Assembly (NCBI GenBank): GCA_963737155.1
Contig: CAVTRN010000001.1
Span: 64,001-128,000, forward strand
Direction of reading: 5' to 3'
Length of the DNA: 64,000 bases
DNA from: Nitrospirota bacterium
GTDB lineage: Bacteria; Nitrospirota; UBA9217
Shown: positions 1 through 64,000 of the stretch, piece by piece
How positions within the stretch are numbered: position 1 is the first letter of the stretch
Layout: each line of letters begins with the position of its first letter
Notes under the pieces: generated by a model
Told to the model about the DNA's origin: nothing
The model's database searches: none
Seen by the model: the letters and a program-made list of their open reading frames with translations, nothing else
Position numbers and translations under genes: made by a program

Positions 1-253
1 TGACGTGCTTGCGCAACAATTCGATCATCTGATCTCTTGTAAGGGCTGGCTCGTCGGTTTCGGGCACAATGTACTTCTGGACGTCTGGATCATCGGAGTA
101 TCGCGCGATCTCACGGGACTTCCGGCTATCCCGATGATCGCTATAAGCGTTGCTCTCAGGGCGAGGCAGGGCGCAGCTCGTCAAGATGACGGGGAATTGC
201 AGGATCAAGGCCGCCATTGTCACTGCAGAACAGAATATCTTAACATGTTTCAT
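1..253 (-). CDS. Lipoprotein, 5' part only (runs off window edge); possibly phosphoesterase/phospholipase C family
   Basis: Not in ORF track. Read manually: ATG at 253, RBS GAAAGGAG upstream, MKHVKIFCSAVTMAALILQFPVILTSCALPRPE...RDQMIELLRKHV, open to base 1. Lipobox-like LTSC. Family is a guess from the ELLRKHV segment. Confidence 0.6.
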   Translation of the reverse strand, partial: MKHVKIFCSAVTMAALILQFPVILTSCALPRPESNAYSDHRDSRKSREIARYSDDPDVQKYIVPETDEPALTRDQMIELLRKHV

Positions 254-552
254 CGAACGTCTCCTTTCGTCAATCCGCGCTTCAGGAAGCGCAGATGAAG
301 AAAACTTTCTTCATGGGCCTCATCTAGTACGCGCTGGGACTATTAAATTATTATGACGGCGCGGTTAGCTGGCGTTTTAACCTCGATTGTGACAATCTCA
401 TTGGTTAATGTATTCACTGGATATGCTATTTACCGAATCCTTATTTCATAACAGCAAGTTGATCTTTCGCTCTAAATTTGTACCACCCCGGGAGTTAGAC
501 TTATAATAGCTGAGGATTAAACGAAAAAAATACTGCAGCAACTCTTTGCCTG

Positions 553-1116
553 TCAGTCACCGCCGATATCAACAGTCACAAAGTACTTATTAATGGCTTC
601 CTTCGTGAATGGAAGATTATCGGTTATTCTGAGGCCGCCGTTCGCCTTACGAACCATGAAGGCTATGTCGCAATCGGCCTTTTTTAGCACTCTGCCATAC
701 AACTCTTGGTCCAAGACATGCGCCAACAATTTCATTTTTGCAGCCGGTTCGACTGTAAATATCATAGATTCTAAGGGCGTATCTTTCATATTATGGAATT
801 CATACTTTCCAATTACGTGTTCAGCGCCCGGCCCAGGGAGCCAGAGAAGAAAATCTCCGCGTGTTACAACGGAAATTGGGTTCTTGCTGCTATTTGTGAT
901 CTCAACAACGATAGGCGGGACTCTCAGCGGAGCCGTTAGGTGTTTCTGTATCGTCTCCATGTTCCCCAGCAATGCCGCAGCGGCAGCAATTACTGCAAGA
1001 ATTGAGGCCAACGTGATCCTCGCTTTTGTAGATATCGCATTCCAGCGTTGCCTCCATGTGATGCGGGACGGGAGTGGCGTTCCATTGGGACCAAGTATTT
1101 TCTTTCCTTGAGTCAT
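553..1116 (-). CDS. Hypothetical protein with single N-terminal TM segment
   Basis: 187-aa ORF with hydrophobic ITLASILAVIAAAAALLG segment; no family recognised. Confidence 0.65.
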   Translation of the reverse strand: MTQGKKILGPNGTPLPSRITWRQRWNAISTKARITLASILAVIAAAAALLGNMETIQKHLTAPLRVPPIVVEITNSSKNPISVVTRGDFLLWLPGPGAEHVIGKYEFHNMKDTPLESMIFTVEPAAKMKLLAHVLDQELYGRVLKKADCDIAFMVRKANGGLRITDNLPFTKEAINKYFVTVDIGGD

Positions 1117-1574
1117 ATTAGAGTCAGTGTTCTATCTGCTTCGGACATGTCTATTCTGCTTTGAAATTCAAGTTCTTTATATATCATGCGGCAGCGGCTG
1201 CCCCATTCTCACGGCGCGAAGCGCCGGGAAAACCAATTATTGAGTAGACTCCTACTGAACAACGCAGAATAAGTGCATAGTTAGGTAGTCTTCTTGGTCA
1301 GTTAATTAACGCTATATTATGCAAAAAATATATTCCTGATTCACGGTTCTGTCAACAAAATCGAAGAGTATGGCGAATGGATATGTGCTTTAAATGTATG
1401 CGGTAATAAATTCTAAATGAAGTATTGACTGTTGCTAAGATTGAAAACTCCAATGGTTCAGGAAGATGTTTTAATTTCAAAAAGATGCAACTTTAGCGGA
1501 CTACAGGATGTAGTCCATTCTCGGCAATTAGTCACAATGTAACTATTTCAAACTGGAACAATTAATCACAATAA

Positions 1575-2036
1575 TTATTTCGGCGGAACCATGACATCTC
1601 CTACACGCTTCCACGTGGCCGAAGTGACCTTCCATGTGCCGTCCTCCCTGGACAGGTCTACCTCAAAATTGTACACGCCAGATTCTTCCGGGAGAATGTT
1701 GCCACTCGTGTCGCGCCCGGTCATGACAGGCTGGAACATGGCCTGCGCGGTTGAACCGCTTACGACAACATCGACGCGCGGGATGTAAACCCCGATCTTC
1801 TGGTGCTGAAAGAAATTGTATGCCAGGATGTCCTTGACGGCGTTATAGTCGTTGCCCTGCGGGTCGTGGTAGCTTTTCGAGAGGTGGTCCAGCACCGCGC
1901 CGATCTTCTTCTCCTCGGCGGCATGCTGGACACTGGTAACGACCTTGATCACCTTTTCCTCTTCCGTGTCCTTCAAGCAGGAGCAAAACAGCGGTATGAG
2001 GAAGAGAATTATAAGCAGCGGCCTACGCGTTATCAT
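1575..2036 (-). CDS. Lipoprotein, NTF2/SnoaL-like fold
   Basis: Signal peptide with FCSC; LSKSYHDPQG and C-terminal LSREDGTWKVTSATW typical of NTF2-like proteins. Confidence 0.7.
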   Translation of the reverse strand: MITRRPLLIILFLIPLFCSCLKDTEEEKVIKVVTSVQHAAEEKKIGAVLDHLSKSYHDPQGNDYNAVKDILAYNFFQHQKIGVYIPRVDVVVSGSTAQAMFQPVMTGRDTSGNILPEESGVYNFEVDLSREDGTWKVTSATWKRVGDVMVPPK

Positions 2037-2256
2037 GGCAGTTTCCCAGTCCAGTCATCAAAATGATTTATCACAAAATAATTCCGAGCCATCCCCTATC
2101 GATCTCCCTCATTTATTGTAACAGACAGAGAAATGATTTGCGGGCAGTTATTTTCAGAGAACCCGAGGTTAATACAAGGTGAGAGGAATTTGCAAGCAGG
2201 CGGGCCGAACCGTGAGGGTTTCGAACTGTCCGGCAACGTGAAAAAACTGTCCTGAT

Positions 2257-2292
2257 AAAAAGAATTGGGGTTACAGCGTACGCTGTAACCCC
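2257..2292 (-). terminator. Rho-independent terminator of tRNA gene
   Basis: Perfect inverted repeat GGGGTTACAGCG-TA-CGCTGTAACCCC (2267-2292) followed on the minus strand by AATTCTTTTT. Confidence 0.75.
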
Positions 2293-2302
2293 TTGATAAG
2301 TT

Positions 2303-2379
<77 letters not shown>

Positions 2380-2392
2380 ATGTGAGATGTGC

Positions 2393-2421
2393 ATATTAAG
2401 GTACTATGGCGGCATTGTCAA
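2393..2421 (-). promoter_or_regulatory. Sigma70 promoter of tRNA-fMet
   Basis: Minus strand TTGACA-17 bp-TAATAT just upstream of the tRNA. Confidence 0.75.
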
Positions 2422-2997
2422 GAAAATTCATTTCCCGGCATGCCGGTAACGGCGGCACCGATTCCGGGGATCATTGCGGCGATGCCGCTGCCGGCGCAGA
2501 GCCTGCCTTTTTACCTGCCTTCCCTCGATTCATCCCGGCCCTGTCTCCGGGTCAAAATCATTCCCCGGGAAGACGCCGGAGAACAGAGGGAGCAATCATG
2601 ATGATTGCGGGAGAGAGCAGTTGTCCGTGCTCCGGCAGCATATCCGTGCCGGACAGCGCCATGCTTGAAACGTCCGGCGAAACCCTGAGCATTCCCCGGG
2701 CGAAACCACGAAACGCAAATAGTTCATCAGTATCCGCTTGCTACTTTTGTCCCCGCCCATAACCTTTCCAAACCCTCTTGTGCTATATTGGAAAGAGAGT
2801 CCGAAAAAGTTCTCTCTTATGCCGACAAAAGCATGCGCCGCAAAACGTGCGGCTCCTGGCGGCATTTTTTTTAAGAGCGGAAAATTACGCAGAAGATGAG
2901 CGGCAAGGCCCTTCCGGAAGTGCGGGCAAATAAATTCCAGGCTTCTTCCGGCGGGCCTTCGGGGAATAATATTCACCTCACGAAGGAGGTAGCGCAA

Positions 2998-3887
2998 ATG
3001 AGACATTCAAGGGTAAGGACGCTGGCGCTGGCCGGCATGCTCTTTTTGGCCGCGGGATGCGCATCGACCCGGCCTGTGGCGCCGGCCGCCGACGAAACTC
3101 CTGCCGCGCATATCCAGGGACGGTGGGTTTGGGCGGAACTGTACGCCGACAATGTCGACACGGAGAAAGCCTTCTACCAGGAGGTCTTCGGCTGGCAGTT
3201 CGAAAGCCGCGGGAGGGGCACGGACACCCATACCCTCGTCCTCGCGGACGGCAAGCCGATCGCCGCCATCATCCAGCATGCGAAGCCGGCCGATGCCGAA
3301 CGCGCAGCGAGGTGGCTGCCGTTCATGTCCGTTCCTGACGCGGTCCGCGCCGCCGAACAGGCGGTCTCCTCCGGCGGCAAGCTCGTCGTCCCCGTCAGAT
3401 CCTCCCGGGGGTGCGTGAGTCCGCGGTCCTCGCAGACCCCGAAGGCGCGTTCTTCGGCGTGGTCCACAACAACGCTGGCGATGCACCGGACGTGTTCCCG
3501 CCCTACGATACCTGGCTATGGTTCGAGCTTTGGGCCAATGACCCGTCGGCGATGGCGGAGTTCTACCGGCCCATCGGCGCCTATACGGTGACGCGCCAGG
3601 AAGGGCCTGACGACCGGACCGAACTGCACCTGGAGGCGGGCGGGTTCCCGCGGGCCGGCATCCTGGAGCTTAAGCACAAGGACCGTCCCTCGACCTGGCT
3701 GCCCTATGTGCGTGTGCAGGACCTGCAGAAGACGGTGGCCAGCGTAACCCGCGCGGGCGGCAGCGTCGTTGTCGAGCCGAGCCCGGAGGTCCGGCACGGA
3801 ACGGTAGCCGTGTTCCTCGACCCGCTGGGCGCGGCGGTGGCGGCTGCAGAGTGGCAGGATGAGACCGGAGAGGAGGGCAAACCATGA
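2998..3887 (+). pseudogene. Tandem VOC/glyoxalase-domain lipoprotein, frameshifted near 3398 (or sequencing error)
   Basis: RBS AAGGAGG, lipobox LAAGC, VOC motifs (WAELY..FYQEVFGW; WLPYVRV..AGGSVVVEP) split between ORFs 2896..3591 and 3411..3887. One added base at ~3398 restores ...VPV-R-ILPGVRESAVLADPEGA. Confidence 0.75.
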
Positions 3888-4180
3888 AACCCTGGGCCAT
3901 CAAGAACGTTATTGCCCGTTTGCTCCTGCTGATGGCGATAGCCATGCTCCTGGCGGGCTGCTATTGGGCCGGCCCCCCGCCGGACGGGGACGGATATTAC
4001 GGAGGATACGCTCCTGCATACTACGGGGGCGACGTGATCATCGGCGTCGGCGGGCACCGGGACGGGGGACGGGGTGACAGGCGGCCTGATGTGTCTCATA
4101 TGCCGGCGCGGCGCCTCCCGGCCCCGGCGCCCCGATCCCAGTCCAGACCGGCTGGGCATCCGCAGCCTGGAAGAAGATGA
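3884..4180 (+). CDS. Small Gly/Tyr/Pro-rich lipoprotein
   Basis: ATGA overlap with upstream gene, RBS GAGGAGG, lipobox LLAGC. Confidence 0.65.
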   Translation: MKPWAIKNVIARLLLLMAIAMLLAGCYWAGPPPDGDGYYGGYAPAYYGGDVIIGVGGHRDGGRGDRRPDVSHMPARRLPAPAPRSQSRPAGHPQPGRR

Positions 4181-4564
4181 GTCTGTGAGGGAGACTTCCC
4201 CGGACATTTGAGAGAGGAAACCCCGAAAGGCTGACGCCTTGAAATGCTGAAGGTGGGTCTCCATGTACAAAAAAAATTGCATCCTGACCGGGCGGGGTTC
4301 CTTCAGAAATAGCGGGGCCGGATGCGCCGGAATGAGCAGGGAGAGATCCGGATCGGCAAGAACGCGGTGGACAAGTTCCGGTTCTTCGTTCCGGTCCCGT
4401 TAAATTTTTTGTTCCAAATTTATTTGTGGCTATGAGCCCGACGAATTCCCCGCCCGTAAGGGCGAGGCAGGTCACTGGTTGGTTTCGTCCGGGATCCCCG
4501 CGTTCGCGATTATCCCGATTATGGTTGAGGGCCGGTAAAAAACCCTCACCGTCGGCCATCGTTT

Positions 4565-4684
4565 TTACCTCAAAAGCCTGCTTTGGAGGATGTCCCGCAG
4601 ATCTCTTCTGCCGTCCAACACGCAGTGAATGAAAACCGGCTCTCCTGCCACTTCATAAATGATACGATAGGGCTTATAATAAAT
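4565..4684 (-). pseudogene. 3' part of ParE/RelE-family toxin interrupted by ISL3
   Basis: Reads IYYKPYRIIYEVAGEPVFIHCVLDGRRDLRDILQSRLLR*, in frame with the 5' part at 6862-7079 once the IS and one TSD copy are removed. Confidence 0.9.
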
Positions 4685-4695
4685 GGCTATTCGGA

Positions 4696-5997
4696 TTATC
4701 CGGTTGTTGAGGCCTGAAAGTCCTCGATGTGGAAATCCTGTGTAAAGGTTGTTATGTCGATTCCAAAGTTCTTTTGAGTGGCGAATGTCATGACTCCTCT
4801 TAGCACCGATGGGGCTATTTCAATGCGAGTTTTAAATTGCTTTGAGTTGAACAGTATTTTTGCTCTTAGAACATCGAAAGAGTACCCGCGGCCATTTCGA
4901 TTTATGTTTTTGATCACGCCATTCTTGGCTTCGGTAAGGGCGTTTGTGATGGGGAAATCGAAGAAGGCGAATATCTCAGTTTCCCAGTGAGTCATAGATA
5001 TGACGAGGGGCTCAAATATGGACTCAATTTCCAACGGGATACTGGCTTTCCAGACTTTGTACGCTTCCTTGGCCTCAATGGCTGTCTGGCAGTTCCAGAT
5101 GTCGAAAAAGGACTCCTTGAGTGTGTATGCCTGCCCCAATTCGGGGAAGTTTTTGGTCCAGATATCGAGTTTCAGCAGCTCTTTCTCATCCAAGTTTTTT
5201 TTGCGTCTAAGCAGGGTGAAGCGGTCCTTCATAAGTGCTCTTCTCCCGTGGCGAGTCTGGTTTTCCCTGGTACGCTTGCGAACGGCTTCAAGTGCATAGT
5301 TCGCCATTTTGACGATGTGAAACTTGTCAATGATGATCCTCGCGTCCGGGATGGCAGCTCGCACGGCATCCCGGTATGGCCGCCACATATCCATGGCAAC
5401 CAGCTCCACAGTCTTACGGTCTGGCATGTTCATCAGGTATTGGTACACGACGTTCTTACTGCGGGTTTCAAGCATGTCGAAGATGGTGGCTTCTTCGATG
5501 TTCGTTAGAACGCAGCGTATGCTTTTAAGCAGGTGAACCTCATCAATACCGAGTATTCGGGGCGTCTCGAACTTGAACCTTTGCTCCAGATCGGCTACGT
5601 GGCCAGAAAAGACGTTGCGCACGGTTTTTTCATCGACGCCAATCTCCTCCGCCATGCTGGTAAAAGTCCTCCTGAGAGATTGCTCCTGGATGTATTTGAT
5701 CAGGCGGTTCGTCATTGCCCGCTTGTCATCGATGTCAGGGGTTGCTTCCAGGAAGGTGCCATTGCACTTTTTACAGCGGTATCTCTGCCGGCCGATGAGG
5801 ATCTCGACCTTCTTCCCATGGATGGATAGGTCGAGGTATGACTGCTCTCTTACGCCATGCTTGATGACAGTATCTTGGCTGAGGCACGTCTCACAGAAGA
5901 CCATCCTCCAAGGGATAGTTTCGGCAGTAAAAACGTAGTGATCTGGATGCTCGTCTTCGGAAATGACTTTTAAATACGGTAAGTTAAGGATGTCCAT
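4696..5997 (-). CDS. ISL3-family DDE transposase
   Basis: Zn-finger CETC..RYRCKKC; LGIDE, VAMDMWRPY, IIDKFHIV and ITNALTEAKNGVIK..RNGRGY motifs; RBS AGGAGG. Confidence 0.95.
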   Translation of the reverse strand: MDILNLPYLKVISEDEHPDHYVFTAETIPWRMVFCETCLSQDTVIKHGVREQSYLDLSIHGKKVEILIGRQRYRCKKCNGTFLEATPDIDDKRAMTNRLIKYIQEQSLRRTFTSMAEEIGVDEKTVRNVFSGHVADLEQRFKFETPRILGIDEVHLLKSIRCVLTNIEEATIFDMLETRSKNVVYQYLMNMPDRKTVELVAMDMWRPYRDAVRAAIPDARIIIDKFHIVKMANYALEAVRKRTRENQTRHGRRALMKDRFTLLRRKKNLDEKELLKLDIWTKNFPELGQAYTLKESFFDIWNCQTAIEAKEAYKVWKASIPLEIESIFEPLVISMTHWETEIFAFFDFPITNALTEAKNGVIKNINRNGRGYSFDVLRAKILFNSKQFKTRIEIAPSVLRGVMTFATQKNFGIDITTFTQDFHIEDFQASTTG

Positions 5998-6058
5998 ACA
6001 GGAGGTTACTATATAATGTCAACCAAAGCAAAGCAAAAACACCCGTGCAAATTTATTA

Positions 6059-6087
6059 TTGCAATGACCTAAATAATGACCTATAAT
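6059..6087 (+). promoter_or_regulatory. Sigma70 promoter and likely autoregulatory operator of the IS-borne TA operon
   Basis: TTGCAA-17 bp-TATAAT; direct repeat AATGACCTA x2 lies across the spacer. Confidence 0.6.
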
Positions 6088-6117
6088 TGTATCATAATTA
6101 TTTGAAAGGAGATCATC

Positions 6118-6363
6118 ATGCAACGAATTCATGCGCGTTCTTCGGTAAGCATTAGCGATTTGAAGAAAAATCCCTCAGGCATCATAACTCAGGCACAAGG
6201 TGAAGCCGTAGCCATCCTCAATCACAACCGGGCCACTGCCTATCTTGTGCCCGCCGCGTCTTTTGAAGCGATGCTAGAGCGGCTTGACGATATTAAACTT
6301 CGCCGTTTGGTGAAGGCGCGACGGAACGAGGCTTCTGTCAAGGTAGCGCTTGATGAGCTATAG
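6118..6363 (+). CDS. Phd/YefM (StbD-like) antitoxin
   Basis: SVSISDLKKNP..GEAVAILNHNRATAYLVPA motif; RBS AAGGAG; overlaps toxin. Confidence 0.92.
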   Translation: MQRIHARSSVSISDLKKNPSGIITQAQGEAVAILNHNRATAYLVPAASFEAMLERLDDIKLRRLVKARRNEASVKVALDEL

Positions 6364-6637
6364 TCTTGAATTCAAGGAATCAGCCTTGAAAGAGTGGCGT
6401 AAACTCGACGAGAGCATCAAAGTGCAGTTCAAAAAACGACTTGCTGGGCGTATTATTTCGCCCCATGTAGCTTCTGCTCGATTGTCCGGAATGCAGAACT
6501 GCTACAAGATCAAACTCAGGGATGCCGGTTACCGGCTTGTATATGAGGTTAACGACAACCGGTTGGTGATTATTGTCATCGCAGTAGGCCGTCGCGACCA
6601 TGATCTTGTTTACAAGCGTGCAGAAAACCGTATGTAA
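6353..6637 (+). CDS. relE: RelE/StbE-family toxin
   Basis: YSLEFKESALKEWRKLD..CYKIKLRDAGYRLVYEV..IAVGRR. Confidence 0.92.
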   Translation: MSYSLEFKESALKEWRKLDESIKVQFKKRLAGRIISPHVASARLSGMQNCYKIKLRDAGYRLVYEVNDNRLVIIVIAVGRRDHDLVYKRAENRM

Positions 6638-6861
6638 AAAATCAACCAGCTACTTGGATACACAACTAGATTTCCCCGGCATCAACCGCAAAATCAGAAT
6701 ACCCTTAATATATTTTGCATGGTTCCAATCTTCGTGACGCCGCAGATATCACGTAGAAAGCGCTACAAGAGGGATAGTGTAAAAAAGATGAAAACAACCA
6801 AATAATCCGATTTGGGATGTCATGACAGAAAATGGAAAACAACCATAAAATCCGAATACCC

Positions 6862-7079
6862 TAATAAATTTCCCGATATTCCCGAATGCCAAGCCGCTCC
6901 AGTTCCGGTGGATAATGCCCCCTTACGGGCGACGTTTGCAGGCTGAGTATGGTTTGTTCGATGTCCAGAAAAAGCCGTTCAGCCTTCTCTTCGGAATCAT
7001 TGCGTTTGACATAGACATACACATCATCTATGTCCCTTTCCGCGTTTTCGAGGATATAAACCGAAAAGAGCTTTGTCAT
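6862..7079 (-). pseudogene. 5' part of ParE/RelE-family toxin interrupted by ISL3
   Basis: AERDIDDVYVYV..RGHYPPELERLGIREYRE; reconstituted protein about 109 aa. Confidence 0.9.
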
Positions 7080-7288
7080 TTGCCTGCTGCCCGTTTTTTC
7101 CGCAAATCCCTGAAAGCCTTTGTAGCCGGTTTGTATCTCCCCGCCTCAAGGCTTTTTTTGCTCTGGGCAAGAATTTTTAACATGGCGAGGCTCTCTTGCA
7201 GCTCCTCATACTCATTGATGCCCTGAATAACCGCCTTTGCCTCTCCATTGAGCGTAATAATAACAGGACTTCGGCTTTCTCCGACCAC
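7076..7288 (-). pseudogene. Phd/YefM antitoxin, apparently 5'-truncated
   Basis: PVIITLNGEAKAVIQ..YEELQESLAMLKILAQ motif. An in-frame TAG lies 5 codons upstream, so the usual N-terminal DNA-binding segment is missing. Confidence 0.7.
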
Positions 7289-7589
7289 CCGTCGCGATCG
7301 CCCCTAACAGCGCCCGGACTGACTGCAAGCCCGACGCGCTACCGGTCTGCTCCGGCCCGCGGCGGATGGTTTAAGGGACATCTTCGGGATGTGCCTGCCG
7401 TCATCATCTCTCCATAACCTCTCCGCTCTATTCTGATCAGTAAGCACGGCTTTCGCGCGCTGCCCGCAGAACGGATAGCCGACATTCGCTCTATTTCAAG
7501 AGACAGGAACATCCACTGCGGTAAATGACGTGGAAACCAGTTTACCGCAAGGACCGTTCTTAAGCCTCCGTGAGCAAGCCTGAATGTAA

Positions 7590-7733
7590 GTGAATTACCC
7601 CGCAGCAAGCTGCGGGGCATCGGAACTTGAAACCTTAAAAAAGCACAACAAAGAAGCTGAAGACTTATCCTAGCTTCGCCAGGATGTCCTTTTCATCCCA
7701 GCAGCAAGCTGCTGGGTATTTCAGGACTGTTTT
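7590..7733 (-). mobile_element. Non-autonomous IS200/IS605-type palindromic mini-element (PATE-like), copy 1
   Basis: Subterminal hairpins CCCCGCAGC-AA-GCTGCGGGG and CCCAGCAGC-AA-GCTGCTGGG. On the minus strand preceded by TTTAT and ending TTCAC. One mismatch versus copy 2. Confidence 0.75.
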
Positions 7734-7819
7734 ATAAAAAATGCCGCTCAAAATTGCTTATCGTGACGGGATATACTTATTATAAGGAAGTCGAAAACTG
7801 GCGGTCAGGAGGGAGAACC

Positions 7820-8908
7820 ATGAAGATTAAATCCGGCCCTATAGCAGCCTTGATGACGGCGCTGTTTTTGATTACAGTAACCGGATGTGGCAACAATAAT
7901 ACCAACAATTTTTTCTATTACGGCGGTGAGAACGATTATATTATGACAGACCCGTCAGGACTTACCTGGATGAAGTTTACCCGTGATCAGAACGGGAACC
8001 TTTCAGGTTACGTGGATGATATTGAAGGTTACACCTATAATTTTACCGGCACGGTGGCTTCAGATGGCACTTTTACACTATCGGGGACGGGTTATGCCGC
8101 GACCGGAACGATATCGACCGATGGAACAGTAAGCATTCCCAGTGAACAGTTGTCGCTCCCCGGAGGCATCTCGTCGACTAATGCATATGGTTTTTTGGTG
8201 CAGCCGGCACTTACGCAGGTCGCCGGTTCCTATTATTCCGCCATAACCGGCACGAGTACTTCGGCATATGGGATTACCATTCATGGCGATGGCACCGTCG
8301 CCGGAGAAAGCCTGGACATTTTCGGGAACAAGTTTACTATTTGTAATGGTTACATAAGCACTTCAGGAAGCACTTCGGGACAGTTCATCGGGCAGGTGAA
8401 GAATCCCAGCCTCTTTTTAGCGCCAATTCCGGTTACGGGTACGACGGATGGAACCAATTTTACGCCGGGCCTCCTGACTTACATCGACCTGACCAGCCGA
8501 ATGAGCAGTACTCTCCAGTGGATGGCGGGGGTACTGTCCATGAATATCAACGCCGGACTGTATTACGGAACAATGGAGTTCGGAGGTGTTACGAGCCCGG
8601 GCAGACTCATCATTAATTCCGATAATGTTATCCTGGGTAATATAAAAACAGATCCTTTGGGCGGACTATATGGCGGATTCTTGTCGGGGAACGCTTACCA
8701 GCCTGATCCTGCAACGAGTCCTTCGCAATGGGCATTTAATTTGGACTATTCCATCAATACCTACTCCGCTGCAACCGGATACGGCTCTCTCCCGGGCGGA
8801 ACCTTCAGCGGCAGTTTTTCAGGCTACACTTTAAGCGGGGATGGTACAAGCAATTCTACTCCCCCGCAGACCGGGATGATCAGTTTCTCACTGATCAACA
8901 GCTTCTAG
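7820..8908 (+). CDS. Gly/Thr-rich hypothetical lipoprotein
   Basis: RBS GGAGGGAG before ATG 7820; lipobox VTGC; beta-rich composition. Confidence 0.75.
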   Translation: MKIKSGPIAALMTALFLITVTGCGNNNTNNFFYYGGENDYIMTDPSGLTWMKFTRDQNGNLSGYVDDIEGYTYNFTGTVASDGTFTLSGTGYAATGTISTDGTVSIPSEQLSLPGGISSTNAYGFLVQPALTQVAGSYYSAITGTSTSAYGITIHGDGTVAGESLDIFGNKFTICNGYISTSGSTSGQFIGQVKNPSLFLAPIPVTGTTDGTNFTPGLLTYIDLTSRMSSTLQWMAGVLSMNINAGLYYGTMEFGGVTSPGRLIINSDNVILGNIKTDPLGGLYGGFLSGNAYQPDPATSPSQWAFNLDYSINTYSAATGYGSLPGGTFSGSFSGYTLSGDGTSNSTPPQTGMISFSLINSF

Positions 8909-9071
8909 GGGTCAAGACAGATAATGAGGAAGACTATTATCGTTTGAGCAACCTGCGGTTTCTCAAGCACTTCCCTCAATAAGTGTCAATGGTCATCTAA
9001 AAGTGTACCTCCCTCATGCATTCCTCTGGTTTATTTGTTTGATCAGTTCTTGGTATTTCGGAGTGGAAGTT

Positions 9072-10598
9072 TCACTCCAGACTGTATAGATATGCTGAAG
9101 CTTTGTCCGCTTTTATTTCATCTAACTTCATACCTATCTTATTCAGCATAAAGATAAAATATTTCTCTTCATCAATAAGGGGGGCAGAAATTACTTTTCC
9201 CTGGTTGCCCTTATGTGAAAATATGAACCATACTCTACTGTTGCCTTTGAGCTGTTGCAAATCAGCTGCATAATCATTAGGATTACTTCCTGAAGCGATT
9301 CCCTCGACTATTTTGACGGTTTGTAAATTGAACTTTGGTAAATAGTATCTGAAAGCAGGAATAGAGCTATACGATACATATATTACATCGCTACTTACTT
9401 TGTGATGTGCAACATACTCCAATACCGACCTTATATCTTCATGGTTGTCTGGATGTTTTAAATTCTCAATTGCTTGGCTCGCCGGACTGTGTAATATTAA
9501 TATGGCTATGGATAAGCTAATACAAAAGGCAACAAACGAATGTTTTTTCGCAATAAAAATTCGTATCTGTTCGATCCCCTCCGCTATATACAAAAAAATA
9601 AATGGCACTGCAAATAATAAGAGCCTGCCATAGAATGGATATTTTTTTAAGCCTGAAGCCAATATTGTAAATAATAACGGCGTAATTATTATTATGGCTG
9701 TTCGCCTTTTTCTGATTGAGTATGTTGCACATCCTACTAAAATCAAAAGAGAACTGACAGACTTAATAGAAGACCTACTAGAAAGTCCGAGAAGATAATG
9801 GTACATTTCGCTGTATGCATGTCGAAACCAAATGGGGTTTTTCCATGGAGGCATAGGCATAAAGTATTCATTCCAATATGATACCAGGTATGAATTCGAT
9901 GCCAATTGACTAAATGATATTGAATAAAGTACTACAAAATTAACTATCCATATAAGCAGCGTCAGTACAAACAATTTACGGGTTCCCTGATCTTTCATTG
10001 TGAAAATATCAAAAATGAAACACAAGCTTATACCAGAGATAATAAAGAAAGCTGGATGAGACAGCCACATAGAAATACAGCCAACCAATATCAAAGTAAT
10101 TATATTTTTAGGCCTTGAGTCTGGGCCAATGCATTTATCGGCGCATAGCAATAACAATAGAGTCACCATTACATCACTAGAATACTGTTTACACTCAGAT
10201 GCATAATATATCATTGAGCTATTTATAGAGAATAGAGTAATGGCCACTATTTTACCTATTCCTTTTGTATAGGCATTAGCAACATAATAAATTAATATTA
10301 AAGAAAGCAACCCAGCTATAAAAGGGAAAGCTCGCAACACATAATCCGTATTACCAAAAGCAGAAATAAAAAGCTTTTGTATAAATAGAAACCCTATTGG
10401 TGCGCCTTGGTCATAGGAGAGTGGTTGAGTGAGTTCAAAAAATGAACTATTGACTATATTAAGGGCTAGAGTCGCTTCGTCAAACCACAATGACCGATTA
10501 AATACATATTGATAAGATCGTAAAATCAAGCCACAAACCAATATTAAATATATTGCAATATTGTATAAATTGTCATGTCGGCTTTTATCGTTATTCAT
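9072..10598 (-). CDS. GT-C (GT39/PMT-like) polytopic membrane glycosyltransferase
   Basis: RSLWFDE..QGAPIGFL..YASECKQYS motifs, many TM segments; visibly AT-rich DNA. Confidence 0.75.
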   Translation of the reverse strand: MNNDKSRHDNLYNIAIYLILVCGLILRSYQYVFNRSLWFDEATLALNIVNSSFFELTQPLSYDQGAPIGFLFIQKLFISAFGNTDYVLRAFPFIAGLLSLILIYYVANAYTKGIGKIVAITLFSINSSMIYYASECKQYSSDVMVTLLLLLCADKCIGPDSRPKNIITLILVGCISMWLSHPAFFIISGISLCFIFDIFTMKDQGTRKLFVLTLLIWIVNFVVLYSISFSQLASNSYLVSYWNEYFMPMPPWKNPIWFRHAYSEMYHYLLGLSSRSSIKSVSSLLILVGCATYSIRKRRTAIIIITPLLFTILASGLKKYPFYGRLLLFAVPFIFLYIAEGIEQIRIFIAKKHSFVAFCISLSIAILILHSPASQAIENLKHPDNHEDIRSVLEYVAHHKVSSDVIYVSYSSIPAFRYYLPKFNLQTVKIVEGIASGSNPNDYAADLQQLKGNSRVWFIFSHKGNQGKVISAPLIDEEKYFIFMLNKIGMKLDEIKADKASAYLYSLE

Positions 10599-10841
10599 AA
10601 TATATACGCCATTTTTCTTTTGAAGATGTCTCGTTGCCAAAATGGTTAGGCAGCCTTAAGCAAATAAAACGGCCTCCTTCACCGAATCCGGGGTGCTGTT
10701 GGAACGACAAGTATAAAAGAAGAGCATAGCTAACCAAGTCAGTGTAAGATGTTTCCGCGACGAAATATCAGAACACAGACAGGAAATGCCTATTCCGCTA
10801 TAAACACAACATTGGCAGTATGCTGACAATAATTCAATCAC

Positions 10842-11195
10842 CTATTTTTTTATTTGTGGCCCAAAGGTGATATCAGCAACCCAGACCTGATTGACACCGG
10901 TCACGTTCAGGCCTTTGATCGGGTTCGGGTATACGGGATAAAGGTGGTTGCTGTCCGTGGTCTTAACGAACCGTCGGGTCTTCTTCGCAAAAAGACCCTT
11001 TTCTCGCATGATCCGCTGGACTTTCTTGCAGTTTACCACCATGCCATCACGGCGGAGCTGAGCCGATATTTTTCGGTAGCCGTACGTAGCAAAGTCTTCA
11101 GCAATCTCTTCGATCCGGGCGATAATGGCTTGGTCCTCAGGAGAAATCTCCCGGGGCTTCAGCTTGTAGTAATAACTGGTTCGAGGGAGGTTCAT
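10842..11195 (-). pseudogene. IS3 OrfB, C-terminally truncated
   Basis: HTH_21 region plus only the start of the rve domain. Confidence 0.85.
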
Positions 11196-11622
11196 GAGTT
11201 CGCACCCCCTCGTGATGGTTTTGATAAGGTCTCGGTAATGAACTGCCTTTTTCCCGGGACTGTTCGAAGCTCTGATGCAGAGCTTTTTTTAAAAACGCAT
11301 TCTCCAGATGGGCGTTTCCGAGTGCCTGCTCTAATTGGCAAATCCGTTCTTCTCGGGCAGCTTCCCGGGCTGAACCGGCCTCAAAGCTGTTTTTAAGACA
11401 TTGCCTTCTCCAATGATACAAAAGTCCGGAAGAAATACTATGTTTCCGGCAGAGCTGAGCCGCGGTACCGTCACCGCTGAGATATTCTTCAACAACTTGA
11501 CGTTTGAATTCGATGCTGAAACTTCTCTGTTTTCTCATGACAAGATCCTTTCTGCCCGTCCCGGGCCGGGGATCCTGCCTGATAGTCTAACATATTTTGT
11601 CTAAACGGAGGGGGGCAGTTCA
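10860..11622 (-). mobile_element. Truncated IS3-family element (IRL, orfA, partial orfB)
   Basis: IRL TGAACTGCCCCCCTCCGTTTAGACA at 11622. orfA HTH (FSIEFKRQVV..LENAFLKKA). orfB (SYYYK..YGYRKI..NQVWVADIT) stops after the first catalytic Asp. Confidence 0.85.
11137..11538 (-). pseudogene. IS3 OrfA
   Basis: HTH_Tnp_1-like sequence; A7G run at FLKKA. Confidence 0.8.
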
Positions 11623-11623
11623 C

Positions 11624-11652
11624 TTGACAAACCGACGGCATATGGTTATACT
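11624..11652 (+). promoter_or_regulatory. Sigma70 promoter of vapBC
   Basis: TTGACA-17 bp-TATACT, starting 2 bp outside the IS3 IRL. Confidence 0.75.
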
Positions 11653-11690
11653 TTATATAATTTGTAAGTCTAACTAATAGGAGTAAGCCT

Positions 11691-11978
11691 ATGTCCATAG
11701 CTGTTGTTTCTTCTAAAGGGCAACTTGTGATACCAAAAGAATTGCGGGACGCATTGTCCATTCAAGCCGGACAAAAGGTACTTGTAAAATTGGTCAAAGA
11801 CCACGTTGAGGTTGTTCCGCTGCCCAAGGACCCCGCCAAGGCCTACTGCGGGGCATTTGAGAAAGGCTCCTCACTGACTGCGGCGCTCTTGCGAGATCGA
11901 AAGGAGGACTTGGAGCATGAAGAAAATAAGACTGCTCGATTCATTCGCCATACTCGCCTATCTCAAAAAGGAAAATAA
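11691..11978 (+). CDS. vapB: AbrB/MazE-type antitoxin (VapB)
   Basis: VSSKGQLVIPKELRDALSIQAGQKV AbrB motif; overlaps PIN gene. Confidence 0.88.
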   Translation: MSIAVVSSKGQLVIPKELRDALSIQAGQKVLVKLVKDHVEVVPLPKDPAKAYCGAFEKGSSLTAALLRDRKEDLEHEENKTARFIRHTRLSQKGK

Positions 11979-12312
11979 TTATCTTCGCGTCAAAGAACTT
12001 CTATCCACCCCAGACATCCCTGTACTCATGAACGATATTAATGTAGGAGAAACATACTACATTCTGGCCAAAAATAGAGGGAAGGAACAAGCTGATATTT
12101 TTCTTACTGTAATGCTTCCTAGCCTTCCAATTATCGTTCGTTCCAATTTGTTTGAGCATGTTATTGAGGCATCGAGGATTAAGGCAAATCATACGCTTTC
12201 TTTTGCCAACTGTTTCGCTGTAGCAACTGCCTTGCGAGAAAGCGCAATTATTGTCACCGGTGACCCCGAATTCAAGGCCGTGCTGAAGCTCGTCGAAATA
12301 GAGTGGTTATAG
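11917..12312 (+). CDS. vapC: PIN-domain toxin (VapC)
   Basis: LLDSFAIL..NVGETYY..LSFANC..IVTGDPEF; Asn replaces the usual Asp in LSFAD. Confidence 0.88.
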   Translation: MKKIRLLDSFAILAYLKKENNYLRVKELLSTPDIPVLMNDINVGETYYILAKNRGKEQADIFLTVMLPSLPIIVRSNLFEHVIEASRIKANHTLSFANCFAVATALRESAIIVTGDPEFKAVLKLVEIEWL

Positions 12313-12984
12313 TTCTCCCTCCATAAATAAACTGTTTCATGCCTACTTTACAAGTTAGTAAATAAACAGCATACGCCATAAGACACTATTTGCTTTGTCA
12401 AACATATAATTCCGATTTTTTATTCAGAGATGGTCCAGAATCTCATGGACCCGGGTTATACTGAATCTGCGAGAGTTCACCGCCCTCTCTCGCGAGAATC
12501 CCTTTCGGCATCTCAAGCCCTGAAATCTGACAATTCACCGGTAAATTAAACATAGACAAAAAGCTGTGTTCTGGTATAATCCAACCTGCCAATGGCGAAT
12601 CGAAACCGGCATCTAGACAAAGAGCCTCGATCACGTCGGGATGGTGGGACGGGTTAATTTGACCACGCGGATTTAGCACCTCTTCTCTGACCTCGTTTTC
12701 CTCATCTTTTGCTTTAAAATACAGGCGATACAGTCAAAAGTTTTATGAAAACTCAAGAGGCATGTATGAAACCACAGAGGGAGCGGAGGGAAACCACCTA
12801 AATGGCGTGCCACTGTGCTCGCGTGGTTGATAGGTCAAGAAAGGTCCAGAAGCGCTGGTAATAAGGGGGCATAGAGAGGGAGAAATGACAATAACGGATT
12901 TTCTCTCTGAATTCAATATGTACTCTGTTTTTTATGCTTAATAGAGAGTTTGACAATACGCCATATTTATCGAGGAGAAATATT

Positions 12985-15708
12985 GTGAAAAAATTGCTGA
13001 GAATATCTTTGGTTGGTCTAATGTTGGCGGCTACGCTGGCCGCCTGTGCCGGAGGAGGTGGGGGTACAGACCCAAATACCACATATACCGTAACCTATAA
13101 TGGCAACGGCAGTATCAGCGGCATTGTCCCTGTTGACTCAACTAACTACGCACACGGACAAACTGCCACGGTGCCGGGGAATACAGGCAACCTTGTAAAT
13201 ACAGGATATTCCTTTGTGGGCTGGAACACGCTGGCTAACGGGACCGGCACGACTTATACGCCGGGGCAGACATTCACGATGGGTACGGCAAATGTTATTC
13301 TGTATGCGATGTGGACCACAAAACCCACGTACACTGTAACGTATAACGGCAACGGCAATACCGGCGGCACAGCCCCTGTTGTTTCAACCAACTACGAGCA
13401 GGGCCAGACCGTTTCGGTAGTCGCCAATCCTGGCAATCTCGTGGATACTGACTACACCTTCGCGGGCTGGAATACGTTGGCTAATGGATCCGGAACGACC
13501 TATACGCAGGGGCAGACATTCCTGATGGGGACGGCGAATGTTACCCTGTACGCGAAGTGGACCGCAAATCCCACCTATACCGTAACGTATAACGGCAATG
13601 TCAACACCGGCGGCAGTGTCCCGATTGATTCAACCAACTACGAGCAGGGACAAACCGTCACGGTGCTCGGCAATACCGGCAATCTCGTGAATGCCAACTA
13701 TACCTTCAAGGGTTGGAACACGCTGTCTAGCGGAACCGGAACGACTTATACGCAGGGGCAGACATTCACGATGGGGACGGCAAATGTTATCCTGTACGCA
13801 ACGTGGACTGCAAATCCCACCTATACCGTAACGTATAACGGCAATGTCAACACCGGCGGCAGTGTCCCTGTTGATTCAACCAACTACGAGCAGGGGCAAA
13901 CCGTCACAGTGCTCGGCAATACCGGCAATCTCGTGAATACCAACTATACCTTCGAGGGCTGGAACACGCTGTCTAACGGAACCGGAACGACTTATACGCA
14001 GGGGCAGACATTCACGATGGGGACGGCAAATGTTATCCTGTACGCAACGTGGATTGCTGCTCCTTCGACCGGCTTGCAGATTGTATCATTAGGTTCCACA
14101 TCCGTCTCGTCCATGTCTACGCTGACCATTACCGGCAGTGGTTTAGACGCGGCGAACAGCGAGGTGTCTGTCAGGTTTACGCCGGAGGATGGTTCCGCCG
14201 CAATGACGATTCCAGCCATCTCCGTTTCAGCGACCACGATCGCCGTACCGACGCCCGTGTTTTTCGACCCGACCACCTGCCTGTCGATTCCCGAAACGGT
14301 GGATGTGGACGTGATCGAGTACACGAACGGAACGATCAACGTGTCCAATACCCTGACCGGCCTGCAGGTGTCCGCTTTGCCGGCCATGCCGGCCGGAACC
14401 ACTCCGGGAGCCCTGACCACCCTGTTCCTCGAGACGGCTGCCAACGTGTCCACCGCAACACAGAGCAGTATCGCCTCCCAGGCAAGCCTGTCAATACTCG
14501 CGAGGGCCCTGAACACGCAGAACACCGACCTGAATCTGGTTATTTCGGCACTGAACGGCGTGATTCAGAGTTCCGGCTCCAGCACCACCATCACCTTGAG
14601 CGCCGGAACAGAGATCACCCTGAGTCCCGGCGTATTGGCTGCTTCGGACGAGATCATACAAGCCTACCTTGCGAACGCCGCGGCCGCGATCAACTCCGTC
14701 CCAACCTCGACGGAAGAGACGAAAGCGACCGTCAATAAGTATCTGGTGTCTGAGAAAACGATATCAGTCCCGCCGCCTTCGACTGCCGAAGTGGGCAGCA
14801 ATAACAGCGCCTATCTTACCCAGGTCTCCAATTTCTACAACAATCTTTCCGGGGCCAATCCGGCAATCAGCGCCCTGGAGGAAAAGTTATTGATCAACAT
14901 TACCGCGGAAGCGGCCGGCGGCGAGTTCATCGGCGAACTGGGGAACGCCTACAACGCTGCGGGCGCAATGTCGCTCACGTGGGACGCCTTCGTGGCCATG
15001 GCTTCCTCGCGGATCGTCAACGGTGAGGCTCCGGAGGGGAGCGAATTGTTTACCGGCGCCGGCGGCTCGCTCTACGAACAGTTGATCCAGAACCTGGCCC
15101 AAACCGATACTCACGGGGCGGTCGGCATCGGTGTCGATGCCATCGAAATCATGCACCTCGCGGCAACCACCCTTCCGACGACAAATCCCTCCATTGGCCA
15201 GCTCATCCAGAACGGCGGGCTCTATTCCGCGCCACAAGGCGATACGCTGATCGTGATCGTAAGCGGCAATCAGACACTGCAGATTCCACAGACGCCCGGG
15301 TCTTTCAGCAGTACGGACCTCGTCATCCCCTCCTGTATCGGCGACACATCACTCAGCTCCGGCTCCACCTGCAGCAGCGGATCATCCAGCAGCAGCTCGT
15401 CAAGCAGCAGTTCATCGAGCAGCAGTTCGTCCAGCAGCAGTTCGTCGAGCAGCAGCTCGTCAAGCAGCAGTTCGTCAAGCAGCAGTGGCTCCGGCACTTC
15501 GTATTATACTTATTGTGTCGAAACCCTGACCTGGACTTATCCTCCGGGTGTTTGGAATAGTGGTACTTTCGCAGGAAGTAATTCACCCGGTAATGATCCA
15601 AATGGCTGTGGCGGAAGTGGTCTTGGCTCCTGCTCCTATACGACAACGTGGTATTGTGACAGCGGTACTTATCCGGACCCTTGCGCGACTGCTTGTATTA
15701 TTCAATAA
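12985..15708 (+). CDS. Surface lipoprotein: four InlB B-repeats, Ig/IPT-like region, poly-Ser linker, Cys-rich C-terminus
   Basis: GTG start after GAGGAG, lipobox LAAC, 4x YTVTYNGNG..F.GWNT...GTGT.Y..G..F.M...NV.LYA.W; ends CATACIIQ. Confidence 0.88.
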   Translation: MKKLLRISLVGLMLAATLAACAGGGGGTDPNTTYTVTYNGNGSISGIVPVDSTNYAHGQTATVPGNTGNLVNTGYSFVGWNTLANGTGTTYTPGQTFTMGTANVILYAMWTTKPTYTVTYNGNGNTGGTAPVVSTNYEQGQTVSVVANPGNLVDTDYTFAGWNTLANGSGTTYTQGQTFLMGTANVTLYAKWTANPTYTVTYNGNVNTGGSVPIDSTNYEQGQTVTVLGNTGNLVNANYTFKGWNTLSSGTGTTYTQGQTFTMGTANVILYATWTANPTYTVTYNGNVNTGGSVPVDSTNYEQGQTVTVLGNTGNLVNTNYTFEGWNTLSNGTGTTYTQGQTFTMGTANVILYATWIAAPSTGLQIVSLGSTSVSSMSTLTITGSGLDAANSEVSVRFTPEDGSAAMTIPAISVSATTIAVPTPVFFDPTTCLSIPETVDVDVIEYTNGTINVSNTLTGLQVSALPAMPAGTTPGALTTLFLETAANVSTATQSSIASQASLSILARALNTQNTDLNLVISALNGVIQSSGSSTTITLSAGTEITLSPGVLAASDEIIQAYLANAAAAINSVPTSTEETKATVNKYLVSEKTISVPPPSTAEVGSNNSAYLTQVSNFYNNLSGANPAISALEEKLLINITAEAAGGEFIGELGNAYNAAGAMSLTWDAFVAMASSRIVNGEAPEGSELFTGAGGSLYEQLIQNLAQTDTHGAVGIGVDAIEIMHLAATTLPTTNPSIGQLIQNGGLYSAPQGDTLIVIVSGNQTLQIPQTPGSFSSTDLVIPSCIGDTSLSSGSTCSSGSSSSSSSSSSSSSSSSSSSSSSSSSSSSSSSSSSSGSGTSYYTYCVETLTWTYPPGVWNSGTFAGSNSPGNDPNGCGGSGLGSCSYTTTWYCDSGTYPDPCATACIIQ
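15388..15486 (+). repeat. 15-bp tandem repeat encoding poly-Ser linker
   Basis: AGCAGCAGYTCRTCV x6 plus a partial unit. Confidence 0.9.
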
Positions 15709-15756
15709 CTCCTGTCAGACGCCCGCAGGCAGACTGAGAATCCTGTTTATCTTACA

Positions 15757-17727
15757 GTGTCAGGAATCAGTGATGAAACTGTTGGACAAGGGCTGATGGC
15801 AGACGACATTGCCGGATGTCCGGCCACTTCGAGAAGATGGTCCGGGCGAAGCACCGGCAATTTCAGCAAGGAGTTGAAGGAACGCGCGTTGCCTGTCCAC
15901 ACATACTTTCTGCAGGCAATTTTCTTTAAGAGCAGATCCTTGCGAATAACGTTTACCGCTATTTCTTTTTTGCTTTCTCTCATAGTCAGCCCCGCTTTCG
16001 GGGCTGACTATGGTTTTTCGCTGGACCTCTCCAGCATCGACAATCACGTCACGGTCACGGCAAGAAATAATTCAACCTCCGAAGCCGTCATAAAGAGCAT
16101 CGAAGTCGAACTTGCGGGCAATACGTACCTTTTGGTCGGCACCGATACGCCCTTGCCCCCCCGTTCCGGCCTCACGCGCGACGCTTTCGTAAAACTGCCC
16201 GCCCTGCCAGGCACCTATCCGCTCATCGTCACGCTCTCCTATTACAATGACAAGCAAGTAGCCACGCTCCGGCACGTCGGCCTGTTCTATTACCGCCAGC
16301 AGGCCCCGCTGCCGGAAACCTGCAAGCTTGACGACGTGACCATTGCCCGCACCGGCACGATCATTATACAGTGCCCCAGGCCCGAATTATGGCGCCTGGT
16401 GTTGCCTTCCGAGATAAAAATCTTGTCGGAAAAGACCGAACCGGGCCGGAAAATCATCAGGGTAACCAGCACCCTTAACGGGCTGAACAATGTTTATCCG
16501 TACTTTGCGGTTGCCGAGGACGTAAAGGGCGGCGTCCACCGGACGGCCCTCGAGAGAGCAACAATCAGGGTGCTAGCGACTTCCATGACCCCAAGGGTCA
16601 TGGGGAGAATGCCGAACGCGGCGCTTCTTGCCCTGCTCGGCGTCTTCATCGCCGCCTGCTGCCTGGCAGGAGGAAGGGAGGGGAGGACTGCCCTGTCACT
16701 GCACAAATATGCGAGCAGGATGGTCCTGGTCACGGCGTCCTACCTGCTGCTGAAAAATGCCGGCGGGCTCGCTGCCTGCACCCTGGACTGGCTCCACTCC
16801 CCCTTTTACGGGAGAATCGCAACCGGCATCATCGGCCATTTTAGCGGGTCAAACTACCAGTATTTTTTCAGATATTTCATCGATTCCTATTACCTGGCCT
16901 GCCTTTTCGTCCTCTATCCCTATCTCTATTACCGGGAACAGGAGTGCCCGCTTGTAGACGACAAATACTCGAGCCTGATGATGAGTGTATTCTCCCTGAA
17001 GGACGTGATGAAAGGCGGGCGGCTGTACTGGAATTACGTGAGCAGGCTTGGCTTCCTGACCTTTTGCGTCAAGATATTTTTCATTCCGTACCTCGTCTCG
17101 TGGGTCATCAACAATACCTTTTATCAGTACGGCATTTCAAAATCCTTCGTCTTCGACCTTGCCGCGATAAATGCCTGGCTGGTTGCGCTGTTCATCTATA
17201 TCGACACGACCATATACTGCTTCGGATATCTATTCGAGTTTGATTTTCTCAAGAACAAAATCAAGTCCGTGGAGCCCACACTGTTCGGGTGGCTGGTCTG
17301 TTTATGGTGCTATCCACCTTTCAACACGTTTTCCTTCAGAATGTTCGATCATAAACTGATCGATATCGGCCATACCTATCCCCGATGGGTTCTGGCGATC
17401 ATGACTTGCCTGATAACGGTTCTCTGGGGTATTTTTGCCTGGGCTTCCGTTGCCCTGGGCTGGAAAGCTTCCAACCTGACAAGCAGGGGCATTGTTAAAA
17501 CAGGGCCATACCGCTACGTAAGGCACCCGGCGTATTCCGCCAAACTGCTTCTTTTCTGTGTCCAGGGAATTTTTTTAGGATATTACTTCATAGGCCTTCT
17601 GATCGGATTCATCATCATTTACGTACTTCGTGCCTGGACGGAAGAGCGGCACCTGTCAAAAAGCGATCCGGATTACCCTGCATACAAGGGGCTGGTCAGA
17701 TGGCGGTTCATTCCCGGCCTGATCTGA
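15757..17727 (+). CDS. Membrane protein: exported N-terminal domain fused to ICMT/PEMT-family methyltransferase domain (true start uncertain, likely downstream)
   Basis: Signal-like LLSLIVSPAFGA; VEPTLFGWLVCLWCYPPF; C-terminal SNLTSRGIVKTGPYRYVRHPAY..TEERHL..YPAYKGLVRWRFIPG. Confidence 0.8.
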   Translation: MSGISDETVGQGLMADDIAGCPATSRRWSGRSTGNFSKELKERALPVHTYFLQAIFFKSRSLRITFTAISFLLSLIVSPAFGADYGFSLDLSSIDNHVTVTARNNSTSEAVIKSIEVELAGNTYLLVGTDTPLPPRSGLTRDAFVKLPALPGTYPLIVTLSYYNDKQVATLRHVGLFYYRQQAPLPETCKLDDVTIARTGTIIIQCPRPELWRLVLPSEIKILSEKTEPGRKIIRVTSTLNGLNNVYPYFAVAEDVKGGVHRTALERATIRVLATSMTPRVMGRMPNAALLALLGVFIAACCLAGGREGRTALSLHKYASRMVLVTASYLLLKNAGGLAACTLDWLHSPFYGRIATGIIGHFSGSNYQYFFRYFIDSYYLACLFVLYPYLYYREQECPLVDDKYSSLMMSVFSLKDVMKGGRLYWNYVSRLGFLTFCVKIFFIPYLVSWVINNTFYQYGISKSFVFDLAAINAWLVALFIYIDTTIYCFGYLFEFDFLKNKIKSVEPTLFGWLVCLWCYPPFNTFSFRMFDHKLIDIGHTYPRWVLAIMTCLITVLWGIFAWASVALGWKASNLTSRGIVKTGPYRYVRHPAYSAKLLLFCVQGIFLGYYFIGLLIGFIIIYVLRAWTEERHLSKSDPDYPAYKGLVRWRFIPGLI

Positions 17728-17905
17728 AAGAATCTCGATGAACGATGCGGCTTTATAATAATACCTCCGGAAAAACTCCCATCCCCGTTCGTCATAATAA
17801 TCGCCTGTTCATCCGGAATGAGAGCGCCGGCGCCGGACCACCGGGAGCCGCTCCTGTCGGCGCGATCTTTTAAAAGAGTGCCATAGGTCCCTCAGACGAC
17901 CGGCG

Positions 17906-20620
17906 TTAATGAATACCTACGGTAGTGATGGAGCGGGGTTCCGTCCCCGCCGCGACCGGCGTGGACAGGGGTGTGAGCGCCCCGCCCGTGCCAATCGTGT
18001 ACTGTGAGATGGTGCCGTCAACTTCGTTCGCCACGTAGACGTACTGGCCCGTCTGGTCGACCGCGATGGCGTCGGGAAACGTCCCGGCGGGAACGGCAGA
18101 GGGGGTCATGGCCGAGAGCAACCCGCCGGACACGATATTGTACTCTGAGACGGTGCCGCCCTCGTTCGCCGCGTAGACGTACTGGCCCGAGGCAGTGAGG
18201 GCGGCGGGAGCTGCCCCCGCTCCTACCGTGGATGGGGTCAGGAAGGTGAGAATCCCGGCCGTGCCGATCGTGTACTCCGAGACATTGTCGCTGATCAAGT
18301 TGGCCGCATAGACGTACTGGCCCGTTGGGTCAACCGCGATGGCGTCGGGTTCCGACCCGGCAGCGATGTTCGGCGATGCAACGGAGGGCAATGTCAGCGC
18401 CCCGCCCGCGCCGATCCCGTACATCCAGACGGAGCCATCGAGGTTCGCCACGTAGACGTACGGGGCCGTGGGGTCGGCCGCGATGGCGGCGGGCTGCACC
18501 CCGGTTTCAACCGTAGAGGGGGTCATGGCCGAGAGCACTCCACCCGTGCCGATACTGTACTGCGAGATCGAATTGTTGCCGTTGTTCGCCACATAGACAT
18601 ACTTGCCCGAGGGATCGACGACGATGGCATCGGAAGCAGACACCGCGGTGACAGTGGACGGCGTCATGGCCGAGAGCGTCCCGCCCGTGCCGATCGTGTA
18701 CTGATAGACGATGCCGGAGCAAGAGTCAGTCGCGTAAGCATACTGGCCCGAGGGATCGGCCGTGACGGCGGAGGGACACGGAGACCCTGATGGCCCCGCC
18801 GCGACTGTGGGCGGGCTCATGGGGATGAGCGTCCCGGCCGGTGCGATCGTATACTGCGAGATGTTGCCGCTTTCCAGGTTCGCCACATAAGCATAGCCCA
18901 GGGCGGCGCTTGAAGACCATACCGCGTATAGAGTAACGTTGGCCGCAGGCATCGGGAAAGTCTGCCCCGGAGTATAGGTCGATCCGGTCCCGCCGGACAG
19001 CGTGTTCCAGCCCACGAAGGAGTAGCCGGTATTTACGAGGCTGCCCGTGTTGCCAAGCACCGTGACGGTCTGCCCCTCCTGGTAACTGTTTGGGTCAACC
19101 GGGGAAGTACCGCCGGTATTGCCGTTGCCGTTATAGATTACTGAATAGGTGAGTTTGGATGTCCACACTGCATACAGAGTAACATTGGCCGTACCCATGA
19201 TGAATTGCTGGCCCGGCGTATAGGTCGTTCCGGACCCATTCGCCTCCGTATTCCACCCCGCGAAGATGTAGCCGGCATTCACCAGGCTGCCGGTGTTCCC
19301 TAGCACCGTGACGGTCTGCCCCTCCTGGTACCTGTTCGCATCAACCGGGACGCTGCCGCCGGTATTGCCGTTGCCGCTGTAAGTCACGGAATATGCGGCA
19401 GGCGCTCCGAACGCGCCAATCGGGCATACTTGCGTAAGATCGAACCCGCTTTGGTATGTCTCTGACTGGCCGTTGGTGGTGACGGTGATGGACCCGTCGG
19501 AATTGTACGTGATCGTAGTCGCGCCATTGACCGTGAGTTCGCCCCCCGTTGTGTAGCCCAGGGCATCGTCGAACACGATCGGGGCGAGGGTCGCAAAGGC
19601 GAACTGGCCGTTCTTGCAAATTTCCGGGGTGAAGGTTATGCCGAGCGAGCCGCTCACGCTCATTTCCTGCTCCGATGCGGCGCCCGCGGTCACCGCCAGC
19701 TGAAAGTTGGAAAACGTCGCGGTCATGGAATTGCTGCCCGACGAAGAAAGCCAGGATTCGCCGAAGGTGCCGTTCGTCGTGTAGGTAGTCGTCGTCCCGG
19801 TAGCCGAAGTCGACAGAGCATAGGCGTCGGACAGGTTTGTGAGGATCACGGAATAAGTCTGGTCCGTGACAAGGTCATTTATGATCATGCCACCCCCGCC
19901 GATAAAAGCGGTCATCGAGGTCACTGCTGAACCGGAGACCGTCACGGAGACGGACATCGGAAGGCCGGTCATGGTGGTCTCGGAAAGCAGGGTTGAATAT
20001 CCGGGCCCGTAGTCCTTGAGCGTAAAGGCCGTCGATGTCAATGCGCTTCCCAGCGACACGTTCATGACGAAGCCTGACGGCGTGGATCCGAACGTCAAAA
20101 TATCATATTCGCCGTCTGCCTGCACGTCGTTTTCCCGGCATCCTGAGAAGTAGAGGGCGGCGAGGCCCCTGTCGGTGCTTTCGCCCACCGCATAGGATCC
20201 ACCGTCAGCGCAGGTTACGCTCGCGAGTGACGAGAGTTGCCGGATCGTCGCCCCCGCGACGCCGCTTGCGGCGGTGCCAGCCAGGTTTGCCGCGGCAAAC
20301 CTGGCCGTAACATTCACCAGCGTGCTCATCGCCGGACTCCGTTCAAAATTGCCGAAGGTGCCCGGCTGCGGCGCCTGGAGTCCTTGTTCGGCAAAAAGGC
20401 CGATATTCCCGAGATTGCTGAATGCCTGAGTCGTGCCCAGGGCCATATCGATCCCCTGGCTGATGCTTGAAGCCGCCTGAGCGCCCTGCGTGTTATTTTG
20501 TATTGATGTATTCCCGCCGCTGCTGCCGGATGAACTGCTGCTGCTGTGGCAGGCGCCAAGGAATATGACAACTCCCAGAACCAGAACCGCCGTCAATGCA
20601 AAAGAAGCATGCCTTTTCAT
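17906..20620 (-). CDS. Surface lipoprotein: two InlB B-repeats plus lactonase/YVTN-like beta-propeller (paralog 1)
   Basis: RBS GGAGG, lipobox LGAC, repeated P.AIAVDPTGQYVYVAN..ISQY.IG.GG.L blades. Confidence 0.88.
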   Translation of the reverse strand: MKRHASFALTAVLVLGVVIFLGACHSSSSSSGSSGGNTSIQNNTQGAQAASSISQGIDMALGTTQAFSNLGNIGLFAEQGLQAPQPGTFGNFERSPAMSTLVNVTARFAAANLAGTAASGVAGATIRQLSSLASVTCADGGSYAVGESTDRGLAALYFSGCRENDVQADGEYDILTFGSTPSGFVMNVSLGSALTSTAFTLKDYGPGYSTLLSETTMTGLPMSVSVTVSGSAVTSMTAFIGGGGMIINDLVTDQTYSVILTNLSDAYALSTSATGTTTTYTTNGTFGESWLSSSGSNSMTATFSNFQLAVTAGAASEQEMSVSGSLGITFTPEICKNGQFAFATLAPIVFDDALGYTTGGELTVNGATTITYNSDGSITVTTNGQSETYQSGFDLTQVCPIGAFGAPAAYSVTYSGNGNTGGSVPVDANRYQEGQTVTVLGNTGSLVNAGYIFAGWNTEANGSGTTYTPGQQFIMGTANVTLYAVWTSKLTYSVIYNGNGNTGGTSPVDPNSYQEGQTVTVLGNTGSLVNTGYSFVGWNTLSGGTGSTYTPGQTFPMPAANVTLYAVWSSSAALGYAYVANLESGNISQYTIAPAGTLIPMSPPTVAAGPSGSPCPSAVTADPSGQYAYATDSCSGIVYQYTIGTGGTLSAMTPSTVTAVSASDAIVVDPSGKYVYVANNGNNSISQYSIGTGGVLSAMTPSTVETGVQPAAIAADPTAPYVYVANLDGSVWMYGIGAGGALTLPSVASPNIAAGSEPDAIAVDPTGQYVYAANLISDNVSEYTIGTAGILTFLTPSTVGAGAAPAALTASGQYVYAANEGGTVSEYNIVSGGLLSAMTPSAVPAGTFPDAIAVDQTGQYVYVANEVDGTISQYTIGTGGALTPLSTPVAAGTEPRSITTVGIH

Positions 20621-21396
20621 GGAGGCCTCCAATGTTCAATAAAGTACCAACAAATGCTTTGGACCGCAGGCGACGGGCGGCTGAAGTTCTGATTGCCCCG
20701 CCTTTCAGCAATTTACGATGTGCACATTGCTTTTCCCTGATCCCGCAAATAACGCAGGGGGAAAGATACCACAAAAATTCAGAATATTATATATTTTCTC
20801 GGGCGGTTTGTATATCAGTACTTCATCTGTGATGGGCCTGCTGCGCAAGCGGCTTTTTGAGTTCTTCTCCGCGATAGAAGCATCATGAAATCGTGGGGCG
20901 ATTCAGGGCAAAACTGATTCGTGCGGCAAGCTCTGACGGGTAAATTAAACAGGGCGAAAAACACCGCAAGAAATCAGTATTTTATATTTTTTATCGGAGG
21001 CATTGTATTCCAAAATAGCAGCGCAGGTTAAATTCATCAGAGAGCCGGATAAAAGTGCATTCAAGGTCCCGCGGGTCCGTTGTCCTGTGGATCTGTCCCC
21101 GAAAATCGTGCGATAACCGGTCAGAGTGCGAGATAATAGGGCACTCAAAAAAGAGGGCATAAAAGAATGAGGGCAAATGCCTAAAGAGGTAGATGGTCAG
21201 GATGCTGAAGAGGCCGCTTCGGGGTGTAAGATCACGGGTTTTTGCCAGCCGGCGTGCGCAATTTCGTCCCGGGCTGAAAAAGCCATGAACGGCAGAGAAA
21301 AGTAAGGCGATAAGCGGGCAACGGTCGATCATGAATTCCGCCCCGCTTTCCCCTCTTGTCAGCCGCCTGAGGCGGCTTCGATCCAATTAACAAAGA

Positions 21397-21423
21397 GCCC
21401 CGGCGTCCTCCGGACGCCGGGGC
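21397..21423 (-). terminator. Probable terminator after paralog 2
   Basis: GCCCCGGCGTCC-TCC-GGACGCCGGGGC hairpin followed by TCTTTGTT on the minus strand. Confidence 0.7.
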
Positions 21424-21435
21424 ATTCCGCTGTTA

Positions 21436-24141
21436 TTAATGAATGCCTACGGTCACGATGGAGCGGGGACCATACCCTGCCGGGACCGTGGGTGTGGTCA
21501 TGGACGTGAGCGTCCCGTCCAGGCCGATCGCGTACTGCGAAACGGTGCCGTCACCATAGTTCGTCACGTAGACGTACTGGCCCGTGGGGTCGGCCGCGAC
21601 ACCGGTGGGGTCCGTCCCCGCCGCGACCGTAAACGGGCTCAAGGCTGAGAGCGTCCCACCCGAGACGATCGCGTACTGCGTGATTTCGTTTTCGCCGGAG
21701 TCTGCCACGTAGACGTACTTGCCCGAGACCGCGATGATGTCCTCGGCAGCTGCCCCCGTATTGTATGTGGATGGTGTCAGGAATGAGAGAACCCCACCCC
21801 CGCCGATCGCGTACTGATAGATGGCGCCGCTGTAAGCAGTAAAGCTTGGCTCGTAGACGTACTGGCCCGAGACTGCGATGGCTTCCGAGAACGCCCCGGC
21901 TACGATCGGCGCGCCGGTCGCGGATAATGACAGCGCCCCGCCCGCGCCGATGTCGTACAGCGAGATGGTGCCATTGGCTGCGTCATTCGCCACATAGAGG
22001 TACGAGCCCGTAGGATCGGTCGCGAGGGCTGCGGGAGCAGAAACTGCCGCGACCGTGGGCGTGGTCAGGGACGCGAGCGTCCCATCCAGGCCGATCGCGT
22101 ACTGCGAGATGCTTTTGCCGCCTTCATTGGCCACGTAGACATGCTGGCCCGAGGGGTCGACAATGACCGATGTCGGAAAGGCCCCCGCTGCGAACGAGCC
22201 CGGGGTCATGGGTGTGAGCAGCCCACCCGCGCCTATCGTGTATTGGTAGACTTTGTAGTTGTCGCAAACGTCAGTCGAGTAGACGTACTTGCCCGAGGGG
22301 TCGGCGGTGATGGAGTAGGTACACGACCCCGCCGCAACCGTGGGCGTGGTCATGGACGTGAGCGCCCCGTCCAGGCCGATCGTGTACTGCGATATGCTGC
22401 CAAGGTTGGCGGCATTGTTCGCCACGTAGACATAGCCCAGGACGGTGCTTGAGGTCCACTGCGCGACCAGGACGACATCGGACGCCGGCATCGAGAAGGT
22501 CTGCCCCGGCTGATAGGTCGTGCTGATCCCGTTCAACGCCAATTGCCAGCCCGCGAAGGAGTAGCCGGTCTTAACGAGGCCGCCGGTATTGCTGAGCACC
22601 GTGACGGTAGCTCCCTGCAGGTAATTGTTTGAGTCAACCGGAACGCTGCCGGTGGTAGCGGCGCCGCCGTTATACGTCACGGTGTATGTGGGGCTGGTGG
22701 TCCACACCGCGTACAGGGCGACATTTGCCGTGCCCATCGCGAAGGTCTGCCCCGGCGTATAGGTCGTGCCGGACCCGTCGGCCGCTGTGTTCCAGCCCGC
22801 GAAGGAATAGCCTGTATTCACAAGGTCACCGGTATTGCTGAGCACCGTGACGGTCTGCCCCTCCTGGTACATGTTTGAATCAATAGGGACGCTGCCACTG
22901 GTACTGCCGTTGCCGTTATAGGTTACGGTATAGGTGGCGGGCTCGCCGAACGTGGCGGTCGGACAAACCTGTGCAAGATTGTACAGACTGGGATATGTCT
23001 GCGATTGGTTGCCCGTTGCCACGGTGACGGTCCCATCGGAATTGTACGTGATCGTCGTCGCACCATTGACCGTGAGTTTGCCTGCTGTCGTGGTACCCAG
23101 GGAATCATACACGATCGGCGTATTCGTCAGAAATGTGAATGTGCCGTTCTGGCAAAATGCCGGAGTGAAGGCTATGGAAAGCGTACCGCTGACGCTCAAA
23201 GCCTCCGATGCACTACCCGGAGTTATAGCCAGCTGAAAGTTGGTGAACGTTGCGGTCACGGAGTCGCTGCCCGTTGAAGTGGTCCAGGATTCAGCGAAGG
23301 TGCCGTTCATGGTGAGGGAAGTTGTGCCTGAAGTCGAAATAGCGAAGGAATCGGACAGTCTCGTGAGGGATACGGAATAAGTTTGCGCGCTGGCATAATC
23401 ATTGATGCTCATGCTGCCAGCATTGACATAAGTGTTCGCCGCGGCCACTGTTGAACCGGCAAGTGTCAAGGTGAGGCTCATCGGAAAACCGGTCATCGTG
23501 GTCTTCGAAATCAAGGTTGTATATCCAGGTCCATAGTCCTGGAGCGTAAAAGCTGTCGGCGTCAATGCGCTTCCCAGCGTCACGCTCATGCTGTAACCCG
23601 ATGTCACGGGCGCAAATATCTGGATATCGTATTCGCCGTCGACCTGCACATCGTCTTCGCGGCAGCCCGAGAAGAAGAGGGCGGCAAGACCGCCGTCAGT
23701 GCTCTGGCCCAACGTATACGTTCCGCCGTCAGTACAGGTTCCGCTCCCCAAAGACAAAAGATGCGGGGACGTGACGCCGCTTGCTGCGGTGGCAGCCAAA
23801 TGTGCCATGGCGAATTTACTCGTAACGCCGACCAGCCTGCTTATCGCCGGACTCTGTTCATAATTTCCGAAGGCGCCCGGCGATGGCGCTGTGATCCCTT
23901 CCTCGGCGAACCCGATACTGCCGAGATTGCCGAAGGCCTCCGTCATGCCCAGGGCCATATTGATCCCATGGCTGGCGCTTGAAGCCGCCTGGGAACCCTG
24001 GGTGTTATTCTGGATTGTCGTATTCCCGCCGCTGCTGGCAGGTGTACTGCTGCTGCTTCCGCCGCTGCTGCAGGCACCAAGAATTATCACCATGCCAAGA
24101 ACCAGTACCGCAATCAATGCTAATGAAGCATACCTTTTCAT
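21436..24141 (-). CDS. Surface lipoprotein: two InlB B-repeats plus beta-propeller (paralog 2)
   Basis: Same architecture and colinear sequence as 17906-20620; both end TVGIH. Confidence 0.88.
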   Translation of the reverse strand: MKRYASLALIAVLVLGMVIILGACSSGGSSSSTPASSGGNTTIQNNTQGSQAASSASHGINMALGMTEAFGNLGSIGFAEEGITAPSPGAFGNYEQSPAISRLVGVTSKFAMAHLAATAASGVTSPHLLSLGSGTCTDGGTYTLGQSTDGGLAALFFSGCREDDVQVDGEYDIQIFAPVTSGYSMSVTLGSALTPTAFTLQDYGPGYTTLISKTTMTGFPMSLTLTLAGSTVAAANTYVNAGSMSINDYASAQTYSVSLTRLSDSFAISTSGTTSLTMNGTFAESWTTSTGSDSVTATFTNFQLAITPGSASEALSVSGTLSIAFTPAFCQNGTFTFLTNTPIVYDSLGTTTAGKLTVNGATTITYNSDGTVTVATGNQSQTYPSLYNLAQVCPTATFGEPATYTVTYNGNGSTSGSVPIDSNMYQEGQTVTVLSNTGDLVNTGYSFAGWNTAADGSGTTYTPGQTFAMGTANVALYAVWTTSPTYTVTYNGGAATTGSVPVDSNNYLQGATVTVLSNTGGLVKTGYSFAGWQLALNGISTTYQPGQTFSMPASDVVLVAQWTSSTVLGYVYVANNAANLGSISQYTIGLDGALTSMTTPTVAAGSCTYSITADPSGKYVYSTDVCDNYKVYQYTIGAGGLLTPMTPGSFAAGAFPTSVIVDPSGQHVYVANEGGKSISQYAIGLDGTLASLTTPTVAAVSAPAALATDPTGSYLYVANDAANGTISLYDIGAGGALSLSATGAPIVAGAFSEAIAVSGQYVYEPSFTAYSGAIYQYAIGGGGVLSFLTPSTYNTGAAAEDIIAVSGKYVYVADSGENEITQYAIVSGGTLSALSPFTVAAGTDPTGVAADPTGQYVYVTNYGDGTVSQYAIGLDGTLTSMTTPTVPAGYGPRSIVTVGIH

Positions 24142-24773
24142 AGACTCCTCCATTTCTCAGTTAGTAATAATGCCAAAATACAGTAAAACGAAGAAAACGG
24201 AAAGATGTATTTTTGATTACTATTGTTTGCCAAACTGCCATTACACATTGCTTTTGATTGATCTTGTGAATAACGCAGTGAGAAAGATACTATAAAAATT
24301 TAACATATCAGATATTTAATCAAGTGGTTTGTATTGCGGTACTTCAGATATGACAGGTTGAATAGAGCTAGATGAAAAATACTCTAAGAAATGCAGACTT
24401 AATATTTTTTTAAGGAGCGAACCGAATTCAAAAACAAAAAAATTCAGGCTCAATTAATTATATACCCGCATGAGAGCGTATTCAAGGTCCCTGTCGGAAT
24501 TCCGGGAAGGGAGTTCTCCGCTGTGAGCTGCGGGGAGAGCCCCACAAAGGCAACGACACATAACCGGCGTCATTCGTCACCGCGAGAAAATTGGGGGATT
24601 CGTAATACAGCGTGGATTTATATTATTACTCGTCAATATATCGATGGTGATACAGTATTCCAAATAAACCATCGATGGAGGACATAATGAAAGCCGTAAC
24701 CGTTTGACCCAAAATAGCTCCGCGCGATGTTCGAGAAATGCCGAGCATGAGACCGGGTGAAAAAATGCAGGTA

Positions 24774-24917
24774 GTGAATTACCCCGCAGCAAGCTGCGGG
24801 GCATCGGAACTTGAAACCTTAAAAAAGCACAACAAAGAAGCTGAAGACTTATCCTGGCTTCGCCAGGATGTCCTTTTCATCCCAGCAGCAAGCTGCTGGG
24901 TATTTCAGGACTGTTTT
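24774..24917 (-). mobile_element. IS200/IS605-type palindromic mini-element, copy 2
   Basis: Identical to 7590-7733 apart from one A/G; same TTTAT flank. Confidence 0.75.
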
Positions 24918-25500
24918 ATAAACACATTTAGACTTATTGAATCAGTTTTTAAGTAACTTTGGTATTAGATTATTCCTAATAAAAAGCTGTAATTGTATCT
25001 GATATAATAAATCTAAAGTAGATTGAAATAGTTGAGTGTGCCACCCAGTTCACTCGTCGGTTTTAATGCTCAATAAAATAAATTGCAACGAGAAATAATA
25101 TTTATACTGTTATTACACGATAAGTTTCTTTCATATCAAACTATGCAGTTTCTTGGATTGCAGTAATCTTTTCTTTACTTCACAGAGAAATCGTAATTGC
25201 AAGCAAAGGTAGTGCTCAGAAGGGCTTTCTCGTTCACCTAAAGTGCTTCGTGGTCATACTATCGCAGCATTTTTTCCCGTTAGCCTGTAATCCTGTAGCC
25301 CTATTCCTTATAAGAAGGGACAGTACGATTATTCGAATGCATATGCCCCTGCCCCGGGCGCGTACAACTACAATTATTGGAACAACTGAGTCACAGGTCA
25401 GTGAGCGTAGCGTTTTGATCCTTCCGAGGGCGTCCGCTGCAGAGCCGACATGAAGAAAGCCACTCGCTGCATGTGATGTGAGTGGAGATCAACGAGGGGT

Positions 25501-28500
25501 ATGAGGAAACGATTTATTATACTTATGGTGCTGCAGGCAGCAGTCATGCTGCTTTCGACGTGCGGCCAGAAGGGGCCGCTTCCGGCGGCCCCTATAACGC
25601 CGCCCACCGTGACCTCCATCACGCCCACCGATGGGGCGCTGAATGTCTCCGTAACCATAAACAACGGTATCGTGATAACATTCAGCAACGAAATGGATGC
25701 TTCGACCATCAATAACAAAACGATTACGCTTTGCTATAACGGCGAGCAGAGTTCGGTTCCCTCATCGGTTATCTACAGCAACGCGAACGGCAAGTTCACC
25801 GCCGTTCTTTTGCCATCAGTCGTATTGAATCCGAGTACCCTCTACACGGTAACAGTCGCCAATACCGTCATGGACACGACCGGAATCGCCATGTCCGCGG
25901 CATTCACCAGCTCTTTCATTACCGGGGTGACCATGCCGCTCAGGGTCATCGATGTCCAGCCCGAAGACCGGTCACAAAATGTCAGCACGACGACCGCTAT
26001 TTCAATCATGTTCAGTCAGCCTGTCGACCCGTCTACGGTTTCCTCGGACACGATAATACTCAGTACGCCGACTGGAAACGTTCCGGGCAATGTTTACTAT
26101 AATGCGGCGACGGCCTCGGCCACGTTCGAACCCCTGAGTCCTCTTCCTCCCAATTCTATCTACATCGTCAACGTTACAACCGGGGTGCAAACCGTGTCGG
26201 GCACTCCCATGACAGACGCCTTCGTAGCGAGTTTTGTGACCGGAGCAGGACCTGACATTGCAGCTCCCATGGTCATGTCGGCGCTCACCATCCCGTCCAC
26301 CACCGCCTCGGCGGCCGATGTGAACACGCCGATCAGTGTTACCTTCAGCGAACCGATGCTCCTGACGGGCCTCACGCCCTCGTCGATCATCGTCAGTAAC
26401 GGCACGACCGGGATTCCCGGCACGATCATGTATGTCGACAATACGGTCATTTTCATGCCAAGCACGTCCCTTGCACCGTCGACCCTCTATACGGTCAGCA
26501 TCCCCGAAGCGGTCAGCGATCTGTCCCTGAATTCATTGTCGTCCGAATATACCTGGAGCTTTACTACAGAACCAGAGGCCTCGGACAGCGTCCCGCCTGC
26601 CGTCCTTTCCACCTTCCCGACCAGCTCTGCGGTCAATGTGCCAATCTACAACGACGTGGTCGCGCTCTGCAGTGAAGCCGTGCTTACGAGCTCGATCACG
26701 CCGACCACTACCTTTACGCTTGTCGACGGGAACGGAACAAGCATCCCCGGGTGGGTCACTTCCAGCGGCGCCACGCTTGTATTTACGCCTACGCAGCCCC
26801 TGGCATACAGTACAAACTACGTTGCCGAAATTACCTCGCATGCCACCAACCTTGCGGGAAACCCGCTTGTCAGCAATACGTCCGGGGGGTATGCCTGGTC
26901 CTTTACTACCGAGGCCATTGCTACGTTCATCATCACGGCATCGACAGCGGGGGGGAACGGCAGTATCACGCCGTCCGGAGCAGTGATGCTGGTCTCGGGT
27001 GCGACCCAGACGTTCAGTATCACGCCGAATGCCGGCTACCAAATTGCGGACGTGCTGGTAGACGGCGTTTCGGTCGGCGCGGTGGCCTCCTACGCGTTCA
27101 CGAACGTAACGGCGAACCATACGATCAGCGCCAGCTTCTCAATCATCACCAACACCATAACGGCGACGGTATCCAGCGGGAGCGGTTCCATCAGCCCATC
27201 GGGCTCCATGACGGTGAATTATGGTGCAAGCCAGACCTTCACGTTCACCCCGGCTACGGGGTACTCTGTTGCCGGCGTGCTGGTGGATGGCGTTTCGGTC
27301 GGTGTGGTGACCTCCTATGCGTTCAATAATGTAACAACGAGCCACACCATATCGGTAAGTTTCTCGATTGACGCGTTTACGGTGACGTCGTCGGTCACCG
27401 GCAGTAATGGGACCATCAGCCCGTCGACCGCCCAGACGGTTACCTACAATGCGACGACGGCATTCACTGTAACGCCGTCCACGGGATACACCGCCTCCGT
27501 GGGTGGTACCTGCGGCGGCACGCTTAACGGCACCACGTACACGACGAACGCGATCACGGCGAACTGCACGGTTGTGGCGAGCTTCTCGATCAACGGCAAC
27601 ACCATAACGGCGACGGTTTCCAGCGGAAGCGGGTCCATCAGCCCATCGGGCTCCGTGTCGGTGAATTATGGTGCAAGCCAGACATTCACGATCACCCCGG
27701 CTACGGGGTACTCTGTTGCCAGCGTGCTGGTGGATGGCGTTTCGGCTGGCGCGGTGACCTCCTACACATTCACGGATGTTATAGCGAATCACACGATAAG
27801 CGCAAGCTTCTCGATCAAAACGTTTACCGTGACGCCGTCGGTCAGCGGCAGTAATGGGACCATCAGCCCGTCGGCCGCCCAGACGGTTAGCTATAACACG
27901 ACGACGGCATTCACCGTAACGCCGGCCACGGGATACACCGGCACGGTGGGCGGCACCTGCGGCGGCACGCTTAATGGCACCACGTACACGACGAACGCAA
28001 TCACGGCGAACTGCACGGTTGTGGCGAGCTTCTCGATCAACACCAACACCATAACGGCGACGGTTTCCAGCGGAAGCGGGTCCATCAGTCCATCGGGCTC
28101 CGTGGCGGTGAATTATGGTGCAAGCCAGGCATTCACGATCACGCCGGCTACGGGGTACTCTGTTGCCGGCGTGCTGGTGGATGGCGTTTCGGTTGGCGCG
28201 TTGACTTCCTACACATTCACGGATGTCATAACGAACCACACGATCAGCGCAAGCTTCTCGATCAAGACGTATACCGTAACGCCGTCGGTCAGCGGCAGTA
28301 ATGGGACCATCAGCCCGTCGACTGCCCAGACGGTCAGCTACGATTTAGCAACAACATTCACGGTAACGCCGGCCACGGGATACACTGCCGTCATGGGCGG
28401 CACCTGCGGCGGCACGCTGAACGGCAACACGTATACGACGAACGCGATCACGGCGAACTGCACGGTTGTGGCGAGCTTCTCGATCAAGACTCTTACCGTG

Positions 28501-29154
28501 ACGCCGTCTGTCAGTGGCAGTAATGGGACTATCAGCCCGTCAACCGCCCAGACGGTTAGCTACAACACGACGACGGCATTCACCGTAGCGCCGGCCGCGG
28601 GATACACCGCCTCCGTGGGTGGTACCTGCGGCGGCACGCTGAACGGCACCACATACACAACAGCCGCGATCACGGCGAACTGCACGGTTGTGGCGAGCTT
28701 CACGATCAAAACGTTTACCGTGACGCCGTCGGTCAGCGGCAGTAATGGGACCATCAGCCCGTCGACCGCCCAGACGGTTAGCTACGATTTAGCAACAACG
28801 TTCACCGTAACGCCGGCCACGGGATACACCGCCTCGGTAGGCGGCACCTGCGGCGGCACGCTGAACGGCAACACGTATACGACGGCCGCGATCACGGCGA
28901 ACTGCACGGTTGTGGCGAGCTTCTCGATCAAAACGTTTACCGTGACGCCATCGGTCAGCGGGAGTAATGGGACCATCAGCCCGCCAACTGTCCAGACGGT
29001 CAACTACAACACGACGATGGCATTCACCGTAACGCCGGCCGCGGGATACACCGCCTCGGTAGGTGGTACCTGCGGCGGGACGCTGTCGGGAAATAAATAT
29101 ACGACGGACGCCATCACGGCGAACTGCACTGTTGTGGCGAGCTTCTCGAAATAG
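25501..29154 (+). CDS. Large surface (lipo)protein: four Big_5 Ig-like domains plus ten divergent InlB-B/Ig-like repeats
   Basis: PTVTSITPTDGA..ITFS..MD..TI and FTT motifs x4; then repeats GSISPSG..VNYGASQTF..VLVDG and GTISPS..GGTCGGTL..ITANCTVVASF. Confidence 0.88.
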   Translation: MRKRFIILMVLQAAVMLLSTCGQKGPLPAAPITPPTVTSITPTDGALNVSVTINNGIVITFSNEMDASTINNKTITLCYNGEQSSVPSSVIYSNANGKFTAVLLPSVVLNPSTLYTVTVANTVMDTTGIAMSAAFTSSFITGVTMPLRVIDVQPEDRSQNVSTTTAISIMFSQPVDPSTVSSDTIILSTPTGNVPGNVYYNAATASATFEPLSPLPPNSIYIVNVTTGVQTVSGTPMTDAFVASFVTGAGPDIAAPMVMSALTIPSTTASAADVNTPISVTFSEPMLLTGLTPSSIIVSNGTTGIPGTIMYVDNTVIFMPSTSLAPSTLYTVSIPEAVSDLSLNSLSSEYTWSFTTEPEASDSVPPAVLSTFPTSSAVNVPIYNDVVALCSEAVLTSSITPTTTFTLVDGNGTSIPGWVTSSGATLVFTPTQPLAYSTNYVAEITSHATNLAGNPLVSNTSGGYAWSFTTEAIATFIITASTAGGNGSITPSGAVMLVSGATQTFSITPNAGYQIADVLVDGVSVGAVASYAFTNVTANHTISASFSIITNTITATVSSGSGSISPSGSMTVNYGASQTFTFTPATGYSVAGVLVDGVSVGVVTSYAFNNVTTSHTISVSFSIDAFTVTSSVTGSNGTISPSTAQTVTYNATTAFTVTPSTGYTASVGGTCGGTLNGTTYTTNAITANCTVVASFSINGNTITATVSSGSGSISPSGSVSVNYGASQTFTITPATGYSVASVLVDGVSAGAVTSYTFTDVIANHTISASFSIKTFTVTPSVSGSNGTISPSAAQTVSYNTTTAFTVTPATGYTGTVGGTCGGTLNGTTYTTNAITANCTVVASFSINTNTITATVSSGSGSISPSGSVAVNYGASQAFTITPATGYSVAGVLVDGVSVGALTSYTFTDVITNHTISASFSIKTYTVTPSVSGSNGTISPSTAQTVSYDLATTFTVTPATGYTAVMGGTCGGTLNGNTYTTNAITANCTVVASFSIKTLTVTPSVSGSNGTISPSTAQTVSYNTTTAFTVAPAAGYTASVGGTCGGTLNGTTYTTAAITANCTVVASFTIKTFTVTPSVSGSNGTISPSTAQTVSYDLATTFTVTPATGYTASVGGTCGGTLNGNTYTTAAITANCTVVASFSIKTFTVTPSVSGSNGTISPPTVQTVNYNTTMAFTVTPAAGYTASVGGTCGGTLSGNKYTTDAITANCTVVASFSK
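27140..29150 (+). repeat. Intragenic tandem repeats (447-bp A+B units, then 222-bp B units)
   Basis: Near-identical nucleotide blocks; antisense shadow ORFs recur at 27444/27891 and 28560/28782/29004. Confidence 0.85.
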
Positions 29155-29544
29155 CCTGCTCGACATCGGCATGCCCGGGCAAACCAGAGAGCATACCACC
29201 CAGCCATACTGCATGCGTGAATCACTTATCACTACTCAACGATTACCGATTCGTTCGACGCAGCATTAAACTACATTCCCCGCCCGTTCGAAATCGTGAG
29301 AATTACGGAAAGTTACATCGCATCCACACGCGCCGGTGCACGTTTGAAAGTGGAGCCCGGGGAACTCGTATCACCAAGAATATGAAGATTCCTGTTTGAA
29401 GCTTTTAGTCAAACCTGTATACTGAAACGTTGGAGTTTCCATTCCTGGCAACAGGAAACACTTCATTCCGTTCCATACATACAACGACACTTAAATTAAC
29501 CCCATCCCTCTTCTTGATTTCTTCTTTCATGTTAATCTCCGCCC

Positions 29545-29585
29545 ATAGGACAAAACCCGATAGATAAAATCAGACGAACACCGAT
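29545..29585 (+). promoter_or_regulatory. Paired 17-bp boxes upstream of lactate permease (candidate regulator sites)
   Basis: ATAGGACAAAACCCGAT and ATCAGACGAACACCGAT, 24-bp period. Confidence 0.45.
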
Positions 29586-29764
29586 GTTCTTTTCATGGTT
29601 ATTACAGTATGTTTAGATGGGTTTCCTTATCACCGTCGGTAATGACCAAAGTTCATGAGAAGACTGATTTCCCGATACAGTGGCGTCGGTCCGTACGCGC
29701 CGCTTTCGCGGGCAACAAACCCTGCCACTTTCAAATATTAATTCCTTAAGAGGAGGAAATCACC

Positions 29765-31579
29765 ATGCCTTGGACACAAATAGCTGACCCATTAGGGAAT
29801 CTCGCACTGTCGGCTCTCATGGCCGCGGTTCCCATCATCTATCTTTTCTGGGCCCTCGCTTATAAGCGCATGAGGGGCCATTGGGCTGCCATCAGCGCTG
29901 TCGCAATAGCACTGGCCATCGCAATTGCGGGATACGGAATGCCGGTCAAATATGCGGTGCTTTCGACGCTCTACGGCTGTTTGTTCGGCTTGTGGCCGGT
30001 TTGCTGGATTGTCATCACCGCACTTTTCATCTACAACCTTTCTGTGAAGACCGGTCAATTCGAGGTCATCAAGAATTCTCTTGCCGCGATTTCGGACGAT
30101 CGCCGCATGCAGGCCCTTTTGATCGCCTTTTCTTTCGGAGCGTTCATGGAAGGCGCAGCGGGTTTCGGCACCCCTGTGGCTATTACCGCCGCGATGCTGG
30201 CGGGGCTCGGCTTCAACCCGCTCTATGCAGCGGGCGTGTGCCTCATCGCGAACACGGCTCCGGTTGCCTACGGTGCAATCGGGATACCGATCATTGTCGG
30301 CGCGCAAATATCCGGGGTGAACGAACTGGCGTTGAGCCAGATGGTAGGCCGCACCCTGCCGTTCCTGAGCGTCCTGATCCCGCTCTATCTCACGATTCTC
30401 ATGGCTGGATGGAGGAAGGGCCTCGAAGTATGGCCGGCTTGCCTCGTGAGCGGCGGGTCCTTTGCGCTCGTGCAGTTTTTAGCTTCCAACTATCTCGGCC
30501 CGATGCTCCCCGATATCCTGGCGGCCCTCGTCTCCATTATCTGCCTGACCGCCTTCCTCAGGTTCTGGCACCCGAAGGAGAGCTGGACCTTCGATCATGA
30601 AGCTGCCGCAACGGGCAAGGAGAAGCTGAGATATTCCGGTGGACAGATATTCAGGGCATGGGCACCGTTCATTATTCTGTCGGTCTTTGTCGCTGCCTGG
30701 GGTGTTAAGCCCATCAAGGACGCCCTCGACTATCTCTTTATCATCAAGTTCCCGATACCCGGACTCCACAATATGGTGATAAGGGAAGTTAAACCGATGG
30801 CCGCGGTTTACGTCTTCAATGTCCTGAGTGCGGCAGGCACCGCCATCCTCTTTGCGGGGCTCTTCTCGGTTCCGGTGATGGGTGCGTCCTTTTCGACCGC
30901 ACTCACGGTCGCGGCAGATACCCTGAAGAAGCTACGCTGGCCGATCTTTACGATCTCGTCAATCCTCGGCTTTGCGTATATCATGAATTTCTCGGGGATG
31001 GCCGTAACTCTCGGCAATGCTTTTGCCTTGACCGGTCCGCTCTTCCCCTTCTTTGCCGCGTTCCTCGGATGGCTCGGCGTGTTCATGACGGGCTCGGACA
31101 CCTCTTCGAACGCCCTCTTTGGAAAACTCCAGGCGATCACGGCTGATAGGATAGGCATTGACCCCGTCGTAACGGTGGGTGCCAATTCCGCGGGCGGCGT
31201 TTGCGGAAAGATGATCTCTCCCCAGTCCCTGTCCGTGGCGACCGCAGCTGTAGGGCTCGTGGGGCATGAATCGGACATCTTCCGCTTCACGCTTAAACAC
31301 TCGATCATCCTGACCGCCGTCATCGGCATCATGGCGTATCTCCAGGCCTATGTAATTAAGTGGATTGTTCCAATCTACACAAAGGCGTCAACGGCCGTAT
31401 CTGCCGCGGCACCCGCTGCCGCAGCGGTTGCGGCGGCGGTTCCGAAACCGGCAACATTGCCGGCAGCAGTGGTGTTTCCTCTAGAAGGGTTGAGCTATCT
31501 GGCAATGACCGCCACGGCAGTTATCATTGTCGTGGTCATGGCAAGAATCTTCGGTAAAGACAGGACCGCAACATCATAA
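29765..31579 (+). CDS. lctP: L-lactate permease
   Basis: FMEGAAGFGTPVAI, ANTAPVAYGAIG, TGSDTSSNALFG and GKMISPQS motifs; RBS AGGAGG. Confidence 0.96.
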   Translation: MPWTQIADPLGNLALSALMAAVPIIYLFWALAYKRMRGHWAAISAVAIALAIAIAGYGMPVKYAVLSTLYGCLFGLWPVCWIVITALFIYNLSVKTGQFEVIKNSLAAISDDRRMQALLIAFSFGAFMEGAAGFGTPVAITAAMLAGLGFNPLYAAGVCLIANTAPVAYGAIGIPIIVGAQISGVNELALSQMVGRTLPFLSVLIPLYLTILMAGWRKGLEVWPACLVSGGSFALVQFLASNYLGPMLPDILAALVSIICLTAFLRFWHPKESWTFDHEAAATGKEKLRYSGGQIFRAWAPFIILSVFVAAWGVKPIKDALDYLFIIKFPIPGLHNMVIREVKPMAAVYVFNVLSAAGTAILFAGLFSVPVMGASFSTALTVAADTLKKLRWPIFTISSILGFAYIMNFSGMAVTLGNAFALTGPLFPFFAAFLGWLGVFMTGSDTSSNALFGKLQAITADRIGIDPVVTVGANSAGGVCGKMISPQSLSVATAAVGLVGHESDIFRFTLKHSIILTAVIGIMAYLQAYVIKWIVPIYTKASTAVSAAAPAAAAVAAAVPKPATLPAAVVFPLEGLSYLAMTATAVIIVVVMARIFGKDRTATS

Positions 31580-31589
31580 ATAATCGCCG

Positions 31590-31632
31590 ATGAGGGGCAG
31601 AAGGGAAGAACTCCCTCTGCCCCTCATTTTTT
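31590..31632 (+). terminator. Rho-independent terminator
   Basis: ATGAGGGGCAGA..TCTGCCCCTCAT followed by a T-run. Confidence 0.85.
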
Positions 31633-31786
31633 GGACCATGTGCCATAAGGGCTAAGAAAGCTTTGCATGAATCACCTCCGTGATACTATTACCTTCATCC
31701 GGACTTTTCCAAGTGTATTCGAGTCCTGCCGTTGCTAGAGGGTTGTCTTTGGTGCCGCAATGGATGCGATACAGAGGAGACCAGTA

Positions 31787-32341
31787 ATGTTTGATATATT
31801 TAAAGCGGGAGCCGAAGCTGCAGGCAACACCGATGTCCGGCGGTTTTCCACGAAAGCCGAGGCGCTAAACTTTATCCAAGGGTATTTCGAGAAGGAAGAC
31901 ATAAAGGATGCGGCCGGTTCCTATGCGGTCTGGGCCGACTGCCCGTTCCTCAAAGGTGTCGACACAAAAGCCCTTGCAGCCAGGATTCCCGGCCTGCAAT
32001 TCGAGGTCACCCCCGAACGGGCAAAAAATTCAAAGATCGGCATTACCCAGATGGAATGGGGGATTGCCAATACCGGCACGCTGGCGCAAAACGCCACAGC
32101 AGCTGAACAGCGGTTGGCATCCACGCTGCCGTGGATCCATATCATGCTGCTCGCCACCGACAATATCGTGGCTGATCTGCCGTCGTTCATGACGAAAATG
32201 CATCCAGGCAAGAGCAACTATCTCGCACTGATCACCGGACCGAGCAAGACCGCCGATATCGAACGCGTGCTTGTCATCGGCGTCCATGGTCCCGAACGTC
32301 TTGTCATCGTGTGCGTCGACGAGTTGGGAGACATGAACTAG
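31787..32341 (+). CDS. lutC: LUD-domain lactate utilization protein (LutC/LdhG-like)
   Basis: GIANTGTL..ITGPSKTADIERVLVIGVHGP. Confidence 0.9.
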   Translation: MFDIFKAGAEAAGNTDVRRFSTKAEALNFIQGYFEKEDIKDAAGSYAVWADCPFLKGVDTKALAARIPGLQFEVTPERAKNSKIGITQMEWGIANTGTLAQNATAAEQRLASTLPWIHIMLLATDNIVADLPSFMTKMHPGKSNYLALITGPSKTADIERVLVIGVHGPERLVIVCVDELGDMN

Positions 32342-34467
32342 TGAATAAAGAATTCTCGGAATCCATACAAAAGGCCCTTCAGAACCGCAACCTTGCCGGC
32401 ATCCTGGACCGGTGGAATTACCCGGCCACTCGTGCCGCGGCGTACGAGGGCGTCGATTTTGAGGCGCTGAGAAACCGGATAGCAAAGATAAAGAGTGATG
32501 CCGCCGGACGACTCGACGAGCTTGCCGAAACATTCAAGAAGGCGGCCGAAGCCCGCGGCACCAAGGTTTTCCGGGCAAACAGCCCGCAGGCGGCCAAGGA
32601 CTACATCACGAATCTCTGCAAAGAGAAGGGCGTCAAGAATATCGTCAAATCCAAGTCCATGGCCACGGAAGAGATCCATCTGAACGAACATCTTGCCAAG
32701 AACGGCATCCAGGCGCATGAGACCGACCTCGGCGAATGGATCATTCAGCTTGCTCACCAGAAGCCTTCGCACATGGTCTTGCCGGCCCTCCATCTGACCA
32801 AGGAGGAGGTTGCGGACCTCTTCAGCAAAGAGACGAAGGAGGAACAGCCCAACGACATCCAGCACCTGGTCAAGGTGGCACGCCAGGCGCTTCGCGAGAA
32901 ATACTTTGAGGCCGATATGGGCATTTCAGGTGCAAACATCGCCATTGCCGAGACAGGCACGGTCGTTATTTGCACCAATGAAGGCAATGCCCGCCTCGTA
33001 GGCACGCTGCCGAAAACCCATTTGATCCTCGTCGGCCTTGAAAAGCTCATTGAGAATTATGCCGACGCTGCCCCGATCCTGACGGCATTGCCCAAGAGCG
33101 CAACCAGTCAGCTGATAACCTGCTATGTTTCGATGATAAGCGGCCCGGCGCAGAATACAGACGGCTCGATGAAAGATTTACATATCGTTCTTATGGACAA
33201 TAAGCGGACCGCCATGGCAAAGGATCCCAAATTTAAAGAGTCCCTCCAGTGCATCCGTTGCGGTTCCTGCCTGAATGTCTGCCCGGTCTATCGCCTGGTA
33301 ACCGGCCATGTATTCGGCCATATTTACACCGGCGGCATCGGCACGATCCTGACCGCCTGGTTCGACGAACTTAAGAAGACTGAAGATATACAGGGCCTCT
33401 GTCTTCAGTGCGGGAGGTGCAAAGCCATCTGTCCGGCAAAGATCGACATCCCCGAGCTTATCGTGGAACTCCGGCGCCGGCTCGTCCAAGAGCAGGGACT
33501 GCCCGCAGTCCAGAGGGCCATCTACTCGGTGGTGAATAACCGCCGGCTTTTCCACGCCACGCTTCGCGCCGCCGCGATCACGCAAAAGCCCTTTGTCAAG
33601 GACGGATTCATCAGGCACTTGCCGATGTTCCTGTCGGACATCACCAAGGACCGCAGTCTTCCGGCAATTGCTAAGGTCCCCTTCAGAGACAGCGTCAAGC
33701 AGATCAAGCAGCCGGGAGCCTCCGAGAAGGTGTCCTTTTATGCAGGATGCCTCATCGATTTCTCCTATCCTCATATTGGAGAAGCGGTCATCAAGGTCCT
33801 GAACAAAGCCGGCATAGAGATCTCTTTTCCCGATGAGCAGACCTGCTGCGGCGCGCCGGCACGTTACAGCGGGGCCTTTGACGTCGCGGCCAACAACGCG
33901 ATCGACAACATCAAGGCGTTGCTCAACGATGATGTGAAATACGTGGTCTCCGCCTGCCCGACCTGCACGGTCGCCCTCAAGTACGAGTTCTATAATACGC
34001 TCGAAAGCGAGGGTAAGACCGGGTGGCTTCATAAGGCAAAGGAACTCGCGGCACTAACCATAGACTTTTCGACCTTCGTCACGAAGCTCGTCAAAGAGGG
34101 GCGGCTCTCCCTGCAAAAAGCAAAGGGCCTCGGAAAATTGACATACCACGACTCCTGCCATCTCAAGAGGACCCTTCATGTCTTCGAGGAACCGCGCACT
34201 CTTCTGGCGGGGTCCGGTTTCGAGCTGGCCGAGATGCTGGAATCCGACACGTGCTGCGGCATGGGAGGGACCTATACCCTCAAGCAGCCGGAGATATCCT
34301 CCCTCATTTTGAAGCGGAAACTCGAGAATATCAAGAATACCGCGGCTTCCTCCGTCGCGATGGACTGCCCGGGATGCATCATGCAGATAAAGGGCGGCCT
34401 TGACAAAGCAGGAAGCCCGATCAAGGTAAAACATACGGCGGAGCTGTTGGCCGGGAGACTGACCTGA
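32341..34467 (+). CDS. ldhH: L-lactate dehydrogenase large subunit (LutB-LutA-type fusion: LUD, 4Fe-4S, CCG domains)
   Basis: KSKSMATEEI, ETDLGEWIIQL, CIRCGSCLNVCP and two CCG motifs; GTG overlaps the lutC stop. Confidence 0.9.
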   Translation: MNKEFSESIQKALQNRNLAGILDRWNYPATRAAAYEGVDFEALRNRIAKIKSDAAGRLDELAETFKKAAEARGTKVFRANSPQAAKDYITNLCKEKGVKNIVKSKSMATEEIHLNEHLAKNGIQAHETDLGEWIIQLAHQKPSHMVLPALHLTKEEVADLFSKETKEEQPNDIQHLVKVARQALREKYFEADMGISGANIAIAETGTVVICTNEGNARLVGTLPKTHLILVGLEKLIENYADAAPILTALPKSATSQLITCYVSMISGPAQNTDGSMKDLHIVLMDNKRTAMAKDPKFKESLQCIRCGSCLNVCPVYRLVTGHVFGHIYTGGIGTILTAWFDELKKTEDIQGLCLQCGRCKAICPAKIDIPELIVELRRRLVQEQGLPAVQRAIYSVVNNRRLFHATLRAAAITQKPFVKDGFIRHLPMFLSDITKDRSLPAIAKVPFRDSVKQIKQPGASEKVSFYAGCLIDFSYPHIGEAVIKVLNKAGIEISFPDEQTCCGAPARYSGAFDVAANNAIDNIKALLNDDVKYVVSACPTCTVALKYEFYNTLESEGKTGWLHKAKELAALTIDFSTFVTKLVKEGRLSLQKAKGLGKLTYHDSCHLKRTLHVFEEPRTLLAGSGFELAEMLESDTCCGMGGTYTLKQPEISSLILKRKLENIKNTAASSVAMDCPGCIMQIKGGLDKAGSPIKVKHTAELLAGRLT

Positions 34468-34578
34468 ATGAGCGGGATGTATGAGTACGGATCAAAGGCG
34501 ATAACCGATTTACGAATGAAAAAGAACGCGGATGAACGGCCTGTTTCCGTGCCATCCGCGCGACCGTCAAGATGATCT

Positions 34579-37485
34579 ATGATTGGAAATAAGAAAAAAA
34601 ACGATTACAGGGCGCTGCCCGCCGATTACCGAAAATTCTACGATGCGGCCACCGCGTTCATCCCTGCATCCCGGCTTCTGATTGACCCCTTCAAGACCCT
34701 CGCGCTCGGAACCGATGCCAGCTTCTACCGGCTAATCCCGAAAATTGTGATCAAGACCGAAAGCAGGGATGAGGTATCGAATATCCTGCAAACCGCAAGC
34801 CGGCTCAAAATTCCAGTGACTTTCAGGGCGGCGGGCACGAGCCTCTCCGGCCAGGCAGTCACCGATTCCATCCTGCTCCTGCTCGCTGGGGCCTGGAAAA
34901 ATTATGTCATCCATGACAACGGGGAGCGGATAACTCTGGAGCCGGGCGTCATCGGGGCCGAGGCGAACAGCTATCTGGCGCCCTTCGGAAAAAAAATAGG
35001 GCCGGACCCGGCCTCGATCAACAGTTGCATGATCGGCGGCATCGCTGCAAACAACGCCAGCGGCATGTGCTGCGGAACGTCTCAGAACAGCTATAAAACC
35101 GTGGAGAGCATGAAGATCATCTTCGCCGACGGCGTGTTGCTTGATACAGCAGATCATGCGTCACGGCGATCTTTTATTGAATCCCACAAAGAATTGATCC
35201 GAGAGCTCGGAATTATTCGTAACGAAATTAACGGAGATCCATGGCTCCGGTCGCGGATCGGCCGCAAATACCTCATCAAGAACACGACTGGTTACAGCAT
35301 CAACGCATTCATCGATTATTCCGATCCCCTGGACATCATCCTCCATCTCCTGATCGGGTCCGAGGGCACCCTGGGATTCAGCGCAGAGATCACGTACAAG
35401 ACCGTTGCCGAACATCCCCATAAGGCCAGCGCCCTCATCATATTCCCCGACATAGCGGGCGCCTGCAAGGCAACGATTATACTGAAAAAACAGCCCGTCT
35501 CGGCCGTCGAGCTGATGGACAGGTCCTCCCTGCGGTCGGTCGAAAGCAAGTCGGGACTTCCCGCCTATCTCAAGTCCCTGTCCGGAGAAGCGGCAGCCCT
35601 CCTGGTAGAAACGAGGGCAGGCGATCACGCGACCCTGCGTGAACAGATGGGAACGGTGAAGAAATCGCTCGCGAACATACCCACGGTATTCCCCGTCTTT
35701 TTCACCGACAAAAAACCGGAATACGAGAACCTCTGGGATGTGAGGCGGGGGCTATTCCCGGCGGTCGGTGCCGCACGGAAGATTGGGACAACGGTCATCA
35801 TTGAAGACGTGGTTTTCCCTATCGAAACGTTGGCTGATGCGACTCTCGAGCTTACGCGCCTCATGAAGCGGCACGGCTATGCTGAGGGGATCATCTTCGG
35901 CCATGCCCTCGACGGGAACCTACACTTCGTATTTACGCAGGATTTCGGCTTGCCCGAAGAGGTGGGGCGCTACCAGGGATTTATGGATGAAGTGGCCGTT
36001 ATGGTCGTGAAAAAATTCGATGGCTCGCTCAAAGGGGAGCATGGAACAGGCAGGAACATGGCACCCTTCGTGGAACTGGAATGGGGCGAAAAGGCCTACG
36101 GCCTTATGCGGAGAATCAAGAAGGCCTTCGATCCGCTCAATATCTTGAACCCTGACGTGATGATAAGTGCAAACCCAACAATCCACCTCGAAAACCTGAA
36201 ACAGCTGCCACAAACCCACGATATCGTGGACCGGTGCATAGAGTGCGGCTTCTGCGAAGTAAAGTGCCCGTCAAGAAATATTACCACAACCCCGCGACAG
36301 CGCATCGTCATTCAGCGGGAGATTTCACGCCTGAAGGCTACGAAAGAAAACGCAATAAGGCTCGGCCGTCTCGAAGACGATTATGATTATCAGGGCGAGC
36401 GAACATGCGCCGTGGACGGTCTCTGTTCCACTGCGTGCCCGGTCTCGATCAACACCGGTGAACTTACCAAGCGCTTGCGCTCATTGAAGAACACCACCAC
36501 AGGCGTCCGTATCGCTCAAGGAATAGCGAGCCACTATCCCGCTGTCCTCGCCGGCGTGAGAACCGGACTGAAAACAGCTTATGCGGCGCATGCAATCCTC
36601 GGCACATCGCTCATGAGCGGGCTTGCAAAGGGGCTGAGGGCACTTTCATTTAATTCGGTCCCCCTCTGGAATCCCTCGATGCCGAAAGGAATCTCTTCAC
36701 CGGAGTTCACTAATATCATGAGAGGCTCTGACCGGAAGGTGGTGTATTTCCCGAGCTGTATCGTCAGAACCATGGGGCCCGCACAAGGCGATAAAGACGA
36801 GAGGCCGGTCTTCGAGGCAATGCTTTCGGTCCTCCGCAAGGCAAACTATGACGTGCTCTTTCCAAAAGCCATGGAGAGACTCTGCTGCGGCCTCACCTTT
36901 GAGAGTAAAGGTTTCTTCTCGCAGGCCGACACGATGTCGAAGGAGCTCGAGGAAGCGGTCCTTGAGTGCAGCAACAACGGCGAATATCCCGTCCTCTGTG
37001 ATACGAGCCCCTGTCTTTACCGGATGAGGACCGCCTTCAAGTCAAAATTGAAACTCTACGAACCCGTGGAGTTTATCCACGATTTCCTCATGGACCGTCT
37101 CGATTTCGCGATGACCCCTGAGACGGTGACAGTGCACGTGACCTGCAGTTCGACCAAGATGGGGCTCGCGGAAAAATTCAGGGCCGTCGCGCATGCTTGC
37201 GCCGAGAAAGTCGTAATGCCGCCAAAGATCGGGTGCTGTGGTTTTGCCGGTGACCGGGGCTTCACCTATCCCGAGCTCAACGCCTCGGCCCTCGCGGACT
37301 TGAACCGGTCGCTTCCCATGGAATGCGTCGCAGGATATTCGAACAGCCGCACGTGTGAGATCGGGTTGTCGCACCACAGCGGCATTTCGTATCAATCCAT
37401 CGTTCACCTCGTGGACAAATGCACGTCCAAAAGATTGCAACTTACTGCCAGGCTTCCTCTTCCGGATATAAAGCCAATCATCTGA
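34579..37485 (+). CDS. dld: FAD- and Fe-S-containing D-lactate dehydrogenase (Dld-II type)
   Basis: TDASFYRLIP, FRAAGTSLSGQA, GPDPAS, LKGEHGTGRNMAPFV, CIECGFCE..CP, CCGFAGDRGF. Confidence 0.9.
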   Translation: MIGNKKKNDYRALPADYRKFYDAATAFIPASRLLIDPFKTLALGTDASFYRLIPKIVIKTESRDEVSNILQTASRLKIPVTFRAAGTSLSGQAVTDSILLLLAGAWKNYVIHDNGERITLEPGVIGAEANSYLAPFGKKIGPDPASINSCMIGGIAANNASGMCCGTSQNSYKTVESMKIIFADGVLLDTADHASRRSFIESHKELIRELGIIRNEINGDPWLRSRIGRKYLIKNTTGYSINAFIDYSDPLDIILHLLIGSEGTLGFSAEITYKTVAEHPHKASALIIFPDIAGACKATIILKKQPVSAVELMDRSSLRSVESKSGLPAYLKSLSGEAAALLVETRAGDHATLREQMGTVKKSLANIPTVFPVFFTDKKPEYENLWDVRRGLFPAVGAARKIGTTVIIEDVVFPIETLADATLELTRLMKRHGYAEGIIFGHALDGNLHFVFTQDFGLPEEVGRYQGFMDEVAVMVVKKFDGSLKGEHGTGRNMAPFVELEWGEKAYGLMRRIKKAFDPLNILNPDVMISANPTIHLENLKQLPQTHDIVDRCIECGFCEVKCPSRNITTTPRQRIVIQREISRLKATKENAIRLGRLEDDYDYQGERTCAVDGLCSTACPVSINTGELTKRLRSLKNTTTGVRIAQGIASHYPAVLAGVRTGLKTAYAAHAILGTSLMSGLAKGLRALSFNSVPLWNPSMPKGISSPEFTNIMRGSDRKVVYFPSCIVRTMGPAQGDKDERPVFEAMLSVLRKANYDVLFPKAMERLCCGLTFESKGFFSQADTMSKELEEAVLECSNNGEYPVLCDTSPCLYRMRTAFKSKLKLYEPVEFIHDFLMDRLDFAMTPETVTVHVTCSSTKMGLAEKFRAVAHACAEKVVMPPKIGCCGFAGDRGFTYPELNASALADLNRSLPMECVAGYSNSRTCEIGLSHHSGISYQSIVHLVDKCTSKRLQLTARLPLPDIKPII

Positions 37486-37790
37486 GTCACCATGCTACGA
37501 TATCGCCTTGATAATCTAAATCACATCGTTTATCACCAGCTACACGTTGCTGTGGAGCATTCGTACGTTCCCTGAACCGGGACAACCCGAACCCGTATGG
37601 AATGAACAAATACTCATAGAATCTCAAATGGGCAAGGAAAGCTTTTTTGTTCCATCGTTTTAGAAAAATTTACCGATGAAAATGTTATAATGTGGAATGG
37701 CGCGGAAAGTTGAAATGTTGAATAAAGGCTCTTGATGGCTATACGCATTCCATCCCTATTATCCAGGATACGGTAACATACAGGTGGCGC

Positions 37791-39398
37791 ATGCATAATT
37801 ACCGTCTATCAGATTTATTGGACATATCGCTCATCCAGAAACTGGCGGACTCGAATTTTCTTGCAAGCGGTTTACCCCTGAGCATTATCGACGCGCATGA
37901 CACCTCCGTTCTTCTCCGAGCCGGCTGGACTGATATCTGCATGAATTTCCACCGCGCTTGCACTGCTTCCCACCAGCGATGTATTGAGAGCGATTCTTCG
38001 ATAAGTGATTTTCGTCTCACGGGCGACGCGGAGGCGAGGCGGTATAAATGTAAAAACGGCCTCTGGCACGTGGCCATCCCGATTGTTGTCGCCGGCAAAC
38101 ACTTGGCAACAATGTTTCTGGCGCAATTTATTTTCGAGGGTGAAATCCTGGATCGGGAATACTTTAGCCGGCAGGCGCTGGAATTCGGCTATGATCAGCA
38201 GGCTTATCTTGCCGCGCTCGGCAAGCTGCCCGTTTTCAGTGTCGAGAAAGTGGACTATATAGTTGCCTATGACAAAGCTCTGGTGCGTTTTATTGCGGAC
38301 CTGGCGGAGCAATCGCTGAGGATCATCGAGACAAAGAAGTCGCTTACCGAAAGTGAAGAGAAATACCGCACGCTGGTGAACAATATTCGCATTGGTGTCT
38401 TCCGGAATACGCCCGGTAAGGGGCGGCACATTTACGCCAACCCGGCCATGGCGGAAATGTTCGGTTATGATTCCCTCGAAGAGTTCATGGGGCACCGGAT
38501 AATCGACGAATACGAGAAACCCCATGAGCGGGCGCGTCTTCTTGAAGCAATCAAACGTCATGGTTTCGTTAAAGATATGGAATTGGCAATGCGCAAAAAG
38601 GATGGGACGCTTATCTTGTGTTCATGCACCGCCACCGCGCACATCGACGAACTGGGGAAAATTGAGTGGCTGGACGGCATCATCGAAGATATTACCGAGC
38701 GCAAGCGGGTCGAGATGGAATTACGGCGGTCCCGTGAGGAGTTAAGAAGCCTTTCGGCGCACATTCAGTCTGCTCGTGAAGAAGAGCGGGGGCGTATCGC
38801 TCGGGAGATCCACGATGAGCTCGGCCAAATGCTGTCAAAACTGAAGCTTGACATAGCGTGGCTCAAAAAAAGGCTGTCGAACGAACAGGGGCAGCTCGTT
38901 GAAAAGAGTGACAAGATGTCGGACCTCGTCGACAGCACCATTCGGGCCGTACAGAGAATATCGTCAGAATTAAGGCCGGGGGTGCTGGATTACCTGGGAC
39001 TCCCGGACGCGATCGAGTGGCAGGCAAAGGAATTCAAAGAGCAGACCGGGATCGGATGCACGACCTCAATCCCATCCGACCTCGTGGTAGAGGACAAAGA
39101 TATTTCCACGGCCGTGTTCAGGATATTTCAGGAAACGCTGACCAACATCATCCGTCACTCGAAGGCGAGCCGTGTTGACGTCGTCCTGAAACAGGAAGAT
39201 AATATCCTCGAACTCGACGTGCAGGATAACGGCATGGGCATTCTCAACGAAAAGGTCGTGCACCATGCCTCGTTCGGGCTCTTGGGGATGCGGGAGCGCG
39301 CACGCTTTCTTGGCGGAAAAGTCAGTATCACGGGCGTTCCAGGCAAGGGGACCGCGGTCGTGGTGAGCATACCGCTCGATGGCAAGGTGAACAGATGA
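37791..39398 (+). CDS. Cytoplasmic sensor kinase: PocR + PAS + HisKA_3/HATPase
   Basis: WTDICMNFHR..RCIESD..YKCKNGLWHVAIPI (PocR cysteines); ERGRIAREIHDELGQ; FGLLGMRERA. Confidence 0.92.
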   Translation: MHNYRLSDLLDISLIQKLADSNFLASGLPLSIIDAHDTSVLLRAGWTDICMNFHRACTASHQRCIESDSSISDFRLTGDAEARRYKCKNGLWHVAIPIVVAGKHLATMFLAQFIFEGEILDREYFSRQALEFGYDQQAYLAALGKLPVFSVEKVDYIVAYDKALVRFIADLAEQSLRIIETKKSLTESEEKYRTLVNNIRIGVFRNTPGKGRHIYANPAMAEMFGYDSLEEFMGHRIIDEYEKPHERARLLEAIKRHGFVKDMELAMRKKDGTLILCSCTATAHIDELGKIEWLDGIIEDITERKRVEMELRRSREELRSLSAHIQSAREEERGRIAREIHDELGQMLSKLKLDIAWLKKRLSNEQGQLVEKSDKMSDLVDSTIRAVQRISSELRPGVLDYLGLPDAIEWQAKEFKEQTGIGCTTSIPSDLVVEDKDISTAVFRIFQETLTNIIRHSKASRVDVVLKQEDNILELDVQDNGMGILNEKVVHHASFGLLGMRERARFLGGKVSITGVPGKGTAVVVSIPLDGKVNR

Positions 39399-40036
39399 CG
39401 CGGATACTTGTGGCAGACGATCATGCTATCTTCAGGGAGGGATTGAGGCAGATCCTCGAGGAAGTCCCCGATCTGGTTGTCGTTGATGAAGCAAGCCACG
39501 GACAGGAGGTTCTTGATAAAGTTTCCAGGAAAGACTATGACCTTCTCCTCCTCGATATAGCCATGCCCGGCCTAAGCGGGCTTGATACGTTAAAGCTCCT
39601 GAAAAGCCAGAAACCCAATCTGCGGGTTCTGATCTTGAGCATGTATCCCGAAGAGCAATATGCCATTCGCGCGATGAAGGCGGGTGCCTACGGTTATATC
39701 ACAAAAGCAAGCGCCTCGGAAGAGCTGATCCAGGCGATCCGCAAGGTTTCGAGGGGGGAGAAATACTTCAGCCCATCCGTCGCAAAAAAATTGCTTTTCG
39801 ATTTCCAGCCGGATCCCGAACAGCCGCTGCATGAACGGCTTTCCGACCGAGAGTACCAGATCATCTGCATGATCGGACGCGGAAAAACCGTGAGCGAGAT
39901 CGCCGAAACGCTGAGCTTGAGCGTCAAGACCGTGAGTACCCACAGAATGCATATCCTGGGAAAAATGCAGATGAAAACGAATGCAGAACTGACAAATTAT
40001 GCCATCAAGCACAACCTTGTGTGTATGACCGATTAG
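39395..40036 (+). CDS. NarL/LuxR-family response regulator
   Basis: ADDHAIFREG, LLDIAMPG, LSDREYQI..SVKTVSTHR. Confidence 0.95.
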   Translation: MTRILVADDHAIFREGLRQILEEVPDLVVVDEASHGQEVLDKVSRKDYDLLLLDIAMPGLSGLDTLKLLKSQKPNLRVLILSMYPEEQYAIRAMKAGAYGYITKASASEELIQAIRKVSRGEKYFSPSVAKKLLFDFQPDPEQPLHERLSDREYQIICMIGRGKTVSEIAETLSLSVKTVSTHRMHILGKMQMKTNAELTNYAIKHNLVCMTD

Positions 40037-40542
40037 CGTTACTATGATTTCACGTGATTTCTGCCGCTTGGTTCGGAGTTACGATTTTTTGGAACCGCAC
40101 AATTCATGATGAAATTGTGACGTTCTTACATAGCAGGTTTTGCATCTGTCTCGATTCTAAGCCGCATCTTATTAAATGGAACTTCCCCCCTCGCTATTTA
40201 TCTTTTAGATTGTCCCGCAATAGTTCTACGCAATACACCTGCAAGCTTGCCTTAATAACAGTCGAAAACGTGAAAATCAGATGAAAAACATTTAATGGCC
40301 TCAATTTTGGAGATAACGCTTGTCTTGGCTAAATCGAGTTAAAGAGCGGTGAAATTGCCGAAAAATGGTCATTTCCCACATGCTTTCTTAGAAATAGAAG
40401 TTCCAATTATCCATTAAATAACAATTATAATTTTATAAGAAAAATTTATCTGATCAAGATGGATGCTTAACGAGCTGTTTCTAAAGCCTATTTTATTCGT
40501 GCTTATTTTTATAACACGTATGAAACATTAAAATAAGAATAA

Positions 40543-40558
40543 TGGTGCGGTACTTGCT
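40543..40558 (+). promoter_or_regulatory. Candidate sigma54 -24/-12 promoter
   Basis: TGGTGCGGTACTTGCT = GG-N10-GC, after an AT-rich tract, upstream of the exosortase locus. Confidence 0.55.
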
Positions 40559-40649
40559 TGTATCTTTTGAATTACAATGCGAATAACGGTTTTAAATGGC
40601 TAAATTTGGTGTTTTCACTTGTTAGTAGTATAGACCATGGGGCAATGAA

Positions 40650-40846
40650 ATGTGGAACCATCGTAGGGGCTGGAAATTTTCAAAAATAGTAAAGTTGGCG
40701 GTTCTGCTGCTTTGCTCGGTATTGACATTGCCGATAACTTCCTGGGCTGCGGTGGGAGATATCGTAATGCGCAGTGACTTGCGGCAACCTTTGCCATCCT
40801 GATGATTGCAGGTGGATATTTGCTGAGAAGAAGGCAGAAAACATAG
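40650..40846 (+). pseudogene. Collapsed exosortase substrate gene (signal peptide joined out of frame to C-terminal TM/basic sorting tail)
   Basis: 40650: MWNHRRGWKFSKIVKLAVLLLCSVLTLPITSWA-AVGDIV. 40778-40846 in another frame: LAATFAILMIAGGYLLRRRQKT*. Confidence 0.7.
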
Positions 40847-40866
40847 ACAGGAAAAATAAAAATCTG

Positions 40867-41424
40867 ATGTCTAAAATTCAAACTGATTCGGACAAAAAGC
40901 AAAAGGGGCATTTGTCTAGAGATCTGAAATATCTCAAGATGCCCCTTTTGTTCTGTTTTACGGTTCTTTTCTTAAACCTGCTATCCTATGTCTCTTATCA
41001 GCAAGGATACCACTCATTTCTTCAGATGCTCACTGCACAAGCGGCAACGGGAGTCATCAATCTTTTCGGCATAGCAGCCACGCGGGAAAACACGTTCATT
41101 CATCTTACGAACGCCGTGTGGGTAGTAAACAGCTCATGTACGGCTATCACTGTCATGATAATATTTGCTGCCTTCATAGCGGTCTATAAGGCATCTTTCA
41201 AGGCTAAGGGCATAGGACTTCTTTTGGGGCTTCCTGTCATTTTCACGGCCAATATAGCGAGACTGCTTCTTATGGCTGTTATCGATAAGTACAAGCCCGC
41301 GTATTCCGCGTATTTTCACGATTATCTATGGCAGGTGGCATTCATCATTATGATAGTTTTCATGTGGATAGTATGGACAGAGATGGTGATGAAGCATGAA
41401 GTTAAAGCTGATATTCCTGGTTAA
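40867..41424 (+). CDS. Exosortase/archaeosortase-family protein (XrtH-like)
   Basis: Multi-TM with Cys (VNSSCTA), Arg (ANIARL) and His (FHDYLWQ) triad. Confidence 0.82.
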   Translation: MSKIQTDSDKKQKGHLSRDLKYLKMPLLFCFTVLFLNLLSYVSYQQGYHSFLQMLTAQAATGVINLFGIAATRENTFIHLTNAVWVVNSSCTAITVMIIFAAFIAVYKASFKAKGIGLLLGLPVIFTANIARLLLMAVIDKYKPAYSAYFHDYLWQVAFIIMIVFMWIVWTEMVMKHEVKADIPG

Positions 41425-41830
41425 AGTTCTCCTCTGCTCCATAGGACTCTATGCCATTTGGAGCCCAATTTCACAAGGATATGAGTTCATACTGAAAGAA
41501 CTCATGACGCTTTTCACGACACCCCGGGATTTATTAAATAATATCCTTGCCTACCTATCCATAACATCACGCTGGATGATTCCTTTTTTCTCGCTTATGA
41601 TTGCGACTCCCAATATCCCGATCATGAAAAGAGCAGAGGTCACTGGTATCGGCATAGCAGTTTTTTTTATAATTGACTGCATCTTTATTTTATACGTTGT
41701 CAATTTACGAAATAGAATCAATATAGATCTGCAAACCGTGGATTGTCTGCATCAATGCCTAAAGCTACTGGCGTCCTTGATGCTCTGGATAATTGCAAAC
41801 CCTACCTTTTTAATATCGCAGGTGGAATAA
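41396..41830 (+). CDS. Exosortase-associated membrane protein
   Basis: Overlaps exosortase; about 4 TM; IPFFSLMIATP motif. Confidence 0.6.
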   Translation: MKLKLIFLVKVLLCSIGLYAIWSPISQGYEFILKELMTLFTTPRDLLNNILAYLSITSRWMIPFFSLMIATPNIPIMKRAEVTGIGIAVFFIIDCIFILYVVNLRNRINIDLQTVDCLHQCLKLLASLMLWIIANPTFLISQVE

Positions 41831-42286
41831 AGTCCTGGACATAATATCGGTTTCGAGTTAGCTAATCGTTTCGATTAACGAATCCTCATGTTGATGTCTT
41901 GCATGCAAGTTTGAACAGGACGTTGATAATCGCTTCACTTAATCGAAATCACCGCTGGGAGGCGGAGGCGAGTTTTCGTACAATATTAGTAGAGTTGCAC
42001 AATTGACATTGAAGTATACAACACCCCGCATCCTGTATTTGATGAATTTGCCAATTTTTGCACTGCTTAAAGCTCGAACCTGTCCTATATGGATTGAGCA
42101 TGAGGTATTCTGCATGATCTCTAGCCATTTTTCCCCCATACGAAGGATAGACAGGTGTTTGTTCAACGGGCCGTATGTTCCAAAGCCACGATAGCGGGGA
42201 AAAATCGATGTCCAGCTTATACAAATAAAAAATACCTTTTTTAAGAAATAAGAATGAGTCATGCGAGATGAAAATCACATTTATGC

Positions 42287-42883
42287 TTACTTTGACATAA
42301 TTGAAGTAAGGATTTGTCGTGCTTTATAATCGTCCGGCTTAATTTTTAGCCCTAATTCAAATTCTACTCGCGCCCTGTCTTGGGAGCCATTGTTCAGGTA
42401 GATGAGTCCAAGATTATAATGGGCCTCTGCGTTATTCGGATTCTGCACTAATGCGTTTTGGTATTGTTCTATGGCCATATCGAATATCCCTTTAGATGCA
42501 TATGCATTCCCGAGATTATAATGAGCCGCCGCGTAATTTGTCTTCAATATTAATGCGGTTCTGTATTGTTCTATTGCCATGTCGAATAGGTCTTCAGATA
42601 AGTATACATTGCCAAGATTATTATGCGCGAGAGGACTTGATGGGCTCTTATCAGCGACGTAATCCCAGAATACGGTGCTATCCTTCCATATGCCAATTTG
42701 CTTTATCGTGGCATATGACCGGGATGCAAGCATGATCAAGGCGACAAAAAGACTTGCCATGTGTGAAATCGCTCTCCACCGTTTTAATAATTTCGCCTTT
42801 TCGTAAAGTTTTGCTGCGCCTAACCCAATAATAAAAAATAATCCAAGACTAGGTAAATAAGTATGCCTGTCTGCCATTGATTG
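42287..42883 (-). pseudogene. C-terminal remnant of TMTC-like membrane/TPR protein
   Basis: Begins abruptly at QSMADRHTYLPS (normally an internal motif) after an in-frame TAA; followed by W.DS..FW and three to four TPRs. Confidence 0.75.
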
Positions 42884-43312
42884 TTACGAACGACCAATCA
42901 TCGGGTCGGAACTATATTGCACCTGCGCGTCGCCAACCACAGTGCGTAAGTTTCACCTGATATACCACGGATTATTGCGAAGGCCGCGATTCCAAACTAG
43001 GAGGCGGTATCGATATGGACATATTTTCTGAAGAGGTGTAGAATTGCAGTTGAAGCATGTGGAGTGGACTCCTCCCGAAGTTGCGACTCTTGTTTGACAA
43101 GAGGCCCATGTATGCTTCAAGGGATGGTACGGGTGCAATTTGAAGTTTTTTTCGCCCTCGGCAGTTAAGAAAAGCTGGCGTCCCAACGCGAGACGCGACT
43201 CATAAGACGTGGTTTTCACTTCAGTGATCCGATAAAAACGGTTGAATCTTACGCGGGAGAGACCCGCTGCGCTATGAGATCCATTTGTGCATTCTGCATG
43301 CGGAGGTAACGA

Positions 43313-44146
43313 GTGGCACAAGTCGAACTAATTAATTTTCAGAAACCTTGGTTTCTGTTCCGAGTGATGGTTAGTCTGTCACTCGGGTATATGGCCTTCG
43401 CATTCTTCCGAAAATGGCTCGGCTGGTCCCGCGGACTGCGCGAGTCTACGGCGGCTCCGCGCGATTATAGAATGTCTTCATCGATCTGGCTTACCGAAGT
43501 CCTCTTCCAACGTCAATTGTTTACGCTTTCTTTCCCCCGCTGGTTCATCCACCTGCTGATATTTTATGGTTTCATCGGTCTGGCCCTTCTCTCGGTTGCG
43601 TCCTTTATCCTGAGGGTTGCAGGCTACTTTGCAATGAGCAGTACACTCCCGAGCTTCTACCTTCACCCTGAAGGATATTTCTTCATGAAGATATGGGGCG
43701 ACAGTTTCGGCCTGCTCCTGCTCCTCGGGCTTGTAATGGCCGGCATACGCCGTCTTGCACAGTTAAGGGTACGGCAAACCAGCAATCAAATGGACGTCAT
43801 ACTCCTGGGTTTGCTCCTGTCAGTGACCCTGTCGGGGTTTATCCTTGAGGGGTTGCGCCTGACGCTTATGCCTGCTGAAATTGCCCGCTATTCTTATGTC
43901 GGTCGTTTTTTTTCGCCTCCGGGAACGTATGTGTTGGAGCAACTCCAGCCGTGGCTCACGGCCTGCTGGACGTTTCACACTATGCTGGTTTTTACACTCT
44001 TCGTCTACCTGCCGCACAGCAAACTGATGCACAGCCTGCTTGCCCCCGTCATTATCGTCATGAACGCAGCCGAGGAACATAAAAGAGAGGACCTCTATTG
44101 GCCCGAGATGAAAAAATACAGGGAAACAAGATCGCCGCGGGTCTAA
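43313..44146 (+). CDS. NarI/HdrE-like di-heme b membrane subunit
   Basis: RWFIHLLIFYGF, SGFILEGLR, FHTML..LPHSKLMH; RBS GGAGG. Confidence 0.82.
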   Translation: MAQVELINFQKPWFLFRVMVSLSLGYMAFAFFRKWLGWSRGLRESTAAPRDYRMSSSIWLTEVLFQRQLFTLSFPRWFIHLLIFYGFIGLALLSVASFILRVAGYFAMSSTLPSFYLHPEGYFFMKIWGDSFGLLLLLGLVMAGIRRLAQLRVRQTSNQMDVILLGLLLSVTLSGFILEGLRLTLMPAEIARYSYVGRFFSPPGTYVLEQLQPWLTACWTFHTMLVFTLFVYLPHSKLMHSLLAPVIIVMNAAEEHKREDLYWPEMKKYRETRSPRV

Positions 44147-45357
44147 CCCGCCGGCAGCTTATTGAGTTGAATGCATGCACCCGGTGTGGTGAGTGCAAAG
44201 TGTGGTGTCCCGTGTATGCCCAGGACAAGCGCGAGGAGATCACTGCACGCGGCAAGCTCGATTCTTTGCGCCGTTTTGTCGATGGCTTGTTGCCTGAAAC
44301 CAAGCGCGATGTTTTCATCGAAGCTCTTTATGAATGCTCGGCTTGCGGACAATGTCATGTTGTCTGCCCCGTGAGAATTAATACGCACGAGCTGTGGGAG
44401 CAGGCGAGACTGTCACTCGTGAGCGCAGGCATTCCCCAGCCGGAAGGCCAGGTCAAACAGCTGGCCGCGATCAAGGAGTTCAACAATCCTTTCGGCAAAA
44501 GCCAGAACGAGCGTTCCCTCTGGGCCACGGCTGCCTGGAAAGCCGGTTTGCTGAAATCGCCCGTGCCGGTTTGGAGAGAGCAACCCGTTCCGGTGGTCTA
44601 TTTCGCGGGATGCATGGCAAGCTACGATCCGGCATTGCAGCCCGTCGCTGTGCAATCGGCACGTCTGTTGCAGGAAGCAGGAGTAGATTTCGCGATCCTG
44701 GGTGAGGATGAACCGTGCTGTATGAGCAAACTGAGGAGAATGGGCGACAGTGCATTCCCCGAGGAAGCGCGAAAAAGGGCCGATCAATTCACCCGTATGG
44801 GAATAGACACGATCATTGTCTCCTGCGCCGGTTGCTATAAGGGGTTGCATTCAGACTATGCGGGGTTATGGCGAGGTGCACCGAAGGTCGTGCATCTCAG
44901 CCAGTACCTGGACCAATTAATCACAGCGGGACGCCTTACGTTCAAGTGGAAAACACCCCTTCTCACCACCTATCATGATCCCTGCCATTTAGGCCGGCAC
45001 AATCAGGTCTATGATCAACCCCGCCGGGTACTGAGGTCCGTTCCCGGAGTTGAGCTGGTGGAGATGCCGCGCCACCGGGCCTTTTCGTCTTGCTGCGGGA
45101 TGGGAGGCGGACTGAAAACGGTCAATCCCGAGATCCAGCATAAGATGGCCGCAGCGCGTGTCCGCGAAGCGGAATCAACCGGAGCCAGTGCGATCGTGAC
45201 ACCCTGCCAGACGTGCTATCTGGGGCTGCTTATTGGAGAAAAGGAAGCAGGCTCCGGCATGAAAATTTTACACCTGAACGAGTTGCTGGCGCGATCCATT
45301 TGTCCGGACGTTACTCATGAATCAGTGAAAACCGCACTCGCACGCACAATACCCTGA
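44098..45357 (+). CDS. HdrD/GlpC-like Fe-S oxidoreductase (2x 4Fe-4S + CCG domains)
   Basis: CTRCGECKVWCP, CSACGQCHVVCP, YHDPCHLGRH, CCGMGGG. Confidence 0.88.
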   Translation: MARDEKIQGNKIAAGLTRRQLIELNACTRCGECKVWCPVYAQDKREEITARGKLDSLRRFVDGLLPETKRDVFIEALYECSACGQCHVVCPVRINTHELWEQARLSLVSAGIPQPEGQVKQLAAIKEFNNPFGKSQNERSLWATAAWKAGLLKSPVPVWREQPVPVVYFAGCMASYDPALQPVAVQSARLLQEAGVDFAILGEDEPCCMSKLRRMGDSAFPEEARKRADQFTRMGIDTIIVSCAGCYKGLHSDYAGLWRGAPKVVHLSQYLDQLITAGRLTFKWKTPLLTTYHDPCHLGRHNQVYDQPRRVLRSVPGVELVEMPRHRAFSSCCGMGGGLKTVNPEIQHKMAAARVREAESTGASAIVTPCQTCYLGLLIGEKEAGSGMKILHLNELLARSICPDVTHESVKTALARTIP

Positions 45358-45644
45358 CACGATTGAGTGACTGGGCTCGGACTTGCCGTAAAGAGAGAAA
45401 TTACAGGAGCGATTGACGCGACGGCTCATCCTGAGTATTGTGTGCAAGATTCAACGTGTATTTTGCATCCCTTTTTATTCAGCGGCATTGCAAACTTGCG
45501 GGTAGAGCCCGGAGAACCAGGACCGCAAATAAAATAAAAATTCCATTTGCAGTTTTCAGTCAACTGCTCTTCCTGTGCTAAACGACAATCTACGCGGAGA
45601 CGTATCATATCGATCCAGTCAGACATCCTCAGGAGGCGTATTTT

Positions 45645-46658
45645 ATGGCGATAATGAAAGCGGTACAGGTGAGTTCAGCAGGAGGCAAGTTTGAACTAGT
45701 ACGCAAAGAGGTACCCGAACCACAGGAAAACGAAGTCCTCATTAAAGTTGCGGCCTGCGGCATCTGTCACGGGGATTCTGTAACAAAGGAAGGACACTTC
45801 CCCGGGATAGTCTATCCGAGGATCCCGGGACATGAAGTAATCGGCACAATCGAAAAAACGGGCCCGGGAGTCCTGCACTGGAAATCGGGTCAGAGGGCCG
45901 GTGTAGGATGGCGAGCAGGACATTGTAATCAGTGCGCCTCCTGCAAATTAGGTGATTACCGGTCGTGCGAAAATTCTCCGGTCACCGGAATTTCACGGGA
46001 TGGAGGGTACGCGGAATATATGACCTCCCGCGCTGAGGCGTTGGTCAGTATTCCGGAAGAGCTCGATTCGATCAAGGCAGCACCCCTTCTCTGCGCAGGC
46101 AGGACCACCTTCGGCGCATTTAAAGACAGCATTGCGCAGGGTGGCGACCTGGTGGCTGTCCATGGCCTCGGAGGACTGGGACACCTCGCGGTACAATACG
46201 CAGCCAGGCTCGGCTTGAAAACCGCGGTTTTGTCCCGTGGAAAAGACAAGGAAAAGCTTGCATACGATCTTGGGGCCTACGCTTATTTTGATACCACGTC
46301 TACCGATGCTGCAAAGGAACTTGCCAAAATGGGTGGAGCGAAAGTCATCCTCTGTACCGCCCCGAGCAGCAAGGCCATCTCTGATCTGGTGAGCGGTCTC
46401 AGCAGAAACGGTCAACTCATCATTGTTACATTTGCGCCGGAGCCCATGCAGATCTCCCCGGCCCTTCTCCTCCGGGGCGGCCGCTCCATCCGCGGCTACG
46501 TGGGCGGAGACATTGCAGAAGCAGTGCGGTTCAGCTTCCTCTGGAAGATCGTGCCTATGGTCGAAACATTTCCTCTTGAGCAGGCGGAGGCGGCTTATGA
46601 TAAAATGATCTCGTCGAAAGTGCACTTTCGCGCGGTTCTGACAATGGGCAACTCATAA
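45645..46658 (+). CDS. Zn-dependent alcohol dehydrogenase (AdhP-like)
   Basis: CGICHGD, PGHE, structural C-x2-C-x2-C-x7-C, GLGGLG. Confidence 0.93.
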   Translation: MAIMKAVQVSSAGGKFELVRKEVPEPQENEVLIKVAACGICHGDSVTKEGHFPGIVYPRIPGHEVIGTIEKTGPGVLHWKSGQRAGVGWRAGHCNQCASCKLGDYRSCENSPVTGISRDGGYAEYMTSRAEALVSIPEELDSIKAAPLLCAGRTTFGAFKDSIAQGGDLVAVHGLGGLGHLAVQYAARLGLKTAVLSRGKDKEKLAYDLGAYAYFDTTSTDAAKELAKMGGAKVILCTAPSSKAISDLVSGLSRNGQLIIVTFAPEPMQISPALLLRGGRSIRGYVGGDIAEAVRFSFLWKIVPMVETFPLEQAEAAYDKMISSKVHFRAVLTMGNS

Positions 46659-46781
46659 CCGAAGGGAGGAAGCAGCATGCAGAACCTCTTGCACCTACTC
46701 CCTCCATAAAATTGTTTCATTGCCTGATTTAATGTCTTTGGAACAGGAAAGTCATGCCGAGTATCAAGGTGATCTGAATAA

Positions 46782-46894
46782 TGCAGATTCCGGAGGACAG
46801 CTACCAGACGTTCCGATTGAATCTTTCCACCTGATCCCATCCATTCCTTCCACCCCATCCGGTAAATCTACCAGTCATTCCGGCCATCCTTCCA
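46782..46894 (+). repeat. Left end: about five tandem ATTCCG-N-(T/A)CCA motifs
   Basis: e.g. ATTCCGGAGGACAGCTACCA, TTCCGATTGAATCTTTCCA, ATCCGGTAAATCTACCA, ATTCCGGCCATCCTTCCA. Confidence 0.8.
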
Positions 46895-47519
46895 GAGAGA
46901 ATAGCTTCTGTAGGTGATCACGTAATGTTGTTTGTATTGCGCATTTAATCATATAGCTTCAGTTAACAGATTCTTTTTGTAGCTCACGACAGTTGCATCT
47001 TTTAGAAATTACACCATACTTCCTGGAGCAAACAGCGGTTGCTATATTTGGAAATTATAATCTTCATTTGCAATTCTGGAATTTCAAGAAATGGAAACGA
47101 TTATCGACTTCTTTCTGTAGTTGTTGAAGTTGCATTTCTTTGAAACATATCATTTTACATTCTGAATTCGTTGCCGACTCCCCACTAGAACATATCACTT
47201 TCCATGTCGAAATTGCCCATAAAAAAGGGTGGAATATACGAGTAAATATTTCTCATTTCTCAAAATAAGGTTGTCCGATAATTAACACCAGACAAATAAA
47301 TTTGACTGAAACGATGTGTAGTTTGTGAAAATTCCATTGACTGTATATAGCCCTTTTGCCATAATCTGCCCATATTTGTTCGTTCCTCAAATAATATTTA
47401 TACCTGACTATACCTGACGACATGGTTTGCACAAAAGCTCGATCAGAAAAGCAAGCGGCTGGCTCTAAAATCGCATAAGGGCATCTGTATAATCAAAGTA
47501 GTACGGAGGTAACATACAA

Positions 47520-50500
47520 ATGACAATTAAATTATATGCCCCCGTTCTGATTTTCCTATCAGGCATGATTGCTTATTCTTCGATCTACCCTTTCACCATT
47601 GGGCAACACCGGCTACAACGCCACGTCCATCTATTATTTGCTGGTATGTCTCTTGTAATGGCGCTGATTATCCTGTCTACTGTACAGACTTTCCTGGCAC
47701 CGACCATAAACGATTTCATCCAGGCGAACCGCTTAAATCTCGCCCTCTACTTCTTGTTTATGGCCGTACTTCCCTGGTTCTTCGCTGGGTATACCGGCGT
47801 GAGACCAAGGGCAGTGCTGGTCGGACTCACTGGACTGACTGCCGTTTTGTTCCTCGTCAATCTGTTGCAGCCATACACTATCTTGTATAAGGAAATCCAT
47901 GGGCTTGCACACATGACTCTACCCTGGGGAGAGGAACTTATATTTCCGCTGGCTATCGCCAGCATTTGGGCTTACATCGCGGTAACAGCTCACTTCCTTA
48001 ATATCGCCTTTGGGTTTTATACCCTGGTTGTTCGCTTCTACCGTGACCGCAGGCGCACGGCCTTGTTCATGATGCTTGCATTGGGGTTGTTCATGGCTGG
48101 CACCGTAACGGGTATTTTATTCAGACTGGGAATTCCTTACGCCCCCCCCTTGGGGCCGTTCGGATTTCTGAGCATGATTATTGTGATGGGGTTGACGCTG
48201 AATTACGAAATCCAGGAAAATCGCTTGCACATGCAGGCAATACTGGATCATGTTCCCGCACATATCTCTATGAAAGATCCCAAAGGGCAATACATAATGG
48301 TCAACCGCCATTTCGAAGACTTATTCCGTGTCTCCAACGCGAAGATATACGGCAGGACGGATCACGTTTTATACTCTAGTGAGCAGGCCGATGCAATGTA
48401 TGCCGACGAACAGCAGGTGCTCGCCACGCGTCACCCCCTGAAACGTGAGGAAACTGTTACTTTGAAAGGAGAACCTCGCACCTATTTTTCCGTTAAATTC
48501 CCGCTCTTTCATGCCGATGGCACACCTTTTGCCGTATGTGGCATTTCCACAGATATTACCGAACGCAAGATGTCTGAACTGGCCTTAAAACAGAGCGAAG
48601 AAAAATATCGGCGTCTTTACAATGAAACACCCATACTACTCCATTCCATAGACCGGGAAGAACGATTGGTCGATGTAAATGACTACTGGCTGAAAATAAT
48701 GGGCTATGATCGAAATGAAGTTATTGGCAGAAAAATAACAGATTTCTATACGGAGGCATCACGAAAGTACGCCAAAGAGGTCACTATCCCGACATTTTTC
48801 CGGGACGGCTTCGTTCATAATATATTCTATCAGTTTGTAAAAAAAAACGGTGATTTGGTGGATGTGCTTCTTTCGGCGACTGCTGAACGAGATGCCGCGG
48901 GCAACGTTGTCCGTTCCCAGTCTGTGATCGAGGACATCACCGAGCGCAAGCGGGCGGAGGAGTTACTCAAAAAATCAGAAGAGAAGTTTTCTAAGTTCTT
49001 TATGGCAGCACCTGCCGGGATATCTGTCAGTAGCGTCAACGAAGGACGTATTATTGACGTCAATAAGGAATTTGAGCGGTCGTTGGGATATAGCCGAGAT
49101 GAGATAATTGGTCGTACGTCATTCGAACTCGGGCTCTGGGTTGATAGCAAAGATCGGGATCAAATCGTGCGGCTTTTACGTACCGAAGGGAAGGTGAAAG
49201 ACCTAGAGCTGCGGCTTCGTACAAAAAACGGCAATGTATTAACGCATCGATATTTTGCAGATCTAATAGAAATAGATAATGTAACCTACCTCCTGTCCGC
49301 ATTTATTGATATAACCGAACAAAAGAAAGCAGAAGAGGCGCTGCGAGAAAGTGAACGGAAGTATCGTGAACTCGTTGAGAATGCAAACAGTATAATCCTT
49401 CGTTGGGGAAGGGACGGGAAAATCACATTCATGAATGAGTTTGGCCTGAATTATTTCGGCTTTTCCGAAAAAGAAATTATTGGGCATCATTGGCTTGACA
49501 CTATTGTCCCGGCAACAGAAAGCACAGGAAGGGACTTGAATACATTGATAGAGCAAATTCGCGTCAACCCAAAGGCCTTTGAGCAAAATATTAATGAGAA
49601 CATACGGCGAAACGGTGAGCGGGTATGGATTTCCTGGACAAACAAGCCAGTGCTTGATCAGCAGGGGCGTTTAGTGGAAGTTTTCAGCATTGGATCAGAT
49701 ATCACCAAGCGCAAACTGGCTGAAGAGGCACTACGAGAAAGCGATATGAAGTTTCGCGCAGTATTCGAAAACTCCAGAGACGCCATCGGTATTGCAAAAA
49801 AGGGAATGCATTTTTTTGCTAATCCTGCATATTTGAGATTATTTGGGTACGAGAGCAATGAAGAAATCGTTGGCACTTCGATACTTGAGAACATTGCAAC
49901 GAGCCATCGTCAACAGGTAATAGAGAACATACAAAGAAGAACTGCTGGAGAACCGATCCCACCACTCTACGTAGCACGCGGCAGGAAGACAGATGGTACT
50001 GAATTTTTCATGGAGATCAGCGCTTCAACCTTTGAGTTGCAAGGCGAGATCTATACAGTAGCGAACATCCGAGACATCACCGAACAACTTCGTGCGGTGG
50101 AAGAGAAGGCTATGCTGGAGAACCAACTCCGCCAAGCCCAGAAAATGGAAGCGATTGGCCAGGTGGCTGGCGGCATTGCTCATGATTTCAATAACTTACT
50201 CACCATTTTTGGTACCTATGGGAGCATTCTGAGTAGAAAATTAAAGAACGATGATGTGCTCCGAACCTATGCCGAGCGTATAATGGAAGCAACGGAAAAA
50301 GCCGCCGGCCTGACCCAAAGTCTTCTCGCCTTCAGCAGGAAACAGACTATAACCCTCAAACCAGTCGATCTGAATAAGATTATTAGAAAAGTAGAGCACT
50401 TTCTGTACAGAATAATCGGTGAAGACATCGAGTTGAGAACATCTCTCGCCGGTACGGAATTAGCAGTCATGGCGGACCCCGGCCAGATAGAACAAGTCTT

Positions 50501-51269
50501 GATGAACCTTGCCACGAACGCGCGCGATGCAATGCCTCAGGGAGGACTGCTAACCATCCATTCAGAAACTATGCAACTCGCCGATGCTGACGTAAAGGCC
50601 GGCGACGTTGAGAAAGCCGGCATATATGCCCGTATCAGTGTTGCGGATACCGGACAGGGCATGGACAAAGCAACTGTAGAGAAAATATTCGAACCTTTTT
50701 TCACAACGAAGGAAGTGGGCAAAGGGACTGGCCTCGGTCTCGCGATAGTTTATGGTATTATCAAGCAGCACAGCGGAACCATCAGAGTTTACAGCGAGCC
50801 AGGCAAAGGAACGATTTTTAAGATTTACCTGCCCCTAACGCAATCAGCAATCGCCAAGTCTGGGAGGGATGCTCTCCCGGGCCCCCGGGGCGGGCATGAA
50901 ACGATACTTTTAGTTGAAGACAATACGGCAGTGAGAGCATCAATTAAAGTCATCCTTGAAGACGGCGGTTATAAAGTTATCGAGGCAGTCGATGGAGACG
51001 ATGCCATTGCTGAATTTTATCGACATCGAGACGAAATTATGCTTTTACTGACCGATGTGATAATGCCGAAAAAGAACGGCAAGGAAGTGTACGAAGCGAT
51101 CAAAAGTATAAGGCCGGACATTAAGGCGCTTTTCATAAGCGGTTATACGGCTGATATAATTAACTCAAAGGGACTGTTGGATGAAGGATTGCAGCTTATG
51201 CACAAGCCGCCCGCACCCGATGCCCTTCAACGTAAGATACGGGAAATATTGGATAACAGAGAGGAATAA
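47520..51269 (+). CDS. Hybrid sensor kinase: multi-TM N-terminus, five PAS, HisKA/HATPase, REC
   Basis: Five PAS/PAC units ending [41 protein letters not shown]. Confidence 0.95.
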
Positions 51270-51270
51270 T

Positions 51271-52641
51271 ATGGTAAAAATACTTGTAATCGACGACGAT
51301 AAAATGGAAAGAATTGCATTCAGCGATGCTCTTGCCGACGGGGGCTTTTCACCTGCAACGGCATTCAACTGGAGAGAGGCGCTCGAACTTATCAGGCGGG
51401 AAGACTACGATGCCGTATTAATAGACCTCGTGATGCCTGAGAAAAACGGCATAAATACGATGCTGGAACTGAAAAAGATAAAACCGGCCCTTCCTATGAT
51501 CATTGTAACCGGGCACGGCGATATCGCGACAGCGGTAGAGGCCATCAAGCTTGGAGCTTATGATTACGTAACGAAGCCTCCTGATTATCAGCGATTGTTC
51601 CTGACAATTCAGAAGGCTATTGAGCATTGTGACGCCCTTCAGAAAATCAACGCCCTGAACACAGCTGTTGAGGTATCCTTTGAAGGATTCCATGGCACTG
51701 AAAAAGTCATGAAGGACATTATCAACAAAATTTCGAAAGTCGCACAAAGTGATTTTTCCGTGATTATCGAAGGCGAGACAGGAACAGGCAAGACTACGAT
51801 CGCCCGTGCTATTCACCGCCTGAGTAAAAGGGCGGGCGGACCCTTTCTCGTCGTTGACATGGGAACGCTTCCCGAGACCCTTGTCGAGCGTGAACTTTTT
51901 GGCCATGAGAAAGGCGCATTCACCGGCGCGGATAAGCGAAAACGGGGCTATTTCGAGGCGGCACAGGGGGGAACGATCCTTATCGATGAGCTGCAGAATA
52001 TGAGTACCTATACACAGGCTAAATTGCTGAGGGTCGTTGAAGAGAAAAAAATATATGCTCTTGGCAGCACAGTGCCTCTGGATGTCGATGTGCGAATCAT
52101 ATGCGCTTCCAATGCTGACTTGAAAAAAGAAATTTTGGAAAAGCGTTTTCGGGAGGACCTGTATTACCGGCTGAACGAATTCACCATCACGCTACCGCCC
52201 CTGAGGGAAAGACCGGATGATATTCTGTTTCTCACGAGAAAATTTATGGAGGAAGCCTGCGCCGAACTCAACAAGACAGGTTGCGAGCTTTCAATAGACG
52301 CTGCCGCTGTCCTGAAGAATTACCGCTGGCCCGGCAATGTGCGTGAGCTGAAAAATGTTATACGCCGAACAGTCCTATTGGCCTGCGAAGATGTCATACA
52401 GCCCGAGGAGATTCAGTTCATGTTCACCGACAAGGAGGAGGACAGAAAACTGATGTCCGCGCAAATGCCGCTCAGGGAACTTACGACCATTGCCGTTCGG
52501 GAAGTTGAACGAAAAGTGATTAAAAAAGCTCTTGACGCCACAGGAGGAAATAAGAGCAAGGCCGCAGCAATGCTGCAGATCGATTATAAGACTCTTCTAA
52601 CCAAAATTAAGGAGTACGGTATACAATACTCCAGTGATTGA
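51271..52641 (+). CDS. Sigma54-dependent NtrC-family response regulator
   Basis: [42 protein letters not shown], Fis HTH. Confidence 0.95.
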
Positions 52642-52720
52642 TATTCTTGATATTTTCTGACGTTGGCTGTTTACCTTCCCTGTAAATAAATCATATTCTC
52701 CCTTGTCTCACTCCCTCTTG

Positions 52721-52900
52721 GTATGGTACAGATTCCATACACTTGATTAGTCGCGGAAAATCAATGCATTACCTCGTTTATCCCACGCACAAAGGCTTTT
52801 TCCCTCAGCGAATGATATGGTCTGCATTCCCTATCCAAAATTTCTACTAATTAAAATTCCTTTGTATTTCGGCTAGTTTGGGATTGGCATGGTTGTTGAA
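52721..52900 (+). promoter_or_regulatory. Candidate enhancer palindromes plus sigma54-like promoter for the cheY-MCP-cheW genes
   Basis: GTATGG-N8-CCATAC (52721-52740), GATATGG-N8-CCCTATC (52814-52835), TGGCATGGTTGTTGAA (52885-52900; -12 reads GA rather than GC). Confidence 0.5.
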
Positions 52901-52951
52901 ATGTATTGTACTGACATCAGGCAATTGTGCTGATCAAAGAAGGCGTGAGTC

Positions 52952-53317
52952 GTGAAAAAAACAATATTATGCATTTGTGATTCAGCATCCATGAGACTGT
53001 TGCTTGCACATGCCCTGCGGGATGAAAGATATAACATTATAACTGCCCCTGATGGCAATAAAGCACTAGCTCGGGTCGAAACTACGCAGGTTGACCTGGT
53101 TCTAACAGACTTCATCCAGCCGGGGACAGATGGAGTAGAGTTTACGAGAAAATTTCGTGCGAAGCAAAGATATAAGTTCACGCCCGTCCTGATCATGACC
53201 ACGGAATCACAGGACAGCAGCAAGGATGAGGGGGAAAAGGCTGGCGTGTCAGGTTGGATCGCAAAGCCTTTTACGGCAGAAAAACTGAAAACAATCGTAA
53301 AACAGTTTGTATGTTAA
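52952..53317 (+). CDS. cheY: CheY-like single-domain response regulator
   Basis: DSASMR..LTDFIQPGTDG..YKFTPVLIMTTES..GVSGWIAKPF. Confidence 0.8.
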   Translation: MKKTILCICDSASMRLLLAHALRDERYNIITAPDGNKALARVETTQVDLVLTDFIQPGTDGVEFTRKFRAKQRYKFTPVLIMTTESQDSSKDEGEKAGVSGWIAKPFTAEKLKTIVKQFVC

Positions 53318-53415
53318 CTCGGACATGTGCACGGGAAATATCTTTTCAGGCTCATAGTTGTCAGCAAGGCGGCAGAAGCGTATCGGGGCCTTTCGATGAT
53401 GTCAGAGCATAACCC

Positions 53416-53829
53416 ATGCGGAGGACGTTGACTATGACAAATTCAGAAACAGGAGTCAAGACAAAACGCATGCTTGTTGTTGATTCTGCTGCCGCCATAT
53501 TATTTGCCTATAGGATACAGCTCGAAAGGCAGGGAGTAATGATTGATGCATGTGAAACCTATGAAGAAGCAGTAGAGCTGCTGAAAATGCACCGCTACGA
53601 TGTCGCGCTTCTAGATGTCAGTCAGACAGGAGTTCGGCAAAAAAATGGTCTCAATCTGACATCTATTCTCCGAGAACGGCAACCAGATGTGAAAATTATT
53701 CTTATGACTGGTGTCAATGATGATGCCAAGAAAAAAGCAGAGGAACTGGGGTTCTCATACTGTTTTGAGAAGCCCGTATTGAGTTCGACGATATTCTGGG
53801 CACTGAGAAAGTTGGAAATAACTAAATAA
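53416..53829 (+). CDS. Single-domain response regulator (degenerate acidic pocket)
   Basis: MLVVDSA..ALLDV..IILMTG..FEKP; start may be 53434. Confidence 0.8.
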   Translation: MRRTLTMTNSETGVKTKRMLVVDSAAAILFAYRIQLERQGVMIDACETYEEAVELLKMHRYDVALLDVSQTGVRQKNGLNLTSILRERQPDVKIILMTGVNDDAKKKAEELGFSYCFEKPVLSSTIFWALRKLEITK

Positions 53830-53848
53830 AGGATAAGGAAAAACTATT

Positions 53849-55552
53849 ATGAAAGAGTTATTCAAGAACATGAAGATCGGAAGAAAACTGGCCGTATTGG
53901 TGGGACTCATGTCACTACTGCTCGTGGCTACGGGAATCTATTTGCTCCATGGGATTTCCGAGACCAACAAGCGGTTGAATACAAACATGGCCATGGCCGA
54001 GGCATACACAAAGGCGGCGGGAGACGCCGACGACGCCGAAATAGCGTTCAAGAAGCAAGTGCAGGAGTGGAAAGACATGCTCCTGAGGGGCAACGATCCT
54101 AAACTGTTCTCCAAATACCATGATAATTTCCTGAAAACGGAAGCCGAGGTGCAGTCTCGGGGGAAGGATCTGAAGGTTTCTCTTGCAAAGCTCAACGTCG
54201 ACACGGCAAGGCTGGACGATTTTTTAAAAGCCCATACTCTCCTGGGAGAGAAATACCACGAGGCCCTGAAGAACTATCGGTCAGACAATATAAGGAGCTT
54301 CAGTATCGTGGACGTTATGGTAAGGGGAATCGACCGGGAGCCGACGGAAATCATCGATTCTGTCGCCGAAAAAACGCGGAAGCAGGAATCAGAGATGTTC
54401 GCAGAAGTGGCGAGAAAATCCGCTGAGTCTTATAACTCCGTTTTCAGAAACTCCCTCATTTTCATGGTGTTCGGGATCGGGCTGGGTATTTTCCTCTCCC
54501 TGGTGATCATTCAAGCCATCACGAGACCGCTTAACGATATCGTTATTGTGGCAAACAAGACGAGTCAGGGGGACCTGTCTCATGACGATACGGCCCACGC
54601 GATCCCTACTAATGACGAAATCGGTGAGATGACAGTAAGCTTCAATCGGATGATTGAAAAACTACGCCATATTGTGGGCGAGATCAACTCGGGCACGAAT
54701 ACCTTGGCTTCTAGCTCCGAGGAACTTTCGGCCACATCAGAAGATCTAAACAAAGGGACGCAGGAACTTTCCACCCAGACATCTCAAGTTGTTACAGCTA
54801 TGACCGAGGTTTCCCAGACCATCATGGACATGGCCAAAAACGCATCGAATGCAGCAGATGCAAGCAGAAACGCCTCGGAAACAGCATCCAAAGGGAAGCA
54901 GATTGTTGATACCACGGCAGATGACATGATAAGGATTGCGCAGACCGTACAAAGCGCAGCAGGTACCATAGAAGAACTGGGGAGAAGTTCCGCTCAGATC
55001 GGGGAAATAGTGACCGTTATTAACGGCATCGCCGAACAAACAAACCTTCTCGCCTTGAATGCTGCCATCGAGGCCGCCCGAGCAGGTGAGCAGGGCCGCG
55101 GTTTCGCCGTAGTGGCCGACGAAGTGAGAAAACTTGCGGAGCGGACTGGCCAGGCTACCAAAGACATTACCCACAGGATTACAACGATTCAGCAGTCCGC
55201 AGCAGATTCCGTGAAGGCGATGAAGAAGGGGAGTGATGAGGTGGATAAGGGAGTTGCTCTGGCGAAGGAAGCGAGCGCGTCGCTTGAGGTAATCGTACAG
55301 GCATCGAATAATGCCATGGACATGGTTCAGCGGATTGCTGCCGCCACCGAGCAGCAATCATCTGCATCGGAAGAAGTTACACAAAGCATGGAGGGCATCG
55401 CAGGCATTGCGAACAGTACGTCAACATCCACAGAACAGATTAAGGGTGCAGCTGCGGACCTCGCACGCCTGGCAACCGAATTAAAGGAAACCGCTGCCTG
55501 GTTTCGTTTAAATGGCAATCAGCCTCCGTACATGAACCGGCGAAGCCAGTAG
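53849..55552 (+). CDS. Methyl-accepting chemotaxis protein (2 TM, HAMP)
   Basis: [38 protein letters not shown]. Confidence 0.96.
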
Positions 55553-55669
55553 AGAAACGACGACTTGAGCTGAAAAAACTTCCTGGATGATGCCAACGCG
55601 ATGATAGCGGCTTCAGATACATGAAATAATCTGTGGAAACTGATGAACAGGGATAGAGAAGGAGATCAT

Positions 55670-56152
55670 ATGCAGACAGCCGCATTACACGCAGATACAC
55701 TCCAGCTTGTCAGTTTCAGGCTCGGAACGCAGAGATACGCAGTAGATATCCTAAGGGTTCAGGAAATCGATAATATGAAAGAGATCACCTGTATCCCGAA
55801 TGCGCTGCCTTATCTCGCCGGAGCGATCAATCTCCGGGGCAAAGTGATTCCCGTGCTTAGTTTGAGAACAAAGTTCGCCATGGAAAAAAACGGCGACAAC
55901 GAAAAGGAAAAAATCGTCATTATCGATATTAAGGGCACGGTAATGGGGATCATAGTGGACTCAGTTTCGGATGTATTACGAATCCCCTCGGATGTGATAG
56001 AGCCGCCGCCGCAGGTATCATCACGTTTGAACTCGGGATTAATCCGTGGGATCGCGAAGCTGCAGGAGGGGTTGGTCCTCATACTGGATATGGACAAGCT
56101 GCTGGACTCTGATGAACACGATGCCATTATTAATGTGGAACAGCTTGCATAG
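55670..56152 (+). CDS. cheW: Chemotaxis coupling protein CheW
   Basis: LVSFRLG..VQEI..GAINLRGKVIPV..GIIVDSVSDV. Confidence 0.95.
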   Translation: MQTAALHADTLQLVSFRLGTQRYAVDILRVQEIDNMKEITCIPNALPYLAGAINLRGKVIPVLSLRTKFAMEKNGDNEKEKIVIIDIKGTVMGIIVDSVSDVLRIPSDVIEPPPQVSSRLNSGLIRGIAKLQEGLVLILDMDKLLDSDEHDAIINVEQLA

Positions 56153-56429
56153 GAAAGGAGCATTCAGTGTTCTAACGGTTGCTGAACATCCGCTGAATGA
56201 TTCAGGGTTGGAAGGCCCCCTGGCGTATAACTTTTGTTGGAAAGAAAGGGTGTATCGCAGCTGATGTTATTTAATACAAACGTAAAATATTTTGTATCAG
56301 TCAAAACAGTGAAGTTATTGATTTTATAGTGTTACTTTTGCAACATTGTCACAATATTCTGTGCGTTTATATTAGTAGCAATACTACCATTTATTCTATC
56401 AATTTTACATGTTTGCATTGGGGACGGAT

Positions 56430-56786
56430 ATGAACAAGCAAACAGTACTCGTTATTGATGATGATGTAAATACCAGAGAATGCCTAAGCATACTACTGGA
56501 AGGTGACGGTTTTGAGGTTACAGGCTGCGAAAACGGCGTTGTCGCCCTTGAGTTGATTAAAGAAAACTGCTTTGAAACGATAATCATTGATTATCATATG
56601 CCCCAAATTAAAGGCGATGAGGTTGTAAAGCGATTACGGGTGCAGTGCTCTCAAGCTTACATAATCGGGATCAGCGTGGAGGACAAGCGCCGGGTTTTTA
56701 TGGATGCTGGCGCAAATACATTTGTAGCCAAAAGCGACATCATTCATGCATTAGCGTCGTTGATAAAAAACAAAAAGGGTTTATAG
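56430..56786 (+). CDS. Single-domain response regulator
   Basis: LVIDDD..IIDYHMPQIKG..FVAK. Confidence 0.85.
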   Translation: MNKQTVLVIDDDVNTRECLSILLEGDGFEVTGCENGVVALELIKENCFETIIIDYHMPQIKGDEVVKRLRVQCSQAYIIGISVEDKRRVFMDAGANTFVAKSDIIHALASLIKNKKGL

Positions 56787-56872
56787 CAATATAATCAAAC
56801 AACACTATTGAACTCAAGATTTTACTGCAAACCCGACAACGACGATGAAAGGTCTGACACTGACTCACAACT

Positions 56873-59800
56873 ATGAAAATCTTCAGGATGACCATAGATT
56901 CCAAAAAGACCATCGTTTCAATTGCGCTGGGGCTAGCAGGCACTGCGGGGAGCCTCCTCTCTTTCAACTTTGCATTCCCACCCCACAGGGTTACGATAGT
57001 CTGGGGTCTTTTTCTGCCGATGCTTGCGGCTCTGGCGTATGGATGGCGCCATGCTCTCATAGCGGTAACATTGGGCGGTGCCGGCTTTATTTCGTTTATT
57101 CTCTGGCCTACGAGCGGGTGGGCAAATGTAGTGACTGTCGTTCTTTATGTGGGGTGGTATCTCTGGCAGGGCTATTGTGCTGACCTAAGGCGCAGAAAAA
57201 CAGCATGGTGGAATAACATTTACGGCGCTCAGGCACTGTACGCAGTTTTTTATAATGTTCTGCTGTTTGGAACTTTTCCTTGGATATTCCGGTTCAATCC
57301 TCCCTTCTGGTATCCGGCTGCAGCAACCTCTATGCCGTACGAGATCATTGCTGGCATTGCAGTAAAAGAAACCTTCATGATGTTTCTCAGCGTTTATGCG
57401 AGCGACCTGCTCCTGCATCTGCCCGCGATCCGCCGGATCGTAGGTCTCCCTGTCTCCTCATCAATGCGTATTTATTCAAAGATCCTCCTCTCGACGGTCC
57501 TGATCAGCTTTACGGTCATGGTATTCTTTTCCGCTCTAGAAGGATTTCTTTTCGAACATGATTTTGCAAAAGCCCTGACGCAACTTGCTGTTGACGATAT
57601 TAAACGACTCGTGATTCTAATCGTTCTTCTCAGTACGGCCGCTGGATTACAGTTGGCAAAGTCTATGGAAAAACGCATTGATGCTGAAGATGCTTTGCGT
57701 GCCAGCGAAGAACGGTTCTTCACAATCTTCAATTCTGTCAATGATGCTATTTTTATCCATGATGCAGACACCGGAGTTATCCTGGATGTGAATAAAAAAA
57801 TGTGCGAAATGTTCGGCTATTCACGCAAGGAAGCATTGATGGCTGATATCGGCAAACTCAGTTCCGGCATTTCACCATATACTCTGGAAGACGCCGTTAC
57901 CAAAGTGAGGAGGGCGGCGTCCGGAGAGCCACAGCTAGTCGAATGGCACTGCAAACATAAGGATGGACGACTCTTCTGGGGAGAGATCAATATGAAGCGC
58001 GCCTCAATCGGAGGAACGGATCGTGTGCTGGTAACGGTGCGTGATGTTACGGAGCGCAAACTGGCCGCAGAGAAACTGCAGGAGAGTGAGCGCCGCTACC
58101 GCACGCTTTTTGAGTCGGCAAATGACGCCATCCTTCTGATGCGATATGACCGCTTTGTCGCTTGCAACACGAAAGCGCTTGATATGTTCGGATGCACCCG
58201 CGGACAGATACTCGGGAAGGCTCCCTATAGCTTCTCTCCTCCCACCCAGCCCGATTTAAAAGGCTCCATGGAGAAGGCCATCGAGAAAATGAACACTGTG
58301 TTGCTGGGACATCCCCAGATTTTTGAATGGGTCTATAACAAAAGAGACGGAACGCCTTTTACCGCCGAAGTTAGCTTGAACAGTGTTGAACTGGGCACGA
58401 GGACATTTATCCAGGCCATTGTGCGCGATATTACCGAACGCAAGCGTGTCGAACAGGCACTAATGCGCGAGAAAGTGTTTTCCAATGTTGTTATCGACAG
58501 CCTGCCCGGAGTGTTTTATATCTGCGATGAGGAAGGGAAACTTCTCCGTTGGAACAATAACGAAAAAGAAACAACCGGATATTCCATCGCGGAACTCTCA
58601 GAAATGAACGTGCTGAAGCTGTTCCACAAAGATCGGCAACTTGTCGCGACCAAAATGCACGAGGTGCTGGATTCCGGACGCTCCTCTTTGGAGGCATCGC
58701 TTATTACAAAAAGCGGGACGCCCATCCCGTTCTACTTGACAGGGTGCCGTATGGTCCTGGATGGGAAACGATATGTAGTCGGAATCGGCATCGATATATC
58801 GGAGCGCAAAAAGCTCGAAGGTCAGCTTCATCAAGCGCAGAAATTGGAGGCTATCGGTGCGTTGGCAGGAGGCATCGCCCATGACTTCAATAATATCCTG
58901 TCGGCTATAATAGGATATGCCTCAATTCTTCAAATGAAAATGAAGCCGCATGACGCTTTACGTCATCATGTCGAGCAATCCTCGCTTCTTCAGAACGGGC
59001 GGCGGGATTAACAAAGAGCTTGCTCGCATTCACCAGAAAGCAGCCGATAGAGTTAAAGCCCGTTAATATCAATGAAATGATATGCGGATTTCAAAAGATC
59101 TTGACTAGGCTAATTGGCGAGGATATTGATTTCAGGGTGAATACCGCTCTTGGCGATCTCGTGGTGGAATCGGACAAAGGCCAACTTGAGCAGGTGCTGA
59201 TGAATCTCGTCATGAACTCTAGAGACGCCATGCCCCTTGGCGGCAAACTGATTGTAACTACGGATAGAGTGGCCATAACCGATAATCATGGCGAAATACC
59301 CCGCGGGTCGTATGCGGTTATAACAGTGACGGATACCGGCTGCGGTATGGATAAGATCATTCAGGAGCATATTTTCGAACCCTTCTTCACGACGAAAGAG
59401 GTAGGAAAAGGAACCGGTCTGGGTTTGGCAATCGTCTATGGTGTTATTAAGAAACATAATGGTTTTATCCACGTTTACAGCGAGCCGGGAATGGGAACGA
59501 CATTCAAAATCTACCTTCCTCGCATATCCCGAATCGAGCAGGCAGAAAGCTCGCAACAGCAGGCTCCTTTACTGCACGGAACGGAAACAATCCTTCTGAT
59601 AGAAGATGATTCAACCGTGAGGAATGTTACGAAGGATATTCTTAAGGAGTTTGGTTATACAGTTTTGGAAGCGGTTAATGGAGAGAATGCGGTAAAGGTT
59701 TTTCGCGAAAATCAAGAACGAGTGCAGATTGTCCTCTGCGACCTAATCATGCCAAAAATGAACGGGCAGAAGACCTATGAGGAATTGTTAAAAATCTGCC

Positions 59801-59946
59801 CCGGCCTCAAGGTAATCTTTATGAGCGGTTATACAGCGGATATCATCAATCAGAAAGGAATCTTGGGTCAAGGGACAAATTTCATTTCAAAACCGATGAG
59901 TTTGACCGACTTATTAAACAAAGTGAGAACAGTTCTGGATTCGTAA
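56873..59946 (+). pseudogene. Hybrid sensor kinase (multi-TM, three PAS, HisKA/HATPase, REC), frameshifted at ~58977 (or sequencing error)
   Basis: ORFs 56873..59011 and 59020..59946 join as ..HVEQ-ILASSERAAGLTKSLLAF if one A is added to GAGCAATC. Confidence 0.85.
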
Positions 59947-60296
59947 ATGAGCTTTATGTCAGAGAAATCATGGATACGCATCGCGCTCCCAATCGACATC
60001 CCCAGTTCTCAGGAAAATATATATACACGCAAGATACACCAAGGATTCTTTGCCCTTGTCACAATATTGACATGACACATTTGTAGATAAAACCTACAAT
60101 TTCAGAAAGAAGTAACTCTCGCGAACTTCAGGATGAAGTTGATGATTGTTTTCACTTTTTGAAATTACGAGATCGTAGGTTGAAGTGTTGGACTCTATCC
60201 GATTATTATATACTCATCTATGGGTTGAAACATGCAACACCACAATATGATTTTCTTGCCTAAATATTATTTGCGCGATAAATTTACCTAATTCAC

Positions 60297-60460
60297 TGGT
60301 AGGAAAGAACCGAAATTGGTGGATGATTTCAATCGGAATCAACATCTGGTAAAAATGAATCGGAATGATTGGAAGGAATCATTTGTAGCGTGTGGTAGAT
60401 TTACTGGATTGACCGGAAGGAATCACCCGGAATAAGTGGAAGGATTCATCGGAATGTGCA
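60297..60460 (-). repeat. Right end: about seven tandem ATTCCG-N-(T/A)CCA motifs, inverted relative to the left end
   Basis: Reverse complement TGCAC ATTCCGATGAATCCTTCCA..ATCCAGTAAATCTACCA (16/17 with 46857-46873)..ATTCCGATTGAAATCATCCA. Confidence 0.82.
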
Positions 60461-60490
60461 AATAAACAGCGATTCAGCACAGATATGGAT

Positions 60491-60949
60491 TTATTCCTCG
60501 TCTTTCAGCTGATCTTTCAGTGCCCGATCAAAAGTGATAATCCTGCCGCCGTGCTTCTTTTGAAAGGTCGCGGCCAGCGTTTTGGAGGAAAATGCAACCC
60601 TGCTGGTGTAGCTCATCACGCCGGGAATATCGCTCCCTTCGAGAAAGTATGCCTTGTCTGCATCGAGCAATTTCCCGGTCAGAAAATCAGCCACTTTTAC
60701 TCCTTTGATTCTGCCCTCGTTCTGATTGATGAGCCTGGCCGCGCAGGCCAGGCTGCAAGTCGATTTTGTCGTATCGTCATTGAAGAGAATTACAAGGCGA
60801 GTTTTTCCATACAGGTCCAGATACATGCCGCAGACGGCACAACTCTCCCTTTCAGTCGCGTGCGCACTGGCATAGATTCCGGTTACAAAAAAAGCTGTAA
60901 TAATCAGGGATGCTGTCTTTCGGATGATAGCGTTCAAATGTTTTCCCAC
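60491..60949 (-). CDS. NosL-like periplasmic metal-binding protein (copy 3)
   Basis: Signal peptide, CAVCGM, CSLAC, DADKAYFLEGSD..GVM, AF..A..FQKKHGG. Confidence 0.82.
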   Translation of the reverse strand: MGKHLNAIIRKTASLIITAFFVTGIYASAHATERESCAVCGMYLDLYGKTRLVILFNDDTTKSTCSLACAARLINQNEGRIKGVKVADFLTGKLLDADKAYFLEGSDIPGVMSYTSRVAFSSKTLAATFQKKHGGRIITFDRALKDQLKDEE

Positions 60950-60970
60950 ACGCTCCTGGTACCCATATTT

Positions 60971-61438
60971 CTACATCGTCCCCATTGGTTGCTCCATGCC
61001 TTCCGGATCCTTTGCCCTTCTCTTGAGTGCGGCCTCATAACTAAAGATTGTTCCACCAAAACCCTTCTTGAACATCTCGGCCTGTTTCTTCGACTTGAAA
61101 GCGATCCAGCTCGGAGCACAGGAAGGCACTGCCTTGCTCTTGTACAGATACACCGCCTTCTCAGCGCCCATCCACTCTCCGGTTATGAAGTCCCTTGTTT
61201 TCGCCGACTGAACCTTGCCCATATCAGTAGCCAGGACCCAGAGCCCGCAGTGCGCGCAACAATAGTGGACCTCCTCTCCCGTCTTCATGGTAACGACAAA
61301 TGCGGTATTCTGATGCTCGGAAATCGACATCCCGCAGGTCGGGCATTTATCCTGCGCTGTCTGCGCTGTCACTGCTACTGCGGAAACAAGGACGAGCAAC
61401 ACTGCGAGTGCAAGCACAACTGTTTTAACGTTTTTCAT
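60971..61438 (-). CDS. NosL-like periplasmic metal-binding protein (copy 2)
   Basis: CPTCGM, CCAHC, AEKAVY, AFKSKKQAEMFKKGFGG; RBS AAGGAGG. Confidence 0.82.
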   Translation of the reverse strand: MKNVKTVVLALAVLLVLVSAVAVTAQTAQDKCPTCGMSISEHQNTAFVVTMKTGEEVHYCCAHCGLWVLATDMGKVQSAKTRDFITGEWMGAEKAVYLYKSKAVPSCAPSWIAFKSKKQAEMFKKGFGGTIFSYEAALKRRAKDPEGMEQPMGTM

Positions 61439-61507
61439 GAACCCTCCTTTTAGATTAAGACAGCATCCCTGACTGACTAAGCATATCACAATTTCAGCAA
61501 AAGCGTT

Positions 61508-61975
61508 TTAACGGGCTTCTTTGGCCAGATCTTCCCGCGCAGCAGCAAGGGCTTCGTCCCAGGAAACGATTTTTCCGCCATAAGATGCAATAAATTTGTC
61601 GGCGGCATTCTTTGATGCGAAGGCCCACTTGGCGCGTATTGTCATCACGCCGGCTTTTTTACCGCCCAAAACCCAGACCGCCTTTTCAGTGTCGATGAGC
61701 GTACGAGTATTGCGGTCGGCAACGAGAAGAGCCTTCACTTTGCGTCCTTGATGCGCATTAATTTCGATGAGTGCGCAGTGGAGGCTGCAGACCCCGACCT
61801 CCGACCCATCCTCGTACTGGATCAGCATTCTGCTGAATCCATAGGCTTTTCTGTCCATGCCGCAGTTGGCACAATTGCGGTTAACCTCGATGTCGGACTG
61901 GGCCAATACGGACATTCCGGTAATACCAAACAGGATCACGATAAGGAGGGTTGATGCAGCATGTTTTAGCTTCAT
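61508..61975 (-). CDS. NosL-like periplasmic metal-binding protein (copy 1)
   Basis: CANCGMDR, CSLHC, KAVWVLGG..GVM, AF..A..F...YGG. Confidence 0.82.
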   Translation of the reverse strand: MKLKHAASTLLIVILFGITGMSVLAQSDIEVNRNCANCGMDRKAYGFSRMLIQYEDGSEVGVCSLHCALIEINAHQGRKVKALLVADRNTRTLIDTEKAVWVLGGKKAGVMTIRAKWAFASKNAADKFIASYGGKIVSWDEALAAAREDLAKEAR

Positions 61976-62010
61976 TGATCTGAACTCCTTCAGAAATAAA
62001 TTTCATCAGA

Positions 62011-62562
62011 TTACGTCAGGCTTGCAAGTATGGCCTGGAGCCGTGTACCATCATTGTACTCCTCGTTCATCTGTACCACGCCATTCTTATCTATGACAAC
62101 CGTGATTCCCATCGTGGCCTGGTACAGATTCAGAACGGTTTGCTGGGTGTCCGCCAGCACGTCGAATCCCGCTCCGGTATATCCGGCCGCTGTTTCCCAG
62201 GAGAGTGCCTCAGCAACGGATGCGCAGGTGTAGTCTACGACATAAAAACGAACATTTGGAAAGGCGGGAATCACGGTAGAGCGCAGGCTGTCAAGATTGC
62301 CTTCGCATATGGGGCACCACTCCATGGCGAAGTATAAGACAACTCCCTGAGTGGTCGGGATCACGGATGAAAGCGTGATAGTGTTTCCCAAAGTGTCGGA
62401 AAGTGTAAAATTCGGTGCATTCTGACCGACAGCGGGCCCGGTTGTTCCCGCCTGTTCAGTGGGAACTTTGTTTCTGTCTGATGGATCGAGATCGCTCAAG
62501 TTGCCGCATCCGGCAAAGAGCACCAAACTCAGCAGGAACACACACATCTTACCTGAACCCAT
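62011..62562 (-). CDS. Thioredoxin-fold (TlpA/AhpC-like) lipoprotein
   Basis: Lipobox FAGC, GQNAPNFTLSD, WCPIC, VVIDKNGVV. Confidence 0.85.
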   Translation of the reverse strand: MGSGKMCVFLLSLVLFAGCGNLSDLDPSDRNKVPTEQAGTTGPAVGQNAPNFTLSDTLGNTITLSSVIPTTQGVVLYFAMEWCPICEGNLDSLRSTVIPAFPNVRFYVVDYTCASVAEALSWETAAGYTGAGFDVLADTQQTVLNLYQATMGITVVIDKNGVVQMNEEYNDGTRLQAILASLT

Positions 62563-63520
62563 AGCTGACTCCTACTGTATAAATTTCAGTTGCCGGAAAG
62601 TTACTGCCCCACCCATTACGCGGTATGGCATTGCTACACGAAACACGGACGACCCAATCACGGTCGGTGCTGGAATAAGCGATAGTTCCTCCGTACGCAT
62701 CCTTCTGGAAACCGCTTTCAGGCTCACTCCTGCCGTTAATGGTCACATTCTCTTCCCGAAGGGTCGATAGCGAGACGGTCCCTGTCAGTGTGTCTCCCGC
62801 CGTACCGATATAATAAATATACCCCAGGGACGCAGCGGCTAATGTGCGGTCCCCCAGTTTTTCCTCGAATGGCTGCACGTACCTATCATACTCGCGGTCA
62901 ACCGGTCGCTGAAGATAAGTCCCGTACGAGAGAGTAACGGAAGCAGTCCAGGGATGTATTGTCTTCGAGATCAGAACATTTCCGTCAAACCGATAGAAAC
63001 CGCGGCCGGTAATATCATAACTGCTCGTTTTATAGTCATAGGGAGATATCCCCGTCGGGATGAGGACCGACGGGCCAATCGTAACTGAGGGCACCAGGTC
63101 CTTCAAGCCCCGAATTTTCCATGCTGATTTGTCCTCCAGGGCTTCATACCAGAGGTTCATCGTCGTGTCGCCTATATTGCTGTAATAGGCAGAACCATTC
63201 GAATATTGGTTGTTATTCCAGACATAAGGAACGCTTATGCTGGCCTGCCAGTTTTGAGCGAGGCGGTGCGCATAGCCGGCATTCAGGCGGTACTGATATC
63301 CTACCGGTGCATACGTGTATACACCCTGTGGGCTCCAAAAACCTTCGTACTTTTCCGAATCAAAAGAAACATCGATCATGCTTTGATATATCTTCGGCAA
63401 CACCAAGGCCGCACCGCCACCGCCACCGCAGCAGGAACCTGCAAAGGCAGGCATTGACAGTAAACATGCGGCCCCCGTTAAGAGGGCCGCATAAATAACA
63501 GTAGAGATATATTTGTTCAT
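62549..63520 (-). CDS. Putative outer-membrane beta-barrel/transporter-family protein with N-terminal CCGGGGG
   Basis: Signal peptide AFA-GSCCGGGGG, SISVPYVW..IGDT..IPTG, ends VGVSYGFR. Confidence 0.65.
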   Translation of the reverse strand: MNKYISTVIYAALLTGAACLLSMPAFAGSCCGGGGGAALVLPKIYQSMIDVSFDSEKYEGFWSPQGVYTYAPVGYQYRLNAGYAHRLAQNWQASISVPYVWNNNQYSNGSAYYSNIGDTTMNLWYEALEDKSAWKIRGLKDLVPSVTIGPSVLIPTGISPYDYKTSSYDITGRGFYRFDGNVLISKTIHPWTASVTLSYGTYLQRPVDREYDRYVQPFEEKLGDRTLAAASLGYIYYIGTAGDTLTGTVSLSTLREENVTINGRSEPESGFQKDAYGGTIAYSSTDRDWVVRVSCSNAIPRNGWGSNFPATEIYTVGVSYGFR

Positions 63521-63532
63521 TATAAATTGAGA

Positions 63533-64000
63533 TTACATGCCCGGAGTAACCAGGAACGTAGCATACGCATTCGATCCCGATGGAGCGTTGCCATCCGTGG
63601 TTTTGTTCTGGCCGTTGACATTCAATTTGATGTAGATCGTTGCTGTCTGGCCGGAAACGAGTCCGGTCAAGCCTGACAGGGACCAGTGGCCGTTTCCATT
63701 ATCCACACCCGTCACGGAGGGCGAGAAGCTGCTGCTCATCGATGCCTGAAGCGTCGTCGGTTGGCTAACCGTAACCGTTCCAGTAGCGTCGCTGATTACC
63801 GAACCGATGGAAACGGGTACGAAATTCATAAACATGTTTTCACTGTACGAGATGTACAGATTAAGCGTTGGTGTGGCAGCGCTGACCGGTCCGTCATTAA
63901 ACAGGATGTAGTCATTCGTTTGGGTTCCGGACATGGAGGAGACGATATCGTCGGGACCAGACAACGTTGTCCAGATCGTATCGGTACCCATTCCCATGCT
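63533..64000 (-). CDS. Exported Ser/Thr/Met-rich hypothetical protein, 3' part only
   Basis: Open frame continues to the window edge; same strand, 13 bp from the next gene. Confidence 0.65.
   Translation of the reverse strand, partial: SMGMGTDTIWTTLSGPDDIVSSMSGTQTNDYILFNDGPVSAATPTLNLYISYSENMFMNFVPVSIGSVISDATGTVTVSQPTTLQASMSSSFSPSVTGVDNGNGHWSLSGLTGLVSGQTATIYIKLNVNGQNKTTDGNAPSGSNAYATFLVTPGM

Follow-up and report, generated by a model that had tools for sequence, protein, structure and literature searches.

Toxin-antitoxin (TA) operons are known on plasmids, phages, Tn3 transposons and Xer-dependent dif modules. Their movement within genomes and from one genome to another is still poorly understood. 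The locus described here raises the question of whether a small insertion sequence (IS) can carry such an operon. Within the window (the whole stretch of DNA analysed, 64,000 nucleotides), an ISL3-family transposase gene lies beside a phd-relE pair, and both are located inside a resident toxin gene.

Structure of the element

The element, referred to as element A, is 2,177 bp long (4685-6861) and belongs to the ISL3 family. Coordinates of the element and of the resident locus are window positions. The element and its immediate borders comprise the following features.

4677-4684, no strand: left copy of the target-site duplication TAATAAAT, an exact 8-bp direct repeat
4685-4708, plus strand: terminal inverted repeat at the transposase-stop end, starting GGCTATTCGG, with 0 mismatches to the repeat pattern
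4696-5997, minus strand: ISL3-family DDE transposase, full length, 433 aa (Pfam and NCBIfam)
5998-6117, no strand: divergent intergenic region of 120 bp between transposase gene and TA operon, containing the TA promoter-like site
6059-6087, plus strand: TA promoter-like site TTGCAA-17-TATAAT (10/12, consensus match only)
6118-6363, plus strand: cargo antitoxin of the Phd/YefM family, 81 aa (Pfam PhdYeFM_antitox, 4.5e-11; NCBIfam phd_fam)
6353-6637, plus strand: cargo toxin of the RelE type, 94 aa from the ATG, or 95 aa if the TTG at 6350 is used
6683-6704, minus strand: subterminal repeat 1, a full internal copy of the inverted-repeat sequence (pattern match)
6790-6812, minus strand: subterminal repeat 2, which copies the inner portion of the inverted repeat (repeat search)
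6838-6861, minus strand: terminal inverted repeat at the cargo end, starting GGGTATTCGG when read inward
6862-6869, no strand: right copy of the target-site duplication TAATAAAT, an exact 8-bp direct repeat

The terminal repeats are 24 nt long and imperfect, with 20/24 complementary positions (83%) and the starts GGC and GGG. In ISL3 elements, the terminal inverted repeats are imperfect, about 15-40 bp long and start with GG, and they are flanked by an 8-bp, usually AT-rich target duplication; both are found here, the latter as TAATAAAT. The inverted repeats at 4685 and 6861 and the exact duplication, first proposed in an earlier note on this DNA, are confirmed at these positions. In its own genome, the repeat pattern yields 14 matches versus 1 for the reversed control, and subterminal repeat copies of like kind are also present in the sister elements B, C and D. 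Element A itself is single-copy: the only full-length match in its own genome is the element, and no further copies were found there. At about 6020-6045, in the space that separates the TA pair from the start of the transposase gene, a candidate vestigial inverted repeat was rejected, as 1,726 of 2,000 shuffles reached the observed local-alignment score. An Rfam scan of window positions 1-14000 returned one tRNA and one sub-threshold sRNA match and nothing else.

Gene content

The transposase covers the Pfam profile DDE_Tnp_ISL3 completely (1-240/240, 1.6e-57) and matches the NCBIfam equivalog transpos_ISL3 with 280 bits at a cut-off of 180. Its N-terminal domains are a Zn_ribbon_ISL3 (3.3e-10) and an HTH_Tnp_ISL3 (2.2e-9; both Pfam), so that element A has the DDE transposase with N-terminal zinc ribbon and helix-turn-helix that is typical of the family. 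Scans of genome contigs, metagenome contigs and plasmid DNA yielded no transposase with an identity above 52%. The relatives comprise 17 loci on genome contigs, with ≤47% identity at full length and 52% for one fragment, and 23 loci on metagenome contigs (≤46%). None of 367 plasmid DNA records has 80% coverage; among the matches listed, plasmid ISL3 proteins reach ≤48% identity for the best-covered and ≤51% for shorter alignments. At E<=1e-60, a search for the element A transposase found nothing in 62 of 63 other genomes of the host family.

The cargo is a complete predicted operon of a RelE mRNA interferase and a Phd/YefM antitoxin, divergent from the transposase gene. The toxin (ORF 6350-6637) matches Pfam ParE_toxin at 6.5e-13 and NCBIfam RelE_StbE with 30 bits (cut-off 27.9), and residues 1-93 of 95 align with the E. 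coli RelE structures 4V7K and 4FXE (phmmer, E 8e-27). No match to the cargo antitoxin was found among PDB sequences. The antitoxin gene is located upstream of the toxin gene and the two overlap by 11 nt. At the sequence level, the pair shows two marks of a type II TA system, a RelE-family toxin and an upstream, overlapping gene for a small antitoxin. The order and overlap of the genes are the same in E. coli RelBE, with whose RelE the cargo toxin aligns end to end, whereas the RelBE antitoxin is RelB and the cargo antitoxin has a Phd/YefM fold. The combination of RelE with Phd/YefM is one that we take to be StbD/StbE-like. An intact divergent phd-relE operon with its own promoter had been claimed before; the genes bear this out, and the promoter is a consensus match only.

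A similar operon exists outside any IS. The chromosomal locus L105, from a genome of another genus of the same family (G036), shares 83.2% DNA identity with element positions 1375-1928. The similarity starts at 6059, the -35 box of the promoter-like site, and reaches near the toxin stop. Neither a repeat nor a transposase was found near L105.

Movement of the element

Evidence for mobility comes from soil metagenomes, in the form of short Logan contigs of the coded runs X1, X2, X3 and X6. Contigs of X2 and X6 span the element junctions of the window itself with 0 differences. An empty site is found in X1, where one contig joins 4677 to 6863 and omits 2,185 nt, i.e. element A plus one copy of the duplication. 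This contig stems from a relative that is about 95% identical (21 differences in 430 nt).

Contigs of X1 and X3 contain both ends of element A on other flanks, with a T run on each side, and represent a second site. They differ from element A in 0-3 letters, span the tnp-phd-relE interior and switch flank at 4684/4685 and 6861/6862. One X1 record (record 4; 5898-6199, 0 differences) connects the transposase gene to the TA operon. Among the X1 records listed, none covers the link 6600-6669, and the two second-site flanks sit on separate contigs. Since the same element is present at a second site with flanks of its own, element and cargo move together, and the contigs point indirectly to transposition as a discrete unit that includes the TA pair. 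The earlier note had asked whether other copies lack the TA pair within their repeats; the second-site copies retain tnp-phd-relE, which favours a cargo that belongs to the element. As in transporter IS, the passenger genes (phd-relE, between 5998 and 6838) lie inside the repeats and move with them.

The interrupted resident TA locus

The genes on either side of element A belong to one resident locus.

4565-4684, minus strand: 3' part of the split resident toxin gene (ParE type), with its final 39 codons and the stop, within the restored frame; without a Pfam match on its own
6870-7079, minus strand: 5' part of the same gene, first 70 codons; the ORF 6861-7079 includes a duplication copy
7076-7292, minus strand: truncated resident antitoxin of the Phd/YefM type (ORF 7076-7288), matching only positions 20-69 of 74 of the Pfam profile

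In-silico excision of element A together with one duplication copy yields a toxin frame of 109 codons, which is colinear at the DNA level with intact homologues from the same genus (L067 and L068). A blastn search with the empty site crosses the junction without a break in two same-genus genomes, with 76.3% identity over 502 nt (G006) and 75.8% over 516 nt (G002). The 5' part is 76% identical to the intact G006 gene and 69% identical to that of G002. The restored toxin is of the ParE type over its whole length: the ORF 6861-7079 matches Pfam ParE_toxin (1.4e-6, profile 3-61 of 89), the intact homologue L067 matches the ParE structures 5CW7 (9e-7) and 5CZF (about 1e-6), and the restored frame follows the homologues at the DNA level. 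The proposed restoration of a 109-aa ParE/RelE-type toxin is thereby upheld and narrowed to ParE, and the junction found uninterrupted in two relatives is matched by the empty site in X1.

The truncation of the resident antitoxin, likewise proposed earlier, is also borne out. Relative to the intact 92-aa homologues of L067 and L068, the gene lacks about 21 codons at its N-terminal end as well as the region upstream, and the homology stops after 7292. Beyond this point the DNA is unique in its own genome except for a MITE further along, and no mechanism for the truncation was identified from it. Beyond 7292, the empty-site contig of X1 goes on with sequence that reads as the lost N-terminal part, and thus with a full-length antitoxin. 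No uninterrupted counterpart at the same chromosomal position emerged: none of the 14 other genomes of the genus contains the flanks 7289-7588 and 3880-4570, and the comparison is thus confined to the TA genes themselves.

The cargo and resident systems differ in kind (RelE versus ParE) and their antitoxins lack pairwise similarity, for which reasons cross-neutralisation is unlikely. That one TA system was replaced by another is a fair description of the locus, with the qualification that the RelE and ParE systems are of different kinds.

Related elements in the same genome

The genome contains several units with the same type of repeat ends.

Unit A: 2,177 bp; Phd, RelE and transposase
Unit B: 1,083 bp, without transposase; MazE-type and PIN; duplication TATTTTTA
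Unit C: 3,305 bp; Gp49, HTH_37, ROS/MucR-like and transposase; duplication AATTATTT
Unit F: three copies of 2,131 bp each; MNT, HepT and transposase
Remnant unit: Gp49 and HTH adjoining a solo repeat

All five gene-bearing units with these ends carry a TA pair. For four toxin families, 6 of 22 matches fall within the 0.27% of the genome covered by these elements, a count in which the three copies of unit F are non-independent. In unit F, the stop codon of the toxin gene and the start codon of the transposase gene overlap (TAATG).

Distribution across the phylum

The repeat pattern is present in 10 of 400 genomes, with 0 control matches. In nine other genomes of the phylum, TA-type Pfam families are found within 1.4 kb inward at 12 of 17 assessable ends and within 1.4 kb outward at 3 of 18 (Fisher p = 0.002, a significance that is overstated by the kinship of the genomes). 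These end counts, 17 inward and 18 outward, leave out 7 repeat matches of the 400-genome pattern search. Only one TA component is seen at three of the 12 positive ends (L132, L140 and L146, with L140 below the Pfam cut-off), and five of the 17 are without a TA match.

Three of the units outside the host genome are short cassettes.

G001 cassette 1: 843 bp, TA-only; exact 8-bp duplication GCATTTTT
G001 cassette 2: 1,249 bp, TA-only; exact 8-bp duplication TTTTATTT
G010 cassette: 1,245 bp, without transposase; duplication 7/8

Repeat ends of this one type bound transposase-bearing elements as well as short cassettes without transposase, and what they enclose is in most cases a TA module, the type of which varies. 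In the wider transposase clade, TA cargo is not a rule: none was recognised beside the transposases at L043, L044, L045, L046 and L048/L049. Five further elements of the phylum without a recognised TA pair carry ORF6N, a methyltransferase and unknowns, and no TA pair was recognised in four plasmid relatives, judged by annotation only.

Comparison with known systems

The nearest known counterparts are the ISL3 transporter IS ISPst2 and ISPpu12, which likewise combine an ISL3 DDE transposase with extra genes inside the repeats. The repeats start GGGTAT.CGGA and share 20-21 of 24 letters with those of ISPst2, and the cargo-end repeat of element A (6838-6861) shares 21 of 24 letters with the ISPst2 IRR (hand counts from PMC6305408, Table 3). 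Duplications of 8 AT-rich bp are likewise shared, with TTTTTAAA and CAAAAAAG given in the same table. The passengers differ from the TA pair of element A: a permease and an ArsR regulator in ISPst2, and a lipoprotein signal peptidase, a metal antiporter and TnpR in ISPpu12. TnpR is described in PMC4133298 as a regulator that controls transposition.

TA pairs beside transposition genes have been described for the Tn3 family. According to Lima-Mendez et al. 2020 (PMC7157771), Tn5501, Tn4662a and others carry type II TA modules (ParE, Gp49/HTH, PIN_3 and others) next to the transposition genes and not among the ordinary passengers, and these pairs were gained several times and exchanged among related elements. 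Tn3-family elements differ in their TnpA of about 1,000 aa, their resolvase and res site and their 38-bp repeats. Unlike in Tn3, the carrier here is a small IS that has no means of resolution, and the same ends also bound TA-only cassettes.

The units without transposase (B and those of G001 and G010) resemble MICs and MITEs, which are mobilised in trans by an IS transposase. They have IS-type repeats, 8-bp duplications and passengers and would accordingly be classed, by sequence, as mobile insertion cassettes. Versions without genes, 164-355 bp long, occur as well. In contrast to known MICs, the cargo of the cassettes with ISL3 ends consists mostly of TA modules. In a full-text literature search, with ISfinder, TnPedia and subscription journals outside its scope, no description of TA cargo in ISL3 elements or ISL3-derived cassettes was found.

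Discussion

With good confidence, element A can be regarded as an autonomous ISL3 transporter IS with a TA operon, inserted in a resident parE gene and belonging to a group of TA cassettes. The TA operon occupies the space between the transposase-upstream repeat and the transposase gene. Its most likely source is the pool of chromosomal TA operons in the family to which the host belongs, as suggested by the 83% identity to L105. The 2,177-bp unit entered an AT-rich octamer within the resident parE gene, which was split while the octamer was duplicated. The same lineage also saw the resident antitoxin shortened by its first ~21 codons and deprived of the upstream region; either event may have been the first. 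The group occurs in the host genus and in a few other genomes of the phylum. The sequence data demonstrate the anatomy and boundaries of the element, its movement as a unit, the family pattern and the enrichment of TA cargo.

What the TA pair does for the element is a separate question. By analogy with the TA modules of the Tn3 family, we infer that the pair is a maintenance (addiction) module that would penalise the host when the element, or the replicon on which it resides, is lost. The same analogy suggests that the pair may feed back on transposase expression via the common 120-bp control region. More broadly, and as a tentative proposal that could well prove wrong, ISL3-type ends would constitute a cassette system with TA modules as standard cargo. 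At least ten TA types would share one slot, and TA operons would spread and be replaced as cassettes that an IS carries or mobilises. Maintenance and control would then be built-in functions of the TA pair, as has been proposed for Tn3 transposons, and the pair would be no accidental passenger.

Alternatively, the TA pair could be a passenger that benefits the host, as abortive-infection phage defence or as a stress module, with the IS merely spreading it. This is rather unlikely. The cargo of the family includes modules that are classed among defence systems (AbiEii, HepT/MNT, Gp49/HTH and PIN), and it changes while the ends stay constant, as expected of exchangeable accessory genes. The TAATG overlap in unit F and the common 120-bp control region of element A, however, point to a coupling with transposition. 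Benefit to the host and maintenance of the element are in any case not mutually exclusive.

The idea that the insertion was selected as a knockout of a resident toxin deprived of its antitoxin is improbable. A split toxin and a truncated antitoxin both occur in the lineage of the window and neither occurs in the ~95% identical X1 relative. The insertion is not old, since both halves of the toxin gene can still be read together as one open frame of 109 codons. The truncation, however, also removes the 5' end of the antitoxin gene and the region upstream, where the operon promoter would be, and with this presumed promoter region lost the toxin was probably silenced by the truncation event itself. 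The insertion needs no special explanation, since its target is an AT-rich octamer like all eight targets of the group in the genome (8/8 with AT-rich 8-bp duplications). A survivor bias would act in addition, as insertions in toxin genes are tolerated and those in antitoxin genes are not.

It is equally doubtful that the elements home to TA loci through a preference for inserting in or near TA genes, and the data do not support this part of the earlier note. Element A does sit in a parE gene, and a PIN-domain match lies about 5 kb from it within the window. The three outward flanks with a second TA module (TacA1 and GNAT, HigB-like and HTH, and a MazE and PIN fragment) also exceed the random-window expectation. 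Yet a TA gene is the site of only one of eight insertions of the group in its own genome, and in the 18 outward flanks elsewhere, scanned for abutting but not for split genes, no TA gene abuts the repeat end. Co-location is to be expected where TA modules and IS gather in the same permissive islands, and the local flanks of element A are confined to its own genome within the genus.

That a plain IS merely lies beside an unrelated TA pair and a stray repeat, with the TA pair outside the mobile unit, is very improbable: one of the extra repeat-like copies (6683-6704 and 6790-6812) could in principle be a working inner end, but even the innermost (6683-6704) still lies beyond the TA pair, no vestigial repeat scoring above shuffles lies between the transposase gene and the pair, and the exact 8-bp duplication at 4685/6861, the empty-site contig lacking exactly 2,185 nt and the second-site junctions all place the pair within the unit.

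Here a small IS and still smaller IS-derived cassettes carry TA operons, and the DNA shows the boundaries and target duplications as well as an empty site and a second occupied one. If general, this would provide a simple and testable vehicle for the mobility of TA operons. It would also add a second, independent transposon family in which TA modules adjoin the transposase gene, a point relevant to the question of whether such modules help to stabilise or regulate transposable elements. In annotation, caution is advisable, as TA pairs beside ISL3 genes may belong to the element.

Structure of element A

Element A, the ISL3-family insertion sequence that carries a phd-relE toxin-antitoxin (TA) pair, occupies window positions 4685-6861 and is bounded as follows.

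Features of element A (window coordinates)
4685-4708 and 6838-6861: terminal inverted repeats, 24 nt each, 83% complementary
4677-4684 and 6862-6869: target duplication octamer TAATAAAT, exact on both sides
4696-5997 (-): ISL3 transposase ORF, 433 aa; Pfam DDE_Tnp_ISL3 1.6e-57, whole profile
6118-6363, divergent from the transposase gene: Phd/YefM antitoxin gene, 81 aa
6353/6350-6637, overlapping the Phd/YefM antitoxin gene: cargo toxin gene, 94/95 aa

The repeats, exact duplication, transposase and divergent phd-relE operon described in the earlier note were thus found in place. The transposase ORF also matches the ISL3 zinc ribbon and HTH families (Pfam) and scores 280 bits against the NCBIfam ISL3 equivalog (cut-off 180). 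E. coli RelE structures match the cargo toxin from one end to the other (E 8e-27), which justifies the name phd-relE. The promoter that the same note had assigned to this operon corresponds to a sigma-70-like site, TTGCAA-17-TATAAT at 6059-6087, which as a consensus match is putative rather than proven.

Subterminal copies of the inner repeat are present in A and in units B, C and D of the same genome (see below), which makes the extra copies at 6683-6704 and 6790-6812 a trait shared across the family. A further promoter-like site, ATGACA-18-TAAAAT (10/12, consensus match), lies within the cargo-side terminal repeat at 6822-6851 (+) and is directed outward into the flank. Outward or junction promoters are reported among ISL3 members (PMC9330008).

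The interrupted locus and its empty site

Scripted removal of 4685-6869 yields a minus-strand frame of 109 codons. The N-terminal toxin piece has matches in 11 of the 61 genomes searched (the window's own included), among them uninterrupted genes in the same-genus genomes G006 (76%) and G002 (69%). In both, a 92-aa Phd-type antitoxin gene precedes the toxin gene, and the blastn alignment with the in-silico empty site is unbroken across the junction, from window 4583 to 7269 or 7284. The comparison with relatives thus upholds the claim that removing the element restores a toxin gene. Since the intact homologue matches ParE structures, the resident system is of ParE type, in contrast to the RelE-type cargo; a 23-residue local match is all that the two toxins have in common, and pairwise comparison of the two antitoxins gave no alignment. 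The resident antitoxin covers only positions 20-69 of the 74 in its Pfam profile and is truncated at its N-terminus, as the earlier note had also held.

GC-rich DNA (7293-7588) stands in place of the antitoxin's 5' end; it has no second copy in its own genome and is absent from all 14 other genomes of the genus. It is followed by a 150-bp repeat (7589-7738) with more than 20 copies, 97-99% identical, on both contigs of the genome. It resembles a high-copy MITE with no relation to the ISL3 ends, and a longer relative (~560 bp) with the same ends is suggested by weaker matches. About 2 kb from element A on its other side lies a tRNA gene (2306-2379 (-), 61.5 bits), with a sub-threshold BjrC68 sRNA family match immediately after it (2258-2305 (-), 30.5 bits; gathering score 39). 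The GC content around the tRNA gene and element A swings from 34% to 69%, like that of a genomic island, and a PIN-domain match (11932-12282 (+), G000:C1:75932-76282, 48.9 bits) is located ~5 kb from the element.

Window positions 4300-7400 were compared with Logan contigs of four soil-metagenome runs (X1, X2, X3, X6). A 613-nt contig of X1 passes from 4677 straight to 6863 and so lacks 2,185 nt, the length of element A plus one duplication copy. It differs from window 6863-7292 at 21 of 430 positions and continues for 91 letters without match to the window, the printed start of which encodes, on the minus strand, the antitoxin N-terminal residues missing in the window. X1 therefore holds a ~95% identical relative with an empty site and a whole antitoxin, so both lesions arose in the lineage of the window. 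Contigs of X2 and X6 span the window's own left and right junctions with 0 differences.

Element A itself is carried by X1 and X3 contigs with 0-3 differences per contig. On these contigs its two ends adjoin flanking DNA other than the window's, with a run of T on either side, which marks a second insertion site. The two flanks of that site are on separate contigs, and the metagenome contigs are short. X1 record 4 (5898-6199) connects the transposase start with the TA operon; the X1 records shown do not include 6600-6669, though that bin has depth. The element with its TA cargo is thus found at another place, in line with the earlier reading.

Selection of the insertion as a toxin knockout, which that reading had also raised, would suit two derived lesions, but the antitoxin truncation takes away the upstream region as well and the octamer that was hit is typical of the targets of this element group, which makes the idea quite improbable.

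Sister units in the same genome

The full element A is single-copy in its own genome. A pattern derived from its repeat matched 14 sites there, against 1 for the reversed control. Units were defined by pairing repeat sites and checking for duplications; element F was found via its transposase.

Units in the window's own genome (length; transposase; cargo; target duplication)
A: 2,177 bp; yes; Phd + RelE; TAATAAAT
B: 1,083 bp; none; MazE-type antitoxin + PIN toxin; TATTTTTA
C: 3,305 bp; 50% identical to A; Gp49 toxin + HTH_37 antitoxin + ROS/MucR-like ORF; AATTATTT
D: 304 bp; none; no cargo; CAAAATAT
E: 164 bp; none; no cargo; 7/8 letters
F, three copies 99.9-100% identical: 2,131 bp; 46% identical to A; MNT + HepT; AAAAAAAA, TTATTATT, ATTTTAGA
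Solo-repeat remnant: repeat C2:927417-927438; none of its own; Gp49 + HTH pair abutting (L100 752-1385, G000:C2:926668-927301)

The targets are AT-rich octamers, and a TA module is present in all five gene-bearing kinds of unit, each different in type or sequence. The solo repeat has an IS110-type transposase gene on its other side and looks like a TA-bearing element with the other end lost. The ends of B match those of C (84% over 98 nt on one side). The copies of F (locus L009 on G000:C2, G000:C1:1562714 and C1:135348) have repeats slightly different from A's. In F, the HepT stop overlaps the transposase start (TAATG; L009 1490-1494), so that MNT, HepT and transposase look like one translationally coupled operon. 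The four toxin families (ParE/RelE, PIN, HepT, Gp49) have 22 matches in the genome, 6 of them inside A, B, C and the three F copies, which together make up 12,958 bp or 0.27% of the genome; as the F copies are one lineage, the independent toxin count is 4.

Repeat ends in other genomes

With at most one mismatch, the repeat pattern was found in 10 of 400 other genomes of the phylum (0 control matches), including 5/14 in the genus and 3/4 in one other genus of the family. From the listed loci 21 were taken, corresponding to 19 units; seven further matches (two without loci, five unlisted) are outside this count. Ends were assessable for 17 units, leaving out one at a contig end and one 355-bp gene-free element. 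All ORFs of at least 55 aa within 1.4 kb inward of each end (90 ORFs) were searched against Pfam (E<=1e-4), and TA-type families were located just inward at 12 of the 17 ends.

TA-type cargo inward of repeat ends
Gp49 + HTH_37: two ends
DUF6364 + PIN_3: two ends
DUF6922 + AbiEii: two ends
Phd + PIN_3: one end
Phd + PIN: one end
MazE + PemK/MazF: one end
'Addiction module' antitoxin alone: one end
Phd alone, below cut-off: one end
HipA-like kinase alone: one end

The other five ends have ORF6N, cupin, FtrD-like or, in two cases, no relevant match inward. In the matched control, 1.4 kb outward of 18 ends (96 ORFs), TA-type families are found at 3 ends, or 4 with a lone HTH_3. The TA cargo of this group is non-random (Fisher's exact p = 0.002, or 0.007 with the lone HTH_3, values that are too small because the genomes are related). 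Exact 8-bp duplications flank two TA-only cassettes in G001 (843 and 1,249 bp) and a 3,696-bp element of G110; the duplication of a G010 cassette agrees at 7/8 letters, and none was seen for the MazEF unit in G011.

That the elements target TA loci, another suggestion of the earlier note, is very unlikely: 3 of the 18 ends have another TA module within 1.4 kb outside, but common residence in variable islands accounts for such co-location equally well, only one of eight insertions in the window's genome is within a TA gene, and none of the 18 outward flanks elsewhere has a TA gene abutting the repeat end in a scan that covered whole ORFs, not split genes. The outside modules, which neighbour three TA-carrying or related elements, are HigB-like + HTH_3 (L144 1652-2245), GNAT + TacA1 (L135 1716-2710) and MazE + PIN fragment (L147 1556-2244); they may reflect TA-rich islands or tandem cassettes.

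Transposase relatives in other phyla (41-47% identical) likewise leave 0.6-2.9 kb from the upstream repeat to the transposase, and their 8-bp duplications were often confirmed (L043, L044, L046 and L048). The small ORFs in this slot mostly have no Pfam match. Hints only are a Fic-domain ORF at L026 (no duplication seen), a HepT fragment at L027 (contig cut), and DUF5397 with a weak Cas2/VapD-like match at L028. In five elements found elsewhere in the phylum the cargo is ORF6N, a methyltransferase or unknown ORFs, and four plasmid relatives, known from annotation only and not delimited, have hypothetical, TetR-type or other neighbours. TA cargo as a trait of the whole transposase clade is contradicted by these relatives. 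The cargo slot upstream of the transposase thus belongs to the clade, its TA filling to the group with these ends.

Origin of the cargo, mechanism and precedents

The cargo RelE has an 80% identical homologue in G036, a genome of a different genus in the same family. DNA identity at that locus is 83.2% over element positions 1375-1928 (window 6059-6612), an interval that starts at the -35 hexamer and ends close to the toxin stop; no repeat end or transposase is nearby, and the locus adjoins a 379-aa chromosomal ORF of housekeeping look, by eye only. The element A transposase was found at E<=1e-60 in only one of 63 other genomes of the family (34% identity). These results are most simply read as the capture, by an IS arriving from elsewhere, of a minimal TA operon, promoter included, out of the local gene pool. 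A remnant repeat between transposase gene and cargo was searched for and rejected.

Transposition would be carried out by the ISL3 DDE enzyme. In type II TA systems, a toxin such as RelE outlives its labile antitoxin; the TA pair may therefore act as an addiction module, penalising loss of the element or replicon. Transposase expression is perhaps coupled to the autoregulated TA promoter, in A by way of their common 120-bp region and in F by membership of one operon. As precedents, the TA pairs beside transposition genes in Tn3-family transposons (PMC7157771) and the regulator TnpR carried by ISPpu12 (PMC4133298) come closest.

Passenger-bearing ISL3 elements, transporter IS, TA pairs in Tn3 transposons and mobile insertion cassettes are already known. 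ISPst2, an ISL3 element with passengers, has repeats matching A's at 20-21/24 letters by hand count and AT-rich 8-bp duplications (PMC6305408 Table 3), ISPpu12 is another passenger-bearing ISL3 element known before, and transporter IS are a recognised class (PMC9330008; PMC10132070). No description of TA pairs as ISL3 cargo, or of cassettes with ISL3 ends, was found by full-text search; ISfinder, TnPedia, subscription journals and supplements lie outside this search, and an earlier mention is possible. Neat as it is, the single insertion of element A is nothing unusual; what merits follow-up is the TA cargo throughout the family.

Follow-up and report, generated by a model that had tools for sequence, protein, structure and literature searches.

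Our analysis of a 64,000-nucleotide stretch of Nitrospirota DNA (hereafter the window) indicates that a 13.7-kb cassette within it, which we call E1, is most probably a non-autonomous derivative of the IS21 family that was moved as a unit by IstA and IstB supplied in trans. E1 shares its ends with a 47-kb sister element on contig 2 of the same genome (E2), and we class E1 as a non-autonomous derivative rather than as an insertion sequence because istA and istB domains are found in neither of the two.

E1 proper occupies window positions 46782-60460 (13,679 bp, TGCAG...GTGCA) and is intergenic, with the convergent genes adh and nosL on its two sides. Direct reading of the sequence gives TGCAGATTCCG... 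as its left and ...CGGAATGTGCA as its right terminus, and when the right tip is read on the reverse strand (TGCACATTCCG), 10 of the 11 terminal bases are inverted-identical to those of the left tip, such that E1 carries the TG...CA imperfect inverted repeats of the IS21 family. An exact 5-bp direct duplication, AATAA, brackets the element at 46777-46781 and 60461-60465. The original prediction for this locus had proposed both the inverted termini and the flanking AATAA copies, and both are real; the coordinates that it gave for the element, 46777..60465, however, include the two duplications and hence are not the limits of E1 itself.

Inside the tips, both ends carry arrays of direct repeats. 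Each unit consists of an ATTCCG-like block that is followed after 6-10 bp by a TWCCA(S) block, with a spacing of about 23 bp between units, and two-block direct repeats of this kind are likewise a feature of IS21-family ends. By motif scan and reading, the left terminal inverted repeat (46782..46895, plus strand) comprises the tip TGCAG and five units that start 6, 29, 53, 76 and 96 from the tip (46787-46807, 46810-46830, 46834-46853, 46857-46874, assigned by eye, and 46877-46895). The right one (60296..60460, minus strand), delimited in the same way, comprises the tip TGCAC and seven units starting at 6, 28, 52, ~70, 95, 122 and 145, which correspond to 60455-60436, 60433-60413, 60409-60392, ~60391-60369 (the degenerate one), 60366-60346, 60339-60319 and 60316-60296. 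The two arrays are inverted relative to each other, their unit starts lie 20-27 bp apart, and one left and one right unit agree at 94.1% over 17 positions. The repeat numbers and the 16/17 match that had been predicted thus hold. The strict form of the unit, TTCCG-N7-10-TWCCA, occurs six times in the window where 1.32 occurrences are expected, a number reached in 0 of 100 shuffles, and five of these six fall, in inverted orientation, within the two ends of E1. Across the entire genome (4.84 Mb), at least four relaxed units come together within 140 bp at three places only, namely both ends of E1 and the left end of E2. An Rfam search of 46600-60600 gave no match, and promoter- or terminator-like sites in the end regions of E1 were not more frequent than in shuffled sequence.

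Between these arrays, E1 carries eight genes, all on the plus strand and every one of them sensory or regulatory according to Pfam, which agrees with the earlier gene count provided that the frameshifted second kinase is counted as one gene. The non-coding left part (46782-47519) has a G+C content of 38%; it consists of a segment of ~180 bp that is common to E1 and E2 (46782..46961, plus strand) and an AT-rich leader that the E1-E2 comparison shows to be absent from E2 (46962..47519, plus strand). The leader is followed by a hybrid histidine kinase of 1249 aa with several PAS domains, HisKA, HATPase_c and REC (47520..51269), an NtrC-type response regulator of 486 aa with REC, sigma-54 interaction AAA+ and HTH_8 domains (51181..52641), two single-domain REC proteins of 121 aa (52952..53317) and 137 aa (53416..53829), a methyl-accepting chemotaxis protein (MCP) of 567 aa with HAMP and MCPsignal domains (53849..55552), a CheW of 169 aa (55643..56152), a third single-domain REC protein of 125 aa (56409..56786) and a second PAS hybrid kinase (56873..59946). 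A frameshift near 59000 divides the last gene into two ORFs, the first (56873-59011) with PAS and part of HisKA and the second (59020-59946) with HATPase_c and REC; its homolog in G010:C223 looks continuous. The MCP, CheW and the second kinase have colinear homologs in G010:C223 (59-83% amino acid identity over the matched segments), while the homologs of the first kinase, in G001 and G011, are mosaic. Pfam detected neither a transposase nor an IstB-like ATPase domain in the nine ORFs of E1, and a tblastn search of E1 for remnants with the genome's own IstA and IstB gave nothing below E = 0.8, so that the absence of transposition genes noticed at the outset is borne out.

The search for the same ends around a different cargo, which had been suggested as a check, led to E2 (contig 2, 1916281-1963618, 47,338 bp). 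The two elements share their ends at 93% identity, over ~180 bp in the left one and ~300 bp in the right one (60161..60460 in E1, minus strand). The inner 135 bp of this right segment (60161-60295) are free of repeats and are 78% conserved in the same-genus genome G012. E2 has its own exact 5-bp duplication, ATATG, which like AATAA is a short target duplication as known from IS21, and two such exact pairs would be expected from chance alone about once in 10^6. Its cargo, a full chemotaxis gene set, is unrelated to that of E1: between the shared ends, nothing exceeds domain-level similarity, and the best paralogs of the E1 cargo proteins mostly lie outside E2, the exceptions being one REC protein and a kinase C-terminus, for which the closest paralog is in the other element. 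An IS21-type transposase domain is absent from the 28 ORFs scanned in E2, and no remnant of IstA or IstB was detected there when the resident proteins were used as tblastn queries. Since the ends of E1 recur around a chemotaxis set, the same end pair has moved at least two different cargoes. In E2, 4 bp are missing from the second block of the left terminal unit, for which reason E2 may no longer be a substrate for transposition.

With E2 at hand, it can be asked whether the arrays have anything to do with transposition. As the cargo of E1 encodes DNA-binding regulators and the arrays are clustered short direct repeats, they could be operator or enhancer sites for a cargo regulator, for instance the NtrC-type activator, with the 5-mers matching by chance. 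We consider this scarcely credible, because E2 has the same arrays together with different regulators and a 5-bp duplication of its own, and because the arrays are inverted, start exactly at the TG and CA tips and resemble IS21 termini elsewhere. The cargo could also be ordinary chromosome, and the arrays the leftovers of two IS21 insertions or of a gutted composite transposon. Part of the cargo indeed has chromosomal homologs in the genus that lack such ends, and relic single left ends occur in this genome (contig 2, position 37376; contig 1, position 974909). However, each element has one left and one right array in inverted orientation and a 5-bp duplication across the whole unit, and this arrangement is found twice, whereas independent insertions would each bring a duplication of their own. 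Moreover, neither internal copies of the ends nor IstA/IstB remnants are present, and we therefore regard this origin as very unlikely.

The assignment of E1 to IS21 relies on a comparison with genuine IS21 ends. According to a cryo-EM study (PMC10122671), these have a terminal CA and at least two direct repeats of two conserved blocks ~10 bp apart, at a spacing of 23 bp; E1 has five and seven units where this description speaks of "usually at least two". The same study and PMC11208146 give 5-bp target duplications for IS5376 and numerous other IS21 members, such that E1 resembles IS5376 in its TG...CA tips, in its two-block repeats and in the length of its duplication; it differs in that E1 and E2 are devoid of istA and istB. 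The only IS21 element of this genome encodes an IstA (rve, Mu-transpos_C_2) and an IstB (IstB_IS21). Its tip, TGGGT, is followed by ATTCCG at positions 6-11, exactly as in E1, and its units, ATTCCG-N8-CGACCC, are present five times on the left and three times on the right with a 23-bp period. However, its second half-site is CGACCC as compared to TWCCAS in E1 and E2, and its target duplication is 6 bp long.

The same architecture is found in related genomes. Within the same bacterial family, we obtained 26 matches to IstA and read the upstream regions of 16. At 11 of these 16 loci, TG-N3-ATTC(C/T/G)G is followed by at least three units with a lineage-specific second block, and ATTCCG in IS21 elements of related genomes occupies tip positions 6-11, as in E1; the remaining loci comprise two variants, two that are cut by contig ends and one that is unrelated (29% identity). 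An nhmmer profile built from cassette-type left ends only matched IS21 termini in 359 kb of DNA from relatives, with E-values of 1.4e-5 (L048), 8e-4 (L045), 0.012 (L044), 0.02 (L046) and 0.027 and 0.042 (both L054), and its match to the resident IS21 end itself was weak (E=0.08-1.1). The proposal that the ends are of IS21 type is thus supported by E2, by the IstA-linked ends, by the profile and by the published end features, since E2 and real IS21 termini share the architecture of E1. The autonomous relatives are ~2.6 kb long as compared to 13.7 and 47 kb for E1 and E2, and the TWCCAS block was seen in none of the autonomous elements examined. A further difference from this local clade lies in the duplications, which are 7 bp in eight copies, 6 bp in three and 5 bp in none (the count leaves aside the resident copy with its 6 bp, six unreadable copies and one ignored short contig).

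This difference in length leads to the question whether E1 was moved by a system from outside IS21 that likewise combines a DDE transposase with an AAA+ helper (Tn7-like, Mu-like or Tn402/Tn5053-like). For Tn7, Mu and Tn5053, a 5-bp duplication is the rule, in contrast to the 6-7 bp made by IS21 relatives in the same bacterial family, and Mu, Tn7 and Tn402-type transposons would also account for the TG...CA tips and for multiple subterminal sites. The genome itself harbors a Tn7-like set on contig 1 (TnsA, a TnsB-like protein with Mu-transpos_C, TniB and TniQ), and the cassette-type left ends from metagenomes are followed by cargo and not by a transposase, as is the case at Tn7-like left ends. 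The cryo-EM study likewise stresses the likeness of IS21 to Tn7-like and Mu-type transposons (PMC10122671), which share with it the combination of DDE transposase and AAA+ regulator and, with E1, the 5-bp duplication and several binding repeats per end. However, the tip of E1 is TGC rather than TGT, and the end at the resident tnsA, albeit one end of one element, starts with TGTCACAAAC, is AT-rich, contains no ATTCCG units and is unlike the repeats of E1. The half-site, the offset from the tip and the 23-bp period are common to the cassettes and to real IS21 ends, the profile matches the latter, and both cassettes are fully delimited with no transposition genes at either end. As 5-bp duplications are also made by IS5376 and its kin, we hold a Tn7-like or Mu-like origin to be improbable and retain the IS21 reading.

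An unoccupied insertion site was found in the relatives for neither E1 nor E2. Among 14 same-genus genomes, the left flank of E1 matches only G001 and a fragment in G003, and the right flank has no match. The adh ortholog in G001, the only one in the genus (81% amino acid identity), has other neighbours, and the adh-nosL neighbourhood is kept in no relative examined. For E2, the site corresponds to an hsdM-like gene that is intact in G005, G012, G006 and G014; in the present genome, other repeat DNA (~290 bp) surrounds E2 in place of ~146 bp of this gene, and the junction is not clean owing to this extra DNA and the 146-bp loss. We further compared contigs from four soil-metagenome runs (two studies; one run possibly being the source sample) with window positions 45600-61600. 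Contigs span both occupied junctions of E1, the left one in X1 record 4 and X2 record 10, the right one in X2 record 15 and X3 record 24. Neither a joint across E1 nor an end-to-end circle joint is listed in these contigs, which cannot show absence; the joints that are listed have sides of at most 27 letters and lie between repeated kinase domains.

As for the helper, this genome has an IstA and an IstB, one of each, besides a single Tn7-like set, and no IstA/IstB that looks cognate to E1 and E2 was found in it. Scans of public genomes, metagenomes, viral contigs and plasmids and of 400 other genomes sampled from the phylum likewise revealed no autonomous element with these ends. The pattern scan of genome contigs returned 93 stretches, of which a single one, L073 of a Nitrospirota MAG, carries a left end related to these; apart from a weak N-terminal match, IstA homologs are absent from its genome, and a search within 40 kb for a partner end bearing the strict tip motif was negative. 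The metagenome scan gave six loci at which cargo rather than IstA follows the left end within the available DNA; loci L173 and L174 look like chance matches. Two-unit matches in six of the 400 genomes are taken to be fortuitous, since all of them lack arrays, the 16 stretches from viral contigs are unrelated, and the plasmid collection contained no match to the cassette ends. Given that the resident IS21 differs in its second half-site and makes a 6-bp duplication, and that its relatives make 6-7 bp, the helper probably belongs to another IstA lineage, and E1 and E2 may now be stranded and immobile in this genome.

How E1 came to its present site can be outlined on the model of IS5376. Between the IS21-type arrays, istA and istB would have been replaced by 12.4 kb of sensory genes, and we infer that an IstA-type DDE transposase and the IstB ATPase, provided in trans, inserted the resulting unit between adh and nosL. 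IstA protomers would bind the 23-bp-spaced units via their HTH domains and synapse both ends, cleavage would take place at the terminal CA, and the ends would be joined 5 bp apart in the target, such that repair of the staggered cut would leave the AATAA duplication.

The transposition mechanism itself is not new, and E1 is an unusually large case of a known type of hitch-hiking element. The Introduction of PMC3281130 lists mobile insertion cassettes (MICs) among non-autonomous elements. Like the IS231-ended MICs of Bacillus cereus, whose transposase comes from trans, E1 and E2 have IS-type ends, passenger genes and a target duplication and lack a transposase. However, MIC231 has ends of the IS4 family, depends on a single transposase and resides beside its cognate IS231, whereas the ends here are of IS21 type and a matching autonomous IS was found neither in the genome nor in the collections scanned. 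MIC231 is also only a few kb long, while the cargo of E1 and E2 reaches 47 kb. In our literature search, we found no paper on a large transposase-free cargo element with IS21 ends.

It is tempting to go further and to regard these ends as the hallmark of an IS21-derived family of "sensory cassettes", with fixed arrays and interchangeable, very large signalling cargo that ranges from a two-component and MCP-CheW module (13.7 kb) to an entire chemotaxis system (47 kb), though we consider this broader view rather unlikely. If it were true, IstA/IstB supplied in trans would move entire sensory circuits between Nitrospirota genomes, the cassettes would rank with the largest DDE transposons that lack a transposase, and cargo would be swapped between fixed ends rather than captured once. 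Independently of this, all that a gene caller recognises at these loci is kinases, receptors and regulators, so that islands of 13.7 and 47 kb would be annotated as native chromosome, although both carry the marks of transposition. The cargo that IS21-type ends can frame is 5-18 times as large as the parent IS and can comprise a complete chemotaxis system, and one end pair has carried two unrelated cargoes. Should the helper IstA/IstB be found, whole sensory circuits would have a simple, testable way to spread horizontally, and there would be a natural test of the length of DNA that an IS21 transpososome can move.

The element in the window, E1, occupies positions 46782-60460 (13,679 bp), because exact copies of the pentamer AATAA (46777-46781 and 60461-60465, read directly) stand immediately outside its two tips, TGCAGATTCCG... 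on the left and ...CGGAATGTGCA on the right. The original prediction had recognized this duplication correctly, but its span of 46777..60465 takes in both copies. When one tip is inverted, it matches the other at 10 of 11 bases, and inward from each of them runs an array of units in which an ATTCCG-like block is separated from a TWCCA(S) block by 6-10 variable bases. In agreement with the original prediction, there are five units in the left end (first bases at 6, 29, 53, 76 and 96 from the tip) and seven in the right end, one of them degenerate (first bases at 6, 28, 52, about 70, 95, 122 and 145). Consecutive starts lie 20-27 bp apart, mostly 22-24, and one left-end unit matches one right-end unit at 16 of 17 positions, as noted earlier. 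These arrays are not due to chance, because the strict unit TTCCG-N7-10-TWCCA occurs six times in the 64-kb window as compared to 1.32 expected occurrences (none of 100 shuffles reached six), with five of the six lying in the two ends of E1, on opposite strands. Furthermore, a scan of the whole genome (4.84 Mb in two contigs, the window being positions 64001-128000 of contig C1) for clusters of at least four relaxed units within 140 bp returned only three sites: both E1 ends, and the left terminus of another element, E2.

This sister element was also retrieved by a BLAST search of the genome with the E1 ends, a check proposed in the original prediction, which yielded one further end pair with other cargo between (left ends 94% identical, right ends 96%). 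E2 lies on the other contig, C2 (C2:1916281-1963618, 47,338 bp, loci L001-L003), and is flanked by an exact 5-bp duplication of its own, ATATG. The two cassettes have about 180 bp in common on the left and about 300 bp on the right (93% identity), and between these shared ends the similarity is only at the level of domains. The probability that two independent exact 5-bp duplications surround one end pair by chance is about 10^-6, and the two duplications are the strongest evidence that E1 and E2 are transposed units. Single decayed left ends of the cassette type are also present at C2:37376-37500 (nhmmer E=7.9e-18) and C1:974909-974976 (2.6e-4), and no partner was found for them.

Every domain-bearing ORF of at least 80 aa in E1 is oriented left to right. 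In order, they encode a hybrid PAS kinase of 1249 aa, an NtrC-type sigma-54 activator, two single REC proteins, an MCP, CheW, a third REC protein and a second PAS hybrid kinase, such that the domain content agrees with the eight regulatory genes described before. A frameshift within HisKA (58990-59020) breaks the second kinase into two ORFs, 56873-59011 and 59020-59946, and is due either to decay of the cargo or to an error in sequencing; a homolog in another genome of the genus (G010:C223) appears continuous. Since CheA is absent from the cargo, the MCP and CheW of E1 would depend on a kinase encoded elsewhere. The claim that E1 has neither transposase nor ATPase also holds: no transposase, integrase or IstB-like domain was found in it, and tblastn with the genome's own IstA (the IS21 DDE transposase) and IstB (its AAA+ ATPase) gave nothing better than E = 0.8. 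The G+C content of E1 is 46.3% as compared to 49.4% for the genome, and that of its two non-coding end regions is 38%. The cargo belongs to the gene stock of the genus itself, because part of it has chromosomal homologs that lack such ends: the MCP, CheW and second kinase have colinear homologs in G010:C223 (59-83% amino-acid identity over matched segments), and the first kinase has mosaic homologs in two further genomes (G001 and G011). The nearest paralogs of the E1 cargo proteins lie mostly outside E2.

E2 carries CheA, two CheW, three CheR-type and two CheB-type proteins and CheD, together with four MCP-type receptors, several hybrid kinases, an NtrC-type activator and REC proteins. It further contains two IS110 copies, an IS630-type fragment, a multihaem cytochrome and a sulfur-transporter pair, and neither IstA nor IstB was found in it.

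E1 sits in a harmless place between the stop codons of the convergent genes adh (46658) and nosL (60491), a neighbourhood kept in none of the relatives examined, and no empty site was found among them. To its right, three NosL-family genes in tandem and then an AhpC/TSA-type gene are encoded on the minus strand (60491-61975). Contigs from two soil-metagenome studies span the occupied E1 junctions; neither an empty nor a circular form was seen among these contigs, which could not exclude either form. The E2 junction is not clean: four same-genus genomes have an intact hsdM-like gene (type I methyltransferase) at this site, whereas here the gene is broken (C2:1915965-1916011 and 1963637-1964243) and lacks 146 bp, in place of which about 290 bp of other repeat DNA flank E2 on its two sides. 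A repeat of about 150 bp, with four units of 27-30 bp and GTGCA at its end, stands 25 bp to the left of E2 (C2:1916103-1916255) and again 0.83 kb to its right (C2:1964451-1964604). The repeat is found three times on one short contig (G001:C10) from a genome of the genus, and it resembles the terminal array of a further mobile element. The 19 nt that separate it from ATATG have the appearance of a left and a right tip joined together. E2, at least, may be inert, because 4 bp of the second block are missing from the unit at its left terminus.

With respect to the origin of the ends, the transposition-related domain hits in the genome (six rve-type hits, one IstB, one Mu-transpos_C_2 and one Mu-transpos_C) belong to one IS21 element, one Tn7-like set and other IS types. 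The only IS21 (C1:about 815470-818105; L005 7471-10105; IstA of 527 aa, IstB of 303 aa) begins with TGGGT followed by ATTCCG at positions 6-11, has five left and three right units (ATTCCG-N8-CGACCC, 23-bp period), and is flanked by a 6-bp duplication, GGATGA. It sits just after a 110-aa aldo/keto reductase gene fragment. Of 64 genomes from the same bacterial family, 13 carry IstA relatives, and upstream DNA was read for 16 of the 26 matches. TG-N3-ATTC(C/T/G)G with three to five units was found at 11 of these 16 loci, with a lineage-specific second block (CGACCC, CAGGCAC, CGGCCAC or CGCCCAC); two had a variant first block, two were cut by contig ends, and one (29% identical) had unrelated repeats. 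The cassette ends thus share tip offset, first block and period with the IS21 elements of the family, whereas their second block, TWCCAS, is present in none of those read.

An nhmmer profile built solely from left ends of the cassette type (those of E1, E2, the relic at C2:37376 and one Nitrospirota MAG) and run against 359 kb of relatives' DNA matched IS21 termini at L048 (1.4e-5), L045 (8e-4), L044 (0.012), L046 (0.02) and L054 (0.027 and 0.042), and the resident IS21 terminus at 0.08. PMC10122671 and PMC11208146 describe IS21 repeats as pairs of conserved GC-rich blocks separated by about 10 variable bp, with 23-bp spacing of the repeats, a reactive CA end, a requirement of IstA for two complete repeats, and 5-bp duplications made by IS5376 and numerous IS21 members; all features described there are present in the cassettes. 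Alternatively, the ends could be Tn7-like, as the genome carries TnsA, TnsB-like, TniB and TniQ genes (C1:1469884-1474796; L007 7885-12797), followed by HNH and Mrr-type nuclease genes. However, the one end of this set that was read, adjoining tnsA, is AT-rich, begins with TGTCACAAAC and has no ATTCCG/TWCCA(S) units. Judged by its ends, E1 probably derives from the IS21 family.

The resident IS21 is unlikely to be the helper that would have supplied IstA and IstB in trans, because its second block differs, and because its duplication is 6 bp as compared to 5 bp in both cassettes. In IS5376, the second block is contacted by the HTH-1 domain, according to PMC10122671. Besides the resident copy, duplications were readable in 11 copies of autonomous IS21 relatives, with 7 bp in eight and 6 bp in three (no duplication was obtained for six more copies, and one short contig was left out). 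From these duplication lengths and the second-block difference, we infer that the helper was probably another IstA lineage, now absent from this genome. One same-genus genome (G014; L043, L053, L057, L060-L065) shows an active burst of two IS21 relatives, with nine full-length copies, mostly 7-bp duplications, and IstA proteins 83-84% identical to the resident one.

A tip-pattern scan of one genome per species (185,579 species) returned 93 stretches, of which one, L073 from a Nitrospirota MAG, had a related left end. That genome has no IstA homolog beyond a weak N-terminal match, and no partner end with the strict tip motif lies within 40 kb. In a sample of 400 other genomes from the phylum, 6 contained a two-unit pattern, judged to be chance in all cases, and plasmid and viral collections held nothing related to the cassette ends. 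A metagenome scan gave six loci, with IstA in none of them within the contig DNA examined. At four of them, an IS21-type left end with the same tip as the cassettes is followed by cargo in place of istA: DUF1684, GmrSD_N and HEPN defence-type genes after a three-unit end in L170/L171, a Ser/Thr kinase in L169, and in L172 a TPR protein, while L173 and L174 look like chance matches. The four loci hint at a wider distribution of IS21-ended elements whose transposase is distal or missing.

E1 is not an autonomous IS21, because it has neither istA nor istB. In its working principle, in which passenger genes between IS ends rely on a transposase supplied from outside, it is like the mobile insertion cassettes named in the Introduction of PMC3281130. 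However, these are defined by a cognate IS residing in the same genome, which was not found for E1. In the literature searched, we found no description of such a large, transposase-free, IS21-ended and cargo-bearing element. What sets the cassettes apart is their size (13.7 and 47 kb, where the parent type measures about 2.6 kb), their unit number (five and seven), and the fact that one end pair frames two unrelated sensory cargoes, one of which is a complete chemotaxis system.
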